Shown here piece after piece: positions 1-64,000 of a stretch of 64,000 nucleotides of DNA. The position numbers and the translations under genes are program-made. The notes beneath the pieces are model-generated. The model saw nothing but the letters and a program-made list of their open reading frames with translations. It had not been told where the DNA came from and did no database searches. Origin of the DNA: Escherichia coli (GTDB taxonomy: Bacteria > Pseudomonadota > Gammaproteobacteria > Enterobacterales > Enterobacteriaceae); assembly GCF_024502345.1 (NCBI RefSeq), contig NZ_JALDNN010000001.1. The stretch is one strand, 5' to 3'. Position 1 is the first letter of the stretch. Every line of letters begins with the position of its first letter.

Positions 1-279
1 ACCCGTTTCAGCATCGTCCATAGCTCGTCGAGCAAGAAAATGGATAAGTCGATCCCATTTCTCAGCATTCGCGACTGAGCCTGTCCATTCAACTAGTTGA
101 GGAGAATAATCTCCTATTTGTGTAATATTTCTGAACTTTTTTTCCATATCAGCGGACATGTGTTCCCCTTTTTTCCACTTGCTAATTTGTGTTGAGGAAA
201 CACCTAAGTGGCTTGCTAAATCTTTTTGAGTGCATTTCAGAGTATGTAATGCGAGGCGTACAAAATATTCACCATTCAT
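1..279 (-). CDS. XRE-family helix-turn-helix transcriptional regulator, N-terminal 93 codons only (gene runs off window start)
   Basis: Minus-strand ATG at 279 with AAGGAA Shine-Dalgarno upstream; frame open to position 1; N-terminus MNGEYFVRLALHTLKCTQKDLASHLGVSSTQISKWKKGE has an XRE-type HTH signature. Absent from ORF track because truncated. Confidence 0.6.
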   Translation of the reverse strand, partial: MNGEYFVRLALHTLKCTQKDLASHLGVSSTQISKWKKGEHMSADMEKKFRNITQIGDYSPQLVEWTGSVANAEKWDRLIHFLARRAMDDAETG

Positions 280-420
280 CGGTCATTCCTTTTACTGAGC
301 ATAAAAACATAAAGTAAAAATAGAATGCGCTGAAATTTACTTTATTTCATTTAACTTTTACTTTAATTCCGAATTCGGACATGGTGGCCCCTAAACGCAG
401 TCACATTCTCTTAGCCGTAA

Positions 421-447
421 AAAAAGGCCGCATTTGCGGCCTTTAGC
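421..447 (-). terminator. argG rho-independent terminator (GC hairpin ggccgcaaatgcggcc followed by T-run on minus strand)
   Basis: Inverted repeat GGCCGCAAATGCGGCC flanked by A/T runs immediately downstream of argG stop. Confidence 0.6.
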
Positions 448-462
448 ACGAAAGCTATGATA

Positions 463-1821
<1,359 letters not shown>

Positions 1822-1854
1822 TTAATTAACTGATGATGAGCCTGGATTTCCGCT

Positions 1855-1895
1855 CTCACTGAATTTTTATGCAAAATAAATGAGTTTTCATTTAA
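1855..1895. promoter_or_regulatory. putative ArgR operator (ARG box-like palindrome cacTGAATttttATgCAa) in argG upstream region
   Basis: Near-match to ARG box consensus TnTGAATwwwwATTCAnw at 1857-1874, upstream of argG start. Confidence 0.45.
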
Positions 1896-2031
1896 TCATC
1901 TTTTATCGGAGACAGGAAGAGTTTAGTGTGTTTTTTGTAAAATAATGCGCTTAAGGGAGAGCAGGAGAAGGCAAAAGTATTCAACAAATGAAAGTGAACT
2001 GGATATTCATTCACGTGATTAGCAATAAACG

Positions 2032-2061
2032 TTGACAAAATGTGGCATGGATCACTATAAT
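2032..2061 (+). promoter_or_regulatory. sigma70 promoter of metY-rimP-nusA-infB operon (TTGACA at 2032-2037, TATAAT at 2056-2061)
   Basis: Consensus -35 and -10 hexamers with 18-bp spacer; a second TTGCAT/TAGAAT pair lies at 2110-2138. Confidence 0.6.
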
Positions 2062-2153
2062 GCCTGCAGATTTTACGTCCCGTCTCGGTACACCAAATCC
2101 CAGCAGTATTTGCATCTTTTACCCAAAACGAGTAGAATTTGCCACGTTTCAGG

Positions 2154-2230
<77 letters not shown>

Positions 2231-2353
2231 CTTTCCCTTAGAGTCCTTTTTCAAATATACTGTGAAGACTTCGGCCTTCGTAGTGGGATTTGAAAAAATC
2301 CTTCTGGAAAGTGCTCCAGACCGCAGTTGCGGTTATAGGGTTCAGTTATATAA

Positions 2354-2377
2354 AGCCCCGATTTATCGGGGTTTTTT
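2354..2377 (+). terminator. rho-independent terminator/attenuator between metY and rimP
   Basis: Hairpin agccccgatttatcggggc followed by TTTTTT. Confidence 0.6.
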
Positions 2378-2436
2378 GTTATCTGACTACAGAATAACTG
2401 GGCTTTAGGCCCTTTTTTTATGTCTTGGGGGTGGGC

Positions 2437-2889
2437 TTGTCCACATTAGAGCAAAAATTAACAGAGATGATTACTGCGCCAGTTGAGGCCCTGGGTTTTG
2501 AACTGGTTGGCATCGAATTTATTCGCGGTCGCACATCCACACTGCGCATCTATATTGATAGTGAAGATGGCATCAATGTTGATGATTGTGCTGATGTGAG
2601 CCACCAGGTAAGTGCTGTGCTGGATGTTGAAGATCCCATCACCGTTGCTTATAACCTGGAAGTCTCCTCACCGGGTCTCGATCGCCCACTGTTCACGGCT
2701 GAACACTACGCCCGTTTTGTCGGAGAAGAGGTGACTCTGGTTCTCCGTATGGCGGTACAAAACCGTCGTAAATGGCAGGGCGTTATCAAAGCGGTAGACG
2801 GTGAAATGATCACAGTTACCGTCGAAGGTAAAGATGAAGTGTTCGCGCTGAGTAATATCCAGAAGGCGAACCTGGTTCCCCACTTTTAA
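2437..2889 (+). CDS. rimP: ribosome maturation factor RimP
   Basis: ORF matches RimP ([20 protein letters not shown]...); start assigned to in-frame TTG giving 150 aa. Confidence 0.85.
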
Positions 2890-2916
2890 TAGTCTGGATG
2901 AGGTGAAAAGCCCGCG

Positions 2917-4404
<1,488 letters not shown>

Positions 4405-4428
4405 TAAACTGTAGCAGGAAGGAACAGC

Positions 4429-7101
4429 ATGACAGATGTAACGATTAAAACGCTGGCCGCAGAGCGACAGACCTCCGTGGAACGCCTGGTACAGCAATTT
4501 GCTGATGCAGGTATCCGGAAGTCTGCTGACGACTCTGTGTCTGCACAAGAGAAACAGACTTTGATTGACCACCTGAATCAGAAAAATTCAGGCCCGGACA
4601 AATTGACGCTGCAACGTAAAACACGCAGCACCCTTAACATTCCTGGTACCGGTGGAAAAAGCAAATCGGTACAAATCGAAGTCCGCAAGAAACGCACCTT
4701 TGTGAAACGCGATCCGCAAGAGGCTGAACGCCTTGCAGCGGAAGAGCAAGCGCAGCGTGAAGCGGAAGAGCAAGCCCGTCGTGAGGCAGAAGAATCGGCT
4801 AAACGCGAGGCGCAACAAAAAGCTGAACGTGAGGCCGCAGAACAAGCTAAGCGTGAAGCTGCTGAACAAGCGAAACGTGAAGCTGCGGAAAAAGACAAAG
4901 TGAGCAATCAACAAGACGATATGACTAAAAACGCCCAGGCTGAAAAAGCCCGCCGTGAGCAGGAAGCTGCAGAGCTCAAGCGTAAAGCTGAAGAAGAAGC
5001 GCGTCGTAAACTCGAAGAAGAAGCACGTCGCGTTGCTGAAGAAGCACGTCGTATGGCGGAAGAAAACAAATGGACTGATAACGCGGAACCGACTGAAGAT
5101 TCCAGCGATTATCACGTCACTACTTCTCAACATGCTCGCCAGGCAGAAGACGAAAGCGATCGTGAAGTCGAAGGCGGCCGTGGCCGTGGTCGTAACGCGA
5201 AAGCAGCGCGTCCGAAGAAAGGCAACAAACACGCTGAATCAAAAGCTGATCGTGAAGAAGCACGCGCAGCAGTACGTGGCGGTAAAGGCGGAAAACGTAA
5301 AGGTTCTTCCCTGCAGCAAGGCTTCCAGAAGCCTGCTCAGGCCGTTAACCGTGACGTTGTGATCGGCGAAACCATCACCGTTGGCGAACTGGCGAACAAG
5401 ATGGCGGTTAAAGGCTCTCAGGTCATCAAAGCGATGATGAAACTGGGCGCAATGGCAACCATCAACCAGGTTATCGATCAGGAAACCGCACAGCTGGTTG
5501 CTGAAGAGATGGGCCACAAAGTTATCCTGCGTCGTGAAAACGAGCTGGAAGAGGCGGTAATGAGCGACCGTGACACGGGTGCTGCGGCTGAACCGCGCGC
5601 GCCGGTTGTGACCATCATGGGTCACGTTGACCACGGTAAAACCTCTCTGCTGGACTACATTCGTTCAACGAAAGTTGCCTCTGGCGAAGCGGGCGGCATT
5701 ACCCAGCACATTGGTGCATACCACGTTGAAACTGAAAACGGCATGATCACCTTCCTGGACACCCCGGGGCACGCCGCGTTTACTTCAATGCGTGCACGTG
5801 GTGCGCAGGCAACGGACATCGTAGTCCTGGTTGTTGCTGCCGACGACGGCGTGATGCCGCAGACCATCGAAGCAATCCAGCACGCGAAAGCGGCGCAGGT
5901 ACCGGTGGTGGTTGCAGTGAACAAGATTGATAAACCAGAAGCCGATCCGGATCGTGTTAAGAACGAACTCTCCCAGTATGGCATCCTGCCGGAAGAGTGG
6001 GGCGGTGAAAGCCAGTTCGTACACGTATCTGCGAAAGCGGGTACCGGCATCGATGAACTGCTGGACGCTATCCTGCTGCAGGCGGAAGTTCTGGAGCTGA
6101 AAGCGGTACGTAAAGGTATGGCGAGCGGTGCGGTTATCGAATCCTTCCTCGATAAAGGTCGTGGTCCGGTTGCTACCGTTCTGGTACGTGAAGGTACTCT
6201 GCACAAGGGCGATATCGTTCTGTGTGGCTTCGAATACGGTCGTGTTCGTGCGATGCGTAACGAACTGGGTCAGGAAGTGCTGGAAGCGGGTCCGTCCATT
6301 CCGGTGGAAATCCTCGGCCTGTCCGGCGTACCGGCTGCGGGTGATGAAGTTACCGTTGTACGTGACGAGAAGAAAGCGCGTGAAGTTGCACTGTATCGTC
6401 AGGGTAAATTCCGCGAAGTTAAACTGGCGCGTCAGCAGAAATCTAAACTCGAGAACATGTTCGCCAACATGACCGAAGGCGAAGTTCACGAAGTGAACAT
6501 TGTCCTGAAGGCAGACGTACAGGGTTCTGTGGAAGCGATCTCCGACTCCTTGCTGAAACTGTCTACTGACGAAGTTAAAGTGAAGATCATCGGTTCTGGC
6601 GTAGGTGGTATCACCGAAACCGACGCCACCCTGGCTGCGGCGTCCAACGCCATCCTGGTTGGCTTTAATGTACGTGCTGATGCCTCTGCACGTAAAGTGA
6701 TTGAAGCGGAAAGCCTGGATCTGCGTTACTACTCCGTCATCTATAACCTGATCGACGAAGTGAAAGCGGCAATGAGCGGTATGCTGTCTCCGGAACTGAA
6801 ACAACAGATTATCGGTCTGGCGGAAGTTCGTGACGTATTCAAATCACCGAAATTTGGTGCCATTGCAGGTTGTATGGTTACCGAAGGTGTGGTTAAACGT
6901 CACAACCCGATCCGCGTTCTGCGCGACAACGTGGTTATCTACGAAGGCGAGCTGGAGTCCCTGCGCCGCTTCAAAGATGACGTTAACGAAGTCCGTAACG
7001 GTATGGAATGTGGTATCGGCGTTAAGAACTACAACGATGTCCGCACTGGCGATGTGATCGAAGTATTCGAGATCATCGAAATCCAACGTACCATCGCTTA
7101 A
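4429..7101 (+). CDS. infB: translation initiation factor IF-2
   Basis: 890-aa ORF with GTPase motifs (GHVDHGKT) and charged N-terminal repeats; recognised as IF2. Confidence 0.95.
4900..4902 (+). other. infB: in-frame GTG at codon 158 of infB, position of the known internal IF2-beta start (ATG codon 165 at 4921)
   Basis: Frame arithmetic on the ORF; internal initiation is established knowledge for E. coli infB. Confidence 0.5.
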
Positions 7102-7111
7102 GGTTGTCTGG

Positions 7112-7190
7112 GTTGTAGGCCGGATAAGGCTTTTACGCCGCATCCGGCAGCCGTTGCCTGATGTGACGCTGGCGCGTCTTATCAGGCCAA
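7112..7190. repeat. REP (repetitive extragenic palindromic) element cluster
   Basis: GCCGGATAAGGC...GCATCCGGCA and GCCTGATGTGACGC...TCTTATCAGGCC palindromic units typical of E. coli REP. Confidence 0.7.
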
Positions 7191-7222
7191 CGTGAACAGC
7201 CCTTCCACCTGAAATTAATTTT

Positions 7223-7248
7223 AAAAAGGGGCTAACAGCCCCTTTTTT
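7223..7248 (+). terminator. hairpin + T-run between infB and rbfA (partial terminator)
   Basis: aaaaaggggctaacagcccctttttt. Confidence 0.5.
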
Positions 7249-7264
7249 GTCAGGAGAATTTATT

Positions 7265-7666
7265 ATGGCGAAAGAATTTGGTCGCCCGCAGCGCGTAGCG
7301 CAGGAAATGCAAAAAGAGATCGCTCTCATCCTGCAGCGTGAAATTAAAGATCCTCGCCTGGGCATGATGACCACCGTTTCCGGTGTCGAAATGTCTCGCG
7401 ACCTGGCGTATGCCAAAGTATATGTGACGTTCCTCAACGACAAAGATGAAGACGCGGTTAAAGCGGGCATCAAAGCGTTGCAAGAAGCTTCTGGTTTCAT
7501 CCGCAGCCTGCTGGGGAAAGCGATGCGCCTGCGTATCGTGCCGGAACTGACCTTCTTCTACGACAACTCTCTGGTTGAAGGGATGCGCATGTCAAACCTG
7601 GTGACCAGCGTGGTCAAACATGACGAAGAACGTCGTGTTAACCCGGACGACAGCAAGGAGGACTAA
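7265..7666 (+). CDS. rbfA: ribosome-binding factor A
   Basis: ORF matches RbfA starting [18 protein letters not shown]; 133 aa. Confidence 0.9.
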
Positions 7667-8610
7667 TGAGTCGTCCTCGTCGTCGCGGTCGCGACATTAA
7701 CGGCGTTTTGTTGCTGGATAAACCGCAGGGTATGTCCAGCAATGATGCGCTGCAAAAAGTGAAACGGATTTATAACGCCAACCGTGCCGGGCATACCGGT
7801 GCGCTGGACCCGCTGGCAACTGGCATGTTGCCAATTTGCCTCGGGGAAGCGACGAAGTTTTCCCAGTATCTGCTGGACTCCGACAAACGCTATCGGGTCA
7901 TTGCGCGTCTTGGACAGCGTACCGATACTTCTGATGCCGACGGACAAATCGTTGAAGAACGTCCGGTAACCTTTAGCGCAGAGCAACTGGCGGCGGCGCT
8001 GGATACTTTCCGTGGCGATATCGAACAGATCCCTTCGATGTATTCAGCACTGAAATATCAGGGTAAAAAACTGTACGAATATGCGCGTCAGGGCATTGAA
8101 GTACCGCGTGAAGCGCGCCCGATTACCGTTTATGAATTGCTGTTTATTCGCCACGAAGGCAATGAGCTGGAGCTGGAAATTCACTGCTCAAAAGGCACTT
8201 ATATCCGCACCATCATTGATGACCTGGGTGAAAAACTCGGTTGTGGCGCGCATGTTATTTACCTGCGTCGTCTGGCGGTAAGTAAATATCCGGTTGAACG
8301 GATGGTGACCCTGGAACATCTGCGTGAACTGGTCGAACAAGCCGAACAGCAGGATATTCCGGCTGCGGAGTTACTTGATCCATTACTGATGCCAATGGAC
8401 AGTCCAGCTTCGGACTACCCGGTGGTGAATCTTCCGTTAACGTCTTCTGTTTACTTCAAAAATGGTAACCCAGTTCGTACATCCGGTGCGCCGCTGGAAG
8501 GACTGGTTCGCGTTACAGAAGGTGAGAACGGCAAATTTATCGGTATGGGCGAAATTGACGATGAAGGCCGCGTTGCGCCTCGTCGTCTGGTGGTTGAATA
8601 CCCGGCGTAA
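7666..8610 (+). CDS. truB: tRNA pseudouridine-55 synthase
   Basis: 314-aa ORF recognised as TruB; overlaps rbfA stop. Confidence 0.95.
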
Positions 8611-8662
8611 TGTTAACCGTCTTGCGATAACAGGTCGCTACGAGTAGAATACTGCCGCTTAA

Positions 8663-9028
<366 letters not shown>

Positions 9029-9043
9029 TTCTTGCGAGTTTCA

Positions 9044-9072
9044 GAAAAGGGGGCCTGAGTGGCCCCTTTTTT
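9044..9072 (+). terminator. rpsO rho-independent terminator
   Basis: gaaaagggggcctgagtggcccctttttt hairpin + T-run. Confidence 0.7.
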
Positions 9073-9075
9073 CAA

Positions 9076-9274
9076 GCTGACGGCAGCAATTCACTGGAAA
9101 CTAATGTATTGTTGCTATGAATGATCTTCCGTTGCAGAGGTTCGCGCGGCTAATGAGAGGCTTTACCCACATTGGGCTGGGTTAGGGTTGTCATTAGTCG
9201 CGAGGATGCGCAGAAGATCGGGTATTAACACCAGTGCCGTAAGGTACTGTCTAAGAAAGAGAAAGGATATTACA
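9076..9274 (+). promoter_or_regulatory. pnp leader region (site of RNase III-processed autoregulatory hairpin in E. coli)
   Basis: Position between rpsO terminator and pnp start; established knowledge for this locus, structure not folded here. Confidence 0.45.
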
Positions 9275-11410
9275 TTGCTTAATCCGATCGTTCGTAAATT
9301 CCAGTACGGCCAACACACCGTGACTCTGGAAACCGGCATGATGGCTCGTCAGGCTACTGCCGCTGTTATGGTTAGCATGGATGACACCGCGGTATTTGTT
9401 ACCGTTGTTGGCCAGAAAAAAGCCAAACCAGGTCAGGACTTCTTCCCACTGACCGTTAACTATCAGGAGCGTACCTACGCTGCTGGTCGTATCCCGGGTA
9501 GCTTCTTCCGTCGTGAAGGCCGCCCAAGCGAAGGCGAAACGCTGATCGCGCGTCTGATTGACCGCCCGATTCGCCCGCTGTTCCCGGAAGGTTTCGTCAA
9601 CGAAGTTCAGGTTATCGCCACCGTGGTTTCTGTTAACCCGCAGGTTAACCCGGATATCGTCGCGATGATTGGTGCTTCCGCAGCACTGTCTCTGTCTGGT
9701 ATTCCGTTCAATGGTCCGATTGGTGCTGCTCGCGTAGGTTACATCAATGACCAGTACGTACTGAACCCGACTCAGGACGAGCTGAAAGAGAGCAAACTGG
9801 ATCTGGTTGTTGCCGGTACTGAAGCCGCTGTTCTGATGGTTGAATCTGAAGCTGAACTGCTGAGCGAAGACCAGATGCTGGGCGCAGTAGTGTTCGGTCA
9901 TGAACAACAGCAGGTTGTTATTCAGAACATCAATGAACTGGTGAAAGAAGCCGGTAAACCACGTTGGGACTGGCAGCCGGAGCCGGTAAACGAAGCGCTG
10001 AACGCGCGCGTTGCTGCACTGGCTGAAGCTCGCCTGAGCGATGCTTACCGCATCACCGACAAACAAGAGCGTTATGCGCAGGTTGATGTCATCAAATCTG
10101 AAACCATCGCGACGCTGCTTGCTGAAGACGAAACCCTGGACGAAAACGAACTGGGTGAAATTCTGCACGCTATCGAGAAAAACGTTGTTCGTAGCCGCGT
10201 ACTGGCAGGCGAACCGCGTATCGACGGTCGTGAAAAAGATATGATCCGTGGTCTGGATGTGCGTACTGGCGTGCTGCCGCGTACTCACGGTTCTGCGCTG
10301 TTCACCCGTGGTGAAACGCAGGCGCTGGTTACTGCAACGCTGGGTACCGCTCGTGACGCACAGGTTCTTGATGAACTGATGGGCGAACGTACCGACACCT
10401 TCCTGTTCCACTACAACTTCCCTCCGTACTCCGTAGGCGAAACCGGCATGGTCGGTTCTCCGAAGCGTCGTGAAATTGGTCACGGTCGTCTGGCGAAGCG
10501 CGGCGTGCTGGCAGTCATGCCGGATATGGACAAATTCCCGTACACCGTACGTGTTGTGTCTGAAATCACTGAATCCAACGGTTCCTCTTCTATGGCTTCC
10601 GTGTGCGGCGCGTCTCTGGCGCTGATGGACGCAGGTGTGCCGATCAAAGCTGCCGTTGCGGGTATCGCAATGGGTCTGGTGAAAGAAGGCGACAACTACG
10701 TTGTACTGTCTGACATTTTGGGCGACGAAGATCACCTGGGCGATATGGACTTCAAAGTTGCGGGTTCCCGCGAGGGTATCTCTGCATTGCAGATGGATAT
10801 CAAAATTGAAGGTATCACCAAAGAGATCATGCAGGTTGCGCTGAACCAGGCTAAAGGTGCGCGTCTGCATATCCTGGGCGTAATGGAACAGGCGATCAAC
10901 GCGCCGCGTGGCGATATCTCTGAGTTCGCACCGCGTATCCATACCATCAAGATCAACCCGGACAAGATCAAAGATGTTATCGGTAAAGGCGGCTCTGTTA
11001 TCCGTGCCCTGACCGAAGAAACCGGCACCACCATCGAAATCGAAGATGACGGTACTGTGAAGATCGCAGCGACCGACGGCGAGAAAGCGAAACACGCTAT
11101 TCGTCGTATCGAAGAGATCACTGCAGAAATTGAAGTGGGCCGCGTCTACACTGGTAAAGTGACCCGTATCGTTGACTTCGGCGCATTTGTTGCCATCGGC
11201 GGCGGTAAAGAAGGTCTGGTACACATCTCTCAAATCGCTGACAAACGCGTTGAGAAAGTGACCGATTACCTGCAGATGGGTCAGGAAGTACCGGTGAAAG
11301 TTCTGGAAGTTGATCGCCAGGGCCGTATCCGTCTGAGCATTAAAGAAGCGACTGAGCAGTCTCAACCTGCTGCAGCACCGGAAGCTCCGGCTGCTGAACA
11401 GGGCGAGTAA
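9275..11410 (+). CDS. pnp: polynucleotide phosphorylase (PNPase)
   Basis: ORF recognised as PNPase with KH and S1 domains at C-terminus; start placed at in-frame TTG ([15 protein letters not shown]) giving 711 aa. Confidence 0.9.
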
Positions 11411-11517
11411 GGTTGCCATTTGCCCTCCGCTGCGCGGGGGGCTTTTAACCGGGCAGGACGCCTTGTTAGCAACCGGGAACAGGACGTTCATTCAACCGTG
11501 GTCTTCGGGAGTGGGAA

Positions 11518-12402
11518 ATGAAGCCTTTTTTGCGCTGGTGTTTCGTTGCGACAGCACTTACGCTTGCAGGATGCAGTAATACTTCCTGGCGTAAAAGTGA
11601 AGTCCTCGCGGTACCATTGCAACCGACTTTACAGCAGGAAGTGATTCTGGCACGTATGGAACAAATCCTTGCCAGTCGGGCTTTAACCGATGACGAACGC
11701 GCACAGCTTTTATATGAGCGCGGAGTGTTGTATGATAGTCTCGGTCTGAGGGCATTAGCGCGTAACGATTTTTCGCAAGCGCTGGCAATCCGACCGGATA
11801 TGCCTGAAGTATTCAATTACTTAGGCATATATTTAACGCAGGCAGGCAATTTTGATGCTGCCTATGAAGCGTTTGATTCTGTACTTGAGCTTGATCCAAC
11901 TTACAACTACGCGCACTTGAATCGCGGGATCGCATTATATTACGGCGGTCGTGACAAGTTAGCGCAAGATGATCTGCTGGCGTTTTATCAAGACGATCCC
12001 AATGATCCTTTCCGTAGTCTGTGGCTTTATCTCGCCGAGCAGAAGCTCGATGAGAAGCAGGCTAAAGAAGTGTTGAAACAGCACTTCGAAAAATCGGATA
12101 AGGAACAGTGGGGATGGAACATTGTCGAGTTCTACCTGGGCAACATTAGCGAACAAACGTTAATGGAAAGGCTCAAGGCGGACGCAACGGATAACACCTC
12201 GCTCGCTGAGCATCTCAGTGAAACCAACTTCTATTTAGGTAAGTACTACCTAAGTCTGGGGGATTTGGACAGCGCCACGGCACTGTTCAAACTGGCGGTT
12301 GCCAACAACGTTCATAACTTTGTTGAGCACCGATACGCATTGTTGGAATTATCGCTCCTGGGCCAGGACCAAGATGACCTGGCAGAATCGGACCAGCAAT
12401 AG
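11518..12402 (+). CDS. nlpI: lipoprotein NlpI (TPR repeats)
   Basis: 294-aa ORF with lipobox (LTLAGC) and TPR-like repeats; recognised as NlpI. Confidence 0.95.
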
Positions 12403-12581
12403 CTGACGTACACATCAGCCCGTAATCTTTTTTGATTGCCATCACCTTAACGGGTGAGGGCGTTGTTGTTCGTTAATACACCTACTTTGAGCCGGTTCAC
12501 ACTTTTCAATGAAAATTGCTGATCAATTTCATGATGAGTTATGTAGACTGGCCGCCATTAATTTTGAGGCACACGTACTAC

Positions 12582-14471
12582 ATGGCTGAATTCGAAACCA
12601 CTTTTGCAGATCTGGGCCTGAAGGCTCCTATCCTTGAAGCCCTTAACGATCTGGGTTACGAAAAACCATCTCCAATTCAGGCAGAGTGTATTCCACATCT
12701 GCTGAATGGCCGCGACGTTCTGGGTATGGCCCAGACGGGGAGCGGAAAAACTGCAGCATTCTCTTTACCTCTGTTGCAGAATCTTGATCCTGAGCTGAAA
12801 GCACCACAGATTCTGGTGCTGGCACCGACCCGCGAACTGGCGGTACAGGTTGCTGAAGCAATGACGGATTTCTCTAAACACATGCGCGGCGTAAATGTGG
12901 TTGCTCTGTACGGCGGCCAGCGGTATGACGTGCAATTACGCGCCCTGCGTCAGGGGCCGCAGATCGTTGTCGGTACTCCGGGCCGTCTGCTGGACCACCT
13001 GAAACGTGGCACTCTGGACCTCTCTAAACTGAGCGGTCTGGTTCTGGATGAAGCTGACGAAATGCTGCGCATGGGCTTCATCGAAGACGTTGAAACCATT
13101 ATGGCGCAGATCCCGGAAGGTCATCAGACCGCTCTGTTCTCTGCAACCATGCCGGAAGCGATTCGTCGCATTACCCGCCGCTTTATGAAAGAGCCGCAGG
13201 AAGTGCGCATTCAGTCCAGCGTGACTACCCGTCCTGACATCAGCCAGAGCTACTGGACTGTCTGGGGTATGCGCAAAAACGAAGCACTGGTACGTTTCCT
13301 GGAAGCGGAAGATTTTGATGCGGCGATTATCTTCGTTCGTACCAAAAACGCGACTCTGGAAGTGGCTGAAGCTCTTGAGCGTAACGGCTACAACAGCGCC
13401 GCGCTGAACGGTGACATGAACCAGGCGCTGCGTGAACAGACACTGGAACGCCTGAAAGATGGTCGTCTGGACATCCTGATTGCGACCGACGTTGCAGCCC
13501 GTGGCCTGGACGTTGAGCGTATCAGCCTGGTAGTTAACTACGATATCCCGATGGATTCTGAGTCTTACGTTCACCGTATCGGTCGTACCGGTCGTGCGGG
13601 TCGTGCTGGCCGCGCGCTGCTGTTCGTTGAGAACCGCGAGCGTCGTCTGCTGCGCAACATTGAACGTACTATGAAGCTGACTATTCCGGAAGTAGAACTG
13701 CCGAACGCAGAACTGCTGGGCAAACGCCGTCTGGAAAAATTCGCCGCTAAAGTACAGCAGCAGCTGGAAAGCAGCGATCTGGATCAATACCGCGCACTGC
13801 TGAGCAAAATTCAGCCGACTGCAGAAGGTGAAGAGCTGGATCTCGAAACTCTGGCTGCGGCACTGCTGAAAATGGCACAGGGTGAACGTACTCTGATCGT
13901 ACCGCCAGATGCGCCGATGCGTCCGAAACGTGAATTCCGTGACCGTGATGACCGTGGTCCGCGCGATCGTAACGACCGTGGCCCGCGTGGTGACCGTGAA
14001 GATCGTCCGCGTCGTGAACGTCGTGATGTTGGCGATATGCAGCTGTACCGCATTGAAGTGGGCCGCGATGATGGTGTTGAAGTTCGTCATATCGTTGGTG
14101 CGATTGCTAACGAAGGCGACATCAGCAGCCGTTACATTGGTAACATCAAGCTGTTTGCTTCTCACTCCACCATCGAACTGCCGAAAGGTATGCCGGGTGA
14201 AGTGCTGCAACACTTTACGCGCACTCGCATCCTCAACAAACCGATGAATATGCAGTTGCTGGGCGATGCACAGCCGCATACTGGCGGTGAGCGTCGTGGC
14301 GGTGGTCGTGGTTTCAGTGGCGAGCGTCGTGAAGGCGGTCGTAACTTTAGCGGTGAACGCCGTGAAGGTGGTCGTGGTGATGGTCGTCGTTTTAGCGGCG
14401 AACGTCGTGAAGGCCGCGCTCCGCGTCGTGATGAATCTACCGGTCGTCGTCGTTTCGGTGGTGATGCGTAA
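12582..14471 (+). CDS. deaD: ATP-dependent DEAD-box RNA helicase DeaD/CsdA
   Basis: DEAD-box motifs ([20 protein letters not shown]) and RG-rich C-terminal repeats; start at [11 protein letters not shown] (629 aa). Confidence 0.9.
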
Positions 14472-14513
14472 TCATCGCTGAACAGCGAACACAGTCTGTA
14501 AAATAATATATAC

Positions 14514-14544
14514 AGCCCCGATTTGAACCATCGGGGCTTTTTTT
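14514..14544 (+). terminator. deaD rho-independent terminator
   Basis: agccccgatttgaaccatcggggcttttttt. Confidence 0.7.
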
Positions 14545-14624
14545 CTGTCTTTTGTACTCGTGTACTGGTACAGTGCAATACATAACAACGCAGTCGCACT
14601 ATTTTTCACTGGAGAGAAGCCCTC

Positions 14625-15869
14625 ATGGCAACACTAACCACCACCCAAACGTCACCGTCGCTGCTTGGCGGCGTGGTGATTATCGGCGGCACCATTATTG
14701 GCGCAGGGATGTTTTCTCTGCCAGTGGTCATGTCCGGGGCGTGGTTTTTCTGGTCAATGGCGGCGCTGATCTTTACCTGGTTCTGTATGCTGCATTCCGG
14801 CTTGATGATTCTGGAAGCTAACCTGAATTACAGAATCGGTTCGAGTTTTGACACCATCACCAAAGATTTGCTGGGCAAAGGCTGGAACGTGGTCAACGGC
14901 ATTTCCATTGCCTTTGTGCTCTATATCCTGACCTATGCCTATATTTCTGCCAGTGGTTCGATTCTGCATCACACCTTCGCAGAGATGTCACTAAACGTCC
15001 CGGCACGGGCGGCGGGTTTTGGTTTTGCATTGCTGGTAGCGTTTGTGGTGTGGTTGAGCACTAAAGCCGTCAGTCGCATGACAGCGATTGTGCTGGGGGC
15101 GAAAGTCATTACCTTCTTCCTCACCTTTGGTAGCCTGCTGGGGCATGTGCAGCCTGCGACATTGTTCAACGTCGCCGAAAGCAATGCGTCTTATGCACCG
15201 TATCTGTTGATGACCCTGCCGTTCTGTCTGGCATCGTTTGGTTATCACGGTAACGTGCCAAGCCTGATGAAGTATTACGGCAAAGATCCGAAAACCATCG
15301 TGAAATGCCTGGTGTACGGTACGCTGATGGCGCTGGCGCTGTATACCATCTGGTTGCTGGCGACGATGGGTAACATCCCGCGTCCGGAGTTTATCGGTAT
15401 TGCAGAGAAGGGCGGTAATATTGATGTGCTGGTACAGGCGTTAAGCGGCGTACTGAACAGCCGTAGTCTGGATCTGCTGCTGGTCGTGTTCTCAAACTTT
15501 GCGGTAGCGAGTTCGTTCCTCGGCGTAACGCTGGGTTTGTTTGACTATCTGGCAGATCTGTTTGGTTTCGACGACTCGGCTGTGGGCCGCTTGAAAACGG
15601 CATTGCTGACCTTTGCCCCGCCAGTTGTGGGGGGGCTGTTGTTCCCGAACGGATTCCTGTACGCCATTGGTTATGCTGGTTTAGCGGCTACCATCTGGGC
15701 GGCAATTGTTCCGGCGCTGTTAGCCCGTGCATCGCGTAAACGCTTTGGCAGCCCGAAATTCCGCGTCTGGGGTGGCAAGCCGATGATTGCGCTGATTCTG
15801 GTGTTTGGCGTCGGCAACGCACTGGTGCATATTTTATCGAGCTTTAATTTACTGCCGGTGTATCAGTAA
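14625..15869 (+). CDS. mtr: tryptophan-specific permease
   Basis: 414-aa polytopic membrane ORF recognised as Mtr. Confidence 0.9.
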
Positions 15870-15985
15870 TCAGCGGGCCTTATCCGACATTTCTGCTGCC
15901 TACACAATGCCTGATGCGCTTCGCTTATCAGGCCTACGTAGGACAGCGTTGCCAGCTCGGATAAGGCTTCCCGCGTTAAGACACA
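15870..15985. repeat. REP element cluster between mtr and yhbW
   Basis: GCCTGATGCGCTTCGCTTATCAGGCCTAC and CGGATAAGGC palindromic units. Confidence 0.7.
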
Positions 15986-16993
15986 CTATCCCAACAACTC
16001 TTCCTTAACATCCATCGCCAGCTCAAACGAATGCAGGCGCGCCTGGTGGTCGAAAATCTGCCCGTTAACCATAATCTCATCGGCGTCGGTTTCGCGCAGG
16101 ATCGACTGCAAGCCATGACGCACTTTCGCTTTATCGCCCACCAGCGACATACTCAGCGCCTGTTGCACGCCATACTGCTCAGACGGTGACCAGAACTGAT
16201 CCATATTTTGAATCGGCGGCGGCAGTTGCCCGGTTTCGCCACGGCGCAGCTTCACAAAGGCTTGCTGCATTGAGGTAAACAGAAATTCAGCGTCGCGGTT
16301 GCTGTCGGCAGCGATAATATTGATGCACACCATCGCGTATGGTTTTTCCAGTCGTGCCGACGGTTTGAAGTTGCTGCGATAAAGATGCAGCGCCTGGAAC
16401 AACATATCCGGCGCGAAGTGTGAGGCAAACGCAAACGGCAGACCAAGCTGCGCCGCCAGTTGCGCGCTGTAAAGGCTGGAGCCTAACAACCACACGGGGA
16501 TTTTCTCGCCATAGCCTGGTACCGGGCGCACATGCGGATTGGGATCGCGGGCGTCAAACCAGTCCACCAGCTCCGCCACATCGCGGGGGAAATTATCAAT
16601 ATCGCCGCTCATATGACGACGTAGCGCCATCATTGTCCGTTGGTCACTACCCGGAGCACGACCCAGCCCCAAATCGATTCGCCCCGGATAGAGTGTATTA
16701 AGCGTGCCGAACTGTTCTGCAATGACCAACGGTGAGTGGTTAGGCAACATCACGCCGCCAGACCCCAGATGCAGCGTGGTGGTATTCGCCGCCAGATAGC
16801 CAATCAATACCGACGTGGCAGCACTGGCAATGCCAGTCATATTGTGGTGTTCTGCCAGCCAGTAGCGATGATAGCCGCGCTTTTCAGCCAGACGGGCGAG
16901 ATCGAGAGAGTGGGAGAATGCTTCTCGCGCTGAAGAACCTTCGGGAATGGGGGCCAGATCGAGTAGCGAAAACGCAATGGTTTTATCAGTCAT
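15986..16993 (-). CDS. yhbW: luciferase-like (LLM-family) monooxygenase
   Basis: 335-aa ORF; recognised as YhbW. Confidence 0.85.
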
Positions 16994-17073
16994 AACAGCT
17001 CACTTTGTTACCGATTAATCTTTAATACTGCATTAAAGAGTAGTTAAAGTTGTTAACAAAGTGAGCTATTTAC

Positions 17074-17952
17074 TTAGGCTTGCAGCTCCAGTCCTGCCAG
17101 CCGCCACCAGTAGCCGTTACAGTCGCTGTTCGCCGTCAACGGCAGTGGTGCAGCGCCATTTTCATTAGCGCGGAAGGCGTCGAGCATCGCGAAAGTGTCA
17201 GTACCCTGCGGTGACAGGCGGACCACATCAACCAGGCCCTGCATGGATGCCAGCTCGTTACCGAGGTTGTAAACGTAGCCGCTCATGGTCTGAATGCCAT
17301 TGAGTACAAACACTTGTTGGTTTTCCTGCGACAGCACGTTGCGCCCGTTCGGATACTTAATGCAGCAGGTTTCACACTCATCTTTCGGGCGGTCTTCCGA
17401 ACGCGCGGTAAAGCAGCGAGCGGAGTAGGCCAGCGGTAGATGACCGTAGCTCAGGACTTCCACTTCAAACTGGTTGCGAATGCCCAGCTCATCGCACTGA
17501 TTAAGCAGATTCACCAGCCAGTCGCGGGAAAGCTCCACCGGCATACACCAGCGCATCATGCCCTGTTTGAGCAATATTTTCAGCGTCACCGCGTTATAGC
17601 AGTTCAGCGCGTGTCCGGCGACGAACGGCAGTTTGCGTTCAGCGCACATATTCACCACGCCGAGATCGCTGGCTTCAATCAGAAACTCACCGTTCTCAAC
17701 ATAGCGTTTCAGTTCGCCCAGTTCAGATGATGCCTGCACCAGCGCCAGCGTGGAGAGCACTATCTGCTTACCACTTCCGGCGAGCGATTTTGCCATCTCC
17801 AGCCAGTCGCCAACTTTGGTTGCCCGGCGCTTGCTGCAAACCGCTTCGCCAAGATAAATCACGTCGGCGCTGCTGGTGGCGGCCTGCTGATAAAAATCTT
17901 CCAGCGTCTCTTTTGGCCAGTACCACAGCACTGGCCCTAAGGAATATTTCAT
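17074..17952 (-). CDS. ubiV: U32-family protein UbiV (O2-independent ubiquinone biosynthesis)
   Basis: ORF recognised as YhbV; start trimmed to MKYSLGPVLWYW. Confidence 0.8.
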   Translation of the reverse strand: MKYSLGPVLWYWPKETLEDFYQQAATSSADVIYLGEAVCSKRRATKVGDWLEMAKSLAGSGKQIVLSTLALVQASSELGELKRYVENGEFLIEASDLGVVNMCAERKLPFVAGHALNCYNAVTLKILLKQGMMRWCMPVELSRDWLVNLLNQCDELGIRNQFEVEVLSYGHLPLAYSARCFTARSEDRPKDECETCCIKYPNGRNVLSQENQQVFVLNGIQTMSGYVYNLGNELASMQGLVDVVRLSPQGTDTFAMLDAFRANENGAAPLPLTANSDCNGYWWRLAGLELQA

Positions 17953-17960
17953 TGATCTTC

Positions 17961-18956
17961 TCACTGCCATTTACGGTGATACGCGCCAAGGGTGGTCTGC
18001 GTGCCTTCGGACATCGACCCGAGCGTCTCCATCCACGCGCTTTGCGGTACGAAGTTTTGCGGATCGGCCTTACAACGGTCGATAGCCTGACGCCAGACTT
18101 TCGCCACTTGGCTGACATACGCCGGGCTACGCTGGCGGCCTTCAATTTTCACCGAAGCGATATTCGACGCCATTAACTCCGGCAGCAGTTCCAGGGTATT
18201 GAGACTGGTTGGTTCTTCCAGCGCGTGATAGCGCTCGCCGTCCACCAGATAACGCCCTTTACACAACGTCGGATAACCTGCGTTTTCGCCGTCCTGATAA
18301 CGGTCGATCAGCACTTCGTTCAGGCGGGATTCCAGCCCCTGCGGCGTTTGCTGCCAGCGCACGAAACGGGCCGGAGAACACGCACCTACAGTGTTGGGCG
18401 ACTCACCCGTCAGATACGACGACAGATAGCAACGGCCTTCCGACATAATGCACAGGCTGCCAAAAGCAAAGACTTCCAGCGGGACAGGTGTGACCCGTGC
18501 CAGCTGTTTCACCTGATGAATCGACAACACGCGCGGCAGCACCACGCGGGCAACGTCAAAATGGCGATGATAAAAGTTAATCGCCTCTTCATTGGTCGCC
18601 GAAGCCTGCACTGACACATGACGCTCAATATGCGGGTAACGCTCGGCGGCGTACTCCAGCATGGCGAGGTCGGCGAGGATCAGCGCGTCGGCACCCAGCT
18701 GCGCCGCCATATCCACGGCGCGCTGCCAACGCGCGTAACCGTCCGGATGCGCAAAAGTGTTAATCGCGATGTGAAGTTTGCGGCGATGTTGATGGACAAA
18801 ACTCACCGCTTCCTGCAATTTTTTCTCGGTAAAGTTAAGGCCGGCGAAGTGACGGGCATTGGTATCATCTTTTAGCCCGATATAAACAGCATCTGCGCCG
18901 TTTTCGATGGCCGCCTTAAGCGCCGGGAGATTTCCGGCAGGGCAGAGCAGCTCCAT
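17961..18956 (-). CDS. ubiU: U32-family protein UbiU (O2-independent ubiquinone biosynthesis)
   Basis: ORF recognised as YhbU; start trimmed to MELLCPAGNLP. Confidence 0.8.
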   Translation of the reverse strand: MELLCPAGNLPALKAAIENGADAVYIGLKDDTNARHFAGLNFTEKKLQEAVSFVHQHRRKLHIAINTFAHPDGYARWQRAVDMAAQLGADALILADLAMLEYAAERYPHIERHVSVQASATNEEAINFYHRHFDVARVVLPRVLSIHQVKQLARVTPVPLEVFAFGSLCIMSEGRCYLSSYLTGESPNTVGACSPARFVRWQQTPQGLESRLNEVLIDRYQDGENAGYPTLCKGRYLVDGERYHALEEPTSLNTLELLPELMASNIASVKIEGRQRSPAYVSQVAKVWRQAIDRCKADPQNFVPQSAWMETLGSMSEGTQTTLGAYHRKWQ

Positions 18957-19164
18957 AATTTTTCCTGAAGGTTGCGCTATCAAAACGCAAAAATGTTAAC
19001 GAACTGGGATTTTAGTTAACCTTGCTGCGACAATTTTTGATTTAAGGCAGTTAAAGTTGTATTGGTGGTAGCAGCAATTTCATATGGAATTGTTGATTTA
19101 TACCGCTATGTTATTTTTCTGATATGGCAAAATAGGATGATTGTTGAAACAGGGAGTAAAACTC

Positions 19165-19689
19165 GTGTTGGATAAACTGCGTTCCCGCATTGTGCATTTG
19201 GGACCATCTCTGTTGAGTGTACCGGTAAAACTGACGCCATTTGCGCTAAAACGCCAGGTTCTTGAGCAGGTCTTAAGCTGGCAATTCCGCCAGGCGCTGG
19301 ATGATGGTGAGCTGGAGTTCCTTGAAGGCCGCTGGTTAAGTATTCATGTGCGTGATATTGACCTGCAATGGTTTACCTCGGTGGTGAATGGCAAACTGGT
19401 GGTCAGCCAGAACGCGCAAGCTGATGTGAGTTTTAGTGCCGACGCCAGCGATCTGCTGATGATTGCGGCGCGTAAACAAGATCCGGATACGCTCTTCTTC
19501 CAGCGTCGGCTGGTGATTGAAGGCGATACGGAACTGGGGCTGTATGTGAAAAACCTGATGGACGCCATTGAACTGGAGCAAATGCCGAAAGCCTTACGCA
19601 TGATGCTGCTGCAACTGGCGGATTTTGTTGAGGCGGGAATGAAAACCGCGCCTGAAACCAAACAGACATCGGTAGGTGAACCATGCTAA
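19165..19689 (+). CDS. ubiT: SCP2-domain lipid carrier UbiT
   Basis: ORF recognised as YhbT; GTG start assumed; divergent from ubiUV. Confidence 0.75.
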   Translation: MLDKLRSRIVHLGPSLLSVPVKLTPFALKRQVLEQVLSWQFRQALDDGELEFLEGRWLSIHVRDIDLQWFTSVVNGKLVVSQNAQADVSFSADASDLLMIAARKQDPDTLFFQRRLVIEGDTELGLYVKNLMDAIELEQMPKALRMMLLQLADFVEAGMKTAPETKQTSVGEPC

Positions 19690-20186
19690 TTCGAGTAGAA
19701 ATTCCCATTGATGCGCCGGGTATTGATGCCCTGCTGCGTCGTTCATTCGAAAGTGATGCGGAAGCGAAGCTGGTTCACGATCTGCGTGAAGATGGCTTTC
19801 TGACGCTGGGGCTGGTGGCGACAGATGACGAAGGTCAGGTCATTGGCTATGTGGCATTTAGTCCGGTTGATGTGCAGGGCGAAGACCTGCAATGGGTCGG
19901 CATGGCACCGTTGGCGGTTGATGAAAAATACCGTGGACAGGGGCTGGCACGCCAACTGGTCTATGAAGGACTCGATTCGCTTAATGAGTTCGGCTATGCC
20001 GCAGTGGTGACGCTGGGCGATCCGGCGCTGTACAGCCGTTTTGGCTTTGAACTGGCGGCACATCACGATCTGCGTTGCCGCTGGCCGGGCACTGAAAGCG
20101 CCTTCCAGGTACATCGTTTAGCGGATGACGCGTTGAATGGCGTAACTGGTCTGGTTGAGTATCACGAGCATTTCAATCGCTTTTAA
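19683..20186 (+). CDS. yhbS: GNAT-family N-acetyltransferase
   Basis: 167-aa ORF recognised as YhbS. Confidence 0.85.
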
Positions 20187-20475
20187 TCTCCGGGGTTTGC
20201 AGACTGCTTAACAGCTCTGCAAACCCTGCGCCTTCCGCTACCAGACGCTCTTTTTGCCGTTTGGTCAGTTGCTTAACGCGATATTCCGCCCGTAACGCCA
20301 GCGAACGATCGCCCACTGGCGCAGAAAACGCCAGCGTCAGTTCTCCTTTCCCGCGCAGTGCTTTCGCCCCTTTGCCGCTTTGGTGCTGCTGATAGCGGCG
20401 TTCGACATCCGTGGTGATCCCGGTATAAAGCTTATTGTCGGCGGTACGGATCAAGTAAAGAAACCAGGGTGCCAT
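20173..20475 (-). CDS. yhbQ: GIY-YIG domain nuclease
   Basis: 100-aa ORF with GIY...YTG motif ([18 protein letters not shown]). Confidence 0.85.
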
Positions 20476-20525
20476 CGTCTGCGTCGCATGTTAAGGTCAG
20501 GCCCACAGTATAAAAGAGAACAGCA

Positions 20526-20948
20526 ATGGAAACACTCATCACCATCAGCCGTTGGTTGGCAAAACAACATGTTGTCACCTGGTGTGTGCAGCAGGAAGGG
20601 GAACTCTGGTGCGCCAATGCCTTTTATCTTTTTGATGCACAGAAAGTCGCCTTCTACATTTTGACGGAAGAAAAAACACGTCATGCGCAGATGAGTGGGC
20701 CGCAGGCGGCAGTTGCCGGAACGGTAAACGGTCAGCCGAAAACGGTAGCGTTAATTCGCGGCGTGCAGTTTAAAGGCGAGATCCACAGGCTGGAAGGTGA
20801 GGAAAGCGACCTCGCACGCCAGGCGTACAATCGTCGCTTTCCGGTTGCCAGAATGCTGTCGGCTCCGGTGTGGGAAATCCGGCTCGATGAAATCAAATTC
20901 ACCGACAACACGCTGGGCTTTGGTAAAAAAATGATTTGGCTACGCGGC

Positions 20949-20969
<21 letters not shown>
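20526..20969 (+). CDS. yhbP: UPF0306 protein YhbP
   Basis: 147-aa ORF recognised as YhbP. Confidence 0.85.
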
Positions 20970-22230
<1,261 letters not shown>

Positions 22231-22302
22231 TTATTCCCAAGAATTGATAGTGAGCGTAATATTCACGCGCTCAATTATCATAACTTATTCCTGGGGAATG
22301 CT

Positions 22303-23343
22303 ATGACTGGTCAGTCTTCATCTCAGGCGGCAACGCCCATTCAGTGGTGGAAACCCGCGCTTTTCTTTCTCGTTGTCATTGCCGGTCTCTGGTATGTGAA
22401 ATGGCAACCTTACTACGGCAAAGCGTTTACTGCAGCCGAAACCCACAGTATCGGTAAATCTATCCTTGCGCAGGCGGATGCTAATCCATGGCAGGCGGCG
22501 TTGGATTACGCGATGATCTATTTCCTCGCGGTATGGAAAGCGGCGGTGCTGGGGGTGATCCTCGGTTCGTTGATTCAGGTGCTGATCCCGCGTGGCTGGT
22601 TGTTGCGTACGCTTGGGCAATCGCGCTTTCGCGGCACGCTGCTGGGAACGCTGTTTTCACTGCCGGGCATGATGTGTACCTGCTGTGCGGCTCCGGTCGC
22701 GGCGGGAATGCGTCGCCAACAGGTGTCGATGGGCGGTGCGCTGGCATTCTGGATGGGGAATCCGTTGTTAAACCCGGCGACGCTGGTGTTTATGGGTTTT
22801 GTCCTCGGTTGGCAATTTGCCGCGATTCGTCTGGTGGCGGGCCTGGTGATGGTGTTGCTGATTGCGACGCTGGTGCAAAAATGGGTGCGTGAAACACCGC
22901 AAACGCAGGCACCGGTCGAAATTGACATACCGGAAGCACAGGGCGGATTTTTTAGCCGCTGGGGCAGGGCGCTATGGACGCTTTTCTGGAGTACGATCCC
23001 GGTTTACATCCTTGCAGTACTGGTGTTGGGTGCCGCTCGCGTCTGGTTATTCCCCCATGCCGATGGTGCTGTCGATAACAGCCTGATGTGGGTGGTGGCG
23101 ATGGCGGTAGCAGGATGCTTGTTTGTCATTCCCACGGCAGCAGAAATTCCGATTGTACAAACGATGATGCTGGCAGGTATGGGAACTGCTCCGGCGCTGG
23201 CATTGTTGATGACGCTCCCGGCGGTGAGTTTGCCGTCACTGATTATGCTGCGCAAAGCGTTCCCGGCGAAAGCCTTATGGCTGACAGGGGCGATGGTGGC
23301 AGTGTCAGGCGTGATTGTCGGCGGGCTGGCGCTGTTATTCTGA
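22303..23343 (+). CDS. yraQ: predicted permease (UPF0718)
   Basis: 346-aa polytopic membrane ORF recognised as YraQ. Confidence 0.85.
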   Translation: MTGQSSSQAATPIQWWKPALFFLVVIAGLWYVKWQPYYGKAFTAAETHSIGKSILAQADANPWQAALDYAMIYFLAVWKAAVLGVILGSLIQVLIPRGWLLRTLGQSRFRGTLLGTLFSLPGMMCTCCAAPVAAGMRRQQVSMGGALAFWMGNPLLNPATLVFMGFVLGWQFAAIRLVAGLVMVLLIATLVQKWVRETPQTQAPVEIDIPEAQGGFFSRWGRALWTLFWSTIPVYILAVLVLGAARVWLFPHADGAVDNSLMWVVAMAVAGCLFVIPTAAEIPIVQTMMLAGMGTAPALALLMTLPAVSLPSLIMLRKAFPAKALWLTGAMVAVSGVIVGGLALLF

Positions 23344-23349
23344 TTTGAG

Positions 23350-23455
23350 GGAAAACATGTCGGATGCGGCGTAAACGCCTTATCCGACCTACGGTTTGCA
23401 TCGTTGTAGGCCTGATAAGACGCGGCAAGCGTCGCATCAGGCATTACAAGGGGCT
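23350..23455. repeat. REP element cluster between yraQ and dolP
   Basis: GTCGGATGCGGCGTAAACGCCTTATCCGAC and GCCTGATAAGACGCG...CGCATCAGGC palindromes. Confidence 0.7.
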
Positions 23456-23456
23456 G

Positions 23457-24032
23457 CTATTTAATAAACGTAAACGCCGTAGTTACCCGCTTCACGCCGC
23501 TCACCCGGCTGGCAATATCTGCCGCCGCTTTCGCTTCACGTTCAGTCACCAGCCCCATCAGGAACACTTCACCGTTTTCGGTGGTCACTTTCACGTTGGA
23601 CGATTTCACCAGGTCGCTGGTTAAGAGCTGCGAACGCACTTTGGTGGTGATCCACGTATCATTAGACGCTTCGCCCAGACCAATCGGCTGGCCCTGACGA
23701 ATCTCGTTATACACTTCGTTGGCACCGTCTACGCCCATAGCAATCTGTTTGGCGCGAGCCGAAAGTTCAGCGTTTGGTGACTGCCCAACCAGCAGCACTT
23801 TGCCCTGATAGGCCGTTACATTAATGCGCGCTTCTTTCTTAATCTGTTCGTCTTTCGACAATGCGCTGTTCACGCGCACTTCCAGGGTACCATCGTCCAC
23901 CTGGGTGCCGACACTGCGTGGGTCAGTTGCGGCTTTGGTACCCACAGCAGCGGTACCCACTACGGCAGCGGCAACACAACCTTGCAACAGCAGCGCGGAA
24001 ATAAGGACTGCGATTGGCGATAATGCCTTCAT
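23457..24032 (-). CDS. dolP: outer-membrane lipoprotein DolP (dual BON domain)
   Basis: 191-aa ORF with lipobox (LLQGC); recognised as YraP. Confidence 0.85.
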   Translation of the reverse strand: MKALSPIAVLISALLLQGCVAAAVVGTAAVGTKAATDPRSVGTQVDDGTLEVRVNSALSKDEQIKKEARINVTAYQGKVLLVGQSPNAELSARAKQIAMGVDGANEVYNEIRQGQPIGLGEASNDTWITTKVRSQLLTSDLVKSSNVKVTTENGEVFLMGLVTEREAKAAADIASRVSGVKRVTTAFTFIK

Positions 24033-24041
24033 GTATTCTCC

Positions 24042-24632
24042 TTAATCATCCTGGTGAGGGAAAAGCGTGTTATCGATCAGATCGCACAGGCAATTTACCG
24101 TCAGCATATGCATTTCCTGAATGCGAGTACTACGATGCGAAGGAATGCGGATCTCCACATCCTGTGGCCCTAACAAACCTGCAAGTTCACCGCCGTCATA
24201 GCCGGTCAATGCCACAATGGTCATATCACGCGTAACGGCAGCTTCTACCGCTTTTACAATATCGCGGCTGTTGCCACGGGTAGAAATGGCTAACAATACA
24301 TCTCCCGCATGACCCAGCGCCCGCACCTGTTTTGCATACACTTCATCATGTAAGCGATCGTTGGCAATCGCCGTTAAGACAACATTATCAGTATTTAGTG
24401 CAATGGCAGGTAAGCTGGGCCGCTCCGTTTCGAAACGGTTGATCATGCTGGCAGCAAAATGCTGTGCATTGGCAGCGGAAGTTCCATTACCACAACAGAG
24501 GATTTTGTTGCCATTGAGCAGAGACTGAACCAGCGTCATGGCCGCACGGGAGATGGCATCCGGAAGCGCCTCTGCCGCCGCAATTTGAGTTTGAATGCTT
24601 TCAGTGAAGCAAGCTTTAATTCTTTCTTGCAC
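24042..24632 (-). CDS. diaA: DnaA initiator-associating protein DiaA (SIS domain)
   Basis: 196-aa ORF recognised as DiaA. Confidence 0.9.
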
Positions 24633-24651
24633 GCTAATCCTTAAACCTTAA

Positions 24652-25047
24652 TTATGAGTGGTCATTAAAGGCATCCTTAATCCACTCAACCTCATTCCCG
24701 GTGAAGGCTACCACATCGAACCGGCAATCCACAGTATCAAAACTCCCATTATGACGCGCGAGCCACAAGCGGGCAGTCTGTAATAATTTGTGTTGTTTGC
24801 TGCGGGTCACACTGGCTGCCGCGCCGCCATAAAGCGCAGAGCGGCGATAGCGTACCTCGACAAAAACGGTGGTCCGGCCTTCACGCATTATCAGATCGAT
24901 CTCGCCGCCACGCTCGTTCACGTTAGCGGCGATAAACCGCAGTCCTTTGCCTTCCAGCCAGCGAAGCGCTTGTGCTTCCCACGCATCGCCGGTCTGTTTG
25001 GTGGTTAACTGGCGGGGACTACCTGACCTTGTTGGTACTGTAGCCAT
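24652..25047 (-). CDS. yraN: UPF0102 protein YraN
   Basis: 131-aa ORF recognised as YraN. Confidence 0.85.
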
Positions 25048-27041
25048 GATAACTTCCTGTTAATCACGCAATCCGGGTTTGCCGTCAGGCTTCCGGTATT
25101 ACCGTTGATTTCAAAACCCTGAACCTGGCGCATTTGTGAGAAATGATTTGCCAGCGACCAGGCATCGACGCCCATCGCATACATGCGAGCCAGTGAATAA
25201 TCGTTATTCACCGCGCTGAGTGCCTGCTGCATTAACGGCAGATTACCGCCCGCCAGCATCGGGATTTCGCTGTACTGCAAACCTTCCATCTCCAGACGGA
25301 AATCCGGGCCTGCGGTGCCTTGTGCGCTGCGGGAGCTGGCGTACAGCATTGCACCGCTCTGGCTACCGTTACGCATGGCGATCATCGGTTTGATAAAAGC
25401 GATTTCACCCGGCGTTGCCACAATGTACACCGCATCGACACGACCGCCATTATTGGTGAACTGGTCATCGGTTGGCGTGGTTTGCAGCGTTGGATTGTTG
25501 GTCGTCATACCGGAGTCGGTTGTCGCTCTGGGAGTAATCGGTGTACCCGTTAAAGCGATACCAGAACCGCCGTTAACACCCGCGCGTAATTCGCTGGTGG
25601 AACCAAATTTTTGTTGCAGAACGGTGCCGCCGCCCAGTTTCTGCCACTCTTGCGCAAACGCATTGGCTACGCGATCGCCCAATGAACTGCGTGGGATCAG
25701 CACCAGCGGCGCTTGTTTACCCTGGTCACGAATATGACGCGCTGCATCGCGCGCTTCGTCTTCCGGTGAAAGCGCGAAGTAACAAATATTGACGCGGTTT
25801 TCGATATTCTCCGGCTGGTTCAGTGCCAGTACGTTCAGCGGGGTGTTGCTCTTCAGCAACTCTTCAACGTTATTTTTCAGCAACGGACCAACCACAATAC
25901 TCGCGCCATCCTGCTGAACCTGGCTTAAGATCTGGCTAAGTGGTTGTGATGAGGTATCGTAGATTTTCAGCTCTGCGGATGGATTTGCGGGTGCGCTTAC
26001 CGCTGCGGTGCTTGTGGCCGGGGCGCTTACAGGCACCGGCTGGGCCGCAGGCTGTTCACCGGTCAGATCGCTAACCGAGGCTTGTGCCGGGCTGGCAACG
26101 CCATCCACGGTTTGCGGCTGAGGTTGTTCAGCTACGTCTGCGGCAGGTGCGGCAGCTACCTGAGCCGCCACTGGCTGAGTGCCGATATTTTTCGCCGCTT
26201 CAAAGCCTTGCTGAATAGTGCGACCAAATACCGCTGCCTGGCCATTCAGCGGCAACAGCAGGGCGATTTTGTTGGTCGAGGCTGGTTTAAACGCTTTTAC
26301 GTTAACCAACTGCGTTGGCAGCATTTTCGCGCCCGGATTGTTCGGATAACGTTTTTGCCAGTCGGCGATCCCGGCTTTCATCATGTCGGGATCGTTACGG
26401 TTATCAAACCAGACGCGCTGCAGATCCAGCCAGCCTTGCAGAATATTTTCGTCGGCGTTGATCACCAGCGTATTCGCCTGTTCCTGAGTCATGGAGGAGA
26501 GCGCCTGCCAGGTGGCATCAATATTCTGCTGTTTTTCTTTCGCGCCGAGCAGCGGTTCCTGAGCAATTAACGCGCGCAGTAAATCAATGGAAGGACGCCC
26601 CTGGCTGGCATCGATTTTTGCCTGCCAGTAACGCGCTTGCTGGTTTTGTTCTAAATCGGCAGGTGTGATTTTCGCCAGCAAGTTTTGCGCGCCAGCAAAA
26701 TCTTTCTGCGCCAGTTTAATCTCTACCGCCAGCAGTGTTTTCTCGCGACGCTGAGAATCGTTCAGTTCTTGCGGTAGTTGGTTAAACAACTCAACCGCCT
26801 GCCCGGTTTTACCTTCTTTCACCAGTGCACGAATGGCGAGTAATTGCCAGTTGATCCTGGTATCATCAGAGCTTTGCTGCATCTGCTGAAGATAAAAGGC
26901 AGAATCAGCCTGCGCCGTGCCCTGCATATAAGCAGTGGACTGATCGGGAGTATGGGTGCCACAACCGGCGAAAATCAGGGCTGCCAGAACAACAGGCAGA
27001 CAACGCGCGGCTTTCAAACGAGAAAATGTTGAGGGTACCAT
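25005..27041 (-). CDS. lpoA: penicillin-binding protein activator LpoA
   Basis: 678-aa ORF with lipobox (IFAGC) recognised as LpoA. Confidence 0.9.
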
Positions 27042-27104
27042 AATGTATCCAGTGATATTTTTTTACGCAATGCTCAATATTAAATCGGCAATACGGACGA
27101 CACA

Positions 27105-27965
27105 ATGAAACAACACCAATCGGCGGATAATTCTCAGGGCCAGCTTTACATTGTACCGACGCCAATCGGCAATCTGGCGGATATCACCCAGCGTGCGTTA
27201 GAGGTATTACAGGCCGTTGATCTGATTGCCGCCGAGGATACTCGTCACACCGGTTTATTGCTGCAACATTTTGGGATTAATGCCCGGTTGTTTGCGCTGC
27301 ACGACCATAACGAACAACAAAAAGCCGAAACGCTGCTGGCGAAGCTGCAAGAGGGGCAAAACATTGCGCTGGTTTCCGATGCCGGAACGCCGCTAATTAA
27401 CGATCCTGGCTACCATCTGGTGCGTACCTGCCGTGAAGCGGGGATTTGCGTGGTGCCGCTACCCGGGCCGTGTGCTGCTATCACTGCGTTAAGCGCCGCG
27501 GGTTTACCCTCTGACCGTTTCTGTTACGAAGGCTTTTTACCTGCCAAATCAAAAGGCCGCCGTGATGCGCTAAAAGCCATTGAAGCGGAGCCGCGCACGC
27601 TGATTTTTTATGAATCCACCCACCGTCTGTTAGATAGCCTGGAAGATATCGTTGCGGTATTAGGCGAATCCCGCTACGTGGTTCTGGCGCGTGAGCTGAC
27701 CAAAACCTGGGAAACCATTCACGGCGCGCCCGTTGGCGAGCTGCTGGCGTGGGTAAAAGAAGATGAAAACCGTCGCAAAGGCGAAATGGTGCTGATTATC
27801 GAAGGTCATAAAGCACAGGAAGAAGACTTACCCGCCGATGCCCTGCGCACGCTGGCGCTGCTACAGGCAGAACTGCCGTTGAAAAAAGCGGCGGCGCTGG
27901 CGGCAGAAATTCACGGCGTGAAGAAAAATGCGCTGTATAAGTATGCGCTGGAGCAGCAGGGGTAA
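27105..27965 (+). CDS. rsmI: 16S rRNA 2'-O-methyltransferase RsmI
   Basis: 286-aa ORF recognised as RsmI. Confidence 0.9.
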
Positions 27966-27975
27966 GAGTGCCGAA

Positions 27976-28009
27976 GCGTTGCGTTAATCAAAACGCAACG
28001 TCTTCTTTT
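27976..28009. terminator. hairpin between convergent rsmI and yraK (likely bidirectional terminator)
   Basis: gcgttgcgttaatcaaaacgcaacg inverted repeat followed by T-rich run. Confidence 0.5.
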
Positions 28010-29099
28010 ACCGCACGATGACGGTAATGGTGGCGGTGCCCTGAAATTTTCCTGTTTCCAGCTCACCACCGACCAGATTAACTGGCCAGGCGCGCATGTT
28101 GATGGTGCCATGCCCGGAAGGATCAACGGGAAGGATACCGTTCTGAAAAGGAATATTTGCAACTCCGCCGCCGAGATTTTCAATACGAATACCGACATCG
28201 GGCGCATTGTCTGAACTTCTTCGTCTGGCGACCAGGTTGTACTGGTCTACTACCCCAGTTGTACCGTCGATGCGCATTTGCAACGAGTTTTTAATCTTTG
28301 AAGTATCACCACAGTCATAAGTGATATCAAAGTCTACTGGAGTAAAACCGTCTGGCATGGCATTGCGGGTGGTAAACTTCTGACCATTGATGAATCCAAA
28401 ATTAACCTTAATAACATCGCCCTGATTAATTTTGCACGACTGTGGGGCGGTGAGATTTCCCTGAATCGATAACTTGACTAAATCATGGAAGTCACCTGTA
28501 GACGGGCTTCCCATTCCATCGACCCATGCGCCTTTAATGACGGCAATATCCGTTTTCGGAATGGTCATCGAGCCGAGAAATGGCTTGGTGACATACAGGG
28601 TAAAGGTGGTATTTGCACCAATATTAACGGGTCCATAACGAGACGTGTCACCCTGGCAAACACCCGTTTGAGTTGCAGCAGAATATACGGTGTTGCTTTT
28701 TATCTGTGTGAATCGGGTGTTAACAGAAACGGTCTGGTCAGTCACGAGTCCTGGAATGTCATTCGCCTGTAATGTGGTTTTAATATCCAGACTATCATTG
28801 AGTTTGTAATATCCTGCTTGATGTCCAGTGGTGGTAAGTACAGGGCTGACCATATAGACAAGTTTAACTGCCTTACCCGCAGAGCAGGTACAGGCGTATT
28901 GCCAGTTAGTGCTACTTAGCGTGGCAGAGGTAAACTCCCGTCCTGTCACGTTATCTGTCTGGTTCACCGTAACATCATCAACCACACTGCTGTAATTTGT
29001 CGCACCGCTAGTGCTGTCAGCTCCACACCCTCCTGAGGAGGCATAAGCGCAGGATGTGGATATCAACAAAAGTCCTGTTATAAGAGGCGCTCTTTTCAT
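28008..29099 (-). CDS. yraK: fimbrial adhesin-like protein
   Basis: ORF trimmed to signal-peptide start MKRAPLITGLLLISTSCAYA (363 aa); last gene of yraHIJK chaperone-usher operon. Confidence 0.8.
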   Translation of the reverse strand: MKRAPLITGLLLISTSCAYASSGGCGADSTSGATNYSSVVDDVTVNQTDNVTGREFTSATLSSTNWQYACTCSAGKAVKLVYMVSPVLTTTGHQAGYYKLNDSLDIKTTLQANDIPGLVTDQTVSVNTRFTQIKSNTVYSAATQTGVCQGDTSRYGPVNIGANTTFTLYVTKPFLGSMTIPKTDIAVIKGAWVDGMGSPSTGDFHDLVKLSIQGNLTAPQSCKINQGDVIKVNFGFINGQKFTTRNAMPDGFTPVDFDITYDCGDTSKIKNSLQMRIDGTTGVVDQYNLVARRRSSDNAPDVGIRIENLGGGVANIPFQNGILPVDPSGHGTINMRAWPVNLVGGELETGKFQGTATITVIVR

Positions 29100-29109
29100 T
29101 TTTTTATCC

Positions 29110-31626
29110 TTAATGGCACTGCGCCGTGCCTTGTAATACAGAGGTTGTTGGTTCTGAATCCGGTGTACTAAAAGCAAACTGACATTGTTGATCTGCCTGA
29201 TTTCCCCAGCGTACAGTCCAGCTTTGTGATTTACTCGATATCCCAGAGAGATATAGTATGCCGCCCTCATCGACGATACTTTGTTGCCCCGTCTCATCGT
29301 TGCTGGCAAGAGCGCCAAAGGGCAACGGTTTACCGTTGCGATCGCTGACTGTAACAAGTACGCGATAACCGATATTGGCGTTGAAACGCGCCGCTACCAT
29401 TGCACCTCTGTTGGGCACCACAAACTGTGTTGTTTGCTCAAGATCGACGTTATCGGGCAGCTGCGTAGTATCTACCGAGAGACGGTTTTCCTGGTAAGTC
29501 GTGAGATAAGGAACCACTGCATAGCCAAAGGGATCAGTAGCAATCCCCGGATAGTTTTGTATCCTCACGCCAGAAGCCCCATTAGCATCGATAAGCGCAA
29601 AAGCGTTGCCCAGATATTGCGAGAGCGTCACGCCATGAGGATGGATAACCACGCCGCCGGTAACGCCGTAATTGTATTGGCTGCTGTCATTACCGTAACT
29701 GTATCCGGCACTGAAGGTGCCATAAGGTGAACGGTAACTGGCGTTCAGGCTACTGTTATGGTTGTTATCGTCATCCAGACTTTGTTCCAGGCTATAGCTC
29801 AGGCGACCATCATCCAGCAGTGAGCCATCAAGACGCATTTCATGTTGGGTTGGGCGATCTTTCTGGCTGGTCATCTGATAGGAAACCCGGCTACGCGGTA
29901 ACCAGCGTTCTAACGGAATACTGAGATTCAAAGAGAGTGCGCGGTCATTATTTTGATCCGTGTAGCGACTGTATTGATAATTCAGGCTGTAACCAATTCC
30001 CCATTGCTGGCCGGAAACCCCAACTGAGATATTCCTGTTTTTATCGTTATTGCCCCAATAGTCTTGCTGCGAACCGGAGGCATACAGACTTACCCCATCA
30101 AATATTGTCTGGCTGATGTTGAATTGAATTTCACTTTTTTGGCGACTGTTATAGTCCCAATTGCGGGTATTGGCTTCATCAAAACTAAAATAGCCATCGT
30201 TGGTATAGCGATAGTAGCTAACAGCGATATTGGTGTTGGTTTCCGGGATATCTTTGATGTACTGCGTACGCCATTGATAGCCATGAAAAGAGTGCTGGTT
30301 ATCGAATTGGGTGTCAGCTCTGTTGATATCCATCGACAACGCGCCCAGTGCGCCAAGTGTGCCGCCGATACCGATCCCCAGCGCATAATAATCTTCAGAA
30401 CCGAGCAGGCCGCCATACAGCGTAAAAGTATTATTCAAACCATATATTGCCGTGGCTTCAGCAAATTCGGGTTCCTTGCTATCACTGTTTGCATCAGCGC
30501 GATAGCGTCCAGCGGTCGCGCTATATTTTAGATGCCCAGGTCGCTGCATCATGGGTAATGAAGAATAAGGCTGGATAAAGCGACGTTGTGTACCGTCACT
30601 TTCTTCAATCGTGACTTCTAAATCGCCGCTGTTGGAAGAGGGGTAGAGATCGTTAATTTCAAAGGCACCCGCTGGCACGTTGCTTTGATAGATCACATAA
30701 CCATTTTGCCTGATAGTCACGATTGCACTACTGTTTGCGATACCGCGTACCGTTGGGGCAAATCCGCGCTGGCTGTTTGGCAACATATTATCGTCGGAAG
30801 CGAGTTGCACGCCAGTAAAGGTGTAGCTGGAAAAAATACTGCCGCTGGTGGCGCTTTCTCCCAGAAGCAACTGAGACTTCAACGCCTTGATATCACGTTG
30901 TAAATAACTACTGATAGTGTTCCAGCTTGACGCCTGATCGTTGCGTGTCCACGTAGAATAGTTACGTAATCGCCAGGGGCCAAAATTAGCACCATTTTGC
31001 ATATTCAGGTACTGTCGTTGGCTACGATTGCCCTGGCGGTAACGGTTATTAGAACCTGTAAACGAGTAGTTGGTAAACAGCGTTGGTATACCATCGTCCC
31101 AACGAGAAGGGGAGACGTAACCTCTTGCATCACGGTACAGTGCAATTTGGGGAATGCTCAAATTAAGTCGCTGATGATTGAAATCAAATTCAGCAGCTGT
31201 ACCGGGAATGATTTGTTCAAGCGAGTTGATCACGCTATCGTCATCTTTTTCAGCCAGCGCCGGGATTTCATCCACCTTAATACCCAGCTCACGTAGTTGT
31301 TCTACCGTAAACTGTGGCTGCAGAAGTTGCTCTGCATTGGCGGTAAATGTAATTTTTTTCTGTGAAACCTTCTTTTTATTCAGCCAGATATCAACCTGAT
31401 AAGTTCCTGGTAGTTGTGCGTATTTTTTTGAAAAACGTGACAGATCAGTTGTTTGCATACCACTTTTTGTAGTTTCCAGCATAATGGGGTCGAAATAATA
31501 CTCTTCGGCGTTAGCGGTAGTGCAAAGCATGCCGCTGCCAGTGAGCACCATCGGCAAACAGCGTTTGATGATGAGCGCCAACTGTTTCGGTGTGCGTTTA
31601 TGTCCCTGGTGGTGTCGTTGTGGCAT
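29110..31626 (-). CDS. yraJ: fimbrial outer-membrane usher
   Basis: 838-aa ORF recognised as YraJ, usher family. Confidence 0.9.
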   Translation of the reverse strand: MPQRHHQGHKRTPKQLALIIKRCLPMVLTGSGMLCTTANAEEYYFDPIMLETTKSGMQTTDLSRFSKKYAQLPGTYQVDIWLNKKKVSQKKITFTANAEQLLQPQFTVEQLRELGIKVDEIPALAEKDDDSVINSLEQIIPGTAAEFDFNHQRLNLSIPQIALYRDARGYVSPSRWDDGIPTLFTNYSFTGSNNRYRQGNRSQRQYLNMQNGANFGPWRLRNYSTWTRNDQASSWNTISSYLQRDIKALKSQLLLGESATSGSIFSSYTFTGVQLASDDNMLPNSQRGFAPTVRGIANSSAIVTIRQNGYVIYQSNVPAGAFEINDLYPSSNSGDLEVTIEESDGTQRRFIQPYSSLPMMQRPGHLKYSATAGRYRADANSDSKEPEFAEATAIYGLNNTFTLYGGLLGSEDYYALGIGIGGTLGALGALSMDINRADTQFDNQHSFHGYQWRTQYIKDIPETNTNIAVSYYRYTNDGYFSFDEANTRNWDYNSRQKSEIQFNISQTIFDGVSLYASGSQQDYWGNNDKNRNISVGVSGQQWGIGYSLNYQYSRYTDQNNDRALSLNLSIPLERWLPRSRVSYQMTSQKDRPTQHEMRLDGSLLDDGRLSYSLEQSLDDDNNHNSSLNASYRSPYGTFSAGYSYGNDSSQYNYGVTGGVVIHPHGVTLSQYLGNAFALIDANGASGVRIQNYPGIATDPFGYAVVPYLTTYQENRLSVDTTQLPDNVDLEQTTQFVVPNRGAMVAARFNANIGYRVLVTVSDRNGKPLPFGALASNDETGQQSIVDEGGILYLSGISSKSQSWTVRWGNQADQQCQFAFSTPDSEPTTSVLQGTAQCH

Positions 31627-31655
31627 TCCCTGATGACCTGTGTTTTTTATATTTG

Positions 31656-32351
31656 TTATTGCAGTGGACGAGTTTCTGTCCTGGAACTGCCGCCATAATC
31701 ATTGATTGCAGCCCATTTCACGTTCTTTCCGCCAGATGCAGGAAGTGGTAACTGTTTATGTTCTCCGGGCGCGATATATTCAATTTTGCTTGTGAGATCG
31801 GTTTTATCGACTGCCAGTCCGGCAAATACGACGTAATATTCAGTTGGGTTATATATATTGAGTGAATGGTCACTACGTTTAAATTCCAGTGATGTCCACG
31901 CATCGTTTACCCGTCCCTTCAGGTGTGCGGGGCGATAAAACATTTTGATCCGTGTTTTAAATACCAGCGTCAACTCGTTAGCATTAACATCATCTGATTT
32001 TTTCTTTGCTGGAATGGCACGAACATTAATGTAGAACAGCGACTCTTTATTTTCAGGCAGGTTATCAGCTGTTTTAATAATTCGCAGTGATGAGTCATCG
32101 CCAGCTTCAAGACGAAATAGCGGTGGGGTTATAATAAATGGGGCACGGCTTGTACCATCTATATTATCTACCCATGATTGCAGTAAATAAGGCGTTTCTG
32201 CGCCTTTGTTTGCGACAGGTAACGCAGCCTCTTTGCGGCTGGCATCATAGATCACTCGCGTTCGCTGTAAAACGATACCCCCTGCAAGCGCCTGGCCGAT
32301 ACAGAAGCTACACAACAAGGTTATTATCACCGCGAATGTTCGTTTTGACAT
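31656..32351 (-). CDS. yraI: periplasmic fimbrial chaperone (PapD-like)
   Basis: 231-aa ORF with signal peptide; recognised as YraI. Confidence 0.9.
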
Positions 32352-32430
32352 AGTTATTTTTCAACCTGATACAACGAGAAAGAGGAAGGAAAAGGGCGTT
32401 ATCTGAAAGGTCAGATAACGCCGTAACGTA

Positions 32431-33015
32431 TTAACGGTAATCCAGCGTTACGTTAACGACAGCGTCTGCTTCCCCTGGGGTGATTTCTGATGCTTCAACG
32501 GTTGATACGTAGTAAGCGATGAGGTCAACATTGACAATACCATTGGAGTCCGCTGGGATCTGATAAACCGTGTTATCATTCCCCATAGCATTCAGTGGCA
32601 TAAGGTTTCCGCTTTCCGCATCGTCAATACGGATACCCACACCTGTTGCCGCTGTGCCAGCAAAAGAGCCCACTTTTGCCAGATTAGGGAAGTTAGGGAC
32701 GGTGCCATTATCCCGCGTTTCCAGCCATAAACGGAAAGACGCTTCAACGTTGCCGTTATCGTGCTCCCACCCAGTCACTGGGCAGTTAACTAAAGGAATA
32801 GTGAATGGAATTTTTGGGCTACGATCGCCAACAGAACGAAACTGTTCGGCATTATAGTGACCAAGAGCAACTTCAATTTTCTTATCAGAGTCATTGATTT
32901 CACAAGCGGATTTTAAAATCTCGCCATCAAAAACTATTTCACCATCGGTTGCAGCGGCATTACCTGCGAAAAGCGCAAGTAAGCCCACAATAGCTGTTTT
33001 TGTAACTTTATTCAT
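32431..33015 (-). CDS. yraH: fimbrial major subunit-like protein
   Basis: 194-aa ORF with signal peptide; first gene of yra operon. Confidence 0.85.
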   Translation of the reverse strand: MNKVTKTAIVGLLALFAGNAAATDGEIVFDGEILKSACEINDSDKKIEVALGHYNAEQFRSVGDRSPKIPFTIPLVNCPVTGWEHDNGNVEASFRLWLETRDNGTVPNFPNLAKVGSFAGTAATGVGIRIDDAESGNLMPLNAMGNDNTVYQIPADSNGIVNVDLIAYYVSTVEASEITPGEADAVVNVTLDYR

Positions 33016-33415
33016 TTATAACCTTATCCTTGTAACAAGTACATAATCATATTTAATGTGAATATATGTTCAACATCTTTAAAGATTATACAGGTAGAAA
33101 TATTTCATTGAACATTAAATAGACTAAACTTTAAGATTATATTTATATGCAAATATTTTATGTTTTTATTATATTGATATGAATTTTCTATGTGTTAAAA
33201 AGAGTATAAATGCCTGACTTTGCTGCGCCAGGGGCCGAGTCAGAATACGAGGTGATTTATTAATAGAACAAGTTATATGTATATCTAAAATTAAATTGTT
33301 GAACATAACTCCTTTTGCTATTGGCGTTATGTTCAACCCAGTCAAATGTTATTTAATATAATGCGTGACTGTTGAATAAGTTAATTTAAAAATTTTGAGC
33401 AAATTTTTCATCTGG

Positions 33416-34171
33416 TTAGGTATTAATTAAACAAATAAAGTTACTGTGCAGCCATAAAAACGAAGCCGGGATAGCGGTGGAGACTTTAGCCGTGAGAAAA
33501 CGTTCTGTCGCATCCTGCTTTCCTTCGCCAGTCACCAATAACAAAACCTCGCGGGCATTGAGAATATCCTTCAGGCCTAAGGTGATCCCACGAGTCACGG
33601 GGCGACCCGTGGTTTTTAACATCTCATGTTGCTGTGTTCTGGCATCAAGTTGACTGATATGGCAGGCCGGTTGTAGGCTTTCTCCCGGTTCGTTCAGCCC
33701 AAGATGACCGTTTTTCCCCAACCCGAGAACGCATAAATCCAGACCGCCTTTGCGCGCAATCAGGTTCGTTACCCGTTCGCACTCTGTCTCATTTATCTCT
33801 TCGGAGCGAAAGCTGATGAGCTGGTCTTCACGCAGCCCCAGCGGCTGCACGATATGCTGTTGTAGGAAAGTTTCGCAGGTGCCAGGCATCGTTAATGGCA
33901 GATCCACCCATTCGTCGAGCTTCACGAAGGTGAGCTGGCTGATATCAACCTGCTGCTGGTGGATTTTTTCTACCAGATAATGATACGTCAGTAATGGCGT
34001 GGCTCCGGTCGCCAGGCAAATCACGGCATCCGGTTTGCTACGGATCACAGCCAATAAATATTCGCTGGCTCGTTCACTTAACGCCGTATAGTTTTCAACT
34101 TGCTGAAGGGTTTGCACAGGATGAAATTCCTTAAGTAAAGAGGCACCGCCAGAAGCAGTGCCTCGTTCCAT
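33416..34171 (-). CDS. agaI: galactosamine-6-phosphate deaminase/isomerase-like protein
   Basis: 251-aa NagB-family ORF; position at end of aga cluster. Confidence 0.85.
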   Translation of the reverse strand: MERGTASGGASLLKEFHPVQTLQQVENYTALSERASEYLLAVIRSKPDAVICLATGATPLLTYHYLVEKIHQQQVDISQLTFVKLDEWVDLPLTMPGTCETFLQQHIVQPLGLREDQLISFRSEEINETECERVTNLIARKGGLDLCVLGLGKNGHLGLNEPGESLQPACHISQLDARTQQHEMLKTTGRPVTRGITLGLKDILNAREVLLLVTGEGKQDATERFLTAKVSTAIPASFLWLHSNFICLINT

Positions 34172-34963
34172 TTACAAAATGCCGAATGCGGAACAAACAA
34201 TAGAGAGCACAAAAGTCACGCCGATTAACAGCACCGGATGCGCTTTTTTCACCCGCAGGAAGTAATACATCAGCATGGTGTAGGCCATCGGTAAAATGTT
34301 CGGGAAGACTTTATCGAAGAAATCCTGTTGCAGCGCGACGCTGTGGGTACTGTCGATGGCAAACGATGTCACCACGTTAATATGCACATACGAAGCGATC
34401 AGCCCGCCGATTACCGTGATCCCGAGGATGGTTGCCGAGCGAGCAATCATCTGCGAGTTCTCTCGCACTTTATCGATCGCCTTCACGCCGACTGAATAAC
34501 CGACGTGGGTCCAGCCGACGCGCAGGAAAAAGATAAGCAGGTAAACGGCGAAAAATAGAATCGGCCCCAGCAGGTTTCCCTGGCTGGCAAATGATGAGCA
34601 AATTCCCGCCATAATCGGCAACAAAGTAAACCAGAAAATCGCATCGCCAATCCCGGCGATTGGGCCAAACAGTGCCACTTTGAGGCCTTTAATGGTGTCG
34701 CGGTTTTCTCCTTTTTCTTCCATCGAAATTAATAACCCCATCAGGAATCCGACCAGATTCGGGTGGGTATTAATAAATTCGAGGTTATCTTTCATCGCCG
34801 CGCTTAAGCCCGGTTTGTCGTCCTTATAAATCTTTTTCAGGATCGGCAACATCGCCCAGGTAAAACCGCCCGCCTGCATCCTTTCGTAGTTAAAGCTCGC
34901 TTGCAGCAGCGACGAACGAAAGCCCAGACGGGTGATATCTTTTTTACTGATTTCAGATCCCAT
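34172..34963 (-). CDS. agaD: PTS galactosamine-specific EIID component
   Basis: ORF trimmed to MGSEISKKDITRLG (263 aa); mannose-family IID. Confidence 0.85.
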   Translation of the reverse strand: MGSEISKKDITRLGFRSSLLQASFNYERMQAGGFTWAMLPILKKIYKDDKPGLSAAMKDNLEFINTHPNLVGFLMGLLISMEEKGENRDTIKGLKVALFGPIAGIGDAIFWFTLLPIMAGICSSFASQGNLLGPILFFAVYLLIFFLRVGWTHVGYSVGVKAIDKVRENSQMIARSATILGITVIGGLIASYVHINVVTSFAIDSTHSVALQQDFFDKVFPNILPMAYTMLMYYFLRVKKAHPVLLIGVTFVLSIVCSAFGIL

Positions 34964-35756
34964 TGCTGTAGTCCTCTTCTTCATTTTTACTGGCAACGGG
35001 CTGCGGTTGCGCTTGCTGCCGGGATTTCGCATTGAAAAACTCATACACCGCAAAGCCTGCGCCCAGTACGGCAACCGGCAACAGGTTGCTGACCTGGATG
35101 TAGCAAACAAACAGGAAACCGGCGATCAGGTAAGGGATATATTGCGCTTTGAACATTACGCGCAGCAGCAAGCCAAAACCAACGGCAGGCAGAATACCGC
35201 CAGCCACTTCAAAGCCGTGGGTCAACCAGGCGGGCATCGCTTTCACCAGCGCCTGCATCGCCCCTTGTGCCAGGTAAGTACAGAGGAAAGCAATCACCGC
35301 ATACGCTGAAGCGACGATGAGCATCGTTGTCCAGTTAAGCCGGGAAAACGCTGCCGTATCCGCCTCTTTCGCGCATTTATCGGCTTTGGTCATAAATAAT
35401 GAGAAAGCGGAATAGAAGAACAGAATGACGTACTGCATTAACAAACTAAACGGCAGGCCAAGACCAATTGCTGTTTTGGCATCAACGCCCGTAGACCATG
35501 CAATGACGGTGGTCATCAGACCCGCCATAATCGGGTTGGGCGGCTGAACACCACCTGCAGGGGTTAATCCGGCGAAAGCCAACTCTGTCAGACCACCGGT
35601 AATTAAGCCAGTCTGAATATCACCGAGAATAGCGCCAGTTAGGGTACAAACGATTATCGGGCGGAATAAAAATAAGGCTTCCAGCCAAAAATCAATCCCC
35701 AGAACGAAAACTAACGCCGCCAGGGATAATCCCTGAAGTAGGGTTATTTCATGCAT
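34953..35756 (-). CDS. agaC: PTS galactosamine-specific EIIC component
   Basis: 267-aa membrane ORF recognised as AgaC. Confidence 0.85.
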   Translation of the reverse strand: MHEITLLQGLSLAALVFVLGIDFWLEALFLFRPIIVCTLTGAILGDIQTGLITGGLTELAFAGLTPAGGVQPPNPIMAGLMTTVIAWSTGVDAKTAIGLGLPFSLLMQYVILFFYSAFSLFMTKADKCAKEADTAAFSRLNWTTMLIVASAYAVIAFLCTYLAQGAMQALVKAMPAWLTHGFEVAGGILPAVGFGLLLRVMFKAQYIPYLIAGFLFVCYIQVSNLLPVAVLGAGFAVYEFFNAKSRQQAQPQPVASKNEEEDYSNGI

Positions 35757-35794
35757 TTTTATTACCTCAAACCAATATTAAGGCGATTTTAGAT

Positions 35795-36271
35795 TTAGTC
35801 AGGGATTTGTTCTTTTTGATCGCCAGGGACGTCCTGAATGAAAACATTCACGCCACGTTGTTTAATAAAACGTAAGTCCGCGAGATCCTGGTCATCGACA
35901 TAAACTTTACTGCTGATTTGCTTTTTCCCTTCCGAGAAATGCATATTGCCGACGTTGATATCTTTCAGGTCAATGCCACCTTCTACCAATTTACGTACCG
36001 TTTGTGGCGTACGGCAAATAAGGAAGATCTTCTGATGCGGTGCAGCTTTGCCGATGACGTTAATGGTTTTTTCGATAGTAAAGAAACGAATGCCAAAGCC
36101 GTAGGTTTCTGCGGTAATACCCATTAATTTCTGTTGAATATCATCGTTAGCGACAACATCATCCACGACTACCAGCAGATTCGCACCGATGGTGGATGTC
36201 CAGGTCACGCCAACCTGACCGTGAACCAGACGGTTATCAATACGGGTTAAGAGAATATTTGGACTGCTCAT
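35795..36271 (-). CDS. agaB: PTS galactosamine-specific EIIB component
   Basis: 158-aa ORF recognised as AgaB. Confidence 0.85.
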   Translation of the reverse strand: MSSPNILLTRIDNRLVHGQVGVTWTSTIGANLLVVVDDVVANDDIQQKLMGITAETYGFGIRFFTIEKTINVIGKAAPHQKIFLICRTPQTVRKLVEGGIDLKDINVGNMHFSEGKKQISSKVYVDDQDLADLRFIKQRGVNVFIQDVPGDQKEQIPD

Positions 36272-36437
36272 TGTGTAATCCTCACCATAAAGTTGAATAA
36301 TATAATTTTTTTTAATATATTATTGTTGCGATATTGTACTGATGTATTTATTAAGGTTTAGTCATCTCCTTTTCCATTAAGGCACTCCCCGATATTAATC
36401 GGGAAGTACATTGGGATAAATCATAAAAAACTAATGA

Positions 36438-37310
<873 letters not shown>

Positions 37311-38465
37311 TTATGCCTGCCACGGATGAATGATTACGCCTTGCACCACGCGGTTAACGGTGCCGCTGGCTGATGGGGTATCCGGCGTATTGCCCATGTG
37401 CAGCGACTGCATCAGTGCAAACGTCTGGGCGTACATCAGGAAGCAAAATGCCTGCTCAACGTCGATAAAGTGACGTGACGGCGGCAGGATAATATGTGGA
37501 CCGGCAGCGACGATGTCGGTGCTTTCCGCGGCGATGGCGATTACGCGCATTGCCTGGTTGTCACGGCGGAGTTCAGCCAGCAGATCAAGATCATACTGAC
37601 GGGTGTAAGGGTGGCTGGAGACAAATACCACCACCAGTGTTTCGTTATCGACCAGCGATTTTGGTCCATGACGGAATCCGGTTGGAGAATCATAAAAGGC
37701 CGCCAGTTTACCCGCCGTCAGTTCCAGCACTTTCAGCGCCGACTCGCGTGCTGCGCCCTGTAAGCCACCGCTGCCGAGATAAACGATCCGTTTCCACGGT
37801 GCGTAACCAAACACACCTTCGCTGAAATCGCCCAGTGAGGTCAGGATCGCCTGGCAACGATCCGCCACGTCGCGGAAGGTTTGGCTGTTGATCGTCTCAG
37901 GTGCGAAAACCGCGAGGCAGCTGGCCATCATGGTGGTAATGCTGCTGGTCATCGCAAAGCCGCGATCGTGCGTTTCTGCGGGCATCAGCAGGGCAAACGC
38001 GTTATCGCTGTTGATCGCGTTTTGGTAAAGAGCGCCCGCTTCGTTGCAGGTGATCGGCAGGTGATAGCATTCTGGTACAAATTGATTTGCCAGTTCCACG
38101 GCAGCGACGCTTTCCGGGCTGTTGCCGGATCGACCGAAGGAGATCAACAGCAGCGGATGGGCTGGGTTCAGGTAGTCCATCGGATTGGTGACCAGATCGG
38201 TGGTCGGTACGGCGCTGAAGTTTTTACCGGTATGGCTGGCGAGCCACGGCGCGATGATGTCACCGATAAATGCCGACGTTCCGGCTCCGGTCAGGATGAT
38301 CCGCAGATTCTCTTTGCGCAGTAACGGTTCAAGGAAGTTATTGAGCGCGGAACGTAGCGCGTCGATGTTGGTGAGTGAACGGATCCATGCGCGAGGCTGA
38401 TGGCGGATCTCTTCTTCAGTCCATGTACCGGTTGCGGCGGCAGCAGGGGTGTAATTTTCTGGCAT
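37311..38465 (-). CDS. agaS: SIS-domain galactosamine-6-phosphate deaminase/isomerase
   Basis: 384-aa ORF recognised as AgaS. Confidence 0.9.
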   Translation of the reverse strand: MPENYTPAAAATGTWTEEEIRHQPRAWIRSLTNIDALRSALNNFLEPLLRKENLRIILTGAGTSAFIGDIIAPWLASHTGKNFSAVPTTDLVTNPMDYLNPAHPLLLISFGRSGNSPESVAAVELANQFVPECYHLPITCNEAGALYQNAINSDNAFALLMPAETHDRGFAMTSSITTMMASCLAVFAPETINSQTFRDVADRCQAILTSLGDFSEGVFGYAPWKRIVYLGSGGLQGAARESALKVLELTAGKLAAFYDSPTGFRHGPKSLVDNETLVVVFVSSHPYTRQYDLDLLAELRRDNQAMRVIAIAAESTDIVAAGPHIILPPSRHFIDVEQAFCFLMYAQTFALMQSLHMGNTPDTPSASGTVNRVVQGVIIHPWQA

Positions 38466-38620
38466 AACTCAATCCTTAGTCTGATGAACTTGACGTCGGG
38501 CGTTGTCGCTTTCACTTGCCTTTCGTTTCATTTCACTTGGTGATGTCTTTCGTTGATTAAAATCTATATAAAAGAAACTGAAAGTTCAATGGAGAAAAAG
38601 GAAATAAAACGAAATCTGTG
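38466..38620. promoter_or_regulatory. agaS promoter region with repeated CTTTCGTTT-type AgaR operator half-sites
   Basis: cctttcgtttcatttcac, tctttcgttg, aaaacgaaatc motifs upstream of agaS start. Confidence 0.5.
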
Positions 38621-38649
38621 ATCGTTGAAAGAAAAGACAAGGGAAGATT

Positions 38650-38760
38650 AAGAATTGCGTAATGACGTCGCTATGTTCACCGATTGCCGGATGCGGCGTA
38701 CCGTAGGTCGCATAAGACGCGTTAGCGTCGCATCCGACACCGCTGCACAGATCAAAAAGA
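38650..38760. repeat. REP element cluster between agaA and agaS
   Basis: GCCGGATGCGGCGTACCGTAGGTCGCATAAGACGCGTTAGCGTCGCATCCGAC palindromic units. Confidence 0.7.
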
Positions 38761-38804
38761 AAGGCCTTACGGGGGAAGTGAAGGCCCAATAATGGAGCAA
38801 ACCA

Positions 38805-39938
38805 TCAAAACGAAGCTAATTGACCCTGAATCCAGATTTGTTGCACATGTAGCCCGCTATCCAGCGCAACGACGCTGGCGCGTTTGCCCGGTTTAAGCGA
38901 TCCCAGAACACCATCAACACCCAGCATTCGCGCCGGATGCAGCGACGCCATATGGATGGCTTCCGCAGGCGTTACGCCCGTCAACTCGACCATATTGCGC
39001 ACTGCCGCATCAACAGACAGCGTACTGCCCGCCAGCCCACCAGACGCGGTACGGACAACGCCACCGTGCATCTGCACTTCTTCACCACATAACGTATAGC
39101 GACCATCCGGCATCCCAGCTGCCTGCATCGCGTCGGTGATCAGTACGATTCTCTCTTTCGCACAGCAACAACACAGCGACATTGCCGCCGGATGCACATG
39201 ATGACCATCGGCTATCAGTTCCAGCCAGGCGCGCTTGTCCGTTAATCCCGCGCCAACCATTCCCGGTTCGCGGTGATGTAAACCTGTCATCCCGTTATAG
39301 CAATGCACCAGGCCGTCGGCACCAGCATCAAATGCGGCGCGGGTTTGTTGCCAGGTCGCCGCGCTATGCCCCAGCATCACCCTTACGTTTTGCTGTTTAA
39401 GATGGCGGATGGCCTGCAATGCCCCTTCTTTTTCCGGTGCCAGCGCTACCACGCGTAAGGTGTGCTGAGAAACGGCAATCAACTGATCCAGCTCGGCAAT
39501 TTCAAGCTCGCGAAACAACTGCGGCGGATGCGCGCCTTTATTCTGCGGCGTGAAGTACGGTCCTTCGAGATAACTCCCCAGCACTTGCGCACCAGGTCCG
39601 CCGCGTTGGCAACGTTGAGCAATACGTTTCAGCGCCGCATGAATGGTATTAAGCGGCGCGGTTACGGTGGTCGGTAACCAACTGCCGACACCTTCGCGTG
39701 CCTTGTGCATTGCCAGCTTGTCGAGTACATCCGGCGCGTCATCCATTACATCAACGCCCGCACCACCGTGTACATGGGTGTCGATGTAAGCAGGGCAGAG
39801 CAGTTCCGCATCGCGTTCAGTCACGCCCGCTGGAATCGGTTCGATTGCTGCGATGACACCGTCAGCAATACGCAACTGATGGTCATCGAGCCATCCCTCT
39901 TCAGTCAGCAGCCTTCTGGCGCGCAGAACGTGTGTCAT
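38805..39938 (-). CDS. agaA: N-acetylgalactosamine-6-phosphate deacetylase, apparently full length
   Basis: 377-aa NagA-family ORF from ATG at 39938 (overlaps upstream TGA in ATGA) with N-terminal metal-binding HVHGG motif. Confidence 0.85.
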   Translation of the reverse strand: MTHVLRARRLLTEEGWLDDHQLRIADGVIAAIEPIPAGVTERDAELLCPAYIDTHVHGGAGVDVMDDAPDVLDKLAMHKAREGVGSWLPTTVTAPLNTIHAALKRIAQRCQRGGPGAQVLGSYLEGPYFTPQNKGAHPPQLFRELEIAELDQLIAVSQHTLRVVALAPEKEGALQAIRHLKQQNVRVMLGHSAATWQQTRAAFDAGADGLVHCYNGMTGLHHREPGMVGAGLTDKRAWLELIADGHHVHPAAMSLCCCCAKERIVLITDAMQAAGMPDGRYTLCGEEVQMHGGVVRTASGGLAGSTLSVDAAVRNMVELTGVTPAEAIHMASLHPARMLGVDGVLGSLKPGKRASVVALDSGLHVQQIWIQGQLASF

Positions 39939-40078
39939 ATCCCTTCCTCGACCGGACATTCTTCATGGCAGCGGTCTAACTCGTCCACCAGACTGGTCAG
40001 CCCACGATGTCCACACTCCAGCGCCTGTACTCGGAATTCTTCACCGCTTAACCCTTCGCGCTCCAGCACCATCTCCAG
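39935..40078 (-). pseudogene. agaF: 3' remnant (47 codons) of PTS EIIA gene agaF, lacking start
   Basis: In-frame peptide LEMVLEREGLSGEEFRVQALECGHRGLTSLVDELDRCHEECPVEEGI ending in stop that overlaps agaA start; no upstream initiator. Confidence 0.5.
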
Positions 40079-40241
40079 TACCGCCGGTTAAAATACCGGT
40101 ATGCAGATCGCCAAGTACCAGCCCGACTAACGGGCCGAGGACCACCGGGCGGTGCATATGGGTTAAGCCGTTAAACATATCCAGGCCAGCGATAAAGGCG
40201 ATAATGCCCAACGCGAATGCCTGCAACAGACTGATTTCCAT
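40041..40241 (-). pseudogene. agaW: 5' fragment of PTS EIIC gene agaW (54 native codons then frameshifted tail)
   Basis: N-terminus MEISLLQAFALGIIAFIAGLD... parallels AgaC N-terminus, then runs out of frame into agaF remnant. Confidence 0.6.
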
Positions 40242-40251
40242 GATGAATCCC

Positions 40252-40725
40252 TCAAAGTAATTTAAAGAGGTCCACAGCAGGCTCTGTCGGGACGCCCTGA
40301 ACGAAGCATTCCACCCCAGCGGCTTTCAGGTCGTTAAATGCTGCGATATCGCCCGCATCCACAGAAACCGTTTTGGCGATTTGTTGCTTGCCATTGGCGT
40401 AGTGCATATTGCCAACGTTAATGCGATTCACCGGAACGCCACCTTTCACCAGCGTCAGGAAATCGGCGGGTGTTTTACAAACCAGCAGGATTTTCTGTCG
40501 ATCGGCGGCGCGATGAATGTTGTCGATAACTTTTTGCAGCGTCCAGAAACGTACGGCGATCCCTTCTGCCAGTACCATTTCCATCAGGTTTTGTTGTACC
40601 GGATCTTCGGCAACCTCATCGTTGGCTACCAGCACCAGATTTGCCCCCGCAAATCCGACCCACTGAACGCCGACCTGACCGTGAATCAAGCGTTCATCAA
40701 TCCGGCTTAAAACAATATTTGGCAT
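40252..40725 (-). CDS. agaV: PTS N-acetylgalactosamine-specific EIIB component
   Basis: ORF trimmed to MPNIVLSRIDERLIHGQ (157 aa); paralogue of AgaB. Confidence 0.85.
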   Translation of the reverse strand: MPNIVLSRIDERLIHGQVGVQWVGFAGANLVLVANDEVAEDPVQQNLMEMVLAEGIAVRFWTLQKVIDNIHRAADRQKILLVCKTPADFLTLVKGGVPVNRINVGNMHYANGKQQIAKTVSVDAGDIAAFNDLKAAGVECFVQGVPTEPAVDLFKLL

Positions 40726-40747
40726 AGCGTGTTCCTCTTTGTTTTGC

Positions 40748-42028
40748 TTATTGGCCTTCACAGGCTGTGTGGTACTGCGCCAGGATGTCCTGAATATGGT
40801 TGATAATGAGTTCCCGTGGCGTTGGCTGCAGCTCGCCGGAGCGAACTTTCACGTACTGCAGCGGCAGATACTGGCTGATCAGCGGCAGCGGAATTGGTGA
40901 ATCCGCCAGATTACGTACCAGATGAGCGAAAGCGTCATCAATCTGGCTGTCCGGCCAGTAATAGCGCACGCGATCCGAGTAGCTATAACCACGCGCCAGA
41001 CGACGCGCGTTGCCGTCACCGTGGTAGTGGCTTTGCCAGTATTCCGGGCGGTCGAGCATCACGTTTTCCAGCACCTGACGCAGACCAGAACAGGCTTTTG
41101 CTGGCACCAGTTCTTCTTCAATCGCTGCCAGAGAGAACAGAGCTTCACGCAGGGCGAAGGTCAGCGCCGGGCCAACTTTCAGAATGGCAAAGTGGTCAAT
41201 CACCAGCCGGCGCAGCGATTGCGGCGTTTGATAATCGGTAGAGTGCGCTTCGAAAATCAGCGTTTCGTAGCTTTCGACCATCTGGCTTAAGGCGGTCGCT
41301 TTGGCGGGCTGATAATCAATAACGTTGGTGTGATCGAATTCGACGCCGGGTTGAACCACCAGGGCAATGATGCGTGGCCAGATGGCATTCAAACCTTGCT
41401 TTTCAAAGGCGTGACGATGGGCTTCCAGCGTGGCGCGGGCGGCATCCGGCGTGGTGACCACCAGCTCGCTTAAGGTTTCATGCGCGCCGCCAGGTACCGG
41501 CACTTCGGTACCAATGACATACTCCAGATCGGCTTCGCCAAAGTGTTCAAGACAGGTTTCTTCCGCCACTTTCGCCAGACGGGCGGCGCGTTCAGCCACG
41601 ATGTCATCAGTTAAGGGAATCGGATCGTCCTGACAGGACATGCTGCAATCAAGGTGGATTTTTTTGAATCCTGCCGCAACGTAGCTTTTAATCAAATCAT
41701 CGGCATTGGCCATTGCCTGAGCGGCCGGCAGGTTTTGCCAGCGGTTTGGCCCCAGATGGTCACCACCCAGAATCAACGCATCCTGCGGGAAATTCAACGA
41801 GTCGGCGAGCTGACAAACAAAGCCGCGAAAATCGGCGGGCGTCATTCCGGTATAACCGCCGAACTGGTCTACCTGATTGGAGGTTGCTTCAATCAGTAAC
41901 GGCGTTTGGTTTGCACTGGCGTAGCGGATTGCAGCCTCCAGCACCAGCGGATGTGCGGAACAAACGGCATAAATTCCATTTGTTTTGCCCGCTTTGTGCT
42001 GTCTCACCATTTCTGTCAGATGTTTCAC
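40748..42028 (-). CDS. kbaZ: tagatose-bisphosphate aldolase non-catalytic subunit
   Basis: 426-aa ORF recognised as KbaZ/AgaZ. Confidence 0.9.
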
Positions 42029-42276
42029 TTTCCTCTCCAGTTCAGATTACTGCGATATTAATCTTTCGTTTTGTTTCAGTTGATACTGCGTCATGGTGAG
42101 ATAAAAATAAAACGAAAGATAATAGTTTTCTGATCTGATTCACAAAAGAAACATAATGAAAGTCACTGAAACGAGAGTAGCTTGCGTCAATGGGCAAGGT
42201 GGGCTTGCATTTGCTTAATAGAAAGGCGTTAATAGGCAAAACGAAATGAAACGAAAGTTTTACGAAAGGACTTACT
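42029..42276. promoter_or_regulatory. kbaZ/agaR divergent control region with repeated AgaR operator motifs
   Basis: At least five copies of CTTTCGTTT / AAACGAAAG (e.g. 42063-42072, 42108-42118, 42240-42270). Confidence 0.6.
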
Positions 42277-43086
42277 ATGAGTAATACCGACGCTTCAGGT
42301 GAGAAGCGAGTGACAGGCACCAGCGAGCGACGAGAACAGATCATTCAGCGTCTGCGACAGCAAGGGAGTGTGCAGGTTAACGATCTGTCGGCATTGTATG
42401 GCGTATCTACTGTGACGATCCGCAACGATCTGGCGTTTCTGGAAAAGCAGGGGATCGCTGTGCGTGCCTATGGTGGCGCGTTGATCTGCGATAGCACGAC
42501 GCCGTCAGTCGAGCCATCAGTGGAAGATAAAAGCGCACTGAACACCGCGATGAAACGCAGCGTTGCGAAAGCTGCCGTTGAGTTGATTCAGCCAGGTCAT
42601 CGGGTGATCCTCGATTCCGGGACCACCACTTTTGAGATTGCTCGTCTGATGCGCAAGCACACTGACGTAATTGCGATGACCAACGGTATGAACGTGGCTA
42701 ATGCGTTGCTGGAAGCGGAAGGCGTTGAGCTGCTGATGACCGGCGGGCATTTGCGCCGTCAGTCGCAATCTCTTTACGGCGATCAGGCTGAGCAATCGCT
42801 GCAAAATTACCACTTCGATATGCTGTTTCTTGGTGTAGATGCGATTGATCTGGAGCGCGGCGTCAGCACACATAATGAAGATGAAGCCCGTTTAAACCGC
42901 CGGATGTGCGAAGTTGCGGAACGGATCATCGTGGTCACCGATTCCAGTAAGTTCAATCGTTCCAGTTTACATAAGATCATTGATACTCAACGTATCGACA
43001 TGATCATTGTTGATGAAGGCATTCCTGCGGATAGTCTGGAAGGACTGCGAAAGGCTGGGGTTGAAGTGATTCTGGTCGGGGAGTGA
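42277..43086 (+). CDS. agaR: DeoR-family repressor of the aga regulon
   Basis: 269-aa ORF with N-terminal HTH and DeoR-type sugar-binding domain. Confidence 0.9.
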
Positions 43087-43141
43087 GAAAGGGTTGCCCG
43101 CTGGTCAACACGAATGCGTTCGGCGGGCATTGTGAACACCA

Positions 43142-43606
43142 TCAATGGTTTTCTTCTGTCTCTTGGGTGAGGCTTTCCCAGTCGGCAGGAGGATGTCCTC
43201 TTTTTAACATTTTACTGAATACGGTATAGGCATCTGTTTTTTTACCGTAGGTGCGCAGCGTGTTTTCATCGTTCATCCATCCCAGAATGATGACTTTCTC
43301 TTTTTCACTATAGCGAAAGAAGAGACGATAACGACCAGCATCAAATTTTACCCGTGACCAGTCTTTATTTTTCCCAGAGCCTAACGACTTGCCATGACGG
43401 AATGCCGGTGATGATGGATTGACCGTGATATGCTCCTCAATCACTTTATGGACTACCGCCAATAACTTTGTGGCGGCTTTTCTCTGATAATTTTCAGGAT
43501 CTTTTCCCTTTAATGTCTCGACTTCGGCAACTAAAGCGTCGTAGGTTTCCTGAAAACAGGGATGAGCATATAGCGCCCAACCATTAACCCTTTGTGGAAA
43601 ATCCAT
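43142..43606 (-). CDS. yhaV: type II toxin YhaV (ribosome-dependent mRNA interferase)
   Basis: 154-aa ORF recognised as YhaV; overlaps prlF stop. Confidence 0.9.
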   Translation of the reverse strand: MDFPQRVNGWALYAHPCFQETYDALVAEVETLKGKDPENYQRKAATKLLAVVHKVIEEHITVNPSSPAFRHGKSLGSGKNKDWSRVKFDAGRYRLFFRYSEKEKVIILGWMNDENTLRTYGKKTDAYTVFSKMLKRGHPPADWESLTQETEENH

Positions 43607-43941
43607 TATTCGTCGTCGCCAATCTCATCATCAATGTTGACGTCCATGCCAGCGACAAGTTTCTTTCCTTGTTGAATGTTGAATGGACGAGTTTTTTGCG
43701 GGTTGTTCTGGATATCTGCATCCAGAAAACGCAAAAATGCATTCATAGTATGATCCTCCTGTTCATTTCCCAGTCGGCACATAAATACTTGCCCACCAGG
43801 CAGAATTTCGTAATGAATGCTGTCCTGGCCTGGCTTCAGTTTTAAAGCCTCACGCACTGGCGCGGGGATAGTTGTTTGTCCGCGTATCGTGACCTTTGAT
43901 TCAGTGGTCAGTACAGCGTGAGAGCGAGCATTAGCGGGCAT
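43606..43941 (-). CDS. prlF: antitoxin PrlF/SohA (AbrB/SpoVT-type DNA-binding fold)
   Basis: 111-aa ORF with acidic C-terminal tail; upstream of yhaV. Confidence 0.9.
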   Translation of the reverse strand: MPANARSHAVLTTESKVTIRGQTTIPAPVREALKLKPGQDSIHYEILPGGQVFMCRLGNEQEDHTMNAFLRFLDADIQNNPQKTRPFNIQQGKKLVAGMDVNIDDEIGDDE

Positions 43942-44089
43942 GATTCACTGTCCTTTTACAGCCTGTTTTCTGCTCAAATTATAAGCTTGAAATAAGGTAA
44001 TGCAAATGCATTATTAATGGACGTGGGGGCTTTAAACAATAAAAACATGGCACTAAGGCCATGTTTTGCGAGGGACGTTCCAAAAGAAA

Positions 44090-45661
44090 TCAGGTCACCG
44101 GTGCTGGGTTAAACACCGCCAGCTGGTTATGCAGTCCCCATTGATCCGAGAAGGTTTTCTTCTTCCCGCTGGCGACGTCGAGAATAAAGTGGAACAACTT
44201 CCAGCCCACCTCTTCAATGGTTTCTTCGCCGGTGGCGATAGTGCCCGCGTTAATATCCATTAAATCAAACCAGCGGTTCGCCAGCTCGGTGTGGGTCGCC
44301 ATTTTAATGACGGGTACCGCCATCAGGCCGTACGGCGTACCACGACCGGTCGTAAACACTTGCACGGTGATACCCGAAGCCACCTGTTGCGTGCCACAGA
44401 CAAAATCGCTGGCTGGCGTCGCGGCGTAAATTAATCCGCGTTTAGTCGGGCGTTGACCGGGCGACAGCACTTCAACAATTGCGCTTTTACCCGATTTAGC
44501 AATGGAGCCGAGTGCCTTCTCTACCACGTTTGCCAGACCGCCTTTCTTGTTGCCCGGCGAAGGGTTGGCGCTGCGGTCGGTTTTTCCCATATTGAGATAG
44601 TTATCGTACCACTCCATCTCCTCCAGCAGCCGTTTGCCGACCTCTTCGTTCACTGCGCGTGGTGTCAGCAGATGGATCGCGTCACGCACTTCCGTTACTT
44701 CTGAAAACATCACCGTTGCGCCGCAGCGCACCAGTAGATCAGACGCATAGCCAACCGCCGGGTTTGCCGTTACACCAGAAAACGCATCGCTGCCACCGCA
44801 CTGCATACCAACGACCAGTTCTGAAGCCGGGCAGGTTTCTCGCTGCCGTTGATTCAGTTTTTGTAGATGGCGTTCGGCGATCTGCAAAATATCCTCGACC
44901 ATGGACTGAAAACCGACATGCTTTTCATCCTGCAAGCTGACAATACTGGCGTTCTCCAGCGGAATACCTTGTACATCATCCGTGCCGACCAGCAGGCGTT
45001 CTGGCTGTAATTTCTCGCAACCCAGGCCAATCACCATCACCTCGCCGCCAAAGTTTGGGTTAAGCGAAATGTTGTGAATGGTCCGAATGGGCACCACCGC
45101 CGCCGGAGCGTTAATCGCCACGCCACAACCGTACAGATGATTCAGCCCCACCACGCCATCGACGTTCGGGTATTTCGGCAGCAGATCGCGTTCAATGATT
45201 TTTACTACGTAGTCCACCACGCCTGCCACACAGTGGACGCTGGTGGTGATGCCGAGCAGGTTTTTGGTGCCCACGCTGCCATCGGCATTGCGATAGCCTT
45301 CAAAGGTGTAACCTTCCAGCGGCGGTAAGGGTTCCGGGACTTTGGTTGCCAGTGGCAGCGTGTGTAACGGCGGCGCTTCCGGTAGTACAACCATTGATTC
45401 GTCGATCCAGCTTCCGCGTGGGATTGCGCGCACGGCGTAACCAATCACTTCGCCATAACGAATAATTTCACCATTAGCCGGAATGTCCAGCAATGCGACT
45501 TTATGCCCCTGGGGAATATGTTCAATTAATTCCAGCCCATCCGGAAAACGCGTTCCTGCTTTCAGGCCATTATCATTAACAATAATTGCCACATTATCTG
45601 TGTCGTGAACTTTTATATAAAACGCAGTTGGCGTTTCTTGTCTGATTTCGATGTTGGCCAT
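44090..45661 (-). CDS. garD: galactarate dehydratase
   Basis: 523-aa ORF recognised as GarD. Confidence 0.9.
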
Positions 45662-46035
45662 TGTGCAATATTCTCCAGCCAGGGGTTATTAAAATGAGGA
45701 CCTGGTCTCATTTAAAAATAAATGACTTCATTGGGTGAAATAAGAATGTCAGGAGTTTAAACGCAGAAATGTGATCAATGTCAATCATTTCAGGGATTGC
45801 AGTGCCGCCCGGCAAGGTAAAGCGCAAATCTGTGCTTTAGCGCGCAACCTTATGTGCATATGCTCAAAATAATATTTAAATGGTATTAATTAAATTAGCA
45901 TTTGCACAATGATTATTATTCTCGCGCTGCTTATACTAATTCCCGAGTTCATTGTCGTAACGGCATAAATAAAACTCATAAATAACACCTTCACCATAAT
46001 AATAAAAATCAGCCTAAGTACCCGAGGTAAATAAA
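45662..46035. promoter_or_regulatory. garD/garP divergent AT-rich control region
   Basis: 374-bp intergenic region between divergent operons; specific sites not resolved. Confidence 0.4.
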
Positions 46036-47370
46036 ATGATTCTGGACACCGTTGACGTAAAAAAGAAAGGCGTGCATACCCGCTATTTAATATTACTGAT
46101 TATTTTTATTGTTACCGCCGTTAACTACGCCGATCGTGCAACGCTGTCTATTGCTGGTACCGAAGTAGCAAAAGAGTTGCAGTTAAGTGCGGTTTCGATG
46201 GGTTACATCTTTTCTGCTTTTGGCTGGGCCTACCTGCTGATGCAAATCCCCGGCGGCTGGCTGCTTGATAAGTTTGGCTCGAAAAAAGTTTATACCTATA
46301 GCCTCTTTTTCTGGTCGCTATTCACCTTCCTGCAAGGCTTTGTTGATATGTTCCCGCTGGCCTGGGCAGGGATCTCAATGTTCTTTATGCGCTTTATGCT
46401 GGGGTTCTCGGAAGCGCCATCATTCCCGGCGAACGCCCGTATTGTCGCCGCCTGGTTCCCGACGAAAGAACGTGGTACTGCCTCCGCCATCTTTAACTCG
46501 GCGCAATATTTCTCGCTGGCGCTCTTTTCGCCTCTGCTTGGCTGGCTGACTTTCGCCTGGGGCTGGGAGCACGTCTTTACCGTTATGGGGGTGATTGGTT
46601 TTGTGCTGGCGGCGCTGTGGATCAAATTGATTCATAACCCGACAGATCACCCACGTATGTCTGCGGAAGAGCTGAAGTTTATCTCTGAAAATGGCGCGGT
46701 GGTCGATATGGACCACAAAAAGCCGGGCAGCGCGGCAGCAAGCGGTCCCAAACTGCATTACATCAAGCAATTGCTCTCTAACCGCATGATGTTGGGCGTA
46801 TTTTTCGGACAATATTTTATCAACACCATCACCTGGTTCTTCCTCACCTGGTTCCCGATTTATCTGGTGCAGGAAAAAGGCATGTCGATTCTGAAAGTGG
46901 GTCTGGTCGCCTCGATTCCGGCACTGTGTGGTTTTGCGGGCGGCGTGCTGGGAGGTGTCTTCTCGGATTATCTGATCAAACGCGGTTTATCCCTGACCCT
47001 GGCACGTAAACTACCGATTGTGCTGGGAATGTTGCTGGCTTCCACCATCATCTTATGTAACTACACCAACAACACCACGCTGGTGGTCATGCTGATGGCG
47101 CTGGCTTTTTTTGGCAAAGGATTTGGTGCTCTGGGCTGGCCGGTGATTTCTGACACCGCGCCGAAAGAGATTGTTGGCCTCTGTGGCGGCGTCTTTAACG
47201 TCTTTGGCAATGTTGCCTCCATTGTCACTCCACTGGTGATTGGCTACCTGGTAAGTGAACTGCACTCCTTCAATGCAGCACTGGTTTTCGTGGGATGTTC
47301 AGCGCTGATGGCGATGGTCTGCTACCTCTTCGTAGTTGGCGACATTAAACGTATGGAATTGCAGAAATAA
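46036..47370 (+). CDS. garP: galactarate/glucarate MFS transporter
   Basis: 444-aa MFS ORF recognised as GarP. Confidence 0.9.
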   Translation: MILDTVDVKKKGVHTRYLILLIIFIVTAVNYADRATLSIAGTEVAKELQLSAVSMGYIFSAFGWAYLLMQIPGGWLLDKFGSKKVYTYSLFFWSLFTFLQGFVDMFPLAWAGISMFFMRFMLGFSEAPSFPANARIVAAWFPTKERGTASAIFNSAQYFSLALFSPLLGWLTFAWGWEHVFTVMGVIGFVLAALWIKLIHNPTDHPRMSAEELKFISENGAVVDMDHKKPGSAAASGPKLHYIKQLLSNRMMLGVFFGQYFINTITWFFLTWFPIYLVQEKGMSILKVGLVASIPALCGFAGGVLGGVFSDYLIKRGLSLTLARKLPIVLGMLLASTIILCNYTNNTTLVVMLMALAFFGKGFGALGWPVISDTAPKEIVGLCGGVFNVFGNVASIVTPLVIGYLVSELHSFNAALVFVGCSALMAMVCYLFVVGDIKRMELQK

Positions 47371-47385
47371 GCAAAGGTATAAGCG

Positions 47386-48156
47386 ATGAATAACGATGTT
47401 TTCCCGAATAAATTCAAAGCCGCACTGGCTGCGAAACAGGTACAAATTGGTTGCTGGTCAGCACTCTCTAACCCGATTAGCACTGAAGTTCTTGGTTTGG
47501 CTGGGTTTGACTGGCTGGTGCTGGATGGCGAACATGCGCCAAACGATATCTTCACGTTTATTCCGCAGTTAATGGCCCTGAAAGGCAGCGCCAGCGCGCC
47601 AGTAGTGCGAGTGCCGACCAACGAGCCGGTAATTATTAAGCGTCTTCTGGATATCGGTTTCTATAACTTCCTGATTCCTTTTGTAGAAACAAAAGAGGAA
47701 GCAGAGCAGGCGGTGGCATCAACTCGTTACCCGCCGGAAGGCATTCGCGGCGTCTCCGTTTCTCACCGCGCCAATATGTTTGGCACCGTGGCGGATTATT
47801 TCGCTCAGTCGAACAAGAACATCACTATTCTGGTCCAGATAGAAAGTCAGCAGGGCGTAGATAACGTCGATGCTATTGCCGCTACCGAAGGTGTAGACGG
47901 TATCTTCGTCGGCCCCAGCGATCTGGCTGCGGCATTAGGCCATCTCGGCAATGCCTCGCACCCGGATGTACAAAAAGCAATTCAGCACATTTTTAACCGT
48001 GCCAGTGCGCACGGCAAACCCAGCGGTATCCTCGCACCGATCGAAGCCGATGCGCGTCGTTATCTGGAATGGGGCGCGACGTTTGTGGCTGTCGGCAGCG
48101 ATCTCGGCGTCTTCCGCTCTGCCACTCAGAAACTGGCTGATACCTTTAAAAAATAA
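47386..48156 (+). CDS. garL: 5-keto-4-deoxy-D-glucarate aldolase
   Basis: 256-aa ORF recognised as GarL. Confidence 0.9.
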
Positions 48157-48185
48157 CCACCACCGCAACAAGAGAGATGATTGAT

Positions 48186-49076
48186 ATGACTATGAAAGTT
48201 GGTTTTATTGGCCTGGGGATTATGGGTAAACCAATGAGTAAAAACCTTCTGAAAGCAGGTTACTCGCTGGTGGTTGCTGACCGTAACCCAGAAGCTATTG
48301 CTGACGTGATTGCTGCAGGTGCAGAAACAGCGTCTACGGCTAAAGCGATCGCTGAACAGTGCGACGTCATCATAACCATGCTGCCAAACTCCCCTCATGT
48401 GAAAGAGGTGGCGCTGGGTGAGAATGGCATCATTGAAGGCGCGAAGCCAGGTACGGTATTGATCGATATGAGTTCTATCGCACCGCTGGCAAGCCGTGAA
48501 ATCAGTGAAGCGCTGAAAGCGAAAGGCATTGATATGCTGGATGCTCCGGTGAGCGGCGGTGAACCGAAAGCCATCGACGGTACGCTGTCAGTGATGGTGG
48601 GCGGCGACAAGGCTATTTTCGACAAATACTATGATTTGATGAAAGCGATGGCGGGTTCCGTGGTGCATACCGGGGAAATCGGTGCAGGTAACGTCACCAA
48701 ACTGGCAAATCAGGTCATTGTGGCGCTGAATATTGCCGCGATGTCAGAAGCGCTAACGCTGGCAACCAAAGCGGGCGTTAACCCGGACCTGGTGTATCAG
48801 GCAATTCGCGGTGGACTGGCGGGCAGTACCGTGCTGGATGCCAAAGCGCCGATGGTGATGGACCGCAACTTCAAGCCGGGCTTCCGTATTGATCTGCATA
48901 TTAAGGATCTGGCAAATGCGCTGGATACTTCCCACGGCGTCGGCGCGCAACTGCCGCTCACAGCTGCGGTTATGGAGATGATGCAGGCACTGCGAGCAGA
49001 TGGTTTAGGAACGGCGGATCATAGCGCCCTGGCGTGCTACTACGAAAAACTGGCGAAAGTCGAAGTTACTCGTTAA
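48186..49076 (+). CDS. garR: 2-hydroxy-3-oxopropionate (tartronate semialdehyde) reductase
   Basis: ORF with N-terminal GFIGLGIMG Rossmann motif; start at MTMKVGF. Confidence 0.85.
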   Translation: MTMKVGFIGLGIMGKPMSKNLLKAGYSLVVADRNPEAIADVIAAGAETASTAKAIAEQCDVIITMLPNSPHVKEVALGENGIIEGAKPGTVLIDMSSIAPLASREISEALKAKGIDMLDAPVSGGEPKAIDGTLSVMVGGDKAIFDKYYDLMKAMAGSVVHTGEIGAGNVTKLANQVIVALNIAAMSEALTLATKAGVNPDLVYQAIRGGLAGSTVLDAKAPMVMDRNFKPGFRIDLHIKDLANALDTSHGVGAQLPLTAAVMEMMQALRADGLGTADHSALACYYEKLAKVEVTR

Positions 49077-49172
49077 TGACGTCGTGCCCGGATGGCGTAT
49101 TGCAATCCGGGCCTGGAATCCAGGCCGAATAAGAGAAACGCCCTCCGGCGTCATGTGGTAACAGGCATAGGT

Positions 49173-50318
49173 ATGAAAATCGTAATCGCCCCAGACTCTT
49201 ATAAAGAAAGTTTATCTGCCAGCGAGGTTGCGCAGGCGATAGAAAAAGGATTTCGGGAAATTTTTCCTGATGCACAGTACGTTTCTATTCCGGTTGCCGA
49301 CGGTGGCGAAGGAACGGTGGAAGCGATGATTGCAGCCACCCAGGGTTCTGAACGTCACGCCTGGGTTACAGGGCCGCTGGGCGAGAAAGTGAATGCCAGT
49401 TGGGGGATCTCCGGCGATGGCAAAACCGCGTTTATTGAAATGGCGGCTGCCAGTGGGCTGGAGCTGGTACCTGCGGAAAAACGCGATCCACTCGTGACCA
49501 CTTCACGCGGCACAGGCGAGTTAATCCTGCAGGCGCTGGAGAGCGGCGCGACAAACATTATTATCGGCATTGGCGGTAGCGCTACAAATGATGGCGGCGC
49601 AGGCATGGTACAGGCGCTGGGGGCGAAATTATGCGACGCCAACGGCAATGAAATTGGTTTTGGCGGCGGTAGTCTTAATACTCTGAATGATATTGATATT
49701 TCCGGCCTCGATCCGCGCTTAAAAGATTGCGTCATTCGCGTCGCTTGTGATGTCACCAATCCGCTGGTGGGCGATAACGGCGCATCGCGCATCTTTGGCC
49801 CACAAAAGGGAGCCAGTGAAGCGATGATTGTTGAGCTGGACAATAACCTCTCTCACTATGCCGATGTCATTAAAAAAGCGCTGCATGTTGATGTGAAAGA
49901 TGTCCCCGGCGCAGGAGCTGCGGGCGGTATGGGTGCGGCGCTAATGGCGTTTCTTGGTGCGGAACTGAAAAGTGGTATTGAAATCGTCACTACGGCGCTG
50001 AATCTGGAGGAACATATTCACGATTGTACGCTGGTGATCACCGGTGAAGGGCGTATTGACAGCCAGAGTATACACGGCAAGGTTCCGATTGGCGTCGCAA
50101 ACGTGGCGAAAAAGTACCATAAACCGGTGATTGGCATTGCGGGTAGCCTGACCAATGATGTTGGCGTTGTACATCAGCATGGCATTGATGCGGTCTTCAG
50201 CGTATTGACCAGTATTGGTACGTTGGACGAAGCATTCCGCGGGGCTTATGACAATATTTACCGTGCTTCACGTAATATCGCCGCGACACTGGCGATTGGA
50301 ATGCGCAACGCGGGGTGA
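49173..50318 (+). CDS. garK: glycerate 2-kinase
   Basis: ORF trimmed to MKIVIAPDSYKESL (381 aa); glycerate kinase family. Confidence 0.85.
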   Translation: MKIVIAPDSYKESLSASEVAQAIEKGFREIFPDAQYVSIPVADGGEGTVEAMIAATQGSERHAWVTGPLGEKVNASWGISGDGKTAFIEMAAASGLELVPAEKRDPLVTTSRGTGELILQALESGATNIIIGIGGSATNDGGAGMVQALGAKLCDANGNEIGFGGGSLNTLNDIDISGLDPRLKDCVIRVACDVTNPLVGDNGASRIFGPQKGASEAMIVELDNNLSHYADVIKKALHVDVKDVPGAGAAGGMGAALMAFLGAELKSGIEIVTTALNLEEHIHDCTLVITGEGRIDSQSIHGKVPIGVANVAKKYHKPVIGIAGSLTNDVGVVHQHGIDAVFSVLTSIGTLDEAFRGAYDNIYRASRNIAATLAIGMRNAG

Positions 50319-50350
50319 CAAGGGCGCGCAAACCCTCTATACTGCGCGCC

Positions 50351-50727
<377 letters not shown>

Positions 50728-50736
50728 GTTTTACGT

Positions 50737-50768
50737 AAAAACCCGCTTCGGCGGGTTTTTGCTTTTGG
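50737..50768 (+). terminator. rnpB rho-independent terminator
   Basis: aaaaacccgcttcggcgggtttttgcttttgg. Confidence 0.7.
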
Positions 50769-50778
50769 AGGGGCAGAA

Positions 50779-50891
50779 AGATGAATGACTGTCCACGACA
50801 CTATACTCAAAAGAAAGCGGCTTATTGGTCAGTTTCACCTCTTTTAACGAAAACCCGGCAGCGTAAACTGGCGGGTTTTTGCTTTTTGGAG
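50779..50891 (+). repeat. direct repeat of the rnpB 3' end plus a second terminator-like hairpin
   Basis: agatgaatgactgtccacgaca...ggtcagtttcacct...gggtttttgcttttggag repeats 50678-50770 with divergence; a third truncated start agatgaat at 50901. Confidence 0.75.
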
Positions 50892-50954
50892 CATAGTGTA
50901 AGATGAATAAATATCTACGGTATTAATAATAGACTTTGTAAGAAATTATTAAGT

Positions 50955-52142
50955 CTATATTGCATTTAAAAGGTCGTAATCATACGTATAGTCCTCTCTG
51001 GTAAAATATTGCTTCTCTGAGTTATAAGCTTCATATGTGTTATATTTTACGACCTCAAAGCAATTGTCTGGAGAATTTTCGTCTTTCTCGATTGTATTAT
51101 CTGGAAGGAATTCCTCTGAGCTAGAGTCCTCTATGTTTAAATCTGTATTGTAATTAATTTTTGGAACGATTAGATAAGCATTTTCTTTGACGCTTTCATA
51201 ATCTTTAATGATTATATCGATGTAATAATCTATTTTTTCTAATGAGAATGCTTTCATCTCTGGTAATTTAATTCTGTTCAAGTAATTGTTAATTTTCGAT
51301 GAGCTTTTATATATTTCTTTTGTTAATTCATTTTCTAATTCATCTGTTAGAGTTGCTCTTGGTATAGATTCTATAATTGCAAGTCTCATAATTTTTAATT
51401 GTTCTTCGGTAATATCTCCAAGCGCATTTAAACAACTTTTGATAAGTTTAATTTTTTCTTCAGAATACATATCGTTAATGCTTGTTATAACAGGCGTTAT
51501 TTTTAGTAAATAATCCCATGAGATTGTGGCGTTTTGTTTTGAACTAACGAAATTTACCTGAAACATGTTGGCATTAGTAAAATCTGTGTCATCCAATTTA
51601 AAAGGATTTAAAATTGTATTGGCCATATGTTTATCTGTAAAATCATAAGGTTCTAAATCGACATTCCGTAAGTCCAGAGAGGATAGATCAACTATACCTC
51701 CAGTCCCACAACTAAAGATAACGTTCAACCTCCTGATTTCATTGTAAATGTCTTTCAATGGGCAATTAACATTAATATTGCCTGTGGATATTTCCTGGTT
51801 TTTTAACGGTTCATTAATTGTAAGTTCACAGGTATTGTCTGATCGTTGAATAATTCGGGCGTTATAACCAAAAAAATCCATACGAAGAGACAAATCATTA
51901 TAAAGAATTACATTTTGTAAGTACGCTAATTCTTTTTGAAAATCACCAGTGATAACACATTTCCCACCTGGTTGTAACGCGTTAAGTAAAGTGACCATTT
52001 CAATAGAGGTCTGTTTTAGTTTTTCTATGCCTGGTGCTAGTGCTTCGAGGTTATTTCCTATGGGGCTTTCAGGAAGGTCATTCATTTTTCGACGGGCTAA
52101 ATCACTACTAATATCATTACCAATTGATGAAACAGGTGACAT
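50955..52142 (-). CDS. yhaC: uncharacterized pentapeptide-repeat-containing protein
   Basis: 395-aa ORF, strongly AT-rich; internal run of 5-residue periodicity (SSLDL RNVDL EPYDF TDKHM ANTIL NPFKL DDTDF TNANM FQVNF). Confidence 0.8.
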   Translation of the reverse strand: MSPVSSIGNDISSDLARRKMNDLPESPIGNNLEALAPGIEKLKQTSIEMVTLLNALQPGGKCVITGDFQKELAYLQNVILYNDLSLRMDFFGYNARIIQRSDNTCELTINEPLKNQEISTGNINVNCPLKDIYNEIRRLNVIFSCGTGGIVDLSSLDLRNVDLEPYDFTDKHMANTILNPFKLDDTDFTNANMFQVNFVSSKQNATISWDYLLKITPVITSINDMYSEEKIKLIKSCLNALGDITEEQLKIMRLAIIESIPRATLTDELENELTKEIYKSSSKINNYLNRIKLPEMKAFSLEKIDYYIDIIIKDYESVKENAYLIVPKINYNTDLNIEDSSSEEFLPDNTIEKDENSPDNCFEVVKYNTYEAYNSEKQYFTREDYTYDYDLLNAI

Positions 52143-52163
52143 TATTTTATCCTTTATAAATAA

Positions 52164-52655
52164 TCAATAAAAATCATTATTAAAATGATCGGGTGAAAAA
52201 AAGAGAACTTGCCAACAATCTGAAGGAATGGCGGTTTTATTAAAGTACGTAGGGGGGGGTAAGATGGCTTCTTTTCGGGTGAATTTTGCACAATACTTAG
52301 AAATCGTCTCCTTAATACATTCCAGCTCTTTTTTATTGACGGCTGAGCAAGTACATTGTTCACCAAAAGGTGCAAAAGTGCCTACATCTAATGTTTGTAT
52401 GATATAATCATCATGTTCTCCTGTAGAAATATCTATGATGAATGGACTCATATTTTCCGGTTGGATTCGGATCATGACAGAAGGAACATCGCCTTGATAG
52501 AAATTCAATGCAGTAATTGCAGATAATACTCTCCGCAGTTCATTACTTATACTGTAAATTTTATTAACGTCATTGGTGGAGACAATTTCTGCAAACTTTC
52601 TTTTTACCGTCCAATAATCAATATTTCTATTGTGATTGTTAACCACTGCGTGCAT
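52164..52655 (-). CDS. yhaB: uncharacterized protein YhaB, 5' end separated from its first ~12 codons by the IS insertion
   Basis: 163-codon ORF from an internal ATG; in-frame N-terminal extension MKGFPIAHIFHPSIPP is reconstituted only when the IS and one TSD copy are removed. Confidence 0.7.
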   Translation of the reverse strand: MHAVVNNHNRNIDYWTVKRKFAEIVSTNDVNKIYSISNELRRVLSAITALNFYQGDVPSVMIRIQPENMSPFIIDISTGEHDDYIIQTLDVGTFAPFGEQCTCSAVNKKELECIKETISKYCAKFTRKEAILPPPTYFNKTAIPSDCWQVLFFSPDHFNNDFY

Positions 52656-52670
52656 TGGCGGGATTGAAGG

Positions 52671-53727
52671 GGCTTTGTTGAATAAATCAGATTTCGGGTA
52701 AGTCTCCCCCGTAGCGGGTTGTGTTTTCAGGCAATACGCACGCTTTCAGGCATACCTGCTTTCGTCATTTTGTTCAGCGCTCGTACCAGGGCCATAGCCT
52801 CTGCAACCTGACCATCGTAGTCACGCAGTGTCAGTGAACCCCCGAACAGCTGTTTTACCCGGTACATCGCCGTTTCCGCTATCGAGCGACGGTTGTAATC
52901 TGTTGTCCATTTCCACCGCGCATTACTCCCGGTCATTCGCTGATTAGCCACTGCACGGTTACGGTCTGCATATTCACCGGGCCAGTAACCCGCACCTTTT
53001 CGGGGAGGGATAAGCGCGCTGATTTTCTTACGCCGCAGTTCATCGTGACATAGCCGGGTATCGTAAGCGCCATCGGCGGCGGCTGACCTGATTTTCCGGT
53101 GGGTTTGCCGGATTAACCCGGGGAAGGCCTCTGAGTCCGTAACGTTGTTCAGCGACAGGTCAGCGCAGATGATTTCATGTGTTTTACTGTCAACGGCGAG
53201 ATGCAGCTTACGCCAGATACGGCGGCGTTCCTGGCCATGCTTTTTGACTTTCCACTCGCCTTCACCGAAGACCTTCAGCCCGGTGGAATCAATTACCAGG
53301 TGTGCGATTTCACCCCGGGTGGGCGTTTTGAAACTGACATTAACCGACTTTGCCCGCCTGCTGACACAGCTGTAATCCGGGCAGCGTAGCGGAACGTTCA
53401 TCAGAGAAAAAATGGAATCAATAAAGCCCTGCGCAGCGCGCAGGGTCAGCCTGAATACGCGTTTAATGACCAGCACAGTCGTGATGGCAAGGTCAGAATA
53501 GCGCTGAGGTCTGCCTCGTGAAGAAGGTGTTGCTGACTCATACCAGGCCTGAATAGCTTCATCATCCAGCCAGAAAGTTATGGAGCCACGGTTGATGAGG
53601 GCTTTATTGTAGGTGGGCCAGTTGGTGATTTTGAACTTTTGCTTTGCCACGGAACGGTCTGCGTTGTCGGGAAGATACGTGATCTGATCCTTCAACTCAG
53701 CAAAAGTTCGATTTATTCAACAAAGCC
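52671..53727 (-). mobile_element. IS903-family (IS5 family, IS903/IS102 group) insertion sequence, 1057 bp, apparently intact
   Basis: 18-bp terminal inverted repeats GGCTTTGTTGAATAAATC at 52671-52688 and 53710-53727; single transposase ORF; flanked by 9-bp direct repeat GATTGAAGG (52662-52670 and 53728-53736). Confidence 0.9.
52727..53650 (-). CDS. IS903-type DDE transposase
   Basis: ORF ...KQKFKITNWPTYNKALINRGSITFWLDD...LVIDSTGLKVFGEGEW...ADGAYD...MPESVRIA; likely GTG start giving 307 aa (track shows 322-aa TTG-initiated frame to 53695). Confidence 0.85.
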   Translation of the reverse strand: MAKQKFKITNWPTYNKALINRGSITFWLDDEAIQAWYESATPSSRGRPQRYSDLAITTVLVIKRVFRLTLRAAQGFIDSIFSLMNVPLRCPDYSCVSRRAKSVNVSFKTPTRGEIAHLVIDSTGLKVFGEGEWKVKKHGQERRRIWRKLHLAVDSKTHEIICADLSLNNVTDSEAFPGLIRQTHRKIRSAAADGAYDTRLCHDELRRKKISALIPPRKGAGYWPGEYADRNRAVANQRMTGSNARWKWTTDYNRRSIAETAMYRVKQLFGGSLTLRDYDGQVAEAMALVRALNKMTKAGMPESVRIA

Positions 53728-54024
53728 GATTGAAGGGTGAAAAATATGTGCAATTGGGAAGCCTTTCATTGATGCCTGCCTTGTCGTCATGACAAACAAT
53801 AATAGATGCTTATTTTCCTCGCACGACACTTACGCACTATCAAAAAACGCTCATTTACCCGGCGTTACAGTAAACGAAGCAACATTCTGTGTCCTACGCT
53901 GATGTAAAGCACAGTGAAAATCCCCCTTGTTGACTTCGTCTGACCTTATCGCGGCGACCAGCAATTATTCGTTTTGTGATCCTCAACACAAAATGCTATT
54001 CGTCGCCTATGAGGGGAGAAGAAT

Positions 54025-54369
54025 TTATGGAAAACGATTGCATTCACAAAATGACGTCCTGTCAGAAGAGAAAAAGTTGACGTTAATCAATTGTTCGAGA
54101 TGATCAATACCTGTATTCGAAATTTTAAAATATTGATAAAATAAATGTTTGTTCTCCAACAAATAGCGTGAAAAAATGTGACGTGCCGCAGTATTTATCG
54201 CTGAAAATGGTTTATTTATAATAAAATTTGAGAACTTGCTCATTAAATTTAACTCAAATTTTGCCTGGTAATTATCCGGTAATTGCTTGAAATATGGTCT
54301 CAGCCCCTTTTTTGTATTAACCACATAACTAATGATGTTATCGCCATAAAATATGGTTATCCCCGTCAT
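54025..54369 (-). CDS. tdcR: threonine dehydratase operon activator TdcR (longest ORF; true start may be internal)
   Basis: AT-rich 114-codon ORF divergent from tdcA; position matches tdcR. Confidence 0.65.
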   Translation of the reverse strand: MTGITIFYGDNIISYVVNTKKGLRPYFKQLPDNYQAKFELNLMSKFSNFIINKPFSAINTAARHIFSRYLLENKHLFYQYFKISNTGIDHLEQLINVNFFSSDRTSFCECNRFP

Positions 54370-54478
54370 TTTTTTTGATAAAAATCAGGGTTTATGCTGA
54401 TTTTTATACTTTAACTTGTTGATATTTAAAGGTATTTAATTGTAATAACGATACCCTGGAAAGTAATGAAAGTTAATT

Positions 54479-54494
54479 TGTGAGTGGTCGCACA
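54479..54494. promoter_or_regulatory. CRP-binding site in tdc promoter (TGTGAgtggtcGCACA)
   Basis: Close match to CRP consensus TGTGA-N6-TCACA about 65-80 bp upstream of tdcA start. Confidence 0.6.
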
Positions 54495-54557
54495 TATCCT
54501 GTTCATTTCATTTTGATACACTTCATGCCGTCAATGAGGTAATTAACGTAGGTCGTT

Positions 54558-55496
54558 ATGAGCACTATTCTTCTTCCGAAAACGCAGCACCTGGTAGTCT
54601 TTCAGGAAGTCATTAGAAGTGGCTCTATCGGCTCGGCTGCAAAAGAATTAGGGTTAACTCAACCGGCCGTCAGTAAAATCATTAACGATATTGAAGATTA
54701 TTTTGGTGTGGAATTAGTGGTGCGGAAAAATACCGGTGTAACATTAACACCTGCCGGTCAATTGTTACTCTCCCGTTCCGAATCCATTACTCGTGAAATG
54801 AAAAATATGGTTAATGAGATAAGCGGTATGTCTTCTGAGGCGGTGGTGGAAGTCTCATTTGGTTTTCCTTCATTGATTGGTTTTACTTTTATGTCAGGGA
54901 TGATCAACAAGTTCAAAGAGGTGTTCCCGAAAGCGCAGGTTTCTATGTATGAAGCGCAACTGTCTTCGTTCTTACCGGCAATCCGCGACGGTCGACTGGA
55001 TTTTGCGATTGGTACGTTAAGTGCAGAAATGAAGCTTCAGGATTTACATGTTGAGCCGCTGTTCGAGTCCGAGTTTGTGCTGGTAGCCAGTAAGTCCCGA
55101 ACATGCACCGGCACCACCACGCTGGAGTCGTTGAAGAACGAACAGTGGGTGTTGCCACAAACCAATATGGGGTACTACAGCGAGCTTCTTACTACGTTAC
55201 AAAGAAATGGCATCAGTATTGAAAACATCGTTAAAACCGACTCAGTCGTGACAATTTATAATCTTGTTCTCAATGCTGATTTCTTAACTGTAATTCCTTG
55301 TGATATGACGTCACCTTTTGGTTCAAATCAATTTATTACTATTCCGGTTGAAGAAACATTACCTGTGGCACAATATGCCGCGGTATGGTCGAAAAATTAT
55401 CGTATTAAAAAAGCAGCATCGGTTTTGGTGGAATTAGCCAAAGAGTATTCATCTTATAATGGGTGTAGACGAAGGCAATTAATAGAAGTTGGTTAG
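54558..55496 (+). CDS. tdcA: LysR-family transcriptional activator of tdc operon
   Basis: 312-aa ORF with N-terminal HTH; recognised as TdcA. Confidence 0.9.
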   Translation: MSTILLPKTQHLVVFQEVIRSGSIGSAAKELGLTQPAVSKIINDIEDYFGVELVVRKNTGVTLTPAGQLLLSRSESITREMKNMVNEISGMSSEAVVEVSFGFPSLIGFTFMSGMINKFKEVFPKAQVSMYEAQLSSFLPAIRDGRLDFAIGTLSAEMKLQDLHVEPLFESEFVLVASKSRTCTGTTTLESLKNEQWVLPQTNMGYYSELLTTLQRNGISIENIVKTDSVVTIYNLVLNADFLTVIPCDMTSPFGSNQFITIPVEETLPVAQYAAVWSKNYRIKKAASVLVELAKEYSSYNGCRRRQLIEVG

Positions 55497-55594
55497 TTAT
55501 TTGTTTTTATTTAAACATAAATAATCCACCTGTCTGTTTTGCAGGTGTCGGTTACGGTTACCTACATATTTAATTCAGGCGAAGAGGTTTTATA

Positions 55595-56584
55595 ATGCAT
55601 ATTACATACGATCTGCCGGTTGCTATTGATGACATTATTGAAGCGAAACAACGACTGGCTGGGCGAATTTATAAAACAGGCATGCCTCGCTCAAACTATT
55701 TTAGTGAACGTTGCAAAGGTGAAATATTCCTGAAGTTTGAAAATATGCAGCGTACGGGTTCATTTAAAATTCGTGGCGCATTTAATAAATTAAGTTCACT
55801 GACTGATGCGGAAAAACGTAAAGGTGTAGTGGCCTGTTCTGCGGGCAACCATGCGCAAGGGGTTTCGCTCTCCTGCGCGATGCTGGGTATCGACGGTAAA
55901 GTGGTGATGCCAAAAGGTGCGCCAAAATCCAAAGTAGCGGCAACGTGCGACTACTCCGCAGAAGTCGTTCTGCATGGTGATAATTTCAACGACACTATCG
56001 CTAAAGTGAGCGAAATTGTCGAAATGGAAGGCCGTATTTTTATCCCACCTTACGATGATCCGAAAGTGATTGCTGGCCAGGGAACGATTGGTCTGGAAAT
56101 TATGGAAGATCTCTATGATGTCGATAACGTGATTGTGCCAATTGGTGGTGGCGGTTTAATTGCTGGTATTGCGGTGGCAATTAAATCTATTAACCCGACC
56201 ATTCGTGTTATTGGCGTACAGTCTGAAAACGTTCACGGCATGGCGGCTTCTTTCCACTCCGGAGAAATAACCACGCACCGAACTACCGGCACCCTGGCGG
56301 ATGGTTGTGATGTCTCCCGCCCGGGTAATTTAACTTACGAAATCGTTCGTGAATTAGTCGATGACATCGTGCTGGTCAGCGAAGACGAAATCAGAAACAG
56401 TATGATTGCCTTAATTCAGCGCAATAAAGTCGTCACCGAAGGCGCAGGCGCTCTGGCATGTGCTGCATTATTAAGCGGTAAATTAGACCAATATATTCAA
56501 AACAGAAAAACCGTCAGTATTATTTCCGGCGGCAATATCGATCTTTCTCGCGTCTCTCAAATCACCGGTTTCGTTGACGCTTAA
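55595..56584 (+). CDS. tdcB: catabolic threonine dehydratase (PLP-dependent)
   Basis: 329-aa ORF with PLP-lysine motif SFKIRGA. Confidence 0.95.
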
Positions 56585-56602
56585 TTAATTCGTTGAGGAT
56601 AG

Positions 56603-57937
<1,335 letters not shown>

Positions 57938-57962
57938 TCCGTAACTCAGGATGAGAAAAGAG

Positions 57963-59171
57963 ATGAATGAATTTCCGGTTGTTTTGGTTATTAACTGTGG
58001 TTCGTCTTCGATTAAGTTTTCCGTGCTCGATGCCAGCGACTGTGAAGTATTAATGTCAGGTATTGCCGACGGTATTAACTCGGAAAATTCATTCTTATCC
58101 GTAAATGGGGGAGAGCCAGCACCGCTGGCTCACCACAGCTACGAAGGTGCATTGAAGGCAATTGCATTTGAACTGGAAAAACGGAATTTAAATGACAGTG
58201 TGGCCTTAATTGGCCACCGCATCGCTCACGGCGGCAGTATTTTTACCGAGTCCGCCATTATTACCGATGAAGTCATTGATAATATCCGTCGCGTTTCTCC
58301 ACTGGCACCCCTGCATAATTACGCCAATTTAAGTGGTATTGAATCGGCGCAGCAATTATTTCCGGGCGTAACTCAGGTGGCGGTATTTGATACCAGTTTC
58401 CACCAGACGATGGCTCCGGAAGCTTATTTATACGGCCTGCCGTGGAAATATTATGAAGAGTTAGGTGTACGCCGTTATGGTTTCCACGGCACGTCGCACC
58501 GCTATGTTTCCCAGCGCGCACATTCGCTGCTGAATCTGGCGGAAGATGACTCCGGCCTGGTTGTGGCGCATCTTGGCAATGGCGCGTCAATCTGCGCGGT
58601 TCGCAACGGTCAGAGTGTTGATACTTCAATGGGAATGACGCCGCTGGAAGGCTTGATGATGGGTACCCGCAGTGGCGATGTCGACTTTGGTGCGATGTCC
58701 TGGGTCGCCAGCCAAACCAACCAGAGCCTGGGTGACCTGGAACGCGTAGTGAATAAAGAGTCGGGATTATTAGGTATTTCCGGTCTTTCTTCGGATTTAC
58801 GTGTTCTGGAAAAAGCCTGGCATGAAGGTCACGAACGCGCGCAACTGGCAATTAAAACCTTTGTTCACCGAATTGCCCGTCATATTGCCGGACACGTAGC
58901 TTCATTACGTCGCCTGGATGGAATTATATTCACCGGCGGAATAGGAGAGAATTCAAGCTTAATTCGTCGTCTGGTCATGGAACATTTGGCTGTATTAGGC
59001 GTAGAGATTGATACAGAAATGAATAATCGCTCTAACTCCTGTGGTGAGCGAATTGTTTCCAGTGAAAATGCGCGTGTCATTTGTGCCGTTATTCCGACTA
59101 ACGAAGAAAAAATGATTGCTTTGGATGCCATTCATTTAGGCAAAGTTAACGCGCCCGCAGAATTTGCATAA
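57963..59171 (+). CDS. tdcD: propionate kinase
   Basis: Acetate/propionate kinase family; start at [19 protein letters not shown] (402 aa). Confidence 0.9.
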
Positions 59172-59204
59172 TTTAGTTGAAGTATTGTAGAGAGATTATT
59201 TTTC

Positions 59205-61499
59205 ATGAAGGTAGATATTGATACCAGCGATAAGCTGTACGCCGACGCATGGCTTGGCTTTAAAGGTACGGACTGGAAAAACGAAATTAATGTCCGCGAT
59301 TTTATTCAACATAACTATACACCGTATGAAGGCGATGAATCTTTCCTCGCCGAAGCGACGCCTGCCACCACGGAATTGTGGGAAAAAGTAATGGAAGGCA
59401 TCCGTATCGAAAATGCAACCCACGCGCCGGTTGATTTCGATACCAATATTGCCACCACAATTACCGCTCATGATGCGGGATATATTAACCAGCCGCTGGA
59501 AAAAATTGTTGGCCTGCAAACGGATGCGCCGTTGAAACGTGCGCTACACCCGTTCGGTGGCATTAATATGATTAAAAGTTCATTCCACGCCTATGGCCGA
59601 GAAATGGACAGTGAATTTGAATATCTGTTTACCGATCTGCGTAAAACCCATAACCAGGGCGTATTTGATGTTTACTCACCGGATATGCTGCGCTGCCGTA
59701 AATCTGGCGTGCTGACCGGTTTACCAGATGGCTATGGCCGTGGGCGCATTATCGGTGACTATCGCCGCGTAGCGCTGTATGGCATCAGTTATCTGGTACG
59801 TGAACGCGAACTGCAATTTGCCGATCTCCAGTCTCGTCTGGAAAAAGGCGAGGATCTGGAAGCCACCATCCGTCTGCGTGAGGAGCTGGCAGAGCATCGT
59901 CATGCGCTGTTGCAGATTCAGGAAATGGCGGCGAAATATGGCTTTGATATCTCTCGCCCGGCGCAGAATGCGCAGGAAGCGGTGCAGTGGCTCTACTTCG
60001 CTTATCTGGCGGCAGTGAAATCGCAAAATGGCGGCGCGATGTCGCTGGGCCGCACGGCATCGTTCCTCGATATCTACATTGAGCGCGACTTTAAAGCTGG
60101 CGTACTCAATGAGCAGCAGGCACAGGAACTGATCGATCACTTCATCATGAAGATCCGTATGGTACGCTTCCTGCGTACACCGGAATTTGATTCGCTGTTC
60201 TCCGGCGACCCAATCTGGGCGACGGAAGTGATCGGCGGGATGGGGCTGGACGGTCGTACGCTGGTGACCAAAAACTCCTTCCGCTATTTGCACACCCTGC
60301 ACACTATGGGGCCGGCACCGGAACCTAACCTGACCATTCTTTGGTCGGAAGAATTACCGATTGCCTTCAAAAAATATGCCGCGCAGGTGTCGATCGTCAC
60401 CTCTTCCTTGCAGTATGAAAATGACGATCTGATGCGTACTGACTTCAACAGCGACGATTACGCGATTGCCTGCTGCGTCAGCCCAATGGTGATTGGTAAG
60501 CAAATGCAGTTCTTTGGTGCACGCGCTAACCTGGCGAAAACGCTGCTCTACGCAATTAACGGCGGGGTGGACGAGAAGCTGAAGATTCAGGTCGGGCCGA
60601 AAACAGCACCGCTGATGGACGACGTGCTGGATTACGACAAAGTGATGGACAGCCTCGATCACTTCATGGACTGGCTGGCGGTGCAGTACATCAGCGCGCT
60701 GAATATCATTCACTACATGCACGACAAGTACAGCTACGAAGCTTCGCTGATGGCGCTGCACGATCGTGATGTCTATCGCACTATGGCATGCGGCATCGCG
60801 GGCCTGTCGGTGGCGACGGACTCCCTGTCTGCCATCAAATATGCCCGCGTGAAACCAATCCGTGACGAAAACGGCCTGGCGGTGGACTTTGAAATCGACG
60901 GTGAATATCCGCAGTACGGCAACAACGACGAGCGCGTAGACAGCATTGCCTGCGACCTGGTTGAACGCTTTATGAAGAAAATTAAAGCGCTGCCAACCTA
61001 TCGCAACGCCGTCCCTACCCAGTCGATTCTGACTATCACTTCTAACGTGGTGTACGGCCAGAAAACCGGTAATACGCCGGACGGTCGTCGCGCCGGAACA
61101 CCGTTCGCGCCGGGCGCTAACCCGATGCATGGTCGTGACCGCAAAGGTGCCGTGGCCTCATTGACGTCGGTGGCGAAACTGCCGTTCACCTACGCCAAAG
61201 ATGGGATCTCGTACACCTTCTCAATCGTTCCTGCGGCGCTGGGCAAAGAAGATCCAGTACGTAAAACCAACCTTGTCGGCCTGCTGGATGGGTATTTCCA
61301 CCACGAAGCGGATGTCGAAGGCGGTCAACACCTCAACGTCAACGTAATGAATCGGGAAATGCTGCTGGATGCCATCGAGCACCCGGAAAAATATCCTAAC
61401 CTGACAATCCGTGTCTCTGGCTACGCCGTGCGCTTCAACGCACTGACCCGTGAACAGCAACAGGATGTTATTTCACGTACTTTTACCCAGGCGCTCTGA
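59205..61499 (+). CDS. tdcE: 2-ketobutyrate formate-lyase / pyruvate formate-lyase 4 (glycyl radical enzyme)
   Basis: 764-aa ORF with C-terminal glycyl-radical motif (RVSGYAVRF). Confidence 0.95.
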
Positions 61500-61512
61500 C
61501 GCCGGAGGATGT

Positions 61513-61902
61513 ATGAAAAAGATTATCGAAACGCAACGTGCCCCAGGCGCAATCGGCCCTTATGTTCAGGGCGTTGATTTAGGCAGCATGGTCTTCACCT
61601 CCGGGCAAATTCCGGTTTGCCCGCAGACCGGTGAGATCCCGGCTGATGTGCAAGATCAGGCGCGTTTAAGCCTCGAAAACGTCAAAGCGATCGTGGTTGC
61701 TGCCGGGCTGAGCGTGGGCGATATCATCAAGATGACCGTGTTCATCACCGATCTGAATGATTTTGCCACCATCAATGAAGTCTATAAGCAGTTCTTCGAT
61801 GAGCATCAGGCGACCTACCCGACCCGGAGCTGTGTGCAGGTTGCGCGTTTGCCGAAAGATGTGAAGCTGGAAATTGAAGCTATCGCAGTACGTAGTGCGT
61901 AA
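61513..61902 (+). CDS. tdcF: RidA/YjgF-family enamine/imine deaminase
   Basis: Start at MKKIIETQRAPGAIGPY (129 aa). Confidence 0.9.
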   Translation: MKKIIETQRAPGAIGPYVQGVDLGSMVFTSGQIPVCPQTGEIPADVQDQARLSLENVKAIVVAAGLSVGDIIKMTVFITDLNDFATINEVYKQFFDEHQATYPTRSCVQVARLPKDVKLEIEAIAVRSA

Positions 61903-61973
61903 AGCCTCGTGAGCGGGACGGTCGCAAGGTCGTTCCGCTCCACTTCACTGAACGGCAATCCGAGGGTGTGGAT

Positions 61974-63338
61974 ATGATTAGTGCATTCGATATTTTCAAA
62001 ATTGGGATTGGTCCCTCCAGTTCGCATACCGTGGGGCCAATGAATGCCGGAAAAAGTTTTATTGATCGGCTGGAAAGTAGCGGCTTATTAACCGCGACGA
62101 GCCATATTGTGGTCGATCTGTATGGGTCGTTGTCACTGACGGGCAAAGGCCATGCCACGGATGTCGCCATTATCATGGGACTGGCAGGAAACAGTCCGCA
62201 GGATGTTGTCATTGATGAGATCCCTGCATTTATAGAGTTAGTAACGCGCAGCGGGCGGCTGCCAGTGGCATCTGGTGCGCATATTGTTGATTTTCCTGTA
62301 GCAAAGAACATTATCTTCCATCCCGAAATGTTGCCTCGCCATGAGAACGGAATGCGGATCACTGCCTGGAAGGGACAGGAAGCGCTATTAAGTAAAACCT
62401 ATTACTCTGTCGGCGGCGGGTTTATTGTCGAAGAAGAACACTTCGGCCTGTCGCACGATGTCGAAACGTCCGTACCTTACGATTTCCACTCAGCAGGTGA
62501 ACTGCTGAAAATGTGTGATTACAACGGCCTGTCTATTTCTGGCCTGATGATGCACAACGAGCTAGCGCTGCGCAGTAAAGCGGAAATTGACGCCGGTTTT
62601 GTCCGTATCTGGCAAGTGATGCATGACGGTATTGAACGCGGGATGAACACTGAAGGCGTGCTGCCTGGTCCGCTCAATGTGCCGCGTCGTGCCGTAGCGC
62701 TGCGTCGTCAGCTGGTTTCCAGCGATAACATCTCTAACGATCCGATGAATGTCATCGACTGGATCAACATGTACGCGCTGGCGGTTAGTGAAGAAAACGC
62801 AGCTGGCGGGCGCGTGGTAACGGCACCGACTAACGGTGCGTGCGGCATTATTCCAGCAGTGCTGGCTTATTACGATAAGTTCCGTCGTCCGGTAAACGAG
62901 CGGTCAATTGCCCGCTATTTTCTGGCAGCGGGGGCTATTGGCGCGTTGTATAAAATGAACGCCTCCATCTCTGGCGCGGAGGTCGGCTGTCAGGGGGAGA
63001 TTGGCGTGGCCTGTTCAATGGCGGCGGCAGGGTTAACTGAACTACTGGGCGGCAGTCCGGCGCAGGTATGCAATGCGGCGGAAATCGCGATGGAGCATAA
63101 CCTTGGGCTGACCTGCGATCCGGTTGCCGGACAGGTACAAATCCCGTGCATTGAACGTAATGCCATTAATGCCGTGAAAGCAGTAAACGCCGCGCGGATG
63201 GCGATGCGCCGCACCTCGGCACCGCGTGTTTCACTCGATAAAGTGATCGAGACGATGTATGAAACCGGCAAAGATATGAACGATAAATACCGCGAAACAT
63301 CACGCGGAGGACTGGCCATTAAAGTGGTCTGCGGCTGA
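61974..63338 (+). CDS. tdcG: L-serine dehydratase (Fe-S)
   Basis: ORF recognised as TdcG/SdaA family; start at [11 protein letters not shown] (454 aa). Confidence 0.9.
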
Positions 63339-63362
63339 CATTGCTGTCAGCTTTCATCCTTG

Positions 63363-63388
63363 GGTGCACAAATGTGCACCTTTTTTTT
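63363..63388 (+). terminator. tdc operon rho-independent terminator
   Basis: ggtgcacaaatgtgcacc hairpin followed by TTTTTTTT. Confidence 0.7.
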
Positions 63389-63612
63389 GTGATCTGCCGC
63401 AAATAGAGAATGAATATTCTCTTGCGATTAATTTAGTAGAAAATTCTTATCCATCTCCGTTATTTCAAAGTCTTGATTGTGAAGATTTTCTCTGACCTCG
63501 CGCGTATCATTTCTTTATTCTAATAACTCGCCTGCAAAAACGTAGACCGCATATCGCCTTGATGCGGCTCGGAAAAAAATAATAAGCCCTACAAAATATT
63601 GAGCGAGAAATT

Positions 63613-64000
63613 ATGGAAATTGCATCGAATAAAGGCGTCATTGCAGACGCTTCGACCCCGGCGGGTCGTGCTGGAATGAGTGAGAGCGAGTGGCGAGAAG
63701 CGATCAAATTCGACAGTACTGACACCGGCTGGGTGATTATGAGTATCGGGATGGCGATTGGCGCGGGGATTGTTTTTCTCCCGGTGCAGGTCGGTTTGAT
63801 GGGATTGTGGGTATTTTTGCTCTCATCGGTGATTGGTTACCCGGCAATGTATCTGTTTCAGCGGTTGTTTATTAATACGCTGGCAGAATCACCAGAATGT
63901 AAAGATTACCCGAGTGTCATTAGCGGTTATTTAGGTAAAAACTGGGGCATCCTGTTAGGTGCGCTCTATTTCGTAATGCTGGTGATTTGGATGTTCGTCT
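63613..64000 (+). CDS. yhaO: putative serine/amino acid transporter (TdcC paralogue), N-terminal part only
   Basis: ORF MEIASNKGVIADASTPAGRAGMSESEWREAIKFDSTDTGWVIMSIGMAIG... runs off window end. Confidence 0.8.
   Translation, partial: MEIASNKGVIADASTPAGRAGMSESEWREAIKFDSTDTGWVIMSIGMAIGAGIVFLPVQVGLMGLWVFLLSSVIGYPAMYLFQRLFINTLAESPECKDYPSVISGYLGKNWGILLGALYFVMLVIWMFV

What the first reader, a model, noticed from the sequence alone, without database searches (positions are those of the whole stretch)
52662..53736. Intact IS903-family element inserted in the 5' coding end of yhaB, with perfect 9-bp target duplication
A 1057-bp element has 18-bp terminal inverted repeats GGCTTTGTTGAATAAATC (52671-52688, 53710-53727) and is flanked by identical 9-bp direct repeats GATTGAAGG (52662-52670, 53728-53736), the hallmark of IS903 transposition. 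Its transposase ORF closely matches what I remember of IS903 from Tn903. Deleting the element plus one duplicated copy in silico restores an uninterrupted yhaB frame with 16 extra N-terminal codons (MKGFPIAHIFHPSIPP), so the element sits about 12 codons into yhaB. The perfect duplication and intact repeats imply a recent, probably still mobile insertion. It also lies between yhaC/yhaB and the tdcR-tdcA control region, so outward transcription could affect either side.
Basis: partly seen in the sequence, partly recalled or inferred. Interest (0 to 1): 0.5.

Follow-up and report, generated by a model that had tools for sequence, protein, structure and literature searches.

The report
Recent IS903B insertion disrupting yhaB
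A well-known 1-kb jumping gene (insertion sequence IS903B), identical to copies on many enterobacterial plasmids, has recently landed in the start of the uncharacterised E. coli gene yhaB; this is an ordinary, strain-private event.

Summary
Window 52671-53727 is a 1057-bp element with perfect 18-bp terminal inverted repeats. It is flanked by a perfect 9-bp target duplication, GATTGAAGG. It encodes an intact 307-aa DDE transposase on the minus strand.

The element is 100% identical over its full length to copies on many plasmids and E. coli chromosomes, all annotated IS903B. Its 50-nt ends equal the published IS903B ends. It is 97.1% identical to the Rts1/Tn2680 copy of IS903B and 92.6% identical to IS102.

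Removing the element and one duplicate copy restores a 179-aa YhaB. That empty site occurs in K-12 and in thousands of E. coli genomes. One draft assembly is 100.000% identical over 9.2 kb of flank and has no IS.

None of 5,426 complete E. coli genomes carries this insertion. It is therefore a recent, private, simple insertion that most likely inactivates yhaB. I found no support for effects on tdc regulation, for an outward promoter, or for a local hotspot.

Verdict: real, correctly interpreted, already known in kind, low interest.

The parts
52662..52670 (.). Left copy of the 9-bp target-site duplication GATTGAAGG (yhaB codons 12-14 on the minus strand).
   Evidence: K-12 and RM8352 carry a single copy at this site.
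52671..53727 (-). Complete IS903B element, 1057 bp, with the transposase on the minus strand.
   Evidence: 100% identical over positions 1-1057 to many plasmid and chromosomal copies annotated IS903B. 97.1% identical to the Rts1 IS903B copy and 92.6% to IS102.
52671..52688 (.). 18-bp terminal inverted repeat at the transposase-distal end (IRR in the published convention).
   Evidence: The 50-nt end equals the IS903B IRR printed in PMC10569121.
53710..53727 (.). 18-bp terminal inverted repeat at the transposase-proximal end (IRL).
   Evidence: The 50-nt end equals the IS903B IRL printed in PMC10569121.
52727..53650 (-). Transposase gene: 307 aa from GTG at 53650. The ORF extends to a TTG at 53695, giving the 322-aa form that PGAP annotates.
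   Evidence: ORF. Pfam DDE_Tnp_1_5 (4e-39) and DDE_Tnp_1 (7e-33), both full length. D121, D193 and E259 are present. The exact protein is on >=1000 public contigs named IS903B family transposase.
53728..53736 (.). Right copy of the target-site duplication GATTGAAGG.
53728..53769 (-). Detached 5' stub of yhaB (codons 1-14). It now reads into the IS end and stops at a TAA inside the inverted repeat: MKGFPIAHIFHPSIGFVE*.
   Evidence: The K-12 yhaB 5' end is shown.
52164..52670 (-). Remaining 3' part of yhaB. The first ATG is at 52655 (Met17 of the native protein), leaving a 163-aa remnant ORF cut off from its promoter and ribosome-binding site.
   Evidence: No Shine-Dalgarno-like sequence precedes the ATG.
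50955..52142 (-). yhaC, intact at 395 aa. It starts 22 bp downstream of yhaB on the same strand and is therefore exposed to polarity from the insertion.
   Evidence: The identical allele occurs next to an uninterrupted yhaB in other assemblies.

Best explanation
This is a single, complete, transposition-competent copy of IS903B (IS5 family, IS903 group). It entered the chromosome by simple insertion. By inference, its DDE transposase bound the two 18-bp ends, made 9-bp staggered cuts in the target at yhaB codons 12-14, joined the IS ends, and repair of the gaps produced the GATTGAAGG duplication. The donor was probably a resident plasmid or another chromosomal copy, because identical copies are widespread on enterobacterial plasmids. 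The insertion separates the yhaB promoter, ribosome-binding site and first 14 codons from the rest of the gene, so yhaB is most likely a null allele. The downstream co-oriented yhaC may suffer polarity. The event is recent and private to this strain, and it is probably neutral because yhaB and yhaC are dispensable genes of unknown function that often decay. What is shown: the anatomy, the identity, the empty site, the privacy and the recency. What is inferred: the transposition chemistry, the donor and the loss of yhaB function.
For: Anatomy: a 1057-bp element with perfect 18-bp IRs and a perfect 9-bp TSD.

Identity: 100% over the full length to many plasmid copies in Citrobacter, Salmonella, E. 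coli and Klebsiella, and to E. coli chromosomal copies, all annotated IS903B. The 50-nt ends are identical to the published IS903B IRL and IRR. There are 31 nt differences, and 2 aa differences within the 307-aa transposase, from the Rts1/Tn2680 IS903B copy, and 78 nt differences from IS102.

Competence: the ORF is intact, both Pfam DDE domains are matched end to end, and the D-D-E residues are present. The same exact protein is on >=1000 contigs.

Empty site: the in-silico excised sequence is 100% identical over 600 bp to many E. coli genomes, and 4318 genomes cover it in one piece. K-12 has a single CCTTCAATC at yhaB codons 12-14, and the K-12 alignments of the two flanks overlap by exactly the duplication.

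Recency and privacy: 0 of 5426 complete genomes carry this insertion. Assembly GCA_050022275.1 is 100.000% identical over 5717+3481 bp of flank and has no IS. A contig that shares this strain's lineage-specific aga deletion also has the empty yhaB site.

Neutrality: yhaB and yhaC lie within a deletion carried by the viable genome-reduced strain DGF-298. yhaC or yhaB is frameshifted in other strains.
Against: Nothing contradicts it. Four limits remain. ISfinder itself could not be queried. IS903 of Tn903 (V00359) was not available for direct comparison, so the name IS903B rests on PGAP naming, the published ends and the Rts1 copy. Mobility and loss of yhaB function are inferred and were not measured. 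The target flanks match the published IS903 preferred-target pattern WTTYA-N9-TRAAW at only 2 of 10 positions. That is compatible with the weak specificity of IS903 but does not add support.
Confidence: 0.96

Rival explanations
1. The element is IS102 or the original IS903 of Tn903 rather than IS903B.
For: All three are 1057-bp isoforms that are more than 94% identical to one another (PMC12670165). The window copy differs from the Rts1 IS903B copy by 31 nt. That is about as many as the 34 nt reported between IS903B and IS903 (PMC10569121).
Against: Identity to IS102 of pSC101 is only 92.6%, with 78 nt and 18 aa differences. The transposase differs from Rts1 IS903B at only 2 of 307 residues. 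PGAP and NCBI name the exact protein IS903B family. The 50-nt ends equal the published IS903B ends. IS903 of Tn903 was not compared directly.
Confidence: 0.1
2. The copy is one end of a composite transposon, or the product of recombination between two IS copies, and not a simple insertion.
For: IS903-group elements do form composite transposons such as Tn903 and TnaphA1-pIE545.
Against: There is only one copy in the 64-kb window. The 9-bp duplication directly flanks this single copy. The flanks are colinear and 100% identical to an IS-free relative, so no passenger DNA or rearrangement is present.
Confidence: 0.01
3. The insertion is adaptive or regulatory. On this view, transcription reading out of the IS drives the yhaB remnant and yhaC, or perturbs tdcR/tdcA.
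For: The transposase is co-oriented with yhaB and yhaC. No terminator-like structure lies between its stop codon and the IS end.
Against: The promoter-like scan is at chance level: 8 sites against 5.2 +/- 2.3 in shuffles. No Shine-Dalgarno sequence precedes the remnant ATG. The tdc control region lies beyond the whole tdcR gene. The allele is private to one strain, so there is no sign of selection or recurrence at this site.
Confidence: 0.05
4. The element was placed here by an assembly artefact, that is, a repeat collapsed or mis-joined by the assembler.
For: IS copies are classic sources of misassembly. IS903B is multicopy in many E. coli genomes, with up to 47 places per genome.
Against: A misjoin would not create a perfect 9-bp duplication of the exact target that is present once in relatives.
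Confidence: 0.01

Closest known systems
IS903B (IS5 family, IS903 group; first described in Tn2680 of plasmid Rts1, Mollet et al. 1985)
   Same: Length of 1057 bp, 18-bp perfect IRs, 9-bp duplication and a single 307-aa DDE transposase. The 50-nt ends are identical to the published IS903B ends. The element is 100% identical to hundreds of copies annotated IS903B.
   Different: There are 31 nt differences (97.1% identity) from the Rts1 copy. 27 of them fall in element positions 381-552. Within the 307-aa transposase there are 2 aa differences. This is the variant now common on plasmids, so the only new thing is the insertion site.
IS102 of pSC101
   Same: The same length with a gapless alignment, and the same IRs and organisation.
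   Different: Only 92.6% nt identity, with 18 aa differences over the 322-aa ORF. That is below the usual 95% isoform threshold (a threshold I recall from memory of ISfinder practice).
IS903B insertions in mgrB of Klebsiella pneumoniae (colistin resistance)
   Same: The same element and the same mechanism: gene inactivation by simple insertion with a 9-bp duplication (PMC10569121).
   Different: In mgrB the target has a selected phenotype and the insertions recur. Here the target is a dispensable gene of unknown function and the event is unique.

Membership tests
IS903 group of the IS5 family | Element of about 1057 bp bounded by perfect 18-bp inverted repeats GGCTTTGTTGAATAAATC | tested here: met
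   52671-53727 is 1057 bp and the IRs are 18/18 complementary.
IS903 group of the IS5 family | 9-bp direct target-site duplication | tested here: met
   GATTGAAGG is present on both sides and once in empty-site genomes. Neighbouring IS903B copies in other genomes also have 9-bp duplications.
IS903 group of the IS5 family | Single long ORF encoding a DDE transposase of about 307 aa | tested here: met
   Pfam DDE_Tnp_1_5 and DDE_Tnp_1 are matched over their full length. D121, D193 and E259 are present; the residue numbering is recalled from the IS903 mutagenesis literature, not looked up.
IS903B isoform | At least 95% nucleotide or 98% amino-acid identity to the reference IS903B | tested here: met
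   97.1% nt identity and 305/307 aa to the Rts1/Tn2680 copy. The ends are identical to the published IS903B ends. The exact protein is named IS903B family by NCBI.
IS102 isoform | At least 95% nucleotide identity to IS102 of pSC101 | tested here: not met
   92.6% identity over 1057 bp.
IS903 of Tn903 (V00359) | Closest identity to the Tn903 copies | not tested
   No record holding Tn903 could be retrieved from the collections available here.
Composite transposon (Tn903-like) | Two IS copies bracketing passenger DNA, with the duplication outside the pair | tested here: not met
   There is one copy in the 64-kb window, the duplication flanks it directly, and the flanks are colinear with an IS-free relative.
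Active (mobile) insertion sequence | Demonstrated transposition of this copy | not testable with these tools
   Only indirect evidence is available: an intact ORF and ends, and identical copies at many different sites in many replicons.

The most novel reading that the evidence does not exclude
The AT-rich yhaC-yhaB-tdcR island (about 36% G+C) could be a regional preferred target for IS903B. Alternatively, transcription reading out of the co-oriented transposase gene could now drive yhaC, giving the insertion a regulatory effect and not merely a knockout. Several unrelated E. coli genomes carry independent IS903-group insertions within about 2 kb of this site. My rough estimate, however, is about 4 such places expected by chance against 6 observed.
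Probability: 0.05. Interest if true: 0.25.

Novelty: already known. Interest (0 to 1): 0.08.

Why it matters
It matters little beyond annotation. The element should be annotated as IS903B and yhaB as a disrupted gene (pseudogene) in this strain. The insertion can serve as a strain-specific marker, because it is absent from 5,426 complete genomes and from an otherwise identical draft. It also shows that the plasmid-borne IS903B variant, known for knocking out mgrB in Klebsiella, is or recently was active in this E. coli lineage.

Tried and rejected
(1) Regional hotspot. Seven complete genomes have IS903-group copies near yhaB, in tdcA, in the rnpB-yhaC spacer and next to tdcR, each with its own 9-bp duplication. 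With 4712 chromosomal places in the collection and a search span of about 4 kb, roughly 4 are expected by chance, so I rejected this.

(2) Preferred target motif. The flanks GGCGG / GTGAA match WTTYA-N9-TRAAW at 2 of 10 positions. This is not a preferred site.

(3) Outward promoter or terminator. The consensus scan is at chance level. The 101 nt from the transposase stop into yhaB fold less stably than shuffled sequence, z = +1.84.

(4) Looking for the source genome through the exact 163-aa YhaB remnant found nothing on record.

I used pSC101 (IS102) and Rts1 (IS903B) as references instead.

(6) I did not run the metagenome or genome-collection junction scans. Their cost was not justified once an IS-free relative identical across the 9.2 kb of flank compared had been found.

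Full report
**Observation.** GGCTTTGTTGAATAAATC at 52671-52688 is the perfect reverse complement of 53710-53727. The element between these outer ends is 1057 bp long. GATTGAAGG occurs immediately outside both ends, at 52662-52670 and 53728-53736. The repeat finder reports 10 bp only because the first base of the element (G) equals the base that follows the right-hand copy. Identical copies elsewhere align to exactly 1-1057 of the element, which fixes the boundaries and the 9-bp duplication. Complementarity between the two ends stops after 18 bp. There is only one copy in the 64-kb window.

**What the element is.** One long ORF lies on the minus strand. It gives 322 aa from the TTG at 53695 and 307 aa from the GTG at 53650, and it stops at 52727. 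The 307-aa form matches Pfam DDE_Tnp_1_5 (4e-39, model 1-112 of 112) and DDE_Tnp_1 (7e-33, model 4-199 of 200). It has D, D and E at positions 121, 193 and 259, the triad I recall from IS903 mutagenesis work.

The 1057 bp are 100% identical to copies on plasmids of Citrobacter, Salmonella, E. coli and Klebsiella and on E. coli chromosomes. All of these are annotated 'IS5-like element IS903B family transposase'. Both forms of the protein are in the public protein collection on at least 1000 contigs under that name. The 50-nt ends computed are letter-for-letter the IS903B IRL and IRR printed in PMC10569121. The window's right end is IRL (transposase-proximal) and its left end is IRR.

Against reference copies I could fetch:
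- IS102 of pSC101 is 92.6% identical, with 78 nt and 18 aa differences.
- The IS903B copy inside Tn2680 of Rts1, where the isoform was first described (PMC12670165), is 97.1% identical, with 31 nt differences and 2 aa differences within the 307-aa protein.

Of the 31 differences from the Rts1 copy, 27 fall in element positions 381-552. For most of the differing sites in that stretch Rts1 and IS102 share a base and the window differs, which looks like a recombinant patch. I could not reach ISfinder or the Tn903 sequence, so a direct comparison with IS903 proper is missing.

**Empty site.** Deleting 52671-53736 in silico restores a 179-aa ORF. Its N-terminus MKGFPIAHIFHPSIPPMHAVVNN... is identical to K-12 YhaB. 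The 600-bp excised-site sequence is 100% identical to many E. coli genomes, including O121 RM8352, and 4318 genomes cover it in one piece. K-12 and RM8352 each carry a single copy of the 9-mer at yhaB codons 12-14. The K-12 alignments of the two flanks overlap by exactly the duplication.

**Private and recent.** In a search with the element plus 500-bp flanks, no record among 5,426 complete E. coli genomes matched as one colinear piece. The seven 'full-coverage' hits are three-piece matches in which an IS903-group copy sits at a different nearby site. These sites are in tdcA, in the rnpB-yhaC spacer and next to tdcR, and each has its own 9-bp duplication.

The complete-genome set has no close relative of this strain. 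The best identity is 99.1-99.2% over 20 kb of housekeeping genes. Draft assemblies do have close relatives. Contigs encoding exactly the same YhaC allele all have an uninterrupted site at yhaB. One of them, GCA_050022275.1, is 100.000% identical over 5717+3481 bp of flank with no IS. A contig that shares the window's lineage-specific aga deletion (7134 bp, 1 mismatch) also has the empty yhaB site. The IS insertion is therefore younger than that deletion.

**Mechanism and consequences.** From established knowledge of IS903 and other DDE elements, the transposase binds the 18-bp ends. Target cleavage is staggered by 9 bp, and gap repair creates the duplication. This is inferred from the anatomy and was not shown here.

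The insertion leaves a 5' stub of yhaB that now reads MKGFPIAHIFHPSIGFVE and stops at the TAA inside the inverted repeat. It also leaves a 163-aa remnant beginning at the native Met17. No Shine-Dalgarno-like sequence precedes that ATG. yhaB is therefore most likely null. yhaC starts 22 bp downstream on the same strand and may suffer polarity.

The transposase gene is co-oriented with yhaB and yhaC, and no terminator-like structure separates them. Read-through is therefore conceivable, but nothing supports it. Promoter-like sites in the region are at chance level, 8 against 5.2 +/- 2.3.

The tdcR-tdcA control region is not adjacent. All of tdcR lies between it and the IS.

yhaB and yhaC have essentially no functional literature. 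They lie within a deletion carried by the viable reduced-genome strain DGF-298. They are frameshifted in some natural strains. The insertion is therefore probably neutral.

**Ideas tested and rejected.**
- The target flanks match the published IS903 preferred-target pattern WTTYA-N9-TRAAW (PMC2577343 Table 1) at only 2 of 10 positions.
- The nearby independent insertions in other genomes are about what chance predicts. There are 4712 chromosomal IS903-group places in the collection, which gives roughly 4 expected in the span searched against 6 seen.

**Comparison and verdict.** This is a textbook simple insertion of a known, currently very successful IS. IS903-group copies are present in 1,993 of 5,426 complete E. 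coli genomes, with up to 47 places per genome. The kind of element is already known and only the site is new. Interest is low.

Noticed in passing
window 39960-40250 (junction at about 40062-40080): A deletion of about 1.8 kb in the aga (N-acetylgalactosamine) cluster fuses the first ~60 codons of agaW to the 3' end of agaF. It removes agaE and leaves agaA intact. The two alignments to an intact cluster overlap by 19 bp, which points to microhomology at the junction. The end points differ from the well-known K-12 agaW'-'agaA deletion. No complete E. coli genome (0 of 5426) has this junction, but at least 21 draft or metagenome contigs do.
   Followed up: yes
window 53051-53222 (element positions 381-552): 27 of the 31 differences from the Rts1 IS903B copy cluster in this 170-bp stretch. 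At most of the differing sites there, Rts1 and IS102 share a base and the window variant differs. This suggests a recombinant (mosaic) patch from another IS903-group isoform. The window variant is the one now common on plasmids.
   Followed up: partly
L001 3155-4211; L002 1501-2557; L003 1502-2557; L004 2473-3527: Other E. coli genomes carry independent IS903-group insertions within about 2 kb of this site: in tdcA, in the rnpB-yhaC spacer (two different sites) and next to tdcR. Each has its own 9-bp duplication. A rough estimate suggests this is no more than chance.
   Followed up: yes
window 50875-52671: The yhaC-yhaB segment has about 36% G+C and is only 93.7% identical to K-12, while the neighbouring DNA is 98-99% identical. 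The pair is frameshifted in some strains (yhaC in RM8352, yhaB in ES3). It looks like a fast-evolving, decaying AT-rich islet.
   Followed up: partly
window 1-470: The sequence beyond the argG stop codon has no match to the corresponding K-12 region (the yhbX side), so this strain differs from K-12 at the window edge.
   Followed up: no
whole window (e.g. 2400-22400): No complete RefSeq E. coli genome is closer than about 99.1-99.2% over 20 kb of housekeeping genes (nusA-infB-pnp-deaD). Several draft assemblies are 99.9-100% identical around yhaB. The source lineage is unrepresented among complete genomes.
   Followed up: partly
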